In this document: in pieces, positions 1 to 64,000 of the stretch
Numbering within the stretch: the stretch's first letter is position 1
Layout: each line of letters starts with the position of its first letter
Assembly (NCBI GenBank): GCA_046563655.1
Contig: CM102289.1
Span: 6,448,001 to 6,512,000, forward strand
Source of the DNA: Yuukianura sp. NJ FZ-2021
Taxonomy: Eukaryota
Direction of reading: 5' to 3'
Length of the DNA stretch: 64,000 nucleotides
Program-made: the position numbers and the translations under genes
The notes under the pieces: generated by a model
Databases searched by the model: none
Told to the model about the DNA's origin: nothing
What the model saw: the letters and a program-made list of their open reading frames with translations, nothing else

Positions 1-1029
1 CAGCTCCATGTTCTCGAAATCAAGGCAAGGAGTGGCGGGAAAATGATAGTTCCGCATCCCGTGCCCATCATTGCCAGACCGTTGGCCAGCGGGAGCCACT
101 TGTCAAAGTACATTCCAAGGATAATCACGGAAGGCTGAAACATCATACCAAAACCTAAGCCACTGATCCCACCGAAACATGCTACGGTGGCCCAAATATT
201 CGGTTTCCCTCGTGAAGCGAGCCATGACAGAAATATTCCGAGTGAAGCTAAAAGCGATCCGGAAACTGCAACTTTTCTAAATCCAAACTTGTCCACTAGT
301 ACAGAAATGAATGGCCCTAAAAATTTAAAAATAAACTAAAACCAAACTTTGTTCAATTTCAAAACAGAAAGTTTTTTTCATTGGCTCACCAGCTACCAGC
401 GTCACGCAAAATAAAACAGAGGAAATGAGACCGTACATTGCCACTGTAATTTCGTATACCGGAGCTGGAACAACACAAATTGAAATCAATTACAAAGTCA
501 ATTTTTAAAATTTTTGTTGTTGTTTTTTAAAAACAAATCTTAAAAACAAATCAAATTAAAAATAAATGAGTGTTTTACCTGCTGGAGTGCAATTTCCTCG
601 GCAAGGACTTGTCGTGTTGACAATTCCGCTTGCCTTTCTGATATCCTCCATCAATGCACTTTGACTTACACTAATTCCATCCAAAACGAAATTTGAAAGA
701 AACGCGGCAAAAACAATGACCCAACCGTAGCCTCCATCCTGAATTTCACAATGTAAAATGCGTTAAACCACTTTTGCTTAACTTTTTGTAGTCCTTACTG
801 GAGCATTTGTCAACAATTTTTCTTTTTTGTGAATCAGTGGTTCCTCTTCCGAATCTTCATCGTCCGCCGAAAGTGCGGGAACGATTTCATCGCTCGTGAT
901 TGTCGTAAAACTGCTTGAGGCAGGTTGTCTTATGGGTGGTCGTGGCGGTAGAGCACTACTCGGCATCGGACCTCCCTCTTCTTCAATTACTGGAAACGCG
1001 TCACCAGGCGGAACTGACAAATGCTTCAT
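1..1029 (-). CDS. Monocarboxylate transporter (SLC16/MCT family, MFS), 5' part; runs off the window start
   Basis: Splicing exon 1029-799 to an acceptor before 738 gives the MCT N-terminal signature P|DGGYGWVIVFAAFLSNFVLDG. Later exons encode AGPFISVLVDKFGFRKVA, FGGISGLGFGMMFQPSVIILGMYFDKWLPLANGLAMMGTGCG. Introns are GT-AG. Confidence 0.9.
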
Positions 1030-1292
1030 TTTTTGTTAAAAAACTATATAAACTGCACCAAAATAATTTTTATCGCCCAAAACCAGCAAGCGTTTGTTGA
1101 CCTCAAGGCTGAGGCGTAGTAAAATATCAAGAAAACCAAGTGAAATAAACTTGGATTGATTAAGATGTTTCAGTGAAGACTTTTTGTCAAGAAGTATTTT
1201 TGAAGATGTTCGTTTCAAAATAGCTGATGATTGCAAAGAGTGATGATTTGGAGTGCAGATAGCCCCTTGGACTCATTTTGTGTATATGTCTC

Positions 1293-1445
1293 TGACCCCT
1301 GACCTAGAGACAAGGCCTTGGAGTTTGGATGCCTACATAGATAGGATGACCTATAAAAGGATTTATCACACGCTCCCAATCTTACATGAACTGGTAAATA
1401 GCGGCGTGTTTAGGTGAACTATTTGTGCCATTTTCAACGTGACCT
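1293..1445. promoter_or_regulatory. Cluster of nuclear-receptor-like elements upstream of the MCT gene
   Basis: TGACCC-C-TGACCT (DR1 geometry) at 1293-1305, palindromic CAAGGCCTTG at 1311-1320, and further TGACCT half-sites at 1347 and 1440. Confidence 0.35.
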
Positions 1446-2000
1446 TTAACTACGTCTAAATTTGCTGTGTCACATGCCAACGTGTTGAAATGGTACTTAA
1501 CACGTGAATTGTTATATGTATGTAATAAGTTGTCGGAAGTTCCCACTCGTTCCTATGATATCATTTTAACTTTTTCCAAAAAGCCTAGATTCTCAATCAA
1601 CGCATCGTACAAAGCGAAGTTGCACAAAATTCGGTTTTTAAGCCCAAGGTGTAACTCCCGAGAAAGCGAGTGCAACTGCGATTTTGAAACCACCGATAAT
1701 TACAGAAGTGCTTAGAAATAACAATCCTGGAATTGAATCTGCAACAATTCTGCACAATTGTAACAATGTGAAGTGTTAAATGTTTATTAGCAAATGTTTA
1801 GAAGCTCAAAGTCGTACCTATAATGTTTTTGCACATACTAGCCAGCTACGGCAATTTTTTTTACCTATAGTTTGACAAAATCTGCACATTGCATTATTAC
1901 GTATTTCATATTAACGTTTAAACTGAACGCATTTTATATAAGCAACAACCTTGTTTTTTTGTAATTTGTAATTTAGCAGGTTTGCTCATGTGCTACAATT

Positions 2001-4189
2001 TCAAACAAGATTTCCAACTGGTTGTTTACCGGTTTCATCTTCGTCTGGATTGTCGTGGTTCATTGCTTTGTTTTCTCTACCTACGACATTGACAGGCCGT
2101 TGAGTTCGCAAAATTTCTTGCATTTTTGGACTTTGAAAAGTCGGTGGTACATTGTGTACTTGGCGCTTTTTCGCTTCATTTTGTTTTGCCGAATGAAATT
2201 TATTTCGTGTTTGAATTTTGAGTAGCAGCCAAGTTATAATTTTGAATACCAAAAAAATTGCAAGCAATATGATCATCCACTTTGTGTAGTCAATGTTTGC
2301 GTAATCATAAAATTCAAGAACGTCGTTTCCAGAAAAGCTGCAAGTTTCAGTTCCATTTTTGCTTGGAATGATACATGCGCATTGCCCACTTTTTTCATCT
2401 TTACAAGAAAACGTAAGTCCTTCCATTTCATTTGTAACTAGAATTTCATAAACGTATTTCAGAAAATCAATTTGGTGGAAAGTGTAACGCCAAAAACCGG
2501 GAATATTTTTCTTTTGTACAACATAACCTTCAACGACCATCCAAAGTCCATTTGTAAATGCGCACACTGCAAGAGCAGCAACAAAAATTGGAATTGCAAC
2601 TGAAATCAAAACTGTTTGGGCTTCAGCAACCATCAGCGATATAAACAGAAGGCTTGCAAAAGTGCAAAATTTTTCTGTCGTTTCTTGTAGGCCCATAGTG
2701 AAATACGCTACACCTGAAAATGTCATTGTGATAATGAATATAAACGGAATTGAAACAATTAAATTCGAAATCACGTAAGATTCAACTCCGTAGAGTCCAT
2801 TTGCCCTTTCGCGCATAAAAACAAGCCGTTCTTCCAGAAAACCGGGAATTCCCGCCACGGACATAAAAGTCATAAAGCTAACTCCAAAGAACAGAGCGCT
2901 TAGTCGATCATTGACAGTAGTTTGACCTGTACCCATTCGAAACCATGTAGTACCCATGAGAATTCCAAGTGCAATGTACATTGCAACACGGATCCAATAG
3001 GCCAATGGATTCTTGAAAGCGTTAACAAAAGTCCGGGATGTCAGAATTGTCGTTTGGCGTAAAAATCCATTTCCACGTTGAAGAGGTTTAGGTTTTCCTC
3101 CGTAAGGCGGGAAGTTATGATTTTCTAAAACTTCAGCCAAAATGAACTTGTGTTCATCTGATCGTTCAAAAGCGCTAATCAGCGTCTGAATACGTTTGTG
3201 GCCTTCTTTTGGATCAGAATCAAAGTCGACTGAAATCAATTTTAAGTAAACGTCGGCTGGATTGGCGTGAACTGGAACTGGAAATCCAATAAATTCAAAA
3301 TATGGAATTGCCTCTTCACGGTCACCGTAGTAAATTGTTTTCCCTTTAGATAGAAGAAGAATGTGTGTGAAAAGTTCGAAAGTCGTTGAACTCGGTTGAT
3401 GAATTGTTGTGAGGACGGTAATGTTGTGCTTTTTTGCCAAAGTACATAAGCTGGAAATCATAGCTTCCGCTGCAACCGAGTCCAGTCCCGATGTGGGTTC
3501 ATCTAAAAGTCAAGAAAGGAAACGGTGAAAGCATCTCTAAGATTCTCAAAAAAATTTCAAATTAAAAATTTAAAAAGAGCCAAAAAATGTCGGAAAATGT
3601 TGATTTCTTTACCGAGAAATAAAATTCCAGTTTCAAGTCCAACGACCTGCGACGCAACCGAAACGCGTCGAACTTCTCCGCCCGAACATCCTCTGCGTAG
3701 CGGTGACCCAATAATCGTGTTCTTGACTTTGACCAATCCAAATTCGTTCAGAAGATTTTTAACAATTGCAAGTTTGTTTGCCTTGGGCGTATTGCTAGGC
3801 AAATTGAAATCCGCGGCGTACATCAGCGTTTCAAATACCGTAAGACTTCCAAAAAGAGCATCCTCTTGCTGGCAGTACCGCGAAACATGTTTCACTGGTA
3901 TCTCCGTCGCGCCATTAATTTGAATTGTTCCTGTAACATGCCTTGGATCAACTCTTCCCGCCAAAACGTTTAGGAATGACGTTTTGCCTGATCCGGAAGG
4001 TCCGAGAATTCCTACGATGAATCCCGGATAAGCAATACCGTTGAGGCCACCAAGAATTTCTTTGTCGTAACCTGCAGAATCTGGGACTTCGTAGCTCAAA
4101 TTTGTCCAGGAAATGTTGTAGGCAGCAATTGCAGGATCTCGAGGCAGAGTTGCGAGATTTTCTGTGTCGAGTCCATTGTAGTTCTCCAT
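2001..4189 (-). CDS. ABCG half-transporter (NBD-TMD), ~692 aa, two coding exons (4189-3613, 3502-2001)
   Basis: Walker A GPSGSGKT, Q-loop YCQQED, signature CSGGEVRRVSVA, Walker B ILFL|DEPTSGLD split by a 110-nt GT-AG intron, H-loop TIHQP, and an ABC2-type membrane domain with FLEERLVFMRERANGLY. Confidence 0.95.
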
Positions 4190-4754
4190 TGTGTACACAA
4201 CTACGATTGTTTCTCTGGTGGATTCCTGAAGTAAACAAGCTCTGAAATTGTAAAGGGTGCCAACTTATTGTTAATTTAGTACAGGTACCAAGAAACTAAT
4301 TAATTCTGAAATAAAAACTAGAGTTCCAGGGACATCAAGTTCTGGTCGATAAAGATTGCAATGCTAACCACATCCACGACTCATCTTTTACAGCAAATTC
4401 AATTCACCAAAAAAAAACTCGTTTTTGAAAGAAAAAATTAGGAAACCAAACAGATATAGAATGTTGATTATTGGTGTCTAACCTTCAAATTTTAAGTGAC
4501 TATCAAAATTTCTTTGTTTTGCACAAAACAGTTCACAAAATAGGCACCTTTTAAGTTATATGACAAGTATTTCCAAATTTTTTCCTAAAAAATCAAACAT
4601 GATACATTTTCAGTTGCATAGTTGATTTTCTGGACACAGTTTAACATTTTATTATATTCCCTCCTTTATTGGAAGGATCGCCATTTAGCTTATTTACATA
4701 CATTTTTTTAAATATAGTTAAAATGAATTTTAAAATTTCAAAAAACCAAATTTT

Positions 4755-7700
4755 TCAAAGGTCATCCACGTAGTCCGAGTCGACATTCGAACTTGAACTG
4801 ATGTACCCTGAGCAATCTGACGACCTATGACTTCCGCCGAATCTACACTCCTGCCTTACATGTAAATCTTCTGCCACGATTTGATCTGTCAATAGATGAC
4901 GCTCGTTCGTCCAAACCGTATTCAAGATTTGGTCCATTACACTTCCCTGCAAAGTTTCTGATTGGATGCGCTTGATACTTTTTGGTTTGAAGTTAGTTTT
5001 TCGAACGTCAAAAATTCGCGCTGATTTTATATGGGGATTCGCAGTGTTATGAAGAAATGCATTAGCTTCATAAGGCATTAGGAACCAGCGCAGTTTCTCA
5101 GCTTCTGGCGGAATGGCACTGTGACCTGCATCACTCAGGTCAAGCGGTTTCGTTCTTCTGATGATATCTGCTGCAACATTTAGGCATTCCTGAAGTGATG
5201 GAGGTGTGACATGTTTTGAGTCTGAAGTTTCAAAAGTCAAGCCATGTCCGTCAAAATTGCAATTGCTCAGTGACTTCGCTGGCGAAATCTACAAAAGTTA
5301 CGTCCAAATCTACAAGATCTACCAAGAAATTTTTGAATTTTTTAAATTTTGACTACTAACAGTAGATGCTCCTGTAAAAGTGAATGAAGCTGATTTGACA
5401 TTGCACGTGTAGAATGGCAAAAGTTTCCATCCATGAGTCGCTATAACGGCGACTGCTTCAATCGTGTAGTCAACTTCATCAAAGCTAGCATGATATGGAA
5501 ATGACAGGCGCGTAAATCCGGGTTTAAATATCATCAACCCATCTCGGTTGTCGGCACAAGGCACCCTTTAATTCAAAATTATGAAAAAGTGAAGTAATTT
5601 CCAAAACTAGTCTAATAACCGGTAAAAAAAAGTAGTTTGTTAATTACCTTGATTTTGCAAAAATTGTTTCATAATCCAGTGCCAATTGGTCATTAACTCG
5701 AAGCAGAATTTGGGCATACGGACCTGCACACATACAACCTCCTCGAGTTTGAATTCCAAATAAGTCATTCAAGACAGACGCCACAAAGTTGTGATGTAAG
5801 TAGTAGCCCTAGAAAATTTTTTTGTAACAATTCTTGGAAATTTCTTGAATTCTTGGAAAAAAACCAACTACCTGGAACTGGTAATACTTCAAATTTTTTT
5901 TAGACTTACACTTTCAGGATGCTCAATCATAAACGAGACAATTGGAACACGAGGATTATTCGTATCTCCCAAAATAACTAAATTTGGAATATTTTCCCAG
6001 GCTCGAAATGCTCTCCTATAATTAAAAATTTGATTTACTTTATGTTAATTTTTATGTAAAAATGTTAACTTCAGAACACTTACTTTACAAAATTAGCTTC
6101 TCGCGCTACAATCGTTTCCTCTCCGATGGACATTTTTAGCTTCATTACCAAACCAAGCCGAATATTTTCCACAATACTTGGAGTTCCGCCTTCTTCTCTT
6201 TCTACAATGTCCTAAATGTTAAAATCATTTTAAAAATATTTTTTTGATTGCTAAAAAACCAAAATTTCTACACGTGTCAAATATTTTTTTTACATTGACG
6301 TAGTGATGTACGTGACTTGTCACAAGATCTACGGTTCCACCACCTTGGCCATGGGGAACAGCGTTTTTGAAAACCTGTTTCTTCGCAATTAGAACACCTA
6401 ATTGATCAAGTTTATTTGAAAAATTAGTTTCAAATTCAAATTTTATGTAACAAACAGCTTCTGTGGAAATTTTACCCGTCGTTTGTGGACCGCCCATGAA
6501 CTTGTGTCCTGAAAAGTAGATAGCGTCCTTTTCCGCCATTTTTGTTAGCGTCGAGTTTTTCAATTTTGGATTCATGCTGATCTTGACATGCGGAGCTGCC
6601 GCAGCATAGTCAAAGAAAGCCAATCCATTATATTTGTGCATCAAAATTGTAAGCGCGACATCATCCGACACGATTCCAGTGACATTGGAAGTGGCGGAAA
6701 AGCAGCCAATCAGATTTGCAAAAGCGCGACTTTTAAAAAATTTTCGCGTTTCTTTCAATTTTGATTCCAGAAATTTTATGTCCACTTGTCCATATTTGTT
6801 GACTGGAACGTTCACGATCTGATAAACAGATTTGAATAGTTATAAACTTGTATACCGATATAAAAATTTGATAACAATTTCGCGCCTAGAATTCACAAAA
6901 AAAAACCTTGGCTCCGGCTTCTCTCCACGGTAGAATGTTGGAATGATGTTCAAATGGACCCACAAAAACAATTGTTCTAGTACTGGAATTGATGTCATTG
7001 CACATGACATGGTGAATTAGTTTGTGAACGCAACTTGTAGTTCCCGATCCATGAAAAATTACGACGTCGTCACTTCCAGCTCCAGTTGCCTTGCGCACAT
7101 ACTCCCTTGCCTCCTCTCTGCCAAATTTAATTTCTTTTTTTGAATTTTCTCAAAAGTCAAAATTGTGAAAAAAAAAGTTTTATGTAGTATTTTCATACCT
7201 ATACTTTGTAGTTTGAACGGAAGTGAAGGAAGAGACAGTGTGAGTGTTGGCGTAGTACGGAAGCACATTTTTTTGAATGAAGTCTTCGATACATTTAATC
7301 GACTTTCCTGATGCAGTATGATCAAGGTAAATCACTGTAGCCAAAGCGGAAATTTTAAATTAGAAATTGGCAAATTCTGAAAAATCAAAATGAATTTTAG
7401 CTTACACCGACGAAGGCCGAACGGTCCGTCGTAAACTGCATCTTTTCCAATCACCGTTCTGTCCACCATATTCACAATTTCAGCAGAAGCAGAAATAGTT
7501 TCTTGCAATGCTGACGTGGACGCTGAAAACTTAGACCAGCTTTGTTTTTTAGGCAAGCTTTGATTCGGCGTTTCAAGAAATTTTGAACAACCGGGTTGGG
7601 AAACTTTGTTGTCACGGCTGTCCACACCGGAATCATTCGGAACAGTTATCCTGAATGGCGTAGGTACAGCTAGATAGTTGTCGTCTTGATTGAGATACAA

Positions 7701-7793
7701 CTTAACGTTGTCCTTTGGAGACACATTGAGAACGTTTATAGAAATTGTAATGTCGTTGCACGATATTGATTTTTGCCTGCTCAAGGGATCCAT
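4755..7793 (-). CDS. Class V PLP-dependent aminotransferase / probable cysteine desulfurase (SufS-like), multi-exon
   Basis: Exons encode VIGKDAVYDGPFG, YLDHTASG, YANTHT, VIFHGSGTT, GPFEHHSNILPWRE, FSATSNVTG, FDYAAAAPH, the PLP-lysine motif SGHKFMGGP, EEGGTP, the cysteine loop RGGCMCAGPY, and KPGFTRLSF. Confidence 0.9.
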
Positions 7794-8621
7794 TTTTCGG
7801 GATGTCAATCGTATGCAGGGTTTTCAAATTTCGAATTTTAGGATTTGCAAATAACAATTCGTCAGCTTGTAACTTTACAACTCAACAGAGCGCAGGGATT
7901 GACCCAACAAGTGTTGTCAAACTGGTTAGTTTGGTCACTAATGCCAAATGGATTTCCTTCCTCGACAATTTATACCTTCCTGCAGAAACTAATGCGGTGC
8001 AAATTCACCTGTACTAATGAAAAAAACAAGCAAACTTGGAAGTATTACACTAAATGAAATGATGCTATATGATTTTGGGTGGACTTTTATTTGAAATAGG
8101 TTGGTGATCTTTATTGTTCCAATTATGGAAGAGAAATGACTCGACTTGCCAGTTCAAGATTCAGACAGGAATAGAGAGATTAAGGACAGTTTTAGTCTTA
8201 CGCCACAAAAATAGACCCTTCAAGGGACCTTTATGCAACCAATCCAATCTAACGGAAGGGGAATTCTGTCTTTCCGAGAAGGGAGTCTAACAGTAAACAG
8301 GGAACAACGCCGAGTTTAACACGTAGACTGCATTTATTGACAGTTTTTTTTAGTGTCGGAAAGTGTAGTCTGATGTTTGTGACATGACGCACGTGGGCTC
8401 ACATTCTCAGCAACTTTACAGCTAATCAAATACCAAATTCACTGCGCACACTCAAAGTTGCTCAAAATAAATGGCACAGTTTACAACATTTTAAGTAATT
8501 TGCAATGAATCAAAACAATCTTGCATTTTAACGTCTATAGAGGTGTGTTTTATTTATTAGTATTTTGCGATCAAATATGAAACCATATACGACATTTTGA
8601 GAACATACACGTGTAGAGTAG

Positions 8622-8955
8622 AATTAAAGCGAAACTTGTAACTCAACCAAAGAGAATCAAGCATACCCAAATCTTACGTAAACCCTTAGCTTTAATAACT
8701 ACAGTCCAGTTAATAACCTAAAATAGCACCTTCGGCGCGGAAACGTACAAATGAATTTACTGAGTGAAACCATGCAGAAGGTTACTACTTCGTTGTTCTA
8801 TACTGTTTCATTCAGCAAATACATTTAATATTCTTCCGCGCCAAAGGCGCGTTATCGGTGTTGAGTTATTAACTGGACAATAGTGACTACATGGTATAGT
8901 TTAGCTTAGGTTGTGTCTGTATCTCTTTCCCTGAGTTACAGCTTTCGTTGTAATT
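8622..8955. repeat. ~335-bp imperfect palindrome (fold-back / MITE-like)
   Basis: Nested complementary blocks: cgaaacttgtaactca with tgagttacagctttcg, gtccagttaataac with gttattaactggac, ccttcggcgcggaa with ttccgcgccaaagg, aaatgaatttactgagtgaaac with gtttcattcagcaaatacattt. Confidence 0.85.
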
Positions 8956-9747
8956 TGCTTCGGGGTAAATCAACTTTCCTTGTACTAAATGGTTTCGGGG
9001 AAATTCATTTGGAGAAATTCGCTTCATCGAAAGTCATTTGATAAAATGCTCACCTTGTCTTTTTGCATAATGGTATTTACCAATGATTGAAATTTTAGGG
9101 CACTTTATGAATAGTACTTTTGGTATTATTTGATACTGACAAGTCAGAAAACATGTGTGAATTTAAATTTGTTCATTGGAAATGAACAAAATATATTAAT
9201 TTTTGATTTCTACATACTCTCAGCGTTCTCTAAAATTGAGACCTGGACTTTCCAACTGCGTTATTTTGTTTAACAATTTTAAGTTTAAAAAATGCATTGC
9301 AAACGAACAGAAAATATTATTGTTTTTGACACCTACGTGACTCCTCTTTCAACACCTCTGATGATTGATGACGACTATGATGATTGATTACGTTAATGTG
9401 ACGTGCAAATACATTTTTGAGAAAGGGAAAACCAAATTTGAAGTTAAAAAAAGGATTTCGGAGGGAACAAAAAATTTCAATTTGCTGCAGAATTATCTTT
9501 TATTCCGCAGGTTTACAATAATTACTGAAATTATATTGCAGTTTATTTTTTGACGTCAACTTTAAATCTTAATTAGTTTGTTTTGCATTAAAATTTTATA
9601 GGTTTAGAGTTGCAGAACTTCACTTTCAGATTTAAATGGTAAACAAATATTCTTCATCCTCTAAAAAAGAAAAGAAAAAGCATTCAATAATTTTTTAAAA
9701 GAAAAAAAAACAGGACGAGTTTTATTACAATTTGGATTTTAAAAATG

Positions 9748-10037
9748 CTACCTTCCAACAGCTATTTCATCTCCCAAACCACATTCATTTGGCACTTGGT
9801 TACACTCTGTGTAGGCATCATCGCAAGTACAAAAGAAGGAACCTTTGCAAAATTTAGGTCCCCTGGAACACTTTCCTAAAGTTTAAAACAAGTTTTTATA
9901 AACGATTATATTCCAATTCCTTCTTTTTGCATTCTTAGAAATATCTAACCTGTTCTATCCCAACTAATTGAACTACTTGCAAAGTGGATGCTGATTAACA
10001 CCAGCACTAAAGTAGCGAGAAGGAGATTGAACTTCAT
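9748..10037 (-). CDS. Small secreted six-cysteine peptide, 71 aa, two exons (10037-9950, 9875-9748)
   Basis: MKFNLLLATLVLVLISIHFASSSISWDRTG|KCSRGPKFCKGSFFCTCDDAYTECNQVPNECGLGDEIAVGR*. Has a hydrophobic signal peptide, a phase-1 74-nt GT-AG intron that joins the Cys-rich frame, and a TATA-like TATTTATA about 55 nt upstream. Confidence 0.8.
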
Positions 10038-11112
10038 AATTTCAGAAGTTTTTAACTTTTAAAATAAATTACAAAGGAGAGTCCGGTGCTATAAATAGTG
10101 TTTCTTTTAATTGTAACTAATTGTAACTTATTGATTCTGCTAATAATTTTCCTTATTTATCTCTAAGTAATTACATTTCCGATGTTTCAAATAATTTTAT
10201 TCTTGAGGGATGTGGTTTTAGCATGTAGTGCGTAATAACCAGGCGAATTTTTCCAAATTATAAATTGAAGTAAGTACATCGATGGGAACACATACAAATG
10301 AACAAACAGGTTCATGCTAACAATGAGTATTTACTTATGTTAACCTCATTACAGTCATCGCTATAATTAGTCGTTAAAATCGAAACACGGAAATAATTAA
10401 AACTATGTTTAAAATTGTAGTTGTCCCTTTCCAAAGTCTGTCTGTTTTATTTTTTTTTTTATTCAAAGAAATGAAGAACTGTAACAACCAAGAGTGAAAT
10501 GAAATTCAATTTTTTCAATTTTCAAAAAACTTTTTAACAAAATTGTAATGTTTCTAAAGTTTTTGATTTTGAAAGATTTTGCACGTAACTAGTTCTTCCA
10601 CTATGAAAAAAATTTTAAAAGTAAATAATAGGCAACTGTTACTTTTTTCATTCAAATATTAAATACAAAAGTATTAAAATGTTACACTTTTTTTCATCAA
10701 AATTTTTTCTTTCTTTTTTTTTCTTTTTTGCGCTAGCTGAAAAGCCTACCACTCGGATCCAATGGTTATCCATTTGTCCTTCAATTTTGTCCTTTGTCAA
10801 AACACATAAAATTATTAATCGTCTCCAAGTCCAAATTGTGCAACAAACAGATCATCTGCCCGTCAAATTTTTATTAGTCTCATTTTTAGTCATCTTAGGT
10901 TCCAAATTATGTCTATGTTGTGACACGATGTGTCAATGTTTTAGTTTTAGTGTAACTTGTGCAAGCCTCGCAGGACAACGAACTTGTGCTTTTATTATTA
11001 AGATAACTTTACGGCAAAACAAGAATCATCCAAGTGTCTGAAAATTTTAGCAAGACTTCTGTTTGATAAAACAAAAATAAAATTCATAGTCCAGACTTTC
11101 TCCAACTAAAAC

Positions 11113-11856
11113 ATGGATTTGGCAGTGAAAGTTGTCATCACACTTTTTCTAACATTACTAACAAAGTCTCCTGTGGTTATTACACGTGACCTTGAAAATA
11201 GGTCATTTGATGTCCTTCATGAACCATGCTGTACGCATTGCCGATGTATCGGTGACATTGCGATGGAAACAGAGGCAATCGAAGCAGTAATACGCCAACC
11301 CCGTTTTCTCCATTTTGCTAGTCGACTTTACTTGGACTTTTTATACCTTACGGACATTGATAGAGTCAATGACACCGAAGAAAAGCTCAGACATCGCTAC
11401 TGTGATCTCAAGGTTGAAACAAAAGTTCATAAGAAAATGAAATTGACAAGTCTCCGAACTGGGCGTGGAGAAATTTTTAGTTGCAAAAGACTGGATTTGA
11501 AAATTCACAAATCAAACTGTGCTGTGAAGAACTTCAAATCGATGAAGCCTAAAAACGAACCGAAAAATCTCATGAAGTTACAAATCCTGGGCAATGGGAA
11601 ATGGACGGCCCAAGTAGTTTGGGGCAGTGACACGACGCTACTACATACAACTTGTTTTGGTAAAGACGGATTCAGTGGTTGGGCAATCACATCAATCAAG
11701 CCTAAGTTAACCAGGGTGGAAAGAAGACTGATTTTTAGAAAGCTCAAGGAACTTGGATTTGACTTGTCAAGGTCACGCAGGGTCAACATTCGGAGAGCCT
11801 GCTTGAATAAAAGCAGAAAGCTTTATGCTCAGTTTGCCTACTTCAATTCAAAGTAA
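11113..11856 (+). CDS. Single-exon secreted basic protein, possibly lipocalin/calycin fold
   Basis: 247-aa ORF with an N-terminal hydrophobic segment and several Cys. The C-terminal C...GWAITSIKPKL...LKELGFD...C resembles the lipocalin SCR3 strand plus helix. Confidence 0.65.
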   Translation: MDLAVKVVITLFLTLLTKSPVVITRDLENRSFDVLHEPCCTHCRCIGDIAMETEAIEAVIRQPRFLHFASRLYLDFLYLTDIDRVNDTEEKLRHRYCDLKVETKVHKKMKLTSLRTGRGEIFSCKRLDLKIHKSNCAVKNFKSMKPKNEPKNLMKLQILGNGKWTAQVVWGSDTTLLHTTCFGKDGFSGWAITSIKPKLTRVERRLIFRKLKELGFDLSRSRRVNIRRACLNKSRKLYAQFAYFNSK

Positions 11857-13156
11857 AAGTTCAGCTATTTATTTGTTTCTAGTTTCGACTTTTTTGAAAG
11901 GTAGAAGAGGACACTGTCTAGAAAGTAAAAATTAACAACAAAAAAAGCAACAACTGAAAACTAAATAAGTTGGACAAAATTGTTCCAGTAGTCGTTTAGT
12001 TGTTATTTCTATTTGTTTTAAATCCTTGAAAGAGCTCGAAATCCAAATCTTGTGAAATTTAAATCTCCAAACCCTAACCAAATGGGAATGGTGAAGAATG
12101 CTTATGCAAAAGGCTTGACCGATTTGAACAAGTGTTTTTCGAAGAACGAACAATACGCTATTTTCAGTATTACATGGGTGGTACAAATTACCCCAAAAAA
12201 CAACGAGGACTACACAAAATGATAAACATCAAAAAACTTCAATTGTTGCGGAATAATTTTGCTTTGAAATTTTTTTTTAGAAAATGTTAACCGTTTGGCT
12301 ATCCCTTTTATCCGGACTTTGTATTTAAATTAAAAATATTCGAATCAGTTTAAAAATTAATCACTTTATTAACTTTTGAACTAAACTCCTAAACTTATCC
12401 GCTTAACTATAAAAATGCAATCTAAAATTATTTAGTTAGTAACAGAAACAGGAACAACATAGTTTTGATTCCTTATGTTTTTGTTCCAAATTTTCGTCAA
12501 TTGTTGACATTAAAAATCTCAAGTTGAGCAGGGGGATGGATGGGAGGAGGTCGTCGTTGTACATAAACTTAAAAAATACTAAAAACTAGTAAATAAGTTA
12601 TACAAATTTTACCCAGTGTAATTAGTTATATCGTGTAAATTAAAAAAATTCCCCATTTTATAAAACATCCAAAGGAAAAGTTTATACAAAAAATGAGATT
12701 CAGAGTCTAGGGATCAGATTGAATATAAAGATTCTTGTTGAGGTGTACATGAACCCCTTAGTGTAGAATATACTGTGTTAGTTTATAGAAAAAGATTAAA
12801 AATTTACAACAATTAAACACAGGAATTAAAATAAATACAAATTAGTATAATATATTAATTCTGTTTAATATAATTATAAATTAGAGACAACAGTTCAGTC
12901 AAATATGAGGCAAGACAATTAACAAAAAGCCTCCCTTGTCTTGCAAAATAATTTTTTCATGAGGTTTTATAATGTTAAGTAATATGACTCCATTTCCTCA
13001 AATCCTTTTGGCTTCGTAGGTGTAGGTGAGGTGTGGGAATTTTTGAATTTGAATGGAGAGTATTTTGTAGGACTCGCATTTTGTTTTGAATTTTGATTCA
13101 AAATGTGTGATTTTTGATTTAAAAAAAAGTTGCATTGAAAAACTTCCTTCTACTTT

Positions 13157-16100
13157 TTATTGAGCATCGCTGTCACTTGTTGTATCGTTTCCAGTTCCAT
13201 TCTTGTCAGCTAAAATTCAAAAAATTGGTTTTAATTTTTACCAAAGTTTCTGTCGTAAAACGCAAACTACAAACGAAAAGTCAAAATTTTGAAAATTTTA
13301 TTTGTTTTTTATGCATACCTTTTTTGCCTCCTTGGTAAGCGTGTCTTCTTAGTCTATCATATAAATCTTCTTTGTTTCCGTAAATGCTAGCGTTGGAACG
13401 GGCGAGGCTATTGAGCTGGCCGTTCCCGAATCCTTCTAAAAGAAAGTTCAGTAAAATGAAAATTAGTTTTTTGAAAAAGGTATTGAGTTTGGAAAAAAAT
13501 AGTTGCTTTGAACTTACTGACCTTTCATGTATGTCTCATTGTAGTAGTTTGGCATGTCCCAACCGTCTTCTTCGTCGTCATAGTAGTGGGCATAGGTTGA
13601 GTGGTGGGAGGGGGCAATGCTTTCAGCATATGGAGCGCCGCCATTTTGTGCTCCGTAGTAGAAATTTACTTGCGATCCACCGGTGGGATCTGGAATGGTG
13701 GATCCGGCTAGAAGCTTCTTTGGTTCACGTCGTTTAGACGACCTAGATCAAAATTTCAAAATTTTGAAATTCAAAGCTGGTTCAAGTTTGGTTTTCTGCA
13801 TGTATGTTTTAGAAAGTCTGTTAGTAATAAAGTTATACCTGACACAAATCATCCAGATAAGCAGCACTATGAGTAGGATGAGCATAACTCCTCCAGCGAT
13901 TCCGCCAGCGATGTAAGCAAAATCTGATTTTTCTTTGCATTGTTGTCCTACAAAGCTACCAATACACTCACAGAACGGACTGTCTTTCTTGTCCTTGTGA
14001 CAGGTTCCTTCGTTGAAGCAGAAACCTTCGCACAAATCTGAAAAAAATTCAAAATTATGATTTAAAACATAATTCAAAATTATGGTTTAATTCAAATTTG
14101 TTTTCAAAAAGTTCTTACCTGTGCAAACAGTTCCCGATCCAGTAAATCCTGGTTTGCATCTGCAGACAAGGTCATTTGACAGTGGATCAACTAGACAGTT
14201 TGCGTTTTTGTCACACAATGGCGTTACACCATCGACGTTGCATGGGTCAGAGCAGTCTTCAATTTTGGTCTGGGAAAATTCAAAAACAAGTTAGTAAACG
14301 TGTAATATATAAAAACTTAGAATACGCTTTTTCAAATTTAAATTTTGACAATACCGCTCCGGCAACACTTGACGGCGTATCGGATGGACAAGCTCTGCAA
14401 GACGTTTGTTGATCGTCTGGTTGAAACGTTCCTTTTTCACACAGTTGACAACGGTTGGAAGTTACATTCAAATAGGAACCTAAACAAAGCAAGACAAGAT
14501 TTTTTAAAAGTTGTTTTTTGAAAACGGTTTTGAAACTTTTGTAATTCAAAAAAGTTCGAACCTGCTGTACAGATTGGCAAAGTGCAGTCATCCGACGAAA
14601 CAGAACCGACTCCCTGCGTGGTTCGTCCCAACGGGCAAGTGACGCATGCTGGATTGGTACCTTGAGTTCGATAAGTTCCGCGTTTGCATTGGACACAGAT
14701 GCCTTCGGGGCTCAGTTGTTCCCCACTGGGACATTCGTCACGACATTCCAGTTCCGAAACAGCTTCAACGGTACGCGTCGTTTTACCGAGTCCGCACAAC
14801 CGGCAACTGAATTGTCCCTCATCCGGTTGGTACTGTCCATAACCACAACTCTTGCAAAGTTCCGCTCCTTCGTCAAAGTACTTTCCAGGACTGCATCGTT
14901 GTTTACATTCTTTTGGTGATTTGGCACCCAAAATCTTCGTAACTCCCGCCTTGTCCACGATAACCGGACAAGGAACACAAGTCAGCTGACCAGTTTGACT
15001 TTGGTATTTTCCAAGAGGACAGACATCACAAGTTCCATTGATAGAGTTGTAGTATGATCCAGCAGCACATGGAACACAATCGGTTCCAATGACGACGTGG
15101 CCAGGGGAACATGCGTAGTCTGGCACCAAGCGTAAGCTGGATGGATCCAACGCCGTGTGTGGTAGGACATCACGGACGTCAAATGCATCTTTCTCAAGAA
15201 TCAGAGTTTGGAGTAGTCGCTGAACGTTTGTGCGTTCGTTAGTGTTAACGTTGATGACGGGATCGGATTGGGCGGGGAAACTGATTGAGACGTCATAGAC
15301 GTCTTCAGTGTCAGAGTCACGTTTGACGCGTAGATTTCTGCCTTTCTTGTTACAGTTGACGCCGATGTTGAGGTCTTGACAATCAGAATTTTCTTTAGCC
15401 TTTGATGCACAGAATCGCCAGTCTTGATTGAGTTTTGCAATTGCCATTTTGATTCGTTCTTTCAAAACTCCTTGGCCTGCAGCGTTGCAAAGTCCGGGGC
15501 TTGGGAATTGCAAGTTGACTTTGAAGACGCGCTGAGCTGGTCTGGAAGCTGAAAGTTAAATTTTGAATTAGTTTTTTGAAAAATTTTTACATTAACTTAC
15601 GTTAATTTTTGTAAATTGAGAAAGGAAATTTTACCTGTGCAAGATGGATACACCAGAGGGCGCTCAATGTCTGCACTTGGATGCCAAAATCCTTCAGCTC
15701 CGCAAGAATAAAATTTGGAAACTGGTTGAGAAAATTTGAGTCCTTGGTGACAGTTGATTTCACAAGACTTGAAATGGCCGCCCGGACCCCATCCGTTACA
15801 GTCTTGAGTGCCACCATCAGGTTCTGGAAGCGCTGGACAAATTTCGGAGAGAACGTAGACTTTGAATTTACATTGGGCACTGTTTCCAGCTTGATCGTAA
15901 GCGACATAGGCAATGTCGTAGTTGCCCCACAGCAGTGTCTGGCCTGGTCTAAATCCTTGCCGTTCTTCAATCCTAACAACGCCAACGTTGTCTGTAAATG
16001 CCGGTTCATCCCACGTGACCGTTGCAGATCCGTTCTTTGTGATGACCCACATGCTACCTGGACAGTGAGCTACAACTGGTGGAACTTTATCCATGTTCAT

Positions 16101-19100
16101 CACGTCACACCGAGTTCCAGAAAGTCCTGGTGGACATACACGCTCTCCACAGACTGACGGAACTACCCGATCAACTCCGCCTGAAATCCGGTCATATCCA
16201 TTCCATGGTAAAATGAGGCCAATGTAAATTACCGATTCGGATCGACACCCGCGAACTTGCTTTTGAATTTCTTTTTGAAGATCTAGTGGGCGATTCCAAA
16301 CTTGAACTCGGCTTAAAGATCCAATAAAACCGGAGTCTTGTGGAGCTCTGCCGGATTCTGTCGCTGGAGCTCCGAGTGAAATCCAACCGAATTCGGGAAA
16401 GTCTTTGCCGGATCCATAATTTTGTGCTTTGCCAGCAATGAGACCGTCGGTAACAAGAACAAGGGAGGAATTTTCTTTGTCGTAGATCAATGTTACATGA
16501 TGCCATTGGGCGTCATTGACTGGAGCGTAGTCTCGGAATGGTAAGTATACTTCTGGAACGTCTTCAAATAGAGACACGAGCATGCCGGCTGAGTGAGCTT
16601 GAATTGCAAGGCGACGCCCTCTAGTGGAAATTCCGGAGTTTACGACATAGTAGTTGAGGAATGTACCGGTATCGTCGTGATGTGTAAACCGAACCCAAGC
16701 GCTGAGTGAAAACCCGGTAAAGTCTTTCAAATTCAAACTGAATGGAATTGCCTGCTGGGCACTACCAGTACCTTCTTCGTCAGTAAAAACGAGGTCGTAA
16801 TCGACTTGAATTGCTGCAAAACGATCAAGTAGCAAAGTTAATTTTGAAAATTGCTTCAAAATTTCTTCAAAAACATATGTTGAAAATAAAATTAACTTAC
16901 TTTTGCGACAATCTTCTCCGGTTAAGTTAAATGGACATTTACAGTAAAATCCGTCAGTAAGATCCACGCAAGTTGCAGTAGGTGGACAACTATTTGGTTT
17001 GCAGTTTGGCACGGTATCTTCGCAGTATCTTCCGCGGAAGCCTTCCAAACATTTGCACGTAAATCCAGGACCGTTGTCAATGCACTGTGCTCCATTTTTG
17101 CAAATTCCTTCTGCGCATGCATCGAATTCATATTGACATCCAATTCCAGTGTAGTCAACAGGACAAGTACAGTTGAGGCCAGATCCAAAGTCTTTGCAAG
17201 TTCCAGTATGCATGCACGGGTCTCCAACGCAGCGATTTGGAGTCGTTTCACACTGTTTCCCGTCAGTACCGGACGGACAGACGCAGAAGTAGTCTTGGAA
17301 GAGGTTGATACACTCGGCACTGTTTTTGCATGGAGTGGACTCACAGAAGCCGATGTCCGTTCCGCAAGTTTTTCCTGTCCAACCAGGTTGACATCGACAA
17401 GTAAAACTGTTGACACCGTCAACGCAAGTTCCACCGTTCAAGCACTCTACTTGTTCACATTCGTTGATGTTCACTTCACAGGCAGTTCCAGAGTAACCTT
17501 TGACAAAAAAAAAATGTTGACAAAAATAGTTTCAAATTTTCAAAGAAAAAATGAACTTTTTCAAAAACCTACCCGGTCGACATTGACATTCAAATTTGTT
17601 GTCGAGGTCAACACAGGTTGCTGTTCCTTCTGATGAGCAAGGATTGCTCAGACATTCGTCAATTTCAGCTTCACATTGAATTCCTGTATGGAAAGGTTTT
17701 TTCTTTCAGCATATGATCAACTTTTAAAAATAATTTTGTTCAAAATATTTTGTTAAATGTAAGATATTTTGAATTATTAAACTTACCAACAAAACCAGGC
17801 CGGCAAGTACACTCAAAGCCATTAAACAGGTCTGTGCATGTACCGCCATTTTGACCTTGAAAAAAGTTTGAATTCAAGTTCATACTTTAAAATTTTGAAA
17901 AATGTAAATATTTATTTTGAAGTTTTTTTTTCTCAAACTTACATGGGTGACTGGCACAGTCGTCAATTCGATGTTGACAATTTTTTCCAGTGAATTCAGG
18001 TTCACAAACACACTTGTAGTCGCCCACTTCATCCACACATTCTCCATCATTTTCACAAGGTTCTCCACTGCATTCGTTAATATTTTGGTCACAGTTTGGC
18101 CCTGACCATCCCTTGTCACAAACACATTCGTAGTCAAACAGTCTATCAATGCAAAGACCATGTCGACATGGCTCTGAAGCACACAGGTCAACCTTCGTTT
18201 GACATCTTTTGCCACTGAAACCCCTAGGGCAAGCACAGCTAAAATCGTTGACCAAGTCGGTACAATTGGAGTTGAGCAGACAAGGGAGTTCTGCGCAGTC
18301 GTCAATGTTGTTTTCACAAAGTGGTCCATCCCATCCCGCTTGACATTGGCATCGAAACCGACCTTGTTGAAGTGGAACACATTGGGCATTGTTTTCACAT
18401 GGATTTCCAGCAATGGTGCATGGGTTAACAGTAACGTCACAGTCAGTTCCAGTGTAGCCGTTTTTGCACAGGCAAGTATGGTTTCCAATACCAGGTTCCG
18501 TTTTACACATGGCATTTTCTGGACAAGTATCGTTTCGACAGTTGGATTCTTGATCTTGACAGTTGATTCCGCTGTAGCCTGGTGCGCAGACGCATGAATA
18601 TCCTTGTGGTTCATCGAGACAGCTTGCTCCGTTGTAACAAGGTTGACTTTGACATTCGTCAATGTCCGTTTCACAGAAGGCTCCAGTGAACCCTGCTGGA
18701 CAGAAGCACATTGCCCGATGACCTTGAGGAACACAGAGGCCGCCATTTTGACAGTAGTCGTCACTGCATGGAATTGCTCGACATTCTTCTTTCGAAGCTG
18801 CTCCGGGTTTCGTAGTCGTTGATTCGCTGGGACACTCCAGGCACTTCGTCATGCCTTCTTTGGTTTGAAAAAATCCGGCAGGGCATGGTGCACATGGAGA
18901 TAAGCCAGTCGGAGAATAGAATCCTGGTTGACATTTCATTCGGCAGTACTCGGGTCCTGGTGCTGCTGGTTGGTATGTAAATGTTTGTGGTGGACATGAT
19001 TGACATTCCTTGAACCCATCAGGAGGTGGACCACCACTGTATGAATTTCGTGGACATTCCAGGCAAGGAACCAACCCAGTTGGAGAATAAGTACCGAAAC

Positions 19101-22100
19101 CGCAAACCGGTATACAGTCGTCAACCGACTTGGAAGCTTGTTCTCTAGTGTAAGTACCGGGCGGACATCGTGAGCATGCGCCTTGCCGAGCTCGGCTCTG
19201 GTAAAATCCTCTTGGACATGTTGTACATTGTTTTTCACCTTCAGTAGCAAAAGTTCCGGCGGGACAGTGCAAGCATCTTGGTACGCTTGACGTTTCGGTA
19301 TTCAGAACTTCTCCGGTACCGCAAGTAAAACCTCGTCCAATCTTTGAAGTTTGAGCGCGGAGCGGTGGACAAGAGTTACCAAGGGAGTTGACATTCAAAA
19401 TAGGGTCAAGGACCTCTGAAGATTGGGGTACTGACAGGTCAAAGATCAAGTTAAGCGTTGACCCACAGAGATCGTAAACCTGATTTTGACGTACAGTTGG
19501 CGCCACTTGGAGGACAAAAGTCATTTGAACCATGTTTTCTTCAATCAGCTGTGGCCGGGTATCCACAAAAGTGACATTCATGTTGACATTGACGGCGGAA
19601 CATTGGTGAGATAAGATTGGACTCAAAGCTGGTTGTGACTTCCTGAAGTGTTCGGTATACTGGGTTAAGCAAGAGGGTGGTACAGCTCCGTTGGCACGGT
19701 ATCGCACGACAGCATTGACATGGTACCGCGCTATTTCGGTATCTTCTGATACGCAGTCCGGAACAACTCGAGATGGTGACCAAGTTCTTGACCGCCTGTG
19801 ACATTTGAAGCTCTTCACCTTTTCTCCATCAGTGAATCGGTATCCTTTGGCACAAGTAGCGGCACAATCAATTCCATCAGGACTGGAATCGCAATGGAAT
19901 CGGCCATGCGCAGGGGGTGCCAATTCCCAGTTACTACAAGCTAACGGTACAATGCTAACTTGGAAGTTGCAGCTAGCTTGATTTCCATGTTTATCTGTTG
20001 CAACTACGGTAACATTTTCAAAACCGCCAACAGGAATGATTGAACTTTCTGGAATGTAGGCAATCGTGACTGGTCCAGATGCATCGGATACGTTGATGGC
20101 ACGGCGTGTTTCGTTGAAGAATACTTGGTGACTGGGCTGTCGATCGACGAGGTCAACTTCATAGCTGAGAGGGCAGCTAAGTCTTGGCGGTGTGTCGTCT
20201 GGAATTGTAATGTTGATGTGGCAAATGGCAACGTTGCCGTCAAAGTCAAACGCCAAGTACTCGACTACAACATCTTCAAAAACGGTAAATGGCATTTTGA
20301 ATCCGGCGGGTCTGATTTCCATACGAGCTACTGTGCCGGAGTTGTCAACTGCGACCGGTTCCGGAAAGTTTACCGGTTCGAGTCCATTTGGTCCTCTTTG
20401 CACAACGACGTGTTGGTCGGGACAGTTTTCAAAAACTGGCGGTTCGTTATCTAGAAACACAAAGAAAATTTAAATTATGATTCATTTTTCTTTAAAAAAT
20501 GTTGCAGCGCATGCTTACCGACGCAAACTGGATAACCCAAATCCCATCCAAGTTGAATTTGTTCTTCCCGCTCATCTTCACATCCGAGCAATTCAAATTT
20601 GAGACAAGGATTCTCCAAGTAGTTGACAATTCCAAGGATAACGAAACGAGCTTGTACGGATTGGGGCAAAGTGATCATAGCCAACTCTCCATAATTTCCG
20701 GGTTCTCGTGTTGTCAAATTGAAATTTGGAAAGTAGACGACAAAATTTTCATTTTCATGTTGTTTATAAAAGAATCGAATTTCAGTTGGTCTTCCCACGA
20801 CGTCATTTGTAATCACTCCCTTCACGAGAATTGCTTTCACGCGATTGATTTTTCCAAGATCAACTGTCACGTAAGTAAACGGTTCTTGAAGACCACACCA
20901 TCCAGTGGCGGAATTCAACCGAATATTCTTGCCTTCATAGTTGGATCTAAAAAATTTTCAAATGTCAATACAAAGTTTGTTTTTGGTTGATTTCCAAAAT
21001 TTTGAAATTTACCGCTCAGTTGTAACATTGATGGCTCCATCGGAAATGATTCCAGACGTAAGTCCGAGTGGTTTGATGACTTTACACTCAGCGTCTCTGA
21101 CGCACGTGATTGGATATGGATTGATCGGAATGTATCCGGGACGTTCGCATTCAAAAATTACTTCAGAGCTCTAAAAATTTTCAAAAATTATTTGAAAATT
21201 TCCAAATTGGAATAAATTTTAATCTAATCTTAAGTGTATTTCGTTTTACTTGTTCATAGGTACTGGAAATTTGAATTCCGTCTGGCGGGCGACTAGGATC
21301 TTCACAAACTGGTCCTTCGCATCGTAGGTTTCCGAAGTCCCATACACCATCTTCGCGACATCTTTGTTTTGAAAACAGAATAAAACATGTTCAAACATTA
21401 CAGTTAGGTTGAATTAAGTTAAAGTTAGGTGTAACTCTACTCACCTGACGACATTGTCGCTCTTTGACGACTGGCCAGCCAATCGAAACGTGTCTTGACA
21501 TCCGAAGAAGAACGACGACTGGAAGAAAGTGTCACTGAAACGACCGTATTCAGCTCCAGGCGTTTCAACTGGAAATCCACAATCGACTTTTGGACATTCT
21601 GGAGCCACACCGGACAACCAGTAGTCTGGAAATTCCGGTTTAGGATCATACACACACTGACGAAACGGTGCAGCTATGGATGACCTCAGAGGTCGTCCCT
21701 GTTCTGCGCATGTGAAGGTAACATTTTCTTGAAATCCAATCAAAAAGTCATTTTCGCGGGGTCGATTCACTTTAAGTCCTTCCGTGGGTTCATCCTGGAG
21801 AGGTACACACTTGGCAGCTAGAAAGTTTAGAAAAAAAAAAACTCAAATTTTTGAAAAGATTCGAAAATTTTTAAGTCAACAATCTTACGTTGACATTCCG
21901 GAACCGTTCCGTTCCAAACTCCATTCGAAGTACACAAGAGTCCATAGTTTCCAGCAATGACGTAGCCAAAGTTACACTGAAATGAAACTTGATCACCAAA
22001 GTGATGCTTGTCTTTGGTTGATAGAAGGAGGCCGTTCATTGGTGCGTTCAGTTTTGGACACATCTTTGGCACGCAAGTTTTGTTGATCCGGTACGTATCG

Positions 22101-25100
22101 CCGTCGAGCAACCCGGTTTCGGTCGGTTCGATATAGAATCCGGCAGTTCCATTTGTGGTAAACAGTTCATGTCCGACGTTACAATAGCAACTGGCTGATC
22201 CTGGGCTGTTGATACACTTGTGATGACAACCGCCATTCTGTAGTAAACATTCGTCGATGTCTCCACATTCCATGCGCGTACAACCCATAAGTTCAAACTG
22301 GAGACATGGAGCGTTCACGTACTCCTCAATGATGAGACGCACGAATCGAGCTTCAATTGGGTTCGGAATTTTGAGTACCGACAATGTCGGATCCACCAGA
22401 ACAAACTGAACAAAACTTCCGTCCGGATTGGTGTATTCTTTGAATAAGTCTGTCAGGTCGTTGGCATACTGTAAAAGAATCAAAATTTTGGAGTTTATTA
22501 AAGAAACTTGAAATTAGTCTGTGTATTTGAGTTACCTGAAGTCGAATTCCTGTGGCATATGAAATTCCACCGCCAACTTTTTGAACTCCCTGCGTTCTGA
22601 AACCGCTTACGATCGTGGGAGCTTTCAAATCAATCAAAACTGTGTTCCCGCCTCTCGCGTGGCTCCCTCCACACCATCCGCCGATTCCGTTGAGCCGGAT
22701 GTTCTAAAATTTTAAGAAAATTTTCAAAATTTTTGACCTTAGAACTTTTTGTTTTTTGAGAATTTACCTCTTTCGGATATCCCTCCTGGAATGATGATAC
22801 TGTAATCGCTTCATCTGGAATTCCGCCACTACTTAGCCCAAGATCCTGATCCGGTTTGCACGCCATTGAAGCCGAAAAGCCCGTACGACATTTGCAGTAA
22901 AAACTGCCCGGCATGTTGACACATTCGGTTGAAGCGAGGTCACATTGGGATGAAGCACATTCGTCAATGTCTTCACATCGTGGGACATCAGTAAATTCTT
23001 GTTCGGCTCCACAAGTGATGATGTTGTGTCCGAGAAGTCTAAATCCACGGTGACACTGCACACGCGCCTCGTCATCAAAGAAAAATTCACGGTCGCTTTC
23101 CACCACAAATCCATTTTTGATAGTCGGAATCACGTGACATTGTTTACCTAAATTCAAATCCACCAAATTGCATTCAAATTGCTTTCTGTGCAGAAGAAAA
23201 TGAAATAAATTTTGAATAAACAGCTTACGAGAACATGATGGAATCTCTCCAGACCAAGTTCCATTGCTCATGCAAAGTAAAGTTGGATGTCCGGTACGAA
23301 CATAACCGTTTTCACAATCAAACCGAACAATTGTGCCGTAACTTCTGCCACCGCCACTGAGAATGGTTTGTTTAGCATTTGGAAGTTCTGGAAGTGGTGG
23401 GCATTGGGAAGCCAAACAAACCGGTAACTTTTCCCATTTGCCGGAAGCAGTACATGAAATAAGTTCGGTGGCTTTGCCAGACGGAAACCCGAATCCGGCA
23501 TAACATTGGTACTTGGCCACTCCGAGAAATGTAACATTGGTGGAATCAATTGCAAATCCATTTGTGATTTGTGGAACCGGACCACAGTAGACTTCTTGAC
23601 AATTCGGAATGTACGTCACTGACCATTCTCCGCCTGGCTGACATTCGGTGACGATTTTCTGTTGACCTGTGGCAAACTCTGACCCGGATGGACATGTCAA
23701 GGTGACGACCGTTCCGAATGAAATGTCTCTGCTACTTGCCATGGCTCCTTTGCCTGGTCTCAAAACGGGGCAATCTGAACCAAAAACAAAGAAATTTCAA
23801 TTTTCAGAAAAAATTTAAGTTTTGGTAAATATTATTGTAGGTGTAAAATTTTTACCAGACGAAAAAATTGCTCGCCATCCTGAGCGGGTGCGTAGAGAAT
23901 CAGTTGTAAATTTGACCGTCATTTCTCCAGATTCAGCCGTTAGAGTCAATTTTGGTACAACGCGTCCCGTAAATCCATTTCCGGCATGTAGGCGTAGACT
24001 ATCCGTATTTGGACCGTCATGAACCTAATTCAAAAATGGACCAATTTTTTTCAATTACAAAAATTTACAATTGAAATTTAATTTAAATTTGCGCGCGCAT
24101 GATTTCACACCCTCCAACGTGCTTCTAATTACCAAGTGACTAGTAACAGGGAGTGTAAAAATAATTAACGAGAAATCATGCGTAGTTCGTCATTCCTATT
24201 GTTGGACATGAGGAATTGGGTCATTGAACTTGAAGTTTATAGCAAAGCGAGTGGCCATTGCAGTAGATGGGCATGACGAGTGGCCCCTGGGCCAATGGGA
24301 GGCGAGGAATGCTGCCATTGGAAGATGAGTTATCAATCGACGAATTAATTAGTATTCAACACTCGTTCCGAGTCTAAACATTCCTTTGTCCCACCTAAAC
24401 GCATCTACGGGTGACTTGGACTTCATGCATGCAGGTTGTGATGGAATGGTTGGGAATTCGAAATTGAAAGAGGGAGGGAAATTTAAATTTGAATTTTCTA
24501 AGGAGTGCGGGCATTATTTCATACTTGAATGGTCATTGGTCACAGGATATGCAGGAAGTGATACTTTTGGCAAAGCACAACAACATTCAAGTGGTGGTCT
24601 GCAATTCCATGCACTCTGAGAAAAGTAAAATTTACATTTTTCCTTTGAAATTTTTTAAAAGTCAGCTCTGGTACAAACAAAAAATTCTTCTTTTTCATTC
24701 TCACTTTCGGGTTTCCAAATTCTGAGATTTTGCTTTTAGTTTTAATTAAAACTGGGCACTTTTTGTTGTTTTTCGTTATAATTCAATTAAACCTGTATGC
24801 AAAACGCCTACAGGTGAGTCTACTCCCTCATCCAATCAATAAACTCAAAAAAGTTAACGGGATTTGGCGGCAACGCCAAAACGGTGTAGAATAAATTTTT
24901 CTCCTTCCCTTTTCTAACTGTTCTTCTAATTGATGGAGATTCAACAAGGAATCAGGTCCGACGTGCCAAAAAAATTAATAAACACGAAAATTTTGTCAAA
25001 AAAGGCAAAAAATTCTTTCTGAGTTGTTGTCTATTCATTACTCACTGGCTGCAGTGAAAATGCCAATTCTTGACAAGTGGGAAATTCGAAATTACTAAAA

Positions 25101-28100
25101 TTTGCTAACATTCAATACCAAATTCTGGCATTCTTTTCCTCTGAACTTTGTTAAACCCAGTTATTAAAAATTTTCAAAATTTAGATACTGCCGCCACTTT
25201 TACATAGGTTATTAAGTACCAATAATAATATAATATATAAAATTTAGTTTGCATTAGCTGATTTTAGAAATTTGTACACAAAAGTAACATCAAACTCGTT
25301 TTTGAAAAAAAAAACCAACGTTTTGGTTTTGAATTTTGAACCTAATTTAAAAAAAAAAGTATTCGAAACTTACTTGAACAAAGTCGCTTTCGTCAACGTC
25401 AAAATTCGTAAAGCGGAGAGATAGAGGACCTCCTTTTGGACGCTTGATGATATAAGTACAATCAGTATTTGACGGGTATTGACCCAATCCAAAGGCCGGT
25501 GAGGTCAATGACCCATTTGAGGCAGAAATGACTTGTTCACATCCTGAAATTTCAAAAAGTTATCCTTTTTTCTAAAAATTTTTTACTCTTTTTACCTTGA
25601 TAGAATTTCAATTGGAATCCGGGTGACCCTCCACTTCCAGATGACGTAAAGTACAAGTACACTTTGCTCTGTGTACTCGTGACATACATTGGATTTTCAT
25701 TCAACAGGCCTGTAAGTGTTGCCAATTTTGGGGATGCCGGTTTGTCACCGTCACGGATTACCAAACTGTCTCTGGGCGACATCATTCCAATATTTTCGAC
25801 CTATTTTAAAGACAGATGCAAAAGAATAGTTAGCGGCAAATTCAAATTTTAATGACAACGTTTGACACTGTCAAATGGTTGTTGTTATTTTTAGAAGTGG
25901 GCCAAATCTTACCTTGATCGTAACGAGTTTTCCTGGTGGAGCGTCAATTACATACACGCACTCTAGTCCTCCCGGGTAGCTGTTCGGGTATCCCGGGGAA
26001 GACAAGACTTGACTATGCGCAGTAGCACGCAGTTTTCCACCGCATGTCTGCGGTTCCGTTTTCCAAGTGGCACGAAAGCCCTTCTTTTCCACTGAAGCGT
26101 CAGATCGGAATTTGACAATCATAAAATTAGACGCAGCCGTGAACACTGCAGAGGAATTGAGTCGCCCCGACAGTGTTGCTGTGCTCACAGCAGCCGATTC
26201 TGTTCTTGCTCCCGCCAAAATTTGAACTGTGTCAAATCCCTTCTCAGTTTCAAATTCCGAAAACTGAAAAACGGTCCAAATTCATTAAAAAAACCTCCGA
26301 ATTTTCAAATTTTCGACCACGTGACCTGACTTGACATAGTTTAATATGTAATGTCAAAGTTCAACTAACCTGAAGCACAATGCTGTGACCTTCGGGGGCT
26401 TCCAGAGTCCATTTGCAATCAGATAGAGATGGATAGCGTTGCGGGAAAGCCGGACTTTCAATGAATGCTCCGACCGAAGTTTTATGAAATCGGCACAAGT
26501 CGGGACAGTCGAGTTCGTCTGAAAAATCTCCGCAGTCGTCTTGTCTATCACACTTGAAGGCCGAATTGATACATTTTCCATTTGAACACAAAAATGTTCC
26601 CGCGGGACATGCTGGAGCTCGGCATAAAAACGGCATCAGTGTTTCGCATGTCGTCAGTTCCCATGACTGCAGTCGGTTTTCTCCCGTTGACGCTTGAACG
26701 CATCTTCCTAACTTCGTATTCGGCTGATCCTCGGCCCAAAATCCTGGATTTAGAATTAAAAGTCATCAATTAATCATACTTTTGTATTAACTTTTTGTTG
26801 ACTAATTTTCACTTTCCTGTTTTACTAACCTACAATTTCAAATTTTTTCTTTTTTGCTCAAAATTTACATCATTGAACAAGTGAGGTTTGTTAAGCTCTC
26901 ACTTGCGTACAAAAGTTTTGTTTTTAATGGGGGTGACAAGGTGAAAAGTGTAAAATGCATTTCAACTACAATTTTTCTATGAACATCGTAAGGAGTAGTA
27001 AAACAATAATAAGGCTCTGCAGAAGAAAAATTTCTCTTGCAGTTGGACTTGGAATATTGTTTTTGACCTCCAATTGAGCACCAATTAAGCTCACTTCATC
27101 CAAATATTCCGGATTTGTCACTTTTACTTTGGCCTCTTTCTGACAAAATAACATTTGAGTTTTCGACGAGAAGTTGTCAAAAGTTGCCGACTTTTGTATT
27201 TGAAGAATTGTAAACATGTTCAACTGTGTAGTGTGGTCAGATGTGTCCTTAAGTCATTGCAAGGCTATAAGGGAAAGTCTTGTCAACGACCACACGATAT
27301 TCACTTCACGGCTTGTCATTTGTCAATTTACCTCAATTTCACTTTTCATGGAAAAATTAAACATGTTGCACACATTCAAAATATTTTTTTTGGTGTCTGC
27401 GACAACTCGTCGTTAAATTTAAATGTCGACGCATGACTTGATTTTTATGATAATTTCTCATCTTTTGTCACAATTTTTTTTCTGCGCAAGACGTTTTGAT
27501 TACAAATTGACTACTTGATCATTTTAAGCACCAATTTTATGATTAGTAATTTGAAAACGTAGGGAATAAGAAAAAATACGTTGGTAAAAAAATACAAAAA
27601 GAAAATACTTTCCTTGCTAAATAAAATTTTCCTCTGATTTTGGAAACTTTGCGATTGTTTGATGTGGAAAGTGGCGGAAATTGGAAGAATTTTTGCATAA
27701 ATTGTGGGAAATTTGGAAAATGTTGAATGAGCTTGTATGAAATTTGGGACAAATGTGATGTAATATGAAATTATGACTAAGAAGAAAAGTGGCACGAAAT
27801 TTGAAAAGTCCAAGAGGTCATCATCATACTGACCTGCAAATTGGGAGAGGAGTGACCCCGAGGGGGAGTCAAGAGTGTTTGTTCGAAGGTCATCGAGTGT
27901 GTTGTAGCCCAACCAGAAATTGGGATCGCCATGTGAAAACCTCCGAGCTAGTGACACACTGTAGTTATGGGATGACCACGAATCAACTTCTACCAGCTCC
28001 GAACCATACCTGAAATTTCAAAAAAAAATTCAAAATTTCAATTTTCAAAAAAAAATCACAAATCAGAACATAGCAGAGACATTACAGAAATGAAGCAGTA

Positions 28101-31100
28101 TAAGGTGAGATTTTGCTCAACCCAACCACTTGTAAATTGTCGAAAAAATTTTAAGTACTTTTTGGATTGAACTTAAAACCGGCTTTTGGTCAACAGTGAC
28201 GTGTCTACACCCCAAAACGTTGTGCAATTTCGGAGAATTACAGTAAGGCCAAAATTCTTTTGACCTACCTTTTTCTCTCATCTGCCCACACAGCATTCCG
28301 GCACAATTTAAAAATTTGCGCCTTTTTGAATCTATTCAAAATACAACCATTTTGACTCCCCAGAAGCGACAGTTTTAATCCTTCATTACTATTTCTTTCT
28401 TTTAAGTGTCTCACTTTGTCACAGTCATTTTCACTTCAGAGCTGTGCAGATTCATCACCTCTCGGCGCAAAAAGAATTTGCTGAAATTGGCCATTCGCAA
28501 ATTAAGTTTCTGCAATTTTTCAAACCCTTATACGTCTCACAATTCAACTCCCAAGTACAAAGGGACTCCAATTCTATTATTAAGGGCCCACTCTCTGCTC
28601 TTACAGCCATTGTTCTGCTTTTTGTATAGTGGGAGAAGATTGGGATTAATCTGCTCCAATTTATCACTGGGCGAAGGAAGAGAATGGCAATTCCAACTTC
28701 ACGATTATTGCAATATTGCAAAATAAATTGCACATTCAGTAATAGTTACTCCCATTGAACGTTACTAATCATCAAGGTTAAGTCACAAAATTAAAGTATT
28801 CGTTTGTCTGATTACAAAATGGAGGCCTTCACTCCCCCTCTTCTCAGATTGGTTAGAATGCCAACTCAAGATTAAGTCAATTGTTGAAGATGACATTAGG
28901 ATTTTGCAACAATTGAAATCAATCAAGTCATTTAAAGTGTTTAAAGGATTTTACAGGTAAGGCACGGCATGTCATCAACACAGAAAAACAAAAAGCGAAA
29001 AAGTGTTGCAGAATAAGTATCAAATTTACACTAAAAACTTTAATGTTTGTTGGGTGTGTCATATAAGAGTATTTTTTTACTCTTAATTACTATAAGATCA
29101 TGTTGATTTTTTCGCAAGAATTGTTCATCTTCACAAAAAGAGGCGAAAATTTTCTTTCGCAGTATTTAAAACCGTCTGTATTACCATTTACATTCTCTAA
29201 TTTCACATTTTGCAACTTTTGGAAAACCGTCATTGTTGCAGACAAAATCCGATTTTGCTGTTTAATTTTCGAACCGTACACAAAGAACAAAGAAGGTTTT
29301 GTAAATTTTAGCATGCAAATTTAAGGTTCGGGCTGCAGATTCTCAAATTGCAAATTTATTTCCGCCTTGAGAAAAAAAAATCAGTGACAGTGGCTACACC
29401 GGTTTGTTTCAAAAATTCAAATTTCGATAGACACAGAATATAATTAATCCCTGGGAAAGTTTTATCCTTTGAAAAGAATGAGACCACACGGACCAGGAAG
29501 AAACTTGGTGCAGAATGAGGTTCAGTTTTCATGACGTTGCTTAGAAACTACTTTTGAAATTTTGAATTTTTCCTCCTTCAAAAAACCTTCATACTTAAAG
29601 ATCGGATTTCATCTCGTTTGACAAGATTTCCTTCCATCTTCACACTCTGACAGATACGTCAGTCCGCATTGTTTCAATCCAACCGAAACCGTTATATTTC
29701 TCAACGGTGCCAAAAAACAAAAAATAACAAATTATAAAATTTTTTGGTTTGCGAAAAGAATTTCAACTAAAACGAGGCGTTACACATACGCGACTAATTA
29801 AGGAAAAATTAACTGCAGTACAAATTATGAACTAAGTTTTTTAGTTTTTAAAAACGAAATTTGTGTTTCACAGTATTCAAAATCTACGACATAAGAACAA
29901 AATCCCTCCTACATCAAAACTTAAAATTTTTCAAGCGAGAACAAAAACGGTCTGAAGAGTTTTCGTTATACCCTCCGGCAAAATATATTTTATTTATGGA
30001 CGTGCTTTTTGAAAAAAGTAATTCAAAAAACCTTTAAGGAAGCAAAATGAAGAAAAGCAACAACCACTGTAAGAGGAAACTGACAATTTCAAATATTTAA
30101 CAAGTGTACTCTCCACATACTTTGCAAAATAAAATTACTACATTGCCTAGTAAGCTTTACAAAACCTAGAAACTTATCTCACCACCAAAAAATAAAGAGT
30201 TACCAACGCTATTCAATTTACAATTATTTTTACAATTGCAAAATTTTAAAAGGGAAAAAACATAAATGGAATTCGAAATCATCTTAGCATAGAATTAATT
30301 CTCGCTTTAAAAAATGAAAAGTCACTCCATCACCATTCTATGTGATGGGCAGTTTTTTGTTGTTGTTGCGCCGATGAGTTGGCGCAGTTTTGAAAATCTT
30401 TGTTTGTGATTTACAGTTTAGTTTAGGAACGTACCAAATGGATATGTTATAGTTGGTAAATGTTAATAAAAGCAATAAAAAATTTGTAAGACTTGGTTAC
30501 TCAAGCCTTCTTAAAATAAGAAATCGAAAGAAATTGGTTGTGTCGTTAGCAGGCGAAAAAAGTTCTAAAGTAATTTTTATATGTAGTAATCGACCACATG
30601 TGTCAACGACTCCATATTTTACTGTAATGTTTTTTTAAGCTTATGTGAACAAGAACAAGGTAAAAGAACTCCAAACGCTTTTCATTCAATCTTTTTTTTT
30701 GGCAAATTTCTCATCATCCATACACAAGATTCATTTTCGCACATTTGCAAAAAGGAATGAGAAAAAAATTGCGATTTTTTTTGTCCCAGCTAACTCGTCT
30801 ATTGCTTTTTTCAATACTTTTTCGTCATGCTCGTGTAATAAGGATTTTTTTCGAATGCTAATTCCGTATTTCCTTCCTGTACTTAACTGTAAATGTATTT
30901 CAAATTTTGAAGATTCACAAAATAAGTCAAAATACAAAAGAAAACTTTCTCGTAGCTAAAAAATTAAAGATTATAACAGTTTTATGGATAGATTTAACAG
31001 GTTTCCTTTTTTTCTGCTGTAGTTTTACATAAATAATGGCAATGCCAAATTTTTGGAAAATTTGGAGCTGTCATTTTTAGCACGCAGGCTCATGCACTAC

Positions 31101-34100
31101 TTCTTTTTTTTTTATATTCAGCTTGGTTCAAAAGATTTGCCTTGAGAAAAAAAACGTCGTTTTGTGCCCTGCGCAGAACAATGCGCTGAAGCCGAATGTT
31201 GTTGACTGTCAATAATTGGGAGTGACAAAGGAAATGGAGGAGATGCGATTATCGACTTGTTGTCGCCCAGTGCAGTATGACGACACAGTTTGAAGTGGAG
31301 GGAATTTTTGAATTCTTGTCATCAAATAACAATGGAAGTGGGATAACCTAACAATAGATTGTCCTGACCTACTATTCCCAGGATGATTGAGCTCAATTAC
31401 CAACGCCTCAACTACTGCACTCATTCAACCTACTCTGAACGTCTTACATCAACTAATGGTAAAATACAGTGCAATTTGAAGAACGAGAATGCAATTCCCG
31501 GGAATCTTGAAACATCGTTAGCCTTGATTTGTAAAAGTTTTGAAAGATTTCAAAAAAATGGAACAGGGCAAACCAACAATCAGAGAGCGAACAGAAATTG
31601 GTTTTCCGGATCTCATTTTTCGTAATCTAAAAACCAAGGGCCTACAAGGCAGCATCCTGTTTAGAAAAATGAAAGTCCAGGACCCTTCATAATCCAGGAC
31701 GTTTTTCCCCAGGCCCTTCGTGAGAAGTTGGAAATTTCCCAACAAGAATTCGAAGGGCTGCTTCAAGGCTATCATTATTCAGAACAGTTTCGAAAAGCTA
31801 AACATATACAATTTTAATGAAATTTTTGAAATCATTTCTGGAGGGTTTCAATTGATCCTTACTTGTTAAATTTATACCTAGCTCCATCTCGGGAAGAGGA
31901 CGTTATTTTTTTTTAAATTGAAACTGATATTTTACTTTAAAAAGAATTGATTTCGAACTTACGGTAGTTTTCAATACTTAAAAAAAATCGTCCTTACACC
32001 ACAACCTGTTGTGCTTGTAAGTTTTCTCAAATTTTGATTTTTTTTTGACGAGGTGTGCGCAACCGTGAACTAAACCTTCTAATCATGGAACTATACAAGG
32101 AACTAAGCAGGTCATACATTTTTTTTTGCGGTTTTTGCCGCGAATTTGAAAAAATTCATTGGATTTTAACGAGACGTTTCTTGCTAAATTCTAACCACAC
32201 CCAAAACGTTTTTCAAAAAAGAACTTCGTCTTGGTTTGTAGTAAAACTGGCCTCCATTTGTCAGTTTCATTTTAAGACGTGACACTTTGACACAATACAC
32301 CCTCTGACTCATTCAAGTTCCAAACAAATATCATGCTTAAGGATAATTTTTTGTAAGCCCTGCGCAGAAGTAGAAACGCCTAGAACTGTCTAGAGCCTAA
32401 TAAGCTTGATTTAAAACCTGCGCAAAGTCCATCAAGTGGCTAACATTGTAACGAAGTCAAGTCGGCTTTAAACCATTTGGACACCACCAAACACCTTTGC
32501 GTCCTACTTTTTTTCTTTCTGAAACTTTTGAAAGATTCAACAAAACTTTCTTCTTTGGCTTCTGCGCCTTCTGAAGAAACCCACAAAAGATTCAACGAGC
32601 ATTTCCATATTTTAACTGGGTAGGAGGATTTAGGCCTCTTCTTTTACTTAATTGTAATTAGTTGCCATAAATTAAGTGATTTCAGCAACAATGGCAAAAT
32701 CTTCTCAACAGATTTTGCGCAAAGAAAATTGAAGATCTCTATCACTCTAGTCTGGCCTTACCTTTCAATGCAACCTTAAATTACAACGTTACTTTTTATC
32801 GCAGCTTCACTTTAAATCACTTTCACTTTCTTGTTCACTCAATTTACAATTTGCAATTTATAATCACCCTATTCAGTCTTATGATGATCAATTAGTATAG
32901 CGCTTTAGTGTTCAAAATGTTACGCCACAGTAGCCTCGCAAATTGCAAAAAAAACTCTAAAATTAAAAGAGGATATAGGCACTTCATCTAAATTGGTAGT
33001 GTGGAAATAACTGCAAATTTTTTGCAGTAATTTTTTGTGGCCATTTTCTACATGAGCCGAGCAGTAAAAACTTTTTTGAGTAAAAATTTGTACTGCTGAA
33101 GGCAAATTACAGATTGGCAAAATATTTTTTATAGTTTTACGGAAGAGAAGCAAATTGGCAATATTTGCAACAACAAAAAATTCTGTCTGCTTACCGTTGA
33201 CAAAGTTGAGCAGCTCTTTCCCAGGAATGCCTTATACTAAAGTATTTATAACAGTGTAGACCATACAGTTCCCAACCTGTAAAAAATGACAAGAAAAAAT
33301 TGTATAACAAGTGCAAAGTGCACACGAAACTTCCATTACTTCCAAAATTTCAAATTTTGTACACATAAAATGTTGTGTAATTTTTTGGCAATCAATCGTT
33401 CGGATGCAATCTGGGCATGGGATTATGCCGCAAGAAATTCTGAAGGATTTTGACTTCCATTCAACACCCTAATTAAAAATTTCGATCACACCTCTGGTGA
33501 AACATATTAAAAAATTTGACATTGAAGTATATGGATCAAAATCTAACGTAAATGAATTCCCACTGATACCACGCCCATTTTGCATTCAATGTTTTTCAAT
33601 TGTTTCCAAAAACCATATTTCATACTTTGTAAAATCCTTTTTCCTATTCAAAATTAACTCATAACTTCCTCATTCCTGGTTAACAATTAAATTCTGATTT
33701 ATGGCGGCGCACAACGCGTTTAAAATTGATCAATTTGTTGCACATCCTCTCTCAAATAATATCCTTTCAATTATATTTTTTGACTTTGTCCTAAACGTTT
33801 TCAAAGCCAAAAATAAATCGCAATCTGTCAATTTTAAACGAAATTATTCAAAACGGCTTCTTTGTTTCAAATTTTACCGCCACAAGGCAAATGTATTAGT
33901 CGTTTCGTGTAAATGAGACTACTACGTCGCTGGAGGGGATGAAGTTCGTTTGTTAAAAATTAAAAATTGGACGTCGTGGTGGCTCGAGCCGAGAGAGAAG
34001 GCTAACATGCGCATTTCCGTCTACAAATCCCATTTGTACGCAAGTTTATGCAAAAAGTGTTTCGTAGTAAGTTAGAGAAAGTGGGTTGCCGACCATCATC

Positions 34101-35028
34101 AGACAGACTGAATGAGTGAATCACCTAACCTAAACAGGAACACAATGCAAGACCAAGGCGTATGTTTAAGAAAAATTTTACCAAAAGAATCTTCAAAATT
34201 TGTTTAAACATAATGTTTACCAATGTTTAAAAAATTTGTGCAAGATTTTGTTAGCTTTTCTTTCTAAATGTAGGCGTCAAATAGTTTTGAATATCCCTTA
34301 AGGTTACATGATTTGACGTTTGTAATGTCGTATGCTTGTCCTACCTGATGTAGTTGGGTAGCAGAGTGTTGGTGGGTCTGATATGCAATTGAATTCGTCG
34401 TCTTTCGTAGCCTGGAGAACTAGCATGAAATGTGTAATGTCTGTAATTAGAGTGCTCTCAATTCTATTGTTTGTGTTTTTTCTAGCTTAAATCTGACAGA
34501 AAAATCTAAATTGTGAGAATGATTTGAAATGAGAGTTGAATGAATTAATCCTATGCAACAATTGACTTAAAGATTAAAAGCAAAGATCTCCTAAGTCGAT
34601 CTGACACTTGGCATATAAACTAAAACTGACGCAAAATGTGTAGGTTTGCATGTTTAAATTAAGGATGAATTTCCTGCATTTACAATTCAATTATAATTTT
34701 TATTTCTATCTATCATGAAACACGCACTACGGTTGTTTTTTAGACTTCAGATACTATAATAAATTTTTGTAAAACAATTTTAAAAAATTTTATGTGAAAT
34801 TGTGGTACTTACCGTTGGGGCATTGAAACAAGTTAGATTCCTAAGAAAGAGCAAAAATAAATTGATGAAAATTTTGTTTCTGACAGTATGTAATTCTAGT
34901 TTACGCAGTAAAAAAAAGTACATATTATAATAAGTAATGATGTTTACCTGTGATATACTAGTTGGTATCAGCTGTAAGTGGAAGAGAGCTATAAAAATGG
35001 CGGCTCCTGTCCTCCAGCAGGACAGCAT
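13157..35028 (-). CDS. uif: Uninflatable: giant single-pass apical protein (C-type lectin, LDLa, CUB, CCP/sushi, FA58C, EGF, HYR, ephrin-receptor-like Cys-rich, LamG/pentraxin, TM)
   Basis: Signal exon [15 protein letters not shown] at 35028; small exons ESNLFQCPN (~34.8 kb) and [12 protein letters not shown] (~33.2 kb); CTL at ~27.9 kb; LDLa [17 protein letters not shown] domains at 23.8-26.5 kb; CCP/FA58C/EGF at 20.5-23.8 kb; HYR and EGF arrays at 14.4-20.4 kb; [27 protein letters not shown]; tail with [35 protein letters not shown]. This domain order matches arthropod Uif. Confidence 0.93.
31657..31788. repeat. Small degraded inverted-repeat element inside a uif intron
   Basis: Outer arms ctgtttagaaaaatgaaag / ctatcattattcagaacag; inner stems gcccttcg / cgaagggc and gttggaaa / tttcccaac. 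Confidence 0.45.
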
Positions 35029-38000
35029 CTAAAAGCATACAAAATAAATTAAACTTTTTTTTTCCAAATTCGCCGCCTATTATTTGTCAGATTTCAAAAA
35101 GAGCATCATAATTCATATTTTGAATAGAATTTCTGATTTCTTTCGGATTTTGAATTCCTCAAGTTTAGTGCTCATCTTTGTTTCACGTGTTTAAAAAAAT
35201 GAAATGGAAGATGTTCTATACAACAAATTGAGCATTCAACTTGTTAAAAATTCAAATAAATATGCATTACAAACTCTCCCTCAACAAAGAAACAAAAACT
35301 AAAAAGGCTTGGCAACTTTTTAATCCTTGTCACGTCCGTATTTCCAAGTCTGAATCCAAAATTATTCTCCTCATCTTCCGCCACCTCCCTCCCCATGCAC
35401 TTGTAAACTCTCAGTTGACATTGACCTTTGAAGTTTTAAATTTATGAACATAAAACCTGTCTTCCTCTTAAAAATTCATCTCTGCTACCAGGACCACTAG
35501 TTGAATCTTTACGGTAACAACAGTAAGAATTAAGTGGTCGAATACAAACGTTCTCAAGTTTCGGTCACCGAATTCTACGAAGATGACTTGTGCTTGTTGG
35601 AATGTGTGAAGGAGGAAACATTTGAATTTGAAAAGATCTTCACCACTCTACTAACATTTTGACTGTAGGGCCTAACGTCCATGGGGTGGTAAACAGGTTA
35701 GGGTAGGAATGAATGGATCTCCCTAAACCTTCAGAGGAAGAAGATAGCTTAGGCATTGAGGTCACGACAGACCGTTGACCTCTGTTGGATTCTGACTCTT
35801 AGTGCAGTCATCAATCGTGTTCTGGTCCTGACCATCCGTCTCCATTTTATATGAGTCAAGTAACGTTTCTTTGGTTTTTTAAGGAGGAACCACATATGCC
35901 ATGCACCTAACTTAAACTTTGAAGCAAAACCTTTTGCCCTCAAACACTAACATCATCTTATTCTTCATCACTTAATTCCCTTGTACACTGGTCATCTTAT
36001 GACTTTCCTTGTGGAAAACTAGTTTTTGACGGGATTCAATGCACTTGACTCTAATCCCGGCCCCTGCATTTCCTACTCACTGCGCATGCGAAGAAAAAAC
36101 ATAATTCATAGTGAACCAATTTCAAAAGTTTTATGACTTTTGGTTCAATACTGGCCGACACCACTTTTTTCATATTTGCTTCTGAAAATTATAATGTGTA
36201 CAAAAACTTCTTTTTCAACCAAAATCCCACATGAAGTAAGTGCCTTGATTTTTGAGTAAATGACAAAAAAAAACATCCTGGGTAAAGAAATATTTGTGTC
36301 AAAAATTCAGTTGATGACGTGCAGGAGTCAATCTACGGTTTAAAAACTGCATTTAGTTTTGCAGTGTTTAAAAATTTTACTGTTAAAAGTCACACTTAAA
36401 GTGTTTAATTTCTTCAAAAAAAACATCATTTTACAACCTGAGTTTTTAAATTAAAAAATTCAACATGGTGAAGCGTAGGAAGTGATCGAATTTTGAAATT
36501 CTGAAACCGTAATTGGAAAAATGAGATGAAAAAATATATAAAGCATTTTGGACTTCTGCTGAAATGAGTCGATGTTGAAAAAAACGATACTTTTGTTTTT
36601 GAAAATTTGAAAAATTTGACCTCAGCTCCACTTTTTGAAGGTCAAGTTGTTGTTTTTTCAAGATATAGTTTGAGGAAGTGTTAATGTACTTTACTGAAAG
36701 TAGTTTCTGTGATTGCCCTCATTATATCACCTTGTGAGAATGGCGTAATTAGGCGGAAAATGTCAAGTTTAAAAAGAGTAAGGAGACGAGGAGATGACAA
36801 ACAGGAAGAGAGATGCGGAGGCATGAAGATCTGAAGATGACAATAACCTAAGGAACAAGTGCCTACTACGATACGTAGTCTTGCGGTGGATCCATCGGTA
36901 GTGACCACTTTTCTTTTGTTTCAAGTCCAAATGCCCCGAGGTCACCAGGGGTCTTCGTCTTATGCTAATTCCCCATTGGATAGCTTCAACTTCTTGCAGT
37001 ATGGAGGACCATCGTGGTGCTCACATACCAAAACCCACTCAGCCAAGTCCAAAACCTAACGTGATTTCTACTTCATACGTTTACTCGCTCTTCAAAACTG
37101 TTAATTCAGGTTCTTGGCCAACTTTATGCCCAACGGCAACAATCGTCTCGTCGTCACTTGTCAATAACTTTTAGTTTGGCTAACCATAGTGGCTTCAGCT
37201 ACGTAAAAAAAATGAACTCAAATTAGGTTCCTGTTGACCAATTTCCAATGAGCTAAATTTAAAAACCCAATTTTGAAGTCATCAATGCCTCACTGAAAAT
37301 TGCGAATTTTGTTCCCCGAAATGTGAATTTTAAAAAACAAATTCAAAAGTCAAGGGCGGTAATTAAACTAGAATTGCAACTGAATCGAATTGGGGCAATT
37401 CAATGTTTTTCTTTTCACGTTTAATGAAGGCGAATGAGGTCAATTCTCACGATGTTGGCGGGGAGTTTTGAAGTATCTTTTAACAAGGATTAATGATGTG
37501 CTTTTGTGAGAAATGTGTCTAAAAAGTAGCAAAATAGGGAACAAAAACAGAGTCGATTTCATTCCAAATAAGTAGTAAGTAGTTAAGTACAAAATTTACA
37601 AAATGTTGAATACTGGCAAACATGGAGTTTGGCAACAGGTTTTTTAACAAATTTTTTTATGTACATGAGAGTTATACAAAGCCAGTTTTTCAAAAATTCT
37701 GAAGAAGTTTTCAAGTGAGATGTTTTTCTTAGAAAGGTTGTTTGACACCTTCGAATTCCTTAAAAATGTTGGAAAGACAAAGGGGATTGACAAGGAAAAG
37801 CGATGCTTTACAGTTTACATGATTTTGGTTTCAAAAAGTTCTTAACTTATCTCAATTTCCACTCAAAATTTGAAATTCGAACTAAAAACCTTACTACCAC
37901 CTTAACATTACTTGACCTCTGACGTTAAAATTTAAAAATCTAAACATTACTCCAGAAAACTACACCCTACGCTTAGAGAAAAAAAGGTTTCAATATTAAC

Positions 38001-39049
38001 ACAAGGTACAAAAAATACAAAGCAAAAGTTTACAGAAAGCAGAAATGAAACTAGTATTACCTTAGCTGTTTTTCTGTTGTTGTTTTTCGTCCAGAAAATT
38101 TAGTTGCTCATCCTCAAAATCAATTTCGAAAAAAAAATCACTTCGAATAGTCAAAAAACAGTTTTGAGTTTGTAACCTTAACTAACGACTGCAACAACCG
38201 CGTGGATTAAAAATCCGCTTGACAGTTTTTGAGGAGTTCCAAATTTTCCGATTAAACTATCAATTCACTTCCGGTAGTTTTTTCAACTCTCTTAAAAACT
38301 TCGACGCACTTCAGACTTCAAAACCCGATTCAACAGTGCAAAAAATTTCGTTTGTCAAACTTTTTTTTAGTCCTTGATGGTTCCCTGGTAAATTCTAAGA
38401 ATAAATTTAACAATAGAAGGGGACTTAAGGGCTACTTTTTTTTGCTTTTTCAAAATCTAGGATCCGGTCCACCACTCTCGTGAGGTTGATTGAAACTGGT
38501 CAGGTAAGTGCAGAGTTCTTCCGTCTTGGAAGGCACTTTGCCTTAAGATGTGGGCTTGTCTCACCTGCCGTAGATGTTGAACAGAGCCCTAGGCAGGATC
38601 CCACCACCTCCCTTTAGGACGCTGCACTCACAAAACAATAAAATTCCTAAAGTTCCTTCCCTACCTACCTTTTGGCTTCGTTTTTCTTCTGAGAAAGCCA
38701 TTTAGATTTACCTTAGCGGAGGAACAAAAGTGAGGCTGAAGTGACGAAATACGAGGAACCGAAAACCGAAACCTAAAACCAAAACGTTTTTAAAAATTTG
38801 AACTTATTAAAATGGCTCGAACCTGTAGGCACAGCTTGGAAAAAAGCGAAGAAGTTGCTTGTGGATGGTTCAATTTTTTTTTCGAATAAACAAACAATAC
38901 TTTCATTCACTGTGAATATTTTATTACAGCAGAACCCCCCATTGGATAACACGCCGTGATTGGATGGTTTGAATAAAGGTGAAGGCGGCTACCGTACGGT
39001 GCCATATTGTAACATCTGAATCGTAATACTAGAAACGTTTTGTCTTGTG

Positions 39050-39757
39050 TTTGCAAGAGAAATTTTCGGGAAGGGCGGAGCTAAAAATTGCACAATGAGA
39101 GCTTTAACTGTATTTTTAGTTTGCCTTTTCAAAATGATAATTTTGTTGTGAGTATTGATTCCCGCGAGAATTGCCGAGCCAAACATCATAACCAGCCTCC
39201 GCATAGACCCTAAGTTACAAAAATTATCTATTACTAATGAAATGTATTGGATGTTTGTTCGTACGCACTGTTTGTTATACGTAAAGTCTGTCTATCAACA
39301 ACATATTATAAATACTAAAAAAACAGGGGGTTTGTTTGTCTGTCGGTAAGGGTTGGATTTGAAATGTCGGAAAAAAATGAAAAATTCGTGCATTTCAACT
39401 TCCAGTTCTTCTATTTTTGAATTTCGCATGAACGCCCCAATGAAACCCACCAAAACGTGATCCCACCATTCGTGGCAACATTTTGGTGTAAAGGCGAGGC
39501 GGCAGAAGCTCTGGGGAAAAATATTTGAGTTTAATAAATTGAAATGTCGAGAAAAGTAAAAAATTCGTTCATTTCAATTTCCACTGCTTCTATTTTTGAA
39601 TTTCACATGAACGATCCTATGAAACTTTGCAAGAGAAATTTTCCAAACAATTTAACTTTTACGAGCAGTCGGGACTCGGGAGAGGCGGAGCTAAAAGTTG
39701 CACAATGAGAGCTTTAACTGTATTTTTAGTTTGCCTTTTCAAAATCATAATTTTATT
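39050..39757 (+). mobile_element. Composite non-autonomous element, Helitron-like, with internal direct repeats
   Basis: A ~75-bp block (ggcggagctaaaa.ttgcacaatgagagctttaactgtatttttagtttgccttttcaaaat.ataatttt) occurs at ~39074 and ~39685. An ~85-bp block (gaaatgtcg...catttcaa.ttcca...ttctatttttgaattt..catgaacg...atgaaac) occurs at 39361 and 39541. TCTAT...ATATTATAAAT...GTTTGTTTGTCTGTC at 39291 resembles arthropod non-autonomous Helitron 5' ends. Confidence 0.5.
39147..39202 (-). pseudogene. Isolated acid-lipase exon fragment ([18 protein letters not shown])
   Basis: 53/56 nt identical to 50274-50329 of the lipase gene in this window; preceded on the minus strand by an acceptor-like tttttgtaacttag. 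Confidence 0.9.
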
Positions 39758-39861
39758 TCTGTTTTTATATTCTAAAAAATTAAATTAGGTTGATCGTGGT
39801 GCAAGTAAAACTAAGCTTATAGTAAATAGCTTTTTTTTTGTTATGGTATTGAGATATTATC

Positions 39862-41114
39862 CTAACGTAGTTGCTTGAGCATAAGTGCATTGCTAATAGT
39901 GTAGTTCGCAATTGCTGCAATGGATTTTCGTACAGCACTTTTGTCCAGAAAGTAGAACGACCCACAACGAATTCGACATTGTCTCAAGGAGCTTACACTT
40001 TTCTGGATAAATTTACGTTCCATGTCGGTGGTGTATCGGTTAGGTTTCACATCGCGAATGACTTTTCCCGCCCTTTCGAACAGTGTCATGCCAGAGTTTG
40101 CAATGGCAATCCAGAATATGGCCATTGTGAGAGAGACGACGCAAATGACACAGGCAATGAGCGTCGTTTTCGTAGTAATAAACAACGCGAACCCTAATGA
40201 ACTTAGGATAACAATGAGCATATTGGATGCCGTTAACAGTATTTCATAACATTCACTTTGCATTTCTGAAAGAATATACACTACCCGGTAACATCTAATT
40301 CTCTCCATTGGTGACGTAGACTTTGAGCGTCGTAGTTGTAGCAAAACCGCCGAAGTAATGCAGACAAACGGAAGAATAATCATAGAAACTTTGAGCCATT
40401 TAACAAAAGTAAGAGCGACCAATCCGGTTACAGCAATGTATATTACTATGAACAATGTTACTAAAATCGGTGTTAGGACTGTGCAGGAAAAATGTTGACA
40501 AAAAGAGCGACCAGAACAAGAAAGTAATGCGTAGAGGTCGTTGTAGAAAAGTGTGGTGGAAATTATGACCAATGGAACGCAGTATTTTCCAAGTTTACAA
40601 AAGGCGCTAGACACTGAGCCAACGACATCAACTTCATGACTTTCCGGTATTAAGTAGATTCCTAAAATTTTAAACCAAAATTTTAATACTTCCAAACTTC
40701 CTTTCCTTTCCAAATTTCAGCCTTCATTATTTTAAAAGTTAAAAGTTGAAAGAAGTTACCCTTTCGATGCTTTCCAATTTGGAGAAAAGTGTTGACAAGT
40801 TGTAAAGTTTTAGCTTTGTTTTTTACCGTGTCAATATCTATTACGATGTCCGCAAATAAAACTCCACATCCCCAAAGAATAAACAGAGTAAAAAGGTGGT
40901 TGAGTTGGTAGTAAATATTTAATATGGCCGCCAAAATTGTGCAGAAAATACTTACTGCATCAAACAGAAGTACAACTGTAGATCCAATTGCGTAGCGGCG
41001 AGAGCTGTCAAGCCCAAAATGTTCAGAAGAGCTTGATACTAAAGGACTCTGATAAGTACGATGAGATTCCCTTTGCGAATCAAACAGCAGTTTCCGACTT
41101 ACTTCTGACAACAT
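39862..41114 (-). CDS. Putative 7TM chemoreceptor (gustatory/odorant receptor superfamily-like), ~384 aa, two exons (41114-40760, 40661-39862)
   Basis: A phase-1 98-nt GT-AG intron joins two hydrophobic ORFs in frame. Multiple TM segments; C-terminus RIRCGSFYFLDKSAVRKSIAAIANYTISNALM resembles the GR/OR TM7 region. Confidence 0.7.
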
Positions 41115-41225
41115 TTCGTGCAGGTTCCTGGGTTTCAATCGGTTCAAAACTAAAAATGTTGCAATTTAAGCTCTCTCTAACACTAAACGTTTGATTGAAG
41201 CAACTCCTACTAATTACGGTCTGTC

Positions 41226-41413
41226 CCTTTTGACAAGGCACTTTTCAAAAATAATTCCAGTTGCCTTATGGGCCGTTAACATAGAATAAATTACCAATTT
41301 TTTTAAACTTTGGGTATAAACTAAATGGGGATAGTGCTTTTGATGAACTAACTGAGTTTTTCCATAAGCGTCGCAATGGAAGCGAAAAAACAGAAAGTGC
41401 CTTCTAAAAAGAG
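41226..41413. repeat. Degraded palindrome immediately upstream of the chemoreceptor-like gene
   Basis: cttttgacaaggcactttt pairs with gaaagtgccttctaaaaag; ttccagttgccttatggg pairs with cccataagcgtcgcaatggaa. Confidence 0.55.
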
Positions 41414-42347
41414 AAAAGCTATATTAATGTAAGGCAAAGTTGACAGGCAACTGTTAAAAGAACAATTAAATAGTTAAAACAATTTGTCGACGAAAGGTGT
41501 ATAGGAATAAAGAATTTTAAACAGACTAAAAAACTGGTAATGTACAATGTTGTTAACGGAAAATTGGGCGCCAACTAACTTTCGAAGGAGCTGATTTTGA
41601 AAATTATGGGCATGTGAAAACTATGACTGGCACCAAATTTAAAAATGTGGATTTGCGGTTAAAACTAACTCGTCTATTGGTTTGAAATCCAGTCCACAAG
41701 TTGCTGATTTAGCAAACGCTTCTTAAGACAAGATTTTGGTGTGGTTGCTTTTTTGTGAATAACCCTGTAGAAATAAAATTACATTTCGCTGGGCTGGTTT
41801 AGACAAATATTTTATTGGATTCTGGATTTCCTGTACAAGACAGTTCAATTTGAAAATATTAAAACCCAAATACTCTGTTGGTTATGGAATTTAAATTTTT
41901 CATTTTCTAATTTCTTTGTTTGAAAATCATTTTTCAAAATTTTATTTAATTCTAATTTTCTAAAAAGACAACCACCTGTCTAGGGCAGGCGAATTGTTCA
42001 AGGAGCTTTCAAGAACACAAAAATCGAAAAATCATTATACAGCATACAAAATTTAAACTATAACTTCATTTTGCCAAGCGCACGAAAACACGAAGAAGTT
42101 TTTACCGTGTTCTTCGAAAATAGAAAGGACCATGTTTCGGGCTTATCAAATCAAACTCTATGTGTCTTTGGATATGTTGAAACACAATTTTACAACTTTG
42201 ATGTGTTTAACAACTAAAGGAATGAGTGGTTTTTCTTTTATATCCGACTCACGGAATATGATTGAACCAATATAATTTATATTTCAATTTACGTTTTATT
42301 GTATTATAAATTTTGTGAAATTTTTAAAGTTACGTATGCCACAATTC

Positions 42348-43808
42348 TTATAATTTTGTAGGTGGTCTTCTAAAAGTAAATTTGAGAATAACAAGTAAAG
42401 CTACAGTAATTATTGTCGTACTAAATAAGTTAACATAAATTAAAATTATTGAATTTTGCTCAATTTGTTCTCCAATCACAAGAGGGAAAATGGATGCCAA
42501 CAGAGATCCACTGACGAGCATCGTCGATCCAACTGCGTTTGTAAATTCAAGATGGCGCTCAATATATGCGCAGAAACTAGGGTTGACTGTTGAATATCCA
42601 ATACCGAGCAAAACGACTCCACTCCATAAGCCTACAACCGAACCTCCAAAAGGAATTAAAATACCGCAGGATACAAAAAGTACAAGGATGTTGAAAACCA
42701 AAATGAAAAGTGGCGGGATTTTCATATTTGCGAAAATTCCCAGTCCCCTGAAAATGGCGTAGCTGCCCGTGAGAGCTGTCATGATCTGAGCTCCTTCTGC
42801 TGGTGACATTTGTAGCTCTCCATATTGAGCAAACGTTGAAATGAACTGTATTGATACCATTTCCATTCCTTGGTAGAATCCTAGAAAAATGGCTGATAGG
42901 ACAATGAGTGTGATTTTGAGGTACTTGGGGTCAACGACCTTCATGAGACTTTGATTTTCCTTGAGGGCTTCAATATTGCCTAGTTTTTCTGGAAAGTCGA
43001 CAGGAGGCGCTGGTGTGTAGCGATGAAACACGAAAAAGTAGAGTTGCGTAGTAGCTGCCATTGTGCTAAAAGTTCCAGCAATTGTAAATGGAATCCAGAA
43101 AACTTCGTTTTGAACAGGCGCAGGCGTAGTTCCACCGCTGGTGTCTTCTGGACTTGCTGGAGTGAGAAATGGACCAAGCAGGATGGACGGAACGAGTGAC
43201 CCAACGGCGTAGAAGAAATGTTGACCTTGAATAAATGGACCTGTGTTGGGTTGCCACATTTCGATGACCCACACATTTTGAGAGGCATTGTAGATACCAT
43301 TGCAGAGTCCTGCAAATGTTGCGAGTGCGTAGAGCGTGTAAATCGTAGGACAAATTGGCGCCAAAAACAAACATACTGAAATTCCGAGTAATGCAACGAA
43401 CGCTCCGAGTTGACGATTGAAAAAATTGTAGATAAAACTTGCTAAAAAATTGAAAAAAAAAGTTGGTTTCAGAAAAGTGTTCTAAAAGATGGAAATATTT
43501 TTTTGAAGAATATCTTACTCAGCAAAGCTCCAACCATGTAACTGGAAGTTAAGATTGTAAATACAACAGCAACTGCGTCCACATCAACTCCATACTTGAT
43601 TTGGAAATCTGTAACGGAGGGAGAGTACATGTTCATGCCCATCGCCTATAAAAGAAAACCATTTTTTTTTACAAAATGACTAATGTGAATAAAAAGAAGC
43701 AGTTTTTGAAATATTTAAACTTACAAGACAAATGTTTCCAAAATATATGCCGGCAGTAGTGCCAATTTTTTGGCGCTTTGTAAATACTGCAATTGACTTC
43801 TCATTCAT
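42348..43808 (-). CDS. MFS transporter, MFSD4 / sodium-dependent glucose transporter 1-like, copy 1 (three exons)
   Basis: Starts MNEKSIAVFTKRQKIGTTAGIYFGNICL; contains WVIEMWQPNTGPFIQGQHFFYAVGSLVP and many TM helices; two short introns. Confidence 0.88.
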
Positions 43809-44560
43809 TTTGAATCTCACTCAGTTTTCTACGATTTTAACTACTTAACGAATTGAAATTTTGCAATTTTTTCTGGTTTTGCAAAACTAATTTATAGAAA
43901 TAAAATTAGTACAGGTGAGGAAAGAGTTAGTAATCAACTTTCTACTACTTAATCTCAATGGGAGCATGATTTTTATCAGTATTAGATTGTGTCAATTTTT
44001 CAAGTTCCCGGATTCTGCCATTAGTGCACAACCTGGTATGACTTTACAGTGCATATAACGCAAACGTGTCAAAGTTATGGAAAAATAAGCAATGAATTTC
44101 TACGACCTACGCTTCACAAGGTGGCTTTGAGCCACATGCCACATCTCCCTTCGCTGATGTAATTCACGTGGACGCAAGAATTCCACATGAAATGTTCGTG
44201 TTGAGGCAGATATAAATCTCGTAAATTTTTAATTTATACTTGCATGGTATGCGCTTTGTGGGTAAACCAAAAAAAAATCTTAAGCGTCAATGCCTTGCCG
44301 ATCTTTGACATATGGTCCATTCACTTTAAAAAATTGCAAGCGATTTCATTTCCAAGGATTATGTGCAATTAGTATGAATTGTTTTTAGATGTTGTTTCAA
44401 ATAAAATGTGTATATTTATTCATGCAATTTAAATCTAGTATTTACTACAGAATGTAATTTAAAAAAAAGTTATCAGGAATAGTACTGCACGAGTGAGATT
44501 TTTAGTGATATGAATACTGACGAATTGCGACTGACGCGCACCGAGAATTCCCTATTTTTT

Positions 44561-46033
44561 TTATAACTTTGTTGGCGATCTTTTAAAAGTGAATTTCAAA
44601 ATGACGATTAACGCAACAGTGATTAGCGTTGTAGTGATTAAGTCCACATAAATCAAAGCGATTGCATTGTTTTCAATTTGGGCGCCAATTATGAGCGGAA
44701 AAATCGCTGCCACCAGGGAGCCACTGACGAGCATCGTAGATCCAATTGCATTTGTAAATTCAAGATGGCGCTCAATGTACGCACAGAAGCTGGGATAGGT
44801 CGCTGAACATCCAAGACCAAGCAGAACTACTCCAGTCCAAAGTCCTACTATTGAACCTCCGAAAATAATTAGAACTCCATAGGAAACGAAGAGCATGAGA
44901 ATGTTAAACGTCAAAATGAAAATTGCCGGCACTTTTAAATTTGCCAAAACTGCAAGGCCTCTGAACAGGGTGAAACTGGCTGTCAGTCCCGTCATGATCT
45001 GGGCTCCTTCTGCTTGTGATAGCTGTAGCGGTCCCAATTGAGCAAACGTTGAAATGAATTGGAATGTGGTCATTTCTAGTCCTTGATAGAAGCCTAAAAA
45101 TGTTGCCGATAGGACAATGATCATGACCTTTAGGTACTTGGGGTCAATGACCTTGGAAATTTCTTCTTGTTTAGAGAGTGACCCACTCGTGTCTGGTTTC
45201 TCTTGAAGTTCGACTGGTGGCGGTGGTGAATAGCGTTCAAAAATGAAGAAATAGAGTTGGAAAATTGCTGCCATAGCGGCCAAAATACCTGAAATTGTAA
45301 ATGGAATCCACATCTGACTAGAGCTGGCTGCGTCAAGCGTTGATTCAAGGTTCGTGTGGACATGTTCTGGAGTAAGAAATGGACCGACTAGGATAGATGG
45401 CACTAGTGACCCAACAGCAAATGAGAAATGTTGACCTTGAATAAATGGACCAGCACCGGGTTGCCACATTTCAATGACCCAGACAGTTTGCCCAACGCTG
45501 TGAACACCAATGCAAAATCCTAGAAATGCTACAACTGCTAGGAGACTGAAAATCGTGGGACAGTGTGGTGTTAAAAACAGAGAAATTGCGATCCCGGTTA
45601 GTGAAAGACAAACTCCGAGTTGACGATTGAGGAATTTGAAAATAAAACTTGCTAAAAAATAAAAATAACAAAAACTTTTTGATTTGATTTTAAATTGTTT
45701 GTAGAACTCAAAATTTCGGATTTTTGTACTCACTCAGCAAAGCTCCAATGAGATAGCAGAGGTTTAGCACTGTAAATATAACGGCAACTTCACCAACCAA
45801 AACACCGAACTTGTTTGACAATTCAACAACAAGTGGAGAATACACGTTCAGACAAATACCCTATTCGATGGGGAAAATATTATAATTTGTTTTATTATAA
45901 AAGTAAATACATGTTTTTGTCAATTTCAAATTCTTAAAATTTAACTTACTATGCAAAAGTTTCCAAAACAAATGCCGAAAGTAGTGCCAAGTTTTTGGCG
46001 TCTTGAAAATACCGGCACTGACTTTTCATTCAT
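44561..46033 (-). CDS. MFS transporter, MFSD4-like, tandem copy 2 (three exons)
   Basis: Starts MNEKSVPVFSRRQKLGTTFGICFGNFCI; same intron positions and high similarity to copy 1 (PSFCAYIERHLEFTNA shared). Confidence 0.88.
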
Positions 46034-46618
46034 TTTGGTTGAACTTTAGTTCCAACGCTAAAAGTTAAAAACTTTAACTGCAAAATTTTGAAGATTGTGG
46101 AATTATTTTATCAGAAAGCTAAAGAAATCTTAACCTGGGTTCTTGTGTAACATAATTCTCCCTACTTTAATCGGAACGTGCTCATCAATGTGGATTTTGT
46201 ATCATTTTCTTCAGATCACACCTTTGGTCTCCTTAAAATTAACTAAAAGATTTCGTTGCAAAATGCAAACGTTTCAAAATTCTGACAGAAAATTTGAATT
46301 TTTGCAATCTAACTCTACGTGGAGTTTGAAGAACCAAACGCGAGCCTCACGATACTCACGTGGCTTTCAAAAAATTTCAATTGAAGTTCTTCTTCTCATC
46401 CTTTGGTTTCGTGTGTTCTTCATGCTTACTAATTTTTGGAATTTTATTATTGTTAAATTTGACAGTAACGGAAATTGACGAATGACGTAGGACTGCTGGA
46501 ATGCATGTAAATCGTTTAATTAACGGGTTAAAACAACAAAAGTTCAAGGTTTAAGAATTTAATTCTTAAATATTGAACATAAATTTTGAAATATTTGAGT
46601 ACACCTTCTTTTTTGGCA

Positions 46619-47425
46619 TTACTTTTTAGCATTAATATTGTCAATCGCAAACTGTCCGAAAACTTTGGCTCCCTTGTCATTTACTTCATCGTAGTTTTTG
46701 ATTTCTTTCTTGAGTTTGTTGTAGTAAGCAAATACTTTTTGAAATGGACTCAACTTAACTCCAGTGGCCTCCATCGTACTCAGAGACGACATGATACTGA
46801 AGTCTGCAATTGTTAAAGAGTCTCCCGCCACATAACTAGTTTTGTCCAAAATTTCATCCAGCACGCCAAGAACTTCATCCAGTTTAGCAACAGCCTGTTG
46901 ATTGACTGGTTGACCGGAAAATATGGCAGGGTACTACAACAAAATCAATGGAAACGAGTTACAAGTTAATATTTTTTTCAAAATTGGAAAACAAAAAACA
47001 GCCCTTACATATGCCTTTTCAAATTCGCGGTAGAGACTTGTAATGTCAAAAAAGAGGAGGCGGTCGACCTGTGCCCTTTCCTTAGCTGATTTTGGATACA
47101 AACTGTCGTTTTTGCCATAAGCATTTGCTAGGTACATCATAATTGCTCGACTCTCGGTTAATATAAATCCATTATCATTGATTGCTGGAACAGTACGCCT
47201 AGGATTCACCTACAAAAAAAAATTTCATTGAAATAAAAACAATCAAAAAACTTAAAATCAAGAAATTTTATTAGAAAAAGTTACTTTGGCATATTCTGGC
47301 TTAAGATGCTCTCCTTTGAAGAGATCCACTTCCTTGATGTTAAGCTTAATTCCAAGAGCTTCCGCTGTCATAAAAACAGCACGACAGTGGGTACAGCCAA
47401 AAAATCCAAAACAATCGATAGTCAT
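46619..47425 (-). CDS. Glutathione S-transferase, Delta/Epsilon-like, copy 1 with CTHC at the active-site position (three exons)
   Basis: MTIDCFGFFGCTHCRAVFMTAEALG...GEHLKPEYAK|VNPRRTVPAINDNGFILTESRAIMMYL...YVAGDSLTIADFS. Confidence 0.93.
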
Positions 47426-47788
47426 TCTTGGAAAAAAAGCGGAAAAACCTAAACTTGTGGTAAAATGTTAAGTTAATTCAGGGTAGAATTTAAGTCCAGA
47501 TCGACCAGGACTGACTGACATGAATTGCAAAATGCAAAAACAGTAAAATGCACTCACATCTTTTACTTTTGCTGGAAATATTTTTTCAGAACTCAAGTCC
47601 CAAGTCGCCTGATTCTTTAACTGCGTATGCAAAATTCTCAACAACAAACAATTATTTATCTAATCTTGTGTTCACAATGCTCAAATACTGCCGCCCACAT
47701 TGAAAAATTGAAAGGTTGAAACAACAAAGGTTCAAGGTTTCAAAATTATTGAATTATTTAATACAAACTTCGAAATATTTTTGTCACA

Positions 47789-48602
47789 TTATTTTTTGGC
47801 AAAGATGTGGCTTGCAAACTGCCCAAAAGCTTTAGCTCCCTTGTCGTTTACTTCGTCGTAGTTTTTGATTTCTTTCTTGAGTTTGTTGAAATAAGCAAAT
47901 ACTTTTTGAAATGGTCGCAGCTTAACTCCAGTGGCCTCCATTGTGCTTAGAGACGACATGATACTGAAGTCTGCAATTGTTAAAGAGTCTCCAGCTACAT
48001 AAGTAGTTTTGTCCAAAATTTCATCCAGAACGCCCAGCATTTCATCTAGTTTCGCAACTGCCTGCTGATTGATTGGTTGACCAGCAAATATGGCTGGATA
48101 CTACAAAAGACAAAAAGAAATAAGTCATAAGTTATTTTTTTTCAAATTTTGGAAAACAAAAAATTTGAAAGTACTTACATATGCATTTTCAAATTCGCGA
48201 TAGAGACTTGTAATGTCAAAAAAGATGAGGCGGTCGACCTGTCCCCTTTGCTTTGCTGGTTTTGGATACAAATTGTCATTTTTACCGTAAGCGTTTACGA
48301 GATACATCATAATTGCTCGACTCTCGGTTAAGATGTATCCATTATCGTTGATTGCTGGAATAGTACGTCTAGGATTGATCTACAAAAAATTAAATTGCAT
48401 CAGTATTTCAAAGAAAAAAATCAAAAACTTGAAATTGAAAAATTTAATTATAAAAACTCGCCTTGCCAAATTCCGGTTTAAGATGCTCTCCTTTCATGAG
48501 ATCTACTTCCTTGATGTTAAGCTTAATTCCAAGCGCTTCCGCTGTCATATAAATAGCACGACAGGGGGCACTGGGAATAAATCCATAACAGTCGATAGTC
48601 AT
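47789..48602 (-). CDS. Glutathione S-transferase, Delta/Epsilon-like, copy 2 with canonical SAPC (three exons; first intron GC-AG)
   Basis: MTIDCYGFIPSAPCRAIYMTAEALG...GEHLKPEFGK|INPRRTIPAINDNGYILTESRAIMMYL...YVAGDSLTIADFS. Confidence 0.93.
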
Positions 48603-49092
48603 TTTGAAAAAAAAAAACACCGGAAAATGCAAACTTGTGATAAAATGTTATGTTATGTTAAGTTAGGGTAGTAGGAATTTAAATTCAGAACAGAACGACA
48701 AGGACTGAACTAAATCGGAAAGTGCAAAAAAAGTAACCTACATTTACACCTTTTTATTTTTCTAGAGATAATTTAGGCTAAAAATCAAATCTCAAATCGC
48801 ATGAATCTTCGAACTATTATGTGTGCAAAATTCCTAACCGAAAACAGTTATCTAATCTGGTGTTCACAAATCCATACATGGCGTCACCCACATTGAAAAA
48901 TTGAAATGGAATGAACTGGATTATTTTGAAATAGGCATTTGAACAGTCACGCGAATAAAGTCAACTGATAAACAGATAACTTGTAATTACTAAATTTTTA
49001 GTTGAGTAGATGTATACGGGATGACCTAAGAATTAATGACTAACTCAAACCAAATTAAAGTTTAAGTTAACAAGAAAAAATTTGAGATTTGA

Positions 49093-50898
49093 TTAGTTAT
49101 ATTTTGACAAAATTTTGATCAGGGGTTTGTTCACGAGAATATCAACATCTTTTGCTACGACGAAATCAACGTGATTGAACTCCGGAAAATCAACGCGAAA
49201 ATTTAGAACAACATTTGGTAGTGTCCGTTCCAAACGATCAACGTCCTGCAATAAAGTGGAAGGAAAAATTTAAAATTTTGAAGAAAAAACGATAATTTTT
49301 TTTTGATGCAATGTTGTTTCTTACAACTGGAGTGCAAATGATGTCATTTTGACCCCAAAATAATGCAACAGGAGCTTTGACATTTGAGAGGTCATATTTT
49401 TTCGGAGTAGATTTTCTGTAATCTCTTGAATTCCATTTTCCATGATCATACATTTGGAATTCTCCGGATCTGATGTTTTGAAAATAGTGAAATCCAGTTT
49501 GCGTAGAAACTGTTGATGGAACATGAGCCAACATCACGGGTAGTTGAGTCTGAAAATTGTCAAAACTGATCATCAAATTTCTATATTACACAAAATGTCA
49601 AAGAACTTACATAATTTATTTGCTTTGGATCGTGTCCAGCCAAAAGAAACACAACTTCCTCACACAGGTCGTGAAGTCTCATTTCAGGCTGCGAAATTTA
49701 AAAAAAAATTTGAAAAAAATTTTGCAACCTGCGTAAGACATTTAGAACGTACTGTACAAAATTCAGGTCCTATAAATTCTAGCGTCTTTGAGATGAATTT
49801 TGGCAAGAAAATGCCATGTCCGAGTATATCTAAAATGATCTGCAAGTGTAATGATAAAAAATGTTAATTTTTGCTAAATTTAAGACAAATCTTGTAAAAA
49901 GTTCGAACTAACTTTCTCAGCTCTGCCGTATAATTCTGACAAAATTTTGGCAGGTCCAGCGGTGTGCTTGAGATAGACTGCTGGACCAAATGCTGCCATG
50001 AAATTGACTTTGGAATTGTACTCAGGCCGGGTAGAAAGAAAAACAAAAAACATTGACGTCCCCATTGAGTGTCCAACGTAGCTCAGATTTTCTTTTCCGG
50101 TGGCATTTAGAACATAGTCTATCGCTGCCGGAAGATCATACCTTCCCATTTCATCCCAACTAAAAAAGTTCACACAGATTTTGACAAAAAATACAAAAGT
50201 TTCTACTGAAAAGTTTAAAACTTACCTGAACCTCCAGTACGCAATGTGTTTTGTAGAAAGCGTCACGTGAGCCTGTGAGTACTGATTCCCGCGAGAATTG
50301 CCGAGCCAAACGTCATAACCTGCCTCCGCCAGCATGAAGCCTTCATTACAAACATAAAATTATGTTGAAACCAACAAATTTCAAAATTGTAAAATTTTGA
50401 TTTTTTTGTTAGCGTACCAAGAGATTTTTGTTCTACATTGATAACCCAATCTGCCGAAGTTCCAAACATCCCATGTTGAAGAAAAACTACTGGACGTGAT
50501 TTGTTTCCATTCAGATTCGAATTATTTTTGCCATGTGGAATTCTGTGAAGAGTTTGAATGTAACCATCTTCGGATGTCACTGTGTGAATTTCTGCAGGAA
50601 ATCCATGTCGCTGAATCAACTCTGGCTAAAATTAAAAACAAAAGTTGCAAACTTTTAGATTTTAAGGCCTAAAATTGCTAATGTTTCATACCGTCGTCAA
50701 ATGAATATCCGGGTTTTCGTTCGGATCATCCCGATTGACGTCTTCTTCTAGCTCATTCGATTTGACTTCTTTTGTTCCAATTTCAGAATTATCTTCTTCA
50801 AATGTAAACACTTTCATGCGCGGAGAATACCCACAGGTTATTGACCCCATCAGCAGAAAAGATAGACAAAGAATGACAGACTTATGGGGATAATCCAT
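49093..50898 (-). CDS. Acid lipase (lipase 3 / gastric-lysosomal lipase family), multi-exon
   Basis: Signal peptide; [64 protein letters not shown]; nucleophile motif GHSMG; WGQND (Asp); FNHVDF (His). Confidence 0.95.
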
Positions 50899-52022
50899 TT
50901 CAGAATTTTATAGAAATTGAAGTATTGAAAATGTAAACAAATCTTTCTTGAATTTTCCTTTTTCGATCATGCAGTTTCCGTTTTCAGGAAATTTTCCACC
51001 CCTCAGGCACAAAAATTTGACTTGTGTTGAAACTCGAACATAAAAATACGAAAACGGAGATTCGACAACAACTAGAAGCAGAAACCCGAGAAAATAAAGA
51101 CTTTATGAACTTGGCGTTATGACAGCACCAAAGAATTATTGTAATTGCTCTGTTTTACTTGTATCCGGTGTGGTGTCTAAATGAAGATTACAACATAACT
51201 ACAACAGGAAAATGCCAAAGTAAACGTTAAGCTTTTTTTTTTTTTGTAAGAAAAGAAATCAGAGGGGTGGATGCAGTTTACATTGGTTATGTACAGGGTG
51301 AATCTAATCCTGCGATTAAACTAGCAGAAACAAACGATGTGTCCTCCCAAGAGAATAAAGTGTCAAATGTGAAGACTAATCAAGGATTTCTCATCATCTA
51401 GAAAACAAAATTTGTAGTTTCAAACATTAAACCAGTTATGAGATGATTCACGAATCAAAATGAAGTCATCATTTGCAACCTTTAAGTTCTAACCTGATTT
51501 TACGTACCTAAGTTAAGTCTGTGTCAGATGACATTCAACTTTCATGATAAATGAAATGAAGATGAGTCAAACCTTGAAAAATTTCGTATTAAGCAATAAA
51601 TTTATTCCCACCAAACAAACAATGGACTTAAACTGTCGTTCCCTTTTAACACGTAAGGTAAAGTAACTTACAGCAAAAATTCAGCACAAATGTTCAACTA
51701 TAGGAACATTTGAGTTCTTTAACTTTTATTTTGAATGAAACACACGATTTGTAGAACGGAATGTTTCACTAATATTTACGAGTATAAACTGAAATTAAAC
51801 TCTGTCTGATGTGATTTGTTCTTGAAATGAACTTTGTTGGGTGTTTCCGTTATAGCAGTTCCAAGTATGCGAGGGATAAAGCAAACTAGCCATAAATATT
51901 TTCCCAAATTTTCAATATAAACTAATATTAATTTAGTAATTCGATGTAACAAACAATTTTATTATAGATGAAGTTCTTGAAACTGTATGTGGTTACGCCG
52001 TACGTGGAAGTCGGCAAAGCGG

Positions 52023-52823
52023 TTATGATGAGACAACATCAGTGGCGTCATCATGTTTCCTTTTAGCGACATGAATTTTTCTGTTGGAAAGGCATGCGAC
52101 ATATGACTTTTCACCAAAACTCACTGAAAAAAACAACACGGGTAATATTCAAAACGTTAATTGGTGTTACTAGAATTTACCAGTAATCCGATTCCATTTA
52201 AATGGTCTGCTTGTATCGGAGCTACCATTGGGACAACCAGCGCTGGGTAATCCATTGACACCTTCACGTGAATCACCAGCTTCGGAATTTGGTCCATTGG
52301 TGTTCGTATCAACAGCCGTAAAATCTACAGGAAAAACGTTCGAAATCAAGCCAATGACATGCTGCGATGTAGATTCACTGCTTGCAAGCTCTCCAGAAGA
52401 CTACAAAAATAAAACAAAACAGCAATGCATTCCCTCTGCTCTGTTAGAATGGACGTTTGAACAATTTCCCAATCCTTATGAAAAGTATCGTATAGTTAAG
52501 TAATTCAATAAAAGTTAACATTAATCGATACCAGTTGGAAACTTACCGAAACTACTGTTCCGTCCTCCTGCATCACCATATGACCCAATTGACCTGGGAC
52601 CTTGTCTAGATGCACCATATTCTAAAAAAAGTAAATATTAATCCTGTATTTTAAATATTATCAAAACTTAATTAACCAAGTAGTAATTTGAAGTAATCGT
52701 GAGTGAATATGACTTGTTACCTTTAGCAGATACGGTACTCGGACTTTTAAAAAACCCTGGACGAAAATTATCCTCAATCTCTACCTCCACGATTTGCAAA
52801 ACGTTTTCAGCAAAAACAGAAAC
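52023..52823 (-). CDS. Candidate orphan multi-exon gene (exons 52823-52721, 52621-52547, 52324-52181, 52123-52023); start codon not found
   Basis: Three phase-1 GT-AG introns and internal exons of 75 and 144 nt keep one open frame: VSVFAENVLQIVEVEIEDNFRPGFFKSPSTVSAKEYGASRQGPRSIGSYGDAGGRNSSFDFTAVDTNTNGPNSEAGDSREGVNGLPSAGCPNGSSDTSRPFKWNRITVSFGEKSYVACLSNRKIHVAKRKHDDATDVVSS*. Confidence 0.45.
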
Positions 52824-53751
52824 CTTGTTGCAAGTTCAAATTCAAAACAATTTGAAATTGGAATTATTTATTGACAACTTTGAATTTCTTTGATTCGCGC
52901 CGGAGTTTACGCTTTGTTGAACATTGCTGTACTGTAGAAAAGCATCAAATAAAAATCGTACATCAAAAATAATAAACTATTTTGAAGAATTTGAAATGTA
53001 AATTATTTTTGAAATTCTTTATAGCTTTAAAGTCTATCTTTATAACAGCTCTACAGCTCAACTATGGAAGCAGGTGAAGTATTTATGGCAAATAAAATTT
53101 AATGATTTAGACAAAAACAAAAGCTTTAAAAAAATCATTGTTGATTGGGATTTCTGGTTTAATTAATTAGACCGACGCCATTTACGGAAAAATTTCATTT
53201 GCAATTTCTGGACAATTGCAGGATTTCATGCCAATTTTTGTTTTGCGTCGTTTCCTATTAATCCATAATCCATATCCACGTTTTGTTCATCAGTGCAAAG
53301 AATGACGGTCAGGGTTACTACGTCCATCAGTCGAAAACTGAAAAGATAAAAGGTTAACTTTGAGGATTAAAAGTCGGAACAATTTTTTGTCCTAAAACGC
53401 TAAAAAGGCAATTAATAGTCATAAATTTCCAATAGATTTCAAAGCAAGGATTTAGTACATTTTATGGCACATGGGAATTATGTTAAATTTCTCAGAAATT
53501 TGAATTTTGAACCAGGTGGGGCACAGAGCGTTAGCGTTTGGTTTTAAAACGAACAATGGCAGAATCATTTTTTAATAGTTGTAAATGGATTAGCGAATTT
53601 ACGAAGTCACACTCGAAGATCAACTGGCCGCAAGTCACTAATATAAAATACTTTCCATAATTTTTTTGGTTCTACACTTTCTAAAAATTTGAGAACTAAA
53701 AGTTGAAAAAAATACATGCAGTTTCAGATTCAGAAAAACTGAATCCGAGTC

Positions 53752-56700
53752 ATGCAAGTGCTCTTAATAATTTCAGCCATTGTTTTGGCAAGCGCAAAAC
53801 AACACACCGAAGGTATGTTTAATTTTGAAATTTATTTTGACACTGCAGGGAAGCTTTTTAAGGAAATTTTTTCTATACTAAAAATTTTTCATAGACTTTG
53901 ATTGCTGGACTCTTCCAAACGGAGACTACAAAAATCCGGCCGATTGCGCATCATTTTACCAATGTTCTGGTGGAAACGCATACTTACGACCATGTCCCGC
54001 TGGTCTCCTGTTTAACGAAAAAAATGGAGTCTGTGATTGGCCATCCAATGTCGACTGTGAAACGGATTCAGAACCTGCATCGACCACAGTTGCAGCGGAA
54101 CATCCAACAACTGTACAGGCTGACTTCGATTGCTCTGGAAAACCAAACGGAAAATATCCAAATCCTCAGAACTGCTCCACATTTTACAAATGTTCAAATG
54201 GATATGACTATCTGTATGACTGTCCAGCAAATTTAGTATTTAATCCAAAGACGCTCGACTGTGACTGGCGGGAGAATGTTCCATCTTGTTCTGGACATCC
54301 AGAACCAACAGTTCAGCCATCCACAACAGTGGCTACAGAAATTCCGACCACAACTGAAGTTGCTACTGACGCTCCACCTACTCCTGAGCCATCGACGGAA
54401 GCTGAAATTCCAGAGACAACCGAGGCTGAAATTCCAGAAACAACTGTAGCTGAAATTCCAGAAACTACTGAAGCTGAGCTTCCAGAAACAACGGAAGACG
54501 ACTCTTCTGATCAAACAACGGAAGACGGTTCTACTGAAGAAACAACTGAACATGGTTCTTCTGAAGAAACAACAGAAGACGGCTCGTCGGAGGAAACAAC
54601 TGAAGCTGAAATTCCCGAAACAACAGAAGCTGAAATTCCAGAAACAACGGAAGATGGCTCTTCTGAAGAAACAACTGAAGATGGTTCTTCTGAAGAAACC
54701 ACCGAAGATGGGTCTTCCGAGGAAACAACTGAAGCTGAAATTCCAGAAACAACTCAAGCTGAAATTCCCGAAACAACCGAAGCTGAAATTCCAGAAACAA
54801 CTGAAAATGGCTCTTCTGAAGAAACAACTGAAGATGGTTCCTCTGAAGAAACCACCGAAGATGGCTCTTCCGAGGAAACAACTGAAGATGGTTCTTCCGA
54901 AGAAACCACCGAAGATGGCTCTTCCGAGGAAACAACTGAAGCTGAAATTCCAGAAACAACTGAAGCTGAGATTCCAGAAACAACCGAAGCTGAAATTCCA
55001 GAAACAACTGAAAATGGCTCTTCTGAAGAAACAACTGAAGATGGTTCTTCTGAAGAAACCACCGAAGATGGCTCTTCCGAGGAAACAACTGAAGCTGAAA
55101 TTCCAGAAACAACTGAAGATGGCTCTTCTGAAGAAACAACTGAAGATGGTTCCTCTGAAGAAACCACCGAAGATGGCTCTTCCGAGGAAACAACTGAAGA
55201 TGGTTCCTCTGAAGAAACCACCGAAGATGGCTCTTCCGAGGAAACAACTGAAGATGGTTCTTCTGAAGAAACCACCGAAGATGGCTCTTCCGAGGAAACA
55301 ACTGAAGCTGAAATTCCCGAAACAACACAAGCTGAAATTCCAGAAACAACTGAAGATGGCTCTTCTGAAGAAACAACTGAAGATGGTTCTTCTGAAGAAA
55401 CCACCGAAGATGGCTCTTCTGAAGAAACAACTGAAGATGGTTCTTCTGAAGAAACCACCGAAGATGGCTCTTCCGAGGAAACAACTGAAGCTGAAATTCC
55501 AGAAACAACTGAAGATGGTTCTTCTGAAGAAACAACTGAAGATGGTTCTTCTGAAGAAACCACCGAAGATGGCTCTTCCGAGGAAACAACTGAAGCTGAA
55601 ATTCCTGAAACAACTGAAGCTGAAATCCCAGAAACAACTGAAGCTGAAATTCCTGAAACAACTGAAGCTGAAATTCCAGAAACAACAGAAGGCGGGTCTT
55701 CTGAAGAAACAACCGAAGATGGATCGTCTGAAGAAACAACCGAAGATGCCTCTTCTGAGGAAACAACCGAATCTAACCTTCCAGAAACGACAGAAGATGA
55801 CGGAACTCCAGACCCAACGCCTGAGCAACCATTTGATTGTACTGGAAAACCAGACGGAGACTATCCAAATCCTGAGAACTGCTCCACATTTTACAAATGT
55901 TCAAATGAATATACCTTTTTGTTTGACTGTCCAGCAAATTTAGTATTCAATCCAAAGACACTCGATTGTGATTGGAGGGAGAATGTGCCATCTTGTTCTG
56001 GTAATCCAGAACCAACAGTGCAGCCATCCACTACGTTGGCTATAGAACATCCATCCACAATTGAAGCTACTACAGACACTCCAACAACTCCTGAGCCGAC
56101 GACGGAAGCTGAACTTCCAGAGACAACTGAATCGGAAATTCCAGAAACAACTGAAGCGGAAATTCCAGAGACGACAGAAGTAGAAGAGGGCACTCCAGTC
56201 CCAACGACTGAGAAACCGTTTGATTGTAATGGGAAACCAAACGGAAAATATCCAAATCCTAAGGACTGTTACACCTATTACAAATGCTCAAATGGGTACG
56301 CCTATCTCCATGACTGTCCCAAAGAACAAGTTTTTAACCCGGAGACATTTGCTTGTGACGACTTGGAAAATGTACCATCATGTCAGGCCGGGTCAACTGA
56401 GGTTCCGACAACACCGGAGCCAGCAACCACCGAGGAAACAACTACTACTACAACTACCGAACAACCGACCACGACTGTCACAACGGAAGAGCCAACTACG
56501 ACCAACACGACTACAACGGAAGAGCAGCCTACGACAAATACGACAACAACGGAAGAACCAACTCCGACAAATACGACAATAACGGAAGAGCCAACTACAA
56601 CCAATGCAACAATAACGGAAGCTCCAACTACGACAAATGCGACAACGGAAGAGCCAACTACGACAAGCGAAGCACCGGTAGGGTTTAACTGCGACGGAAA

Positions 56701-57151
56701 GCCCGACGGTCTTTATCAAAATCCTGAAGATTGTTACACATTCTACTATTGTTCCAACGGTTACGACTATCTCTTTGACTGTCCAGCCAAGTTAGTCTTT
56801 AATCCTGACTTAGACCCACCCAAATGCGACTACTTGATCAATGTGCCATCATGTCAATCGGGAAAACCTGAACCTCCGACTACTGCAGCGCCGACAACAA
56901 CCGAGGCACCAGATAATACAACAACAACAGGGCGACCAACTACGACAACAACAACAACGAAAGCTCCTGAAGGTTTTAGCTGCGCAGGGAAACCCAGCGG
57001 TCTGTATCCAAATCCAGCCAGTTGTACGACATTCTACAAATGCTCCAACTACATCGCATACTTGTACGACTGTCCCTCTGGTCTCCATTTCAATCCCAAG
57101 TTGCTCGTCTGTGATTGGCCATCCAATGCTAACTGCGTCATCAGCGCCTAA
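53752..57151 (+). CDS. Peritrophin / intestinal-mucin-like protein with six CBM14 (peritrophin-A) domains, ~1105 aa (exons 53752-53812, 53895-57151)
   Basis: Signal peptide [22 protein letters not shown] near 53642; six six-Cys domains of the form FDCxGKPxGxYPNPxxCxTFYxCSNG..CPxxLxFNP...CDW...C, separated by Thr/Glu-rich linkers. Confidence 0.95.
54393..55800 (+). repeat. Coding minisatellite with interleaved 24-nt (TEAEIPET) and 27-nt (TEDGSSEET) units
   Basis: Directly visible: actgaagctgaaattccagaaaca and actgaagatggttcttctgaagaaacc type units in alternating runs. Confidence 0.97.
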
Positions 57152-57466
57152 AAATGTTTACGTCATCATCATTGCGCGTAGTGATTCTATTGATAGCAAA
57201 TTCTTTAAAACCCCGCCGATTATAATCATTTGTAGCTAGTCCCGGAATAACCATAAACTTAATCACTCCCAATAAATCTGTAAAACTGACAAAACTTACT
57301 AATTTTATTTTCATTTCGTTTTCATTTTAATGCGTCCCAACTAACGATGTGGAGCTGATTTTACAACAATGTTTAAGAATGCTGATTTGCAATAAACTGA
57401 AATCGCCAAACTGATTTTTGCAAATTATTTTTACTGGAATATTTAAAAAAGTTTGAGTTCTTAAAT

Positions 57467-57554
57467 ACTCTCAAGCGTCACAAAAGCCAACTCTCAAGCG
57501 TCACTTTTCGCAATGAGTGTTTTGAAAAACCGCGAAACCAGAGAACGCGGGAAA
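57467..57554. promoter_or_regulatory. Putative CHAF1A promoter elements: 15-bp direct repeat plus E2F-like sites
   Basis: actctcaagcgtcac occurs twice, followed by CGCGAAA (~57531) and GCGGGAAA (57547-57554), which match E2F-type motifs, upstream of a replication-coupled gene. Confidence 0.45.
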
Positions 57555-58193
57555 CAGTTTATGGAAAAAAGAAAAATTGGTCTGTGTAACAGATACACCA
57601 AACTTGAGTTCGTCACAAGGAAGGGATGGGTGTATATGGTTCAATGAGAATTTTAGAATGTTACTGTTACTCCTTGTTTTCTTATTCTATGCAACGAGAT
57701 ACATAATGGATTAAAATTAATGTGAAGTATAATAAAGTGAAAACGATTTTAAATAGAGAAAGATATAAAAATGTCAAAAATTTCATAGCAATGATGCCCG
57801 GCGGCGGAGATGGTGGCAACGAATGGAGTGAAGTGAAAGTGAAACCCTTGCTAAATCCAAAAGAAAAAAATTGTTATGTACCATTTTTTCATTTTTACTT
57901 TTATTTTAACTTCTAGTTTTTAAAAATTTATGTTATTGTTGTTGCTGAGTTAATTGGTTAATGTAACGAGTGGGAACGTTTTGTAAATCGTACAGGTCGA
58001 AGTGAATAAATGTCATCAACTTTACTGGCACTGTAAGTCTGGTAAACTCTGGTTTCCAATTTCCAATCCATGTATTGAATCGAATCAGTAATAGAAAATC
58101 AGCGTTTCTTTATTTTAGGCTTTCGCTTTAGCGTGGTCAACAAGGACAGCTGTTTGATTGAATTGGATTAATCGTTTACAAAATATCTTATCG

Positions 58194-59929
58194 ATGTCAG
58201 ATACTCCGAAGCAAAGGTAATGCAATTTGTATTAAAATACCGTATTAATTAATAGTCACAATTTAAAAAAATCAAAGAAAAAAAGAAATAGATTATTGGA
58301 GCTTGCTTAGTAACGTTTAGTTTTTGTTTCGTTTTTTTCTTTTGCAGTCCCAGCCCGATGGGGAGCAAAGTGAAGAACGTCGTTGACAGGCAAAAGCGCG
58401 AAGAGGAACGGCTAGAGCGAATACGTCAGAAAGAAGCCGAAAGACTTCGGAAAGAAGAAGAGAAGCGATTACGTGAAGAGGAACGGAAACGTAAAGAAAT
58501 TGAAAAGGAGGCTGAAAAGGCTCGAAAGGAGGAAGAAAAGCGGAAGAAGGACGAGGAACGAGAGCAGGAGCGTCTGCGTAAAGAAGAAGAGAAACGTAAA
58601 CGGGAGGAGGAACGCCTGCGTAAAGAGGAAGAGAAACGTAAGAAGGATGAAGAACTAAAACAGGAACGCTTGCGTAAAGAAGAAGAAAAACGACAAAAAG
58701 ACGAAGAAAAACGACAAAAGGAGGAGGAAAGGGAACAAGAGCGTTTGAAACGGGAAGAGGAAAAGCGTAAACGTGAAGATGAGAAGGAGCAGGAACGATT
58801 GAAGAAGAAGATGAAGCTTGATGAAAAGGAGCAGAAGACCAGGAAGCAAGCTGAGTTCATGCAAAGCTTCCTAAAAAAGAGTACTACGCCCGTTGCAAAC
58901 AATACTCCATCAACAACCGCAGCCGATACGTCCATGGAAATTGATAGCCCGGAAACGCCAAAATTTCGAGCTATGCCTTTTCAGCTCAAAAGTGGTATGG
59001 CCCTCGCTCCAGTTCATCGCCGTCCTTCACAGTCGTTACGGTCAGTGCGGAAGGAACTTTTCGGTACTCACAGTGAGGAAGGGAAAGAAGCGGACATGCC
59101 TGATTTTGAACCATATCTGATCGAAATCAAAAAGAGAGGAGGAAGGAAGACGAAGCGGACAGAAGTGATTAAATCGGTGGACGACGAAGTTGAAATAATT
59201 GATCCAAAGAATATCATTGAGAATCCTACCGAAGCTGGACTGATCAAGTGGCGATGGAAACTATTACAATTTGATAAGTCGCGACGACCCGCTTACTGGG
59301 GGACCTGGAAGCGAAGAGCAACAAAAATTAAACCTCGTACTCCATTTGCTAAGGAGGACGTGAGTCCCATCTAATCTGTTGTTAATTCCAACTCGATTTA
59401 TATTTTATATTTTGCGTTTATAGGAAATTGACTACGAGTTTGATTCTGATGACGAGTGGGAGGATGAACCTGAAGACGGAGAAGATTTGGGTGACAAAGA
59501 TGATGACGACAAGGAAGAAGATGAGAAGTGTTCGGTTGGCGACGACGAGGATGAAGACGATTTTCTCGTTCCACATGGTTACCTTTCAGATGACGAAGGC
59601 GGTGTTGCTGAGTATCGTGATAAGGACACACTCAAGAATTTAGAAGACCAGTTTTACCGGGATTTGAAAAAAGAAAATATTGTAAGTTTACGTTTCATTC
59701 ACTGAAAAACTAAACCCACGACAGAGCATGTACTTATTTTTTCCTCTTACTTCGCCAGAATGGATATCCAGTAATTGAAACAGAGAACCTTGAGCAGTAT
59801 GCAATGATATTCTACCCAACTGAAGAAGATGAGAGTGACATTCCCGACGGTGATACTGACGACGAAATAGAGATCATATCCGTTGTTCCGGCTCCTCTGA
59901 CACCGGTAGTCGCTGTTATTGAGACGTGA
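58194..59929 (+). CDS. CHAF1A: Chromatin assembly factor 1 subunit A (p150/p180), compact form
   Basis: Long K/E/R helix; PIP-like QAEFMQSFL; WKLLQFDKSRRPAYWGTW; acidic IDYEFDSDDEWEDE; DDFLVPHGYLSDDEG. Four coding exons; stop at 59927-59929. Confidence 0.9.
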
Positions 59930-60306
59930 GGCGCTAAATTTCAGGACCCTATGAGGAGTGTCATCCGGCGCCAAACTTCAACTCATAAACCCTGATGTCT
60001 CATTTGCATATTTTACACTTCAAAAGTGAGAGAGAGGGACCCCTCTTTCTTCCTCTCTTTGCAATTTACAAATTTTCAGTAACGTCGTAGATCTTTGTTT
60101 ACTAAATTACCTAATTGCTATTGTTCACTGTAAAAACTCGGGTAACTATATTGTTAAGACTATTTTCAACAACATGGAAGGACCTTAGACGTAAGAACTA
60201 AGCGTAATAAATCCTTTTTCTAAGATGCAGCATTTCTCTATTTTTGTTATGTTTTTATGATGCGTAGTTGAAAACGATTGTTGAAAAGTGGCGGTGGAAC
60301 GACGCA

Positions 60307-63209
60307 ATGTCGAAGTCACTGCCGAAAAGTCTAATAGGGAAGTCCTTGGAAGAGTTCAGTAGTTTTTTGTTCGAACAGAAAGGGAAAAGTAAGTCAATTC
60401 ATTGAATAAAATGTATAGCCGATCATGAACGTCGAATTTTGGATATCATTTCACAGTTGATGATGTCGCCGCACAAGGACTTTTACTCCGGCCAATCAAA
60501 CCGGATCCTGATGGTGATGCGGCACAAGTTCAAGGCCAGGGGGATGCGGAGATACCGAACAAAGTTCCGGACCATTGTGAGTTATCGTTTCGGAACTTTT
60601 AATGTGACGATAACTTGAGACCTTTTCGTTTTATCTGTGACATTAATGCAGTGACTTACCTGTTTGGACGGTACCCAATGGACGACGTCTTTTCTGTAAC
60701 GAGATGCAATTACTGCGAACGAGTTATATCGTCTACGTACATGGAGAAACACGTTGACGGTATTTCGATTAACGATTCATTCGTCGTAGTTTAGTCACCA
60801 AGAATATGTGTTTCTGCGCTGATATAATATTATGTTTGTAATGATTAGAATGCGCTAAGATCCCGCAAGTTGTAAAAGATGAACTGCACCTTCTAATTTA
60901 TGGAAGAAAGTTCAGAATTGGACCCACCAGAAGAGTCAGTTCAACTGGCGAAAAGCCATCTACCGCTGCATCACGATTAGCAAAGCAGTCATCTCCCTCG
61001 CCAGAACTTAATCTACAGCCACCTAAGTCCAGCCGTTCATCTACAGTTTCGTCTCGAACATGCTCCTCTGCCCCGTCATCACCTACAGCAGGGTCATCGA
61101 ATGCATCGATTACCCAATCGCTAGAAAAGGGCCCTCCTCTGATACCTCTCAACTACTCATTCCCCACGATCAAAATTCAAAAGTCTGATTCTCCTAACTC
61201 TTATGAAGGAAAGTCCAAGGCCCCACCTTCTCCCGTTGTCCCATCATCCGAACCGCTCAAAATCAAGAAAGAAAAGACGCTTGTTCCACCATCTACACCG
61301 CCACCATCAGCTTCTACTATGAAGATCAAACCTTCTGTTGTGCTCAAGATCAAAGGGAACACCTCAACTACGACTACTGTTCCTGGAAGGGTTGCAGTTG
61401 ATTCTGTCTCAGCGACTGAATCTGTTCCATCCCCTCTGGCTTCTGTAGAAATCAATCAAACTGTTACCAGTCCAAAACCAGAAGTAGCTCCGGTTGTTGT
61501 AAAAATCGAACCCCAAACTCCTCGAACTATTCAAGAAGCACCAGTACCGAGTGTAGTAATTTCCCTTGGTCAAATTCCTAAGGTAGAACTCAAATCCCCG
61601 AATCCGACTGAAGTCATCGTGAAACCCAAAAAGAAAGCGTCAAAACATGAAGCCAGGAAGGTGATTCCTCTGAGAGAACGCTGTTTTAATCCGGATGAAC
61701 ACTGCGGCGTATTCGACGCTGATGGGATACAATGCAAGAGGTCACTCACTTGTAAAACTCACTCAATGGCTCTGCGTCGTGCCGTTCCAGGCAGAAGTTT
61801 TCCTTTCGACAGTCTAATTTCAACGCAAAAACAGGCTAGACATAAGGCAAGGTTGGCTAAACAAGCGACCACTTCACCGGGTTCTCCAAACGTAAATTGT
61901 TTATTTCAAATCAGAATTCGATTTTACAAGTTTTATCGAATTGAATCTTATTTAGATCGGCGTTTCAGCATTGGTTGGCTCTAGCAGTGATGGATCGTCT
62001 GACGCTTCACGGCTGTCGTTGTCGTCAGCGTCAGCCATAACTTCCCCACCAGCATCAGTTACTACTGGACAACAAAATCGTCCTCTTTTACCTCCCAAAT
62101 CGAATTCAACTGTAACTTTACAAAAATTGTTGAACAGCGGTATTCAATACGGAGATACATCTATAAAGAGTCCAACAGTTTTCCAATTGAATCCTAATCG
62201 AATTGTTGCCTCGTCCTTGAGCACGGCGGTGCCAACTGTGGCACATCCTAAGAAAAAGAAAATTAAGAAGATCAAAGACCCTGGGGATTCGGCAATCAAA
62301 CTCCAATTGGTGACAAAGGAACCTACAGGATTTGACTATGTGACGCACATTGTCCCTCCAGAGTATGAGGTATGTCAATTTGACGTTTTCACGTCGTTAA
62401 AACTTTCATTTAGTTCATTCTAACCATCTAAACTGAAATGTCGTATTCTTTTACAGGGTATGACGCATCCGGAAGCACCCCAGCAGATAGAACCGTCTTT
62501 TAAGAATGGAAAAAATGTGTTGCTGCTTCATGAGTTTCCGGGCAAGCTGTTCCTCGAGCCATTTCCGTTTGTAGCCGTTCCTGTTGGACGTAAAAACAAG
62601 GAAAAATGGAAGCGGCACTGCCCAAAAATACTTGTAGACTCAGACAACTATCATCCCATGGCTAAGAAACTAAAACGAACCGAATCAATGGAACGCCTAG
62701 TACTACTTTCCGCTGGACAATGGATGCGTCACCATCAGAAAAAAGTTTCAGAAAAGCTAGCCATGGGTTCAGTTTCTTCAAACGATGGCGCTGTTGCTGC
62801 CCAGCCTCAGCCACCACAACCCACCGCAGATTCGGAACCAGTTTTGAAGAAAGTTTGTTTTCGACTTCATGCCAAGAAACTTTGTAGACCTCATCACGCT
62901 CGCAACGGAGGTTCGTATCTGGATGTCACAAAACACGTTGGGCCGCTTATAGAAGTTACGCAAGCGCTCAACGGACTGTCGACTGTAACGCCCAACGACT
63001 TTTCAGCTACACCTTCTTTGGCTAACTTTGACTCTGTCGACATGGTCAATATTGCTGCGGATGGTGTTGGACAGCAACAACAAATGTCGCCAGAGTCCTG
63101 TGAAGAAAATAGTAGCACTTGGATGGTTGAATCGATACCGAACATACCGGATGCCCCTGTAGGCGATAGTGAGTTACATAAATTGTTAGCTTCGCAGTTT
63201 GAAGACTAG
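60307..63209 (+). CDS. ATXN7: Ataxin-7 / Sgf73-like SAGA deubiquitination-module subunit, multi-exon
   Basis: N-terminal zinc finger LFGRYPMDDVFSVTRCNYCERVISSTYMEKHVDEC and SCA7 domain RERCFNPDEHCGVFDADGIQCKRSLTCKTHSMALRRAVPGRSFPFD, with Ser/Pro-rich linkers. Confidence 0.85.
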
Positions 63210-64000
63210 TTCAACTTAATTATCTGCTAAGGAACTTCGCCTGAATCGTCGTTTTTGATTCACTCTTCAAAAAACAAAAGCAAAAAAAGGAAGTCTGTAT
63301 TTAATTAATCTGTGACGTTGATTTTTGTGATGAGTTTAAACTCCCTTAAAGCCAATCTGCGGTAATCAGGGAGCTGTCAATTGTCATTTGTCAAAAAGCA
63401 ATAGCATAATATGCTTATGCTTTCAATTTTAAACGGGAAACGCTGTTTAGTTGTAAAAGTTCGCCTGCGTGCGGATAAGTATTAACCGACATTTGGAGTG
63501 TAAAAATGTCTTCAAAATTGCCCTGTGATTTGTATTTTCCGCATAATTTGTAACATACGTAGTTTAATTTAACCGTTTGTTGTGTGACTACGCTGCTCCT
63601 GTGGTAGGGAAGCCGTTTTAAAATTTAGTATAAGGAGTTACAGTTAATTTATGAAAAGACAAGAAACTGAAAACTGAAATGTGTTAAGTTTATGTTTCAG
63701 CCACTGGGTTTTGAACAATGAAACATTTTGACTGAAAATCAACATTATAACCTGCCAATCATCGTTAATTTCTCAATTATGTTCCGTTTATTTAATTTAT
63801 CCTAATCAGAAATCCAGAATTTACGTCTAAAGTTTAAGTAAGTTATTATACCTAAGCAGTTAACTATTATACCTCATATTCAATTATGCAATTACTATGT
63901 GTAATTCTCAAGTTCTTGTGACTCAAAGCGTGTTTTTGTTGTAACAATTAATTGGTTTAGTAATGGTGTTGTACTAAAGACTTCATCAAGTTCAGTTAAT

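Follow-up and report, generated by a model that had tools for sequence, protein, structure and literature searches.

The window analysed here, a stretch of 64,000 nucleotides from the genome of Yuukianura sp., carries an ABCG half-transporter gene that most probably (we put the probability at about 0.86) derives from one old transfer, from a Rhizophydiales chytrid to a springtail ancestor, and has been kept as a domesticated gene. On the sequences compared, the transfer is old and is common to Folsomia candida and at least one further animal, rather than private to the window genome. After the transfer, the gene would have become a single-copy chromosomal gene maintained by purifying selection. 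An earlier, sequence-only reading of this stretch had already suggested a fungal origin followed by domestication. BLASTP and trees bear this out and narrow the donor, which would be a Rhizophydiales chytrid related to the Terramycetaceae/Globomycetaceae. The same reading had also allowed for another soil eukaryote as donor and had noted a likeness to plant WBC11-like proteins; the listed matches, the trees and the taxonomy put a Rhizophydiales chytrid in the donor's place, not a plant or a generic soil eukaryote.

The gene and the features of the encoded protein are laid out in the window as follows.

4189-2001, minus strand: ABCG gene, two exons, one 110-nt intron, 692 aa plus stop
3613..4189 (577 nt), minus strand: exon 1, encoding the N-terminus and the nucleotide-binding domain (NBD) to Walker B; residues 1-192 and the first base of Asp193
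3503..3612 (110 nt), minus strand: GT-AG intron, GTAAAG...TTTTAG, 27% GC, phase 1, within the Walker-B Asp codon
2001..3502, minus strand: exon 2, encoding the catalytic Glu194, D-loop, H-loop, transmembrane domain (TMD), extracellular loop, C-terminal tail and stop
3980..4003, minus strand: Walker A, GPSGSGKT, residues 63-70, canonical
3674..3688, minus strand: ABC signature, CSGGE, residues 168-172
3399..3401, minus strand: H-loop, His227 in TTIHQP, canonical
2427..3059, minus strand: ABC2_membrane domain, residues 341-551
2520..2531, minus strand: end of TM5, EGYV, residues 517-520, aligned with ABCG2 S552-G553-L554-L555
2340..2405, minus strand: Cys-rich extracellular loop, C559, C567, C569 and C580, with an N-G-T sequon at 575
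2004..2204, minus strand: C-terminal tail, about 67 aa

On translation, the spliced frame of 692 aa plus stop has zero internal stops. Pfam places ABC_tran (PF00005, E 1.2e-16) in exon 1 and both ABC2_membrane (PF01061, E 2e-35) and ABC2_membrane_7 (PF19055) in exon 2. One NBD ahead of one TMD is the order of an ABCG half-transporter, and NBD-before-TMD is given as the layout of this family in the sections of PMC2848647 drawn on here. Walker A, Q-loop, signature, the Walker B Asp-Glu pair, D-loop and H-loop are all intact and canonical, and the Cys at position 1 of the CSGGE signature is common to the window protein and its Rhizophydiales-type relatives. The PF01061 match spans 210 of 211 profile positions; a simple hydropathy scan, set against the six transmembrane helices expected of the family, returns about five stretches, with TM1 missed at the scan cut-off. 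All four loop cysteines are invariant across an 11-row alignment.

Splicing, translation and Pfam thus agree with what had been read from the letters of 2001-4189, a 692-aa ABCG half-transporter gene with one coding intron, and the motifs quoted for it are present at residues 174, 359, 402, 556 and 567, C580 being the last cysteine of the loop. The scarcity of introns had been presented as unusual for this stretch. The single coding intron stands, but the unusualness does not, since host genes also have long single open frames (1089 aa at 53882-57151 and 620 aa in locus L114). The former frame, on the plus strand, consists of Cys-rich units, presumably chitin-binding-like, around long Glu/Thr-rich tandem repeats.

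At the 5' side of the ABCG gene, the open frame continues beyond the ATG through 4190-4264 (minus strand), behind a good-looking acceptor, and the residues encoded there are faintly like the N-termini of the chytrid-type ORFs P0010 and P0044. An extra short upstream exon, or an intron in the 5' UTR, is possible at this position. The gene is single-copy: searches of the assembly (98.7 Mb, 22 contigs) with exon 1, exon 2 or PF01061, whose counts are lower bounds, found no second gene of the same clade.

Fungal proteins dominate among the relatives. A protein search with exon 2 scored 7,999 candidates and yielded 837 matches, of which the best 120 are listed. Of these 120, 84 have a named organism (83 fungi and Plasmodiophora), one is labelled Nk52, which we take to be an ichthyosporean and hence a holozoan, and 35 are without an organism name. 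Neither a named animal nor a land-plant protein is found among the best 120 of 837, and the same holds for Orchesella, though the database includes Orchesella proteins; a single transfer would consequently imply that the gene was lost in places or has a restricted distribution. The best named matches among those listed come from Boothiomyces (564 bits), Terramyces and Globomyces, and the solved human and Arabidopsis ABCG structures score 91-138 bits on exon 2, against 564 for Boothiomyces. When 12 of the 35 nameless matches were looked up, one cluster was found to contain F. candida OXA64833.1. Representatives at 50% identity gave 150 matches and no new named animal; eight new ones were looked up, two of which are named (a chytrid and a green alga).

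BLASTP with the spliced protein gives a graded series: 864 bits for the metagenome orthologue L003 (64% identity), 765 for F. candida (59%), 743 for Terramyces (59%), 728 for Boothiomyces (61%), 691 for Globomyces (57%) and 478 for Nk52 (43%). The best arthropod white among the proteins compared reaches 255 bits (30%), and five native ABCG fragments of the window genome reach 100-189 bits. On this compared set, which is not a full alien index, the non-animal match lies far above the animal one (743 bits for Terramyces vs 255 for white). Among the matches listed, the Rhizophydiales chytrids Terramyces and Boothiomyces are the closest named non-animal relatives. The window genome also encodes a white orthologue, and its best matches are arthropod.

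Phylogenetic analysis places the window protein inside chytrid proteins, apart from the white and native ABCG rows. Our main tree comprises 47 rows and 616 columns (LG+G4, with UFBoot/SH-aLRT supports). Its rows, like those of a quick 78-row tree, were chosen from several hundred proteins and are without named animal ABCG2, ABCG5/8 or land-plant ABCG11; named ABCG2 and ABCG5/8 were compared with the window protein by score only. In the 47-row tree, the window protein groups with P0014 and L003 (95/92), and F. candida joins these three (100/96). The clade is then extended by P0003 and L002 (93/92), by Boothiomyces and Terramyces (91/83), and by Globomyces and P0009 (100/99). A Rhizophydiales-type clade of 19 rows (100/100) lies inside a 36-row clade (100/98), in which every named member except F. 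candida is fungal. Six named chytrids belong to the 19-row clade; NCBI taxonomy assigns five of them to Rhizophydiales and one, Entophlyctis helioformis, to Chytridiales. A quick PMSF tree gives the same nesting, as does the 78-row tree, in which all five native ABCG fragments fall outside.

Topology tests (AU, 20,000 replicates, run without a mixture model on constrained trees from searches of about 20-30 iterations) weigh this placement against others. A grouping with metazoan ABCGs, set beforehand as the outcome contrary to a transfer, is rejected when the window clade is constrained with three whites and two native ABCG fragments (dL 130, p 2.9e-9). A position outside a monophyletic chytrid group is rejected as well (dL 73, p 1.7e-5); the conservative SH test keeps the tree in which the window clade is sister to all chytrids of the clade (p 0.056). 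One could envision an ancient opisthokont ABCG clade that was inherited vertically, lost in nearly all animals and retained in springtails. Nk52, at 43% identity within the wider clade, means that the clade may predate the fungus/animal split. We consider vertical descent very improbable: it is opposed by the roughly 60% identity to two chytrid genera and the nesting within one chytrid group, and forcing the window clade with Nk52 costs 273 log-likelihood units (p 1e-38; 272 with all six intron-type rows), in addition to the cost of 130 for the animal ABCGs. Passage in the reverse direction, of an animal gene into chytrids, is barely credible. It has nothing in its favour beyond the high similarity, and it is contradicted by the position of the animal sequences, which form a tip inside a clade that spans Chytridiomycota, Glomeromycotina and Dikarya. 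Moreover, F. candida is the only named animal carrier among the best 120 of 837 exon 2 matches and the clusters looked up.

The genomic setting bears on whether the gene belongs to the animal at all. It lies 6.45 Mb into a 10.2-Mb contig, between two direct neighbours that are both multi-exon animal genes; the presence of animal genes in the same stretch had been cited earlier as an argument against contamination.

4755..7532, minus strand: upstream neighbour, multi-exon aminotransferase-V gene, a shortened paralogue of an animal aminotransferase-V/TtcA fusion
1..1035, minus strand: downstream neighbour, multi-exon MFS gene that extends past the window start

We take the downstream gene to be monocarboxylate-transporter-like. 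The best matches of the upstream gene are Orchesella dallaii and O. cincta (58%), above insects and a snail. Together with the arthropod matches of the white orthologue, they make a springtail host likely. The upstream gene corresponds to residues 59-685 of the 1450-aa Orchesella aminotransferase-V/TtcA fusion; the TtcA half is missing, and the SGHK and RGGCxCAG motifs are kept. A full-length paralogue exists at G000:C4:14940660-14947729 (54-57% to Orchesella, 38-50% to eight other relatives), which makes the gene at 4755..7532 a shortened duplicate. On account of this full-length copy, we gave up the idea that the neighbour had lost its TtcA half through insertion of the ABCG gene. A family search with PF01171 gave no match but is insensitive, as the full-length C4 copy escaped it.

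The metagenome contig L003 carries a diverged orthologue of the window ABCG with the same intron, and about 1 kb upstream of it, on the same strand, lies the same aminotransferase-V gene. The exons of the latter (L003:324-1544) match the window neighbour over longer stretches than the C4 copy, and the shortened form seems, from these sequences, to be common to the window and L003. We count L003 as animal from this neighbour gene alone. The F. candida orthologue (OXA64833.1 / XP_021947645.1; 59% identity over 612 aa) is on a 28.5-Mb record. From the mid-contig position and the same neighbour in L003, we conclude that the window gene is physically linked to host genes.

Codon use in the window ABCG is host-like: GC3 is 0.344, against 0.35-0.44 in 11 host exons, and RSCU values correlate with those of host exons at 0.76. 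The gene is also under purifying selection. Between the window gene and L003, pN is 0.23 and pS 0.80 (saturated), and in run X1 all four listed coding differences are synonymous (40 of about 500 difference rows are listed). It is hardly credible, in our view, that the gene is a chytrid contaminant that became joined to animal sequence during assembly. Close chytrid relatives do exist, and no listed contig spans the whole stretch or bridges the ABCG gene and a neighbour. The 28.5-Mb F. candida record, the same gene order in the separately assembled and diverged L003, and the host-like codon use all argue against contamination. So do the contigs of a second study (X5), which cover parts of the ABCG gene and of its neighbours, with none at 3001-3300; run X2 covers 9 of 30 bins, and run X1 may be the assembly's own sample.

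The intron within the Walker-B Asp codon occurs at the same site in L002 and L003, as read from DNA, and in F. candida and P0003, as inferred from read-through ORFs; on translation, the F. candida ORF ends just beyond the Walker-B leucine, running into the intron. All 59 motif-bearing loci among 78 distant fungal-type loci (L004-L081) are without it, and the chytrid-type ORFs P0010, P0044 and P0062, which lie on genomic contigs, read through the site. The sequence-only reading had called this a host-style intron. The GT-AG intron is real; it may or may not have been gained in the host, as L002 and P0003 could be chytrids. Should they be animals, the intron would be a marker of the lineage that was transferred; should they be chytrids, it would have arrived with the gene. 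The fungal origin is unaffected by either history.

The second of these histories can be enlarged into a rival account of the whole: an unsampled, intron-bearing chytrid donor, with L002 and P0003 as members of its group, could have passed on the intron along with the gene, perhaps through repeated or animal-to-animal transfers. L002 and P0003 share the intron, form a pair of their own (99/96) beside the window clade and have root-to-tip lengths that are chytrid-like and shorter than those of the window clade. No gene flanking L002 is diagnostic of its owner, and the lack of Orchesella among the listed exon 2 matches would suit repeated transfer. On the other side, the window protein, L003, P0014 and F. 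candida form one clade and the window and L003 share a neighbour, as fits one transfer; P0010, P0044 and P0062 lack the intron; and the L002 intron ends TTTGCAG, a usual arthropod acceptor. We therefore regard this account as improbable, and retain one old transfer into a springtail ancestor as the preferred reading.

L003 has a second intron of its own, of 55 nt, in TM2 (L003:3850-3904). The frame is uninterrupted there in the window ABCG, F. candida, L002, P0003 and P0014, which suggests, from the sequences, that intron gain went on after the transfer. A native ABCG gene of the window genome has an intron directly after the Walker-B Asp codon (L104:4280-4557, phase 0). Copying of the window intron from a host ABCG is unsupported, as this nearest host intron differs in phase and lies two bases off.

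By analogy with characterised ABCG proteins, the window protein is best read as a working homodimeric, ATP-driven exporter of lipophilic compounds. Two copies would form a plasma-membrane homodimer: both ATP sites of such a pair would be canonical, and the genome searches yielded no close partner. A lipophilic substrate would enter a cavity lined by TM2, where Phe405 aligns with human ABCG2 Phe439. ATP binding would close the two NBDs and drive the substrate out past the TM5 gate, and ATP hydrolysis would reset the pump. We take Phe439 to be the clamp of ABCG2 and L554-L555, with which residues 519-520 align, to be its TM5 gate. ESM Atlas gives an ABCG fold for the F. candida protein.

Several features have changed relative to the closest proteins. 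Y519-V520 stand in the window protein where 14 of 15 close relatives show F-F; Tyr at the first gate position also occurs in other fungi, and Val at the second occurs in no other row. Near-invariant columns are altered at 15 of 194 positions in the window protein, compared with 0 of 186 in Boothiomyces, 4 of 189 in L003 and 10 of 190 in F. candida, so the substrate need not be that of the donor. The C-terminal tail is found neither in the named chytrid proteins nor in F. candida. The tails of the window protein and L003 (L003:4605-4941) align poorly, yet both end in N-L-V; this ending may be a signal for sorting or scaffold binding that the animal acquired. Taken together, the changes in gate, columns and tail may reflect drift or retuning on the animal side, and they make the substrate unreadable from the relatives. 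Arguing from analogy, we would give about even odds to export of lipophilic dietary or microbial toxins and somewhat lower odds to export of the animal's own lipids, sterols or cuticle wax, and would leave a small remainder for other substrates. A fuller scenario, which we offer tentatively and with more doubt than belief, is that one chytrid pump entered the collembolan stem ahead of the divergence of the orders, acquired an intron and a tail specific to the animals, underwent remodelling of its exit gate in the window lineage, and now exports toxins or cuticle lipids beyond the reach of the native ABCGs.

Other transporter genes were seen in the course of these searches. Three ABC genes that stand in tandem on the same contig (G000:C7:6869000-6883000, L105-L107) are weak ABCG-profile matches, as are L108, L109 and L111 elsewhere in the genome, which have an exon pattern in common with the three; all six are probably ABCH genes. 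An intron-poor, divergent native ABCG at G000:C3:7116958-7119246 (L087, L102) shows at most 28% identity to any compared protein; in the tree it falls among the animal rows and has a long branch. Within the window, two similar genes that we take to be MFS-like stand in tandem at 42348-43481 and 44561-45733, and an intron-poor membrane protein at 39862-40716 presumably resembles chemoreceptors. A large multi-exon gene with EGF, CUB and sushi repeats occupies about 13700-28000 on the minus strand and resembles, we presume, arthropod uninflatable.

Fungus-to-springtail transfer is well established, and the window ABCG is one of hundreds of foreign springtail genes. The parts of PMC5490193 used here report 809 foreign genes in F. 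candida, of which 32.8% are fungal and 330 are shared with Orchesella cincta. Those transfers represent the same kind of event, in the same host group and from the same donor kingdom, as the window ABCG. The same parts name Rhizophagus as fungal source and stress carbohydrate enzymes; they contain no mention of a chytrid donor or of an ABC transporter acquired by transfer. Most described springtail transfers from fungi concern enzymes with a loosely assigned donor, whereas here the gene encodes a membrane pump and its donor is placed within one chytrid order. The F. candida copy may already be listed as foreign, either in PMC5490193 or in a compendium of metazoan transfers (PMC13342648). Surveys of F. 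candida ABC transporters count 9-10 ABCG genes, with no remark on foreign origin in the sections of PMC10087712 considered; one of these is probably the orthologue of the window gene. Our literature search, which mostly covered papers outside subscription, found no report of the window gene, and none of a springtail ABCG with a chytrid donor.

The window ABCG adds a foreign member to a family that animals already possess. It has persisted in animals that diverged deeply, and these share its intron and its neighbour. Transfers serve as time-order constraints in dating fungi, according to the portion of PMC12592215 cited here. A chytrid-to-springtail transfer could connect chytrid families, whose dating is poor, with the fossil record of arthropods. 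Given the nesting inside one chytrid order, the Globomycetaceae/Terramycetaceae split would, if the stem-collembolan reading is true, be older than the ancestor of the gene-carrying springtails. F. candida is a standard animal of ecotoxicology, and knock-down in Folsomia could give this fungal clade its first function; no substrate is reported in the papers examined.

Among known systems, human ABCG2, ABCG1 and ABCG5-G8 and Arabidopsis ABCG16 and ABCG25 are likewise reverse-topology half transporters. In every feature compared the window protein is an ABCG, and it would work like the ABCG2/ABCG1 type, but it lies outside the animal white and ABCG1/4 clades. The solved human and Arabidopsis ABCGs belong to different clades, and their substrates are therefore not transferable to the window protein. 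Arabidopsis ABCG11/WBC11 is a cuticular lipid exporter, and its name has been attached by annotators to the relatives in F. candida and Pyronema. With no land-plant protein among the best 120 of 837 exon 2 matches, ABCG11 would belong to the same wider group only as a distant member, if at all, and is not the donor. Fungal ABC-G Groups VI and VII are described, in the sections of PMC2848647 drawn on, as YOL075C-like and Adp1-like, with EGF repeats in the N-terminal part of Adp1; Pfam detects no EGF domain in the window protein. The F. candida protein, whose name 'ABC transporter G family member 11' is an automatic annotation, belongs to the same clade and has the same intron site; it is itself without the tail, and its TM5 gate still has F-F. 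The ABCGs of Boothiomyces sp., Terramyces sp. and Globomyces pollinis-pini match the window protein at 57-61% over about 600 aa and share its CSGG, four-Cys loop and domain order. The window protein differs from these Rhizophydiales ABCGs in its longer branch, its C-terminal tail and its 15 near-invariant changes.

Follow-up and report, generated by a model that had tools for sequence, protein, structure and literature searches.

What becomes of a glutathione S-transferase (GST) when its catalytic serine is replaced by a cysteine? The question is raised by two neighbouring genes, A and B, in a 64,000-nucleotide stretch of the Yuukianura sp. NJ FZ-2021 genome (98.7 Mb in 22 contigs), which we analysed as a single window (G000:C7:6448001-6512000; positions are those of the window). 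Both genes encode Delta-like GSTs, lie in tandem, head to tail, on the minus strand, and are intact with three exons each, as predicted from homology and splice signals. Gene A carries the usual serine, gene B a cysteine. The original prediction for this locus, made from the letters of the DNA, was that gene B has switched from conjugation to dithiol redox, deglutathionylation or metal-binding chemistry.

Exon 1 of gene B (47285–47425) encodes residues 1–47, comprising strand β1, the active-site loop, helix α1 and strand β2, with His40 kept. It is followed by intron 1 (47210–47284; 75 nt, GT-AG, predicted from homology and splice signals), exon 2 (47009–47209; residues 48–114), which completes the glutathione site and carries the GST_N domain, intron 2 (46934–47008; 75 nt, GT-AG) and exon 3 (46619–46933; residues 115–218 and the stop codon), which carries the GST_C domain, the H-site and a TIAD N-cap box. 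The product of 218 amino acids is interrupted by neither a stop codon nor a frameshift. Gene A has its exon 1 at 48462–48602, intron 1 at 48380–48461 (82 nt, GC-AG), exon 2 at 48179–48379 and exon 3 with the stop codon at 47789–48100 (placed by homology and splice signals); its product has 217 amino acids and its introns interrupt the same codons as those of gene B. Three introns of the pair are GT-AG; intron 1 of gene A alone has a GC donor, its counterpart in gene B having GT. In both genes, exon 2 matches Pfam family GST_N (27.8 bits, cut-off 20.9) and exon 3 matches GST_C (31.1 bits, cut-off 20.7), and exon 1 searched by itself stays below the Pfam cut-offs.

The two proteins are identical at 183 of 217 residues (84%; 36/47, 57/67 and 90/104 for exons 1, 2 and 3), and residues 125–204 differ at four positions (76/80 identical), so that the common exon structure and the near-identity over much of the C-terminal exon, both noted earlier, are borne out. 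Some 300 bases before the gene and some 100 after it were copied together with it, making a duplicated unit of ~1.2 kb. The upstream region of gene B (47426–47713, minus strand) was duplicated along with the gene and is homologous to that of gene A (48603–48906, minus strand). Each start codon is preceded by a TCAGT word (47518 in B, 48708 in A) and each stop codon is followed by ATTAAA, which resemble an arthropod initiator and a polyadenylation signal, respectively, a word match being no proof of function.

Directly downstream of the pair lie two tandem MFS transporter genes (PF07690; 42348–43669 and 44561–45885, minus strand), and directly upstream lies a multi-exon lipase gene (PF04083, PF00561; 49093–50907, minus strand). 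Further out, an open frame of 1089 codons (53882–57151, plus strand) encodes chitin-binding domains of the peritrophin-A type (PF01607, matched within the first 173 amino acids) parted by a long acidic Thr/Glu repeat array, and is peritrophin- or mucin-like. An intronless, hydrophobic frame of 284 codons (39862–40716, minus strand) has a weak Pfam match to 8xMP below the cut-off and looks by eye like a chemoreceptor-type membrane protein.

The active-site loops read YGFIPSAPCR in A and FGFFGCTHCR in B, exactly as originally read. Ser11 of the SAPC motif of gene A is AGT (48572–48570), and Cys11 of gene B is TGT (47395–47393); together with Thr12, His13 and Cys14 (47386–47384) it forms a CTHC motif at 47384–47395 on the minus strand.

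We checked these codons against short-read contigs from three runs of sample S1 and one run, X5, of another organism label. The S1 runs may be the assembly's own source, and they test for assembly error, not for spread within the species. Among the 40 of 182 differences listed for the S1 contigs, none falls within 47384–47401. One contig is identical to 47378–47662 without a single difference. A contig of the second haplotype begins at the same base and has 28 other letters and 17 gaps across 47378–47662, mostly in the upstream region of gene B, its first listed difference being at 47408; by the logic of a 31-mer graph, the 30 bases holding CTHC would be common to both haplotypes. Contig X4 record 20 (47135–47713) bridges the site with long flanks, and run X5 covers parts of gene B outside 47162–47401, a segment that includes CTHC. 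The CTHC codons are thus matched by short-read contigs, in both haplotypes, and assembly error is excluded. The chance of an identical loop in the two haplotypes is 0.15–0.42 under neutrality, which is weak evidence of constraint. At 47713–47784, between A and B, 70 letters are replaced in the second haplotype by 477 different ones.

Gene B could still be an unexpressed or decaying copy, and its branch in the tree described below is twice as long as that of A (0.11 versus 0.054). However, the frame is intact, the introns are GT-AG, the flanks with their TCAGT and ATTAAA words are conserved, and six of the seven coding SNPs listed for gene B are synonymous, the remaining one restoring the residue of A at position 147. 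For codons 16–209, the comparison of A with B gives a dS of 0.42 and a dN of 0.054 (dN/dS 0.13). Outside the loop, gene B is under purifying selection, and with this ratio at this synonymous distance and mostly synonymous SNPs it is an old, constrained copy, neither fresh nor dead. That B is unexpressed or decaying, or its loop an artefact, is therefore very unlikely.

Residues 6–13 (47387–47410) hold six of the 28 amino acid differences within residues 1–209. When the differences between A and B are placed at random, the best 8-residue window reaches this count with P = 0.011, confirming the clustering that had been noted in the loop. At the nucleotide level, the loop has seven nonsynonymous differences and no synonymous one. 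From the background nonsynonymous rate, 0.95 would be expected (P = 6e-5, with no correction for choosing the window), and from the synonymous, neutral rate 6.1 (P = 0.41). The cluster is therefore beyond chance for a constrained protein, yet it evolved no faster than neutral and is not proof of adaptive change. Since the loop rate matches the neutral rate, relaxation has to be weighed for this part of the protein, and with A and B alone, two sequences cannot separate it from selection.

Judged by outgroups, gene B is the derived copy at Tyr6>Phe, Ser11>Cys, Ala12>Thr and Pro13>His, and positions 9 and 10 are ambiguous; four of the six loop differences are thus clearly its own. Over residues 1–209, nine differences are derived in B, seven in A and 12 are ambiguous. 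Cysteine is one of eight nonsynonymous single-base neighbours of AGT, and histidine one of six of CCC, which speaks for selection; the 1-in-8 argument is post hoc, and is weakened in that the site was chosen because it is a cysteine. Gene B has cysteines at positions 5, 11 and 14 only.

How unusual is Cys11? To place it among relatives, we surveyed 201 distinct N-terminal loops from 290 proteins, dropping alignments that start after residue 16 of A. Most of the sample comes from two lists of matches, the top 150 of 534 and the top 120 of 1770, and it leans towards canonical members. Position 11 is serine in 194 of the 201 loops and cysteine in none (seven are not serine), which puts a 95% upper bound of 1.5% on the frequency of Cys11, valid only for such a canonical-leaning sample. 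Position 13 is proline in 187 loops and histidine in none, and position 14 is cysteine in 159. Cys14 is therefore ancestral; Cys11 alone is new, so that the CxxC arose by the gain of one cysteine. A glutaredoxin-like CxxC had been proposed as newly created here: the CxxC is present, but its second cysteine is the ancestral one and the motif is CxHC, not CP[YF]C.

In metagenome contigs, a DNA pattern for Delta helix 1 found 87 loci, of which 10 are GSTs (six distinct sequences), all with serine. Within the organism's own genome, which gave 22 GST_N matches, the six other GST loops that we read are SAPC, SPPT, SPPS, SQPC, SSCS and an Omega-like CPYA, and the CTHC loop pattern occurs at one place. 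The same genome was searched by exon for a source of the CTHC loop or a third copy of it; the matches were A, B and more distant paralogs only. A micro-inversion was considered as a source of the loop; by eye, the letters do not fit. The nearest other Delta-like paralog (L003 1385–2350, G000:C2 near 3965300) has canonical SAPC and NPQHTIP motifs, an intron inside the Cys14 codon and an extra intron in its last exon. Two tandem, divergent GSTs on the same contig (L012 and L017, G000:C2 3957400–3960000) have SPPS and SPPT loops.

No full-length close ortholog was found; of the 1770 matches of the profile search, the top 120 do not exceed 54% identity to A. Searching exon 1 against longer proteins gave one candidate, and an exon-1 profile gave seven short proteins, all with serine. 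The nearest relative, P0003, is 71% identical to exon 3 and is without an N-terminal domain; its locus is not among the 596 pattern matches scanned. A phage search and an Atlas search of GST_N clusters added nothing. A full-text literature search, which took in few subscription journals and no supplements, returned no natural Delta or Epsilon GST with Cys for Ser, and the accessible parts of PMC3995644, PMC4195677 and PMC9953322 contain nothing on such an enzyme. Alignments in supplements, for example of 10.64898/2026.07.24.740637, could hold a precedent.

To which class does gene B belong? Class membership in Delta is set above about 40% identity, and the best full-length matches are 47–52% identical. 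Delta chains (3VK9, 1PN9, 7RHP) lead both the PDB sequence lists and the fold list. In a tree of 70 rows, drawn without Omega or glutaredoxin rows and rooted at the midpoint, A and B are sisters (support 100/95); next to join them are the C-terminal fragment P0003 (100/99) and, one step deeper, P0206 with its SAPC loop (91/94); the branches leading to B and A measure 0.11 and 0.054. The pair stands among unnamed sequences, outside a 15-row clade (96/97) with the named insect Deltas, and the deep branches are weak. Nesting within the named insect Delta clade was not recovered, and for this reason we call the genes Delta-like. The Delta-like scaffold of the original prediction is upheld by sequence, PDB and fold matches together with the tree.

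Omega GSTs have about 250 amino acids and their cysteine near residue 35; gene B has 218 amino acids and its cysteine at 11. No chain named Omega, DHAR or glutaredoxin is among the 54 PDB matches of exon 1 or the 52 of exon 2, and no glutaredoxin is among the Pfam or PDB matches of exons 1–3. Gene B does have the Cys-GST feature of a cysteine at the N-terminus of helix 1, the position expected from Omega GSTs and glutaredoxins as had been proposed, but the accompanying CP[F/Y/W]x motif of Omega and other Cys-GSTs is absent from its CTHC. By its proposed mechanism gene B would work like an Omega or Lambda GST, but it is not a member of these classes, as motif, length and sequence affinity all fail. 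The SxP motif of Delta GSTs, with Ser11, is present in A and absent from B (Cys11, His13). Gene B comes from the Delta-like group, yet it fails two Delta signatures, Ser11 and His52.

An ungapped alignment of exon 1 with structurally characterised Delta GSTs places Cys11 onto Ser11 of 3VK9 and Ser34 of 7RHP, which establishes that it occupies the position of the catalytic serine. Over 217 residues, an Apis Delta protein can be aligned gap-free with both copies (102/217 identical), and the numbering of 7RHP, the honey-bee AmGSTD1 structure, is therefore transferable to A and B. In 7RHP, the Ser34 hydroxyl oxygen is 3.26 Å from the glutathione sulfur and 3.46 Å from the Cys37 thiol, and mutant S34A shows the largest loss in kcat, 4.15-fold, about a quarter being left (10.1101/2023.07.20.549922). 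With both distances taken over from 7RHP, Cys11 would face the glutathione sulfur and a Cys11–Cys14 disulfide would be geometrically plausible. We folded exon 1 alone; the model (pLDDT 87) has a strand at 3–7, a helix at 12–24 and a strand at 28–32, with Cys11 just ahead of the helix. Its best fold matches are Delta GSTs with an rmsd of 0.6–1.2 Å, none of the matches to this short model reaching E <= 0.001.

Gene B retains Leu35, His40, Thr53, Pro55, Glu66, Ser67, Arg68 and Tyr107. The superfamily motifs Pro55, Glu66-Ser67-Arg68 and the N-cap Thr155-Asp158 are all present (the cis conformation of Pro55 is taken from sequence), and six of seven H-site positions are equal in A and B. Phe100 and Ile103 stand where the Apis protein has Tyr and Met; their assignment to the clasp dimer motif of Delta GSTs (Tyr and Met) is our own mapping from PMC11274691. 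Apart from the loop and Ile54>Val, the G-site of B is that of A. In exon 2, B reads Arg51-Arg52 in place of the usual Gln-His, followed by Thr53, Val54 and cis-Pro55, and RTVP recalls the TVP segment of glutaredoxins. The arginine pair (47200–47195, minus strand) also stands at the matching codons in exon 2 of gene A, so both copies have NPRRT where NPQHT[IV]P is conserved. Among 185 aligned loops, position 52 is histidine in 172 and arginine in two, and this G-site histidine has been called absolutely conserved for glutathione binding (10.64898/2026.07.24.740637). The change in the G-site of this lineage thus predates the duplication, and as a control A is itself not entirely standard.

Compared with the Delta GSTs of Bombyx (3VK9), Anopheles (1PN9) and Apis (AmGSTD1, 7RHP), gene B likewise has His40, cis-Pro55, Glu-Ser-Arg and Cys14. 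It differs from them by Ser11>Cys and Pro13>His, and both copies differ by Arg-Arg for Gln-His at 51–52. Cysteine-type GSTs have the motifs CPFA (Omega), CP[F/Y]A (Lambda), CPF[C/S] (DHAR), CPWA (GHR), CPFC (mPGES-2), CPYC (Iota) and CPFS (CLIC); like B they place the cysteine at the start of helix 1 of a thioredoxin fold, and three of them, DHAR, mPGES-2 and Iota, resemble B in a second cysteine as well (PMC4138524). In contrast to them, B has neither proline nor an aromatic residue after the cysteine, its scaffold is Delta-like, and its cysteine is a recent gain, not ancestral.

The closest experimental analogue is poplar GSTF1 S13C (PDB 4RI7; PMC4274894), which has the identical swap at the identical position of a Ser-GST scaffold. 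This enzyme is a laboratory mutant of a plant Phi GST with one cysteine and unchanged neighbours, whereas B is natural, with a CxxC pair and a remodelled loop. The mutant carries a covalent glutathione (+305 Da) and is no longer active with six substrates of conjugation or peroxidase reactions; it gained activity with HED (1.1e3 per M per s), weaker than that of natural Cys-GSTs, and shows no dehydroascorbate reductase activity (PMC4274894). The proposal that Ser>Cys at the catalytic position can turn conjugation into thiol transfer thus has an experimental demonstration in this mutant.

On this analogy we favour, with confidence that is about evenly balanced, the reading that gene B is a functional tandem duplicate turned Cys-type GST, which would form a mixed disulfide between Cys11 and glutathione and so remove glutathione. 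Sitting where helix 1 begins and perhaps aided by the new His13, the Cys11 thiolate would attack the sulfur of a glutathionylated substrate; the substrate would leave, Cys11 would become glutathionylated, and a second glutathione would free the enzyme and yield GSSG in a monothiol ping-pong cycle. Natural Cys-GSTs likewise attack glutathione conjugates, become glutathionylated and are released by a second glutathione (PMC4138524). Ordinary conjugation should drop or vanish because Cys11 would be trapped as the mixed disulfide. The ancestral Cys14 would probably contribute at most a side-path or a protective Cys11–Cys14 disulfide; in DHAR isoforms with CPFC, the second cysteine forms a disulfide, maybe as an intermediate or as protection (PMC4138524). 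The H-site has hardly changed, so B would most likely act on glutathione adducts of the small molecules handled by sister enzyme A. His13 can be read in favour of selection, too: a histidine at the third CxxC position, as in DsbA (CPHC), raises the potential of a thioredoxin scaffold by 66 mV and gives a pKa of 4.2, although the same source disputes that such a histidine sets the redox potential (PMC4395160). By analogy with the poplar mutant, we consider it probable that B has thiol-transferase activity in vitro, and are less sure that this is its selected role.

Several observations count against the favoured reading. The loop rate is no higher than neutral. Proline follows the catalytic cysteine in the vast majority of plant Cys-GSTs and is missing from CTHC, and Beta-class Cys-GSTs still conjugate (PMC4138524). 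Cys-GST activity is not missing from the genome either, which already has the Omega-like gene with CPYA.

The main alternative, less likely though substantial, is that the loop was relaxed or reshaped for a new ligand. B would then bind ligands, or conjugate with a changed specificity, and tolerate Cys11 as an isosteric substitute whose thiol transfer is incidental at best. Besides the neutral rate of the loop, this is suggested by Drosophila GSTD2 and GSTD5 (Gly) and GSTD7 (Ala), natural Delta paralogs which, like B, lost the serine but did so without gaining a cysteine, the replacement being non-nucleophilic there and a thiol in B (PMC11274691). The activity left to AmGSTD1 S34A points the same way, and serine is not mandatory in plant GSTFs (PMC4274894, PMC6540824); Thr12 or Cys14 could take over activation, as has been considered for poplar GSTFs (PMC4274894), and the arginine pair had already altered the G-site of both copies. 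Yet the remaining G-site residues are kept as in A save Ile54>Val, cysteine is just one of the eight single-step outcomes of AGT, and in the poplar mutant the cysteine is glutathionylated and conjugation blocked, which makes an inert Cys11 unlikely (PMC4274894). Phi GSTs of dual activity with a nearby cysteine are also known (PMC6540824).

The dithiol chemistry of the original prediction, a Cys11–Cys14 disulfide cycle acting on protein or small-molecule disulfides, is improbable. It would find its model in E. coli Grx2 (CPYC), a dithiol CxxC enzyme of the GST superfamily and fold (PMC2757866), and the third-position histidine of B resembles that of DsbA (PMC4395160). The CxxC is predicted at the start of helix 1, and the corresponding side chains of 7RHP are 3.46 Å apart (10.1101/2023.07.20.549922). 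We found, however, no close sequence relationship to Grx2 or DsbA; B keeps the H-site of a small-molecule Delta GST, the ancestral Cys14 needs no redox explanation, Cys-GSTs mostly work as monothiols, and GSTs have rarely been seen to deglutathionylate proteins (PMC6540824, PMC4138524).

Metal binding is the weakest arm of the original interpretation. Absence of proline after the catalytic cysteine is linked to Fe-S binding in glutaredoxins, and no proline follows Cys11; the clustered Cys, His and Cys of CTHC might then hold Cd, Zn, Cu or an Fe-S cluster for sequestration. No further ligands were gained, however, the three cysteines of B being those at 5, 11 and 14, and the glutathione site is otherwise intact; cis-Pro55 is kept, and a cis-proline has been proposed to keep metals from binding at a CxxC (PMC2757866). 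We give a metal site scarcely any credence.

The Cys11 variant of gene B is real, intact and rare among the sampled relatives; its mechanism would be that suggested by the experimental analogue. If the loop is merely relaxed, B just adds another unusual paralog to the Delta class and is of modest interest. A fuller version of the favoured reading, which we hold only tentatively and think doubtful as a whole, is that one duplication on the arthropod Delta scaffold gave a glutathione-adding Ser enzyme and, with nearly the same H-site, a glutathione-removing Cys enzyme whose His-tuned CxHC centre joins one new cysteine to the ancestral Cys14. A Cys-GST would thereby have arisen independently and recently, with selection maintaining it. 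The usual account of GST evolution runs from Cys to Ser to Tyr (PMC6540824). Natural switches within a class are recorded from Cys to Ser, on the Cys-class scaffolds of plant Lambda (SPFA) and fungal Omega (SPY[C/S]) enzymes (PMC4138524), whereas Ser to Cys is known from the engineered mutant (PMC4274894). A natural Ser>Cys in the main arthropod detoxification class, beside a Ser sister of 84% identity, would provide a pair in which to ask what minimum of changes makes a deconjugating enzyme out of a conjugating one, and what the conserved, unexplained cysteine of the Delta SxxC motif can do.
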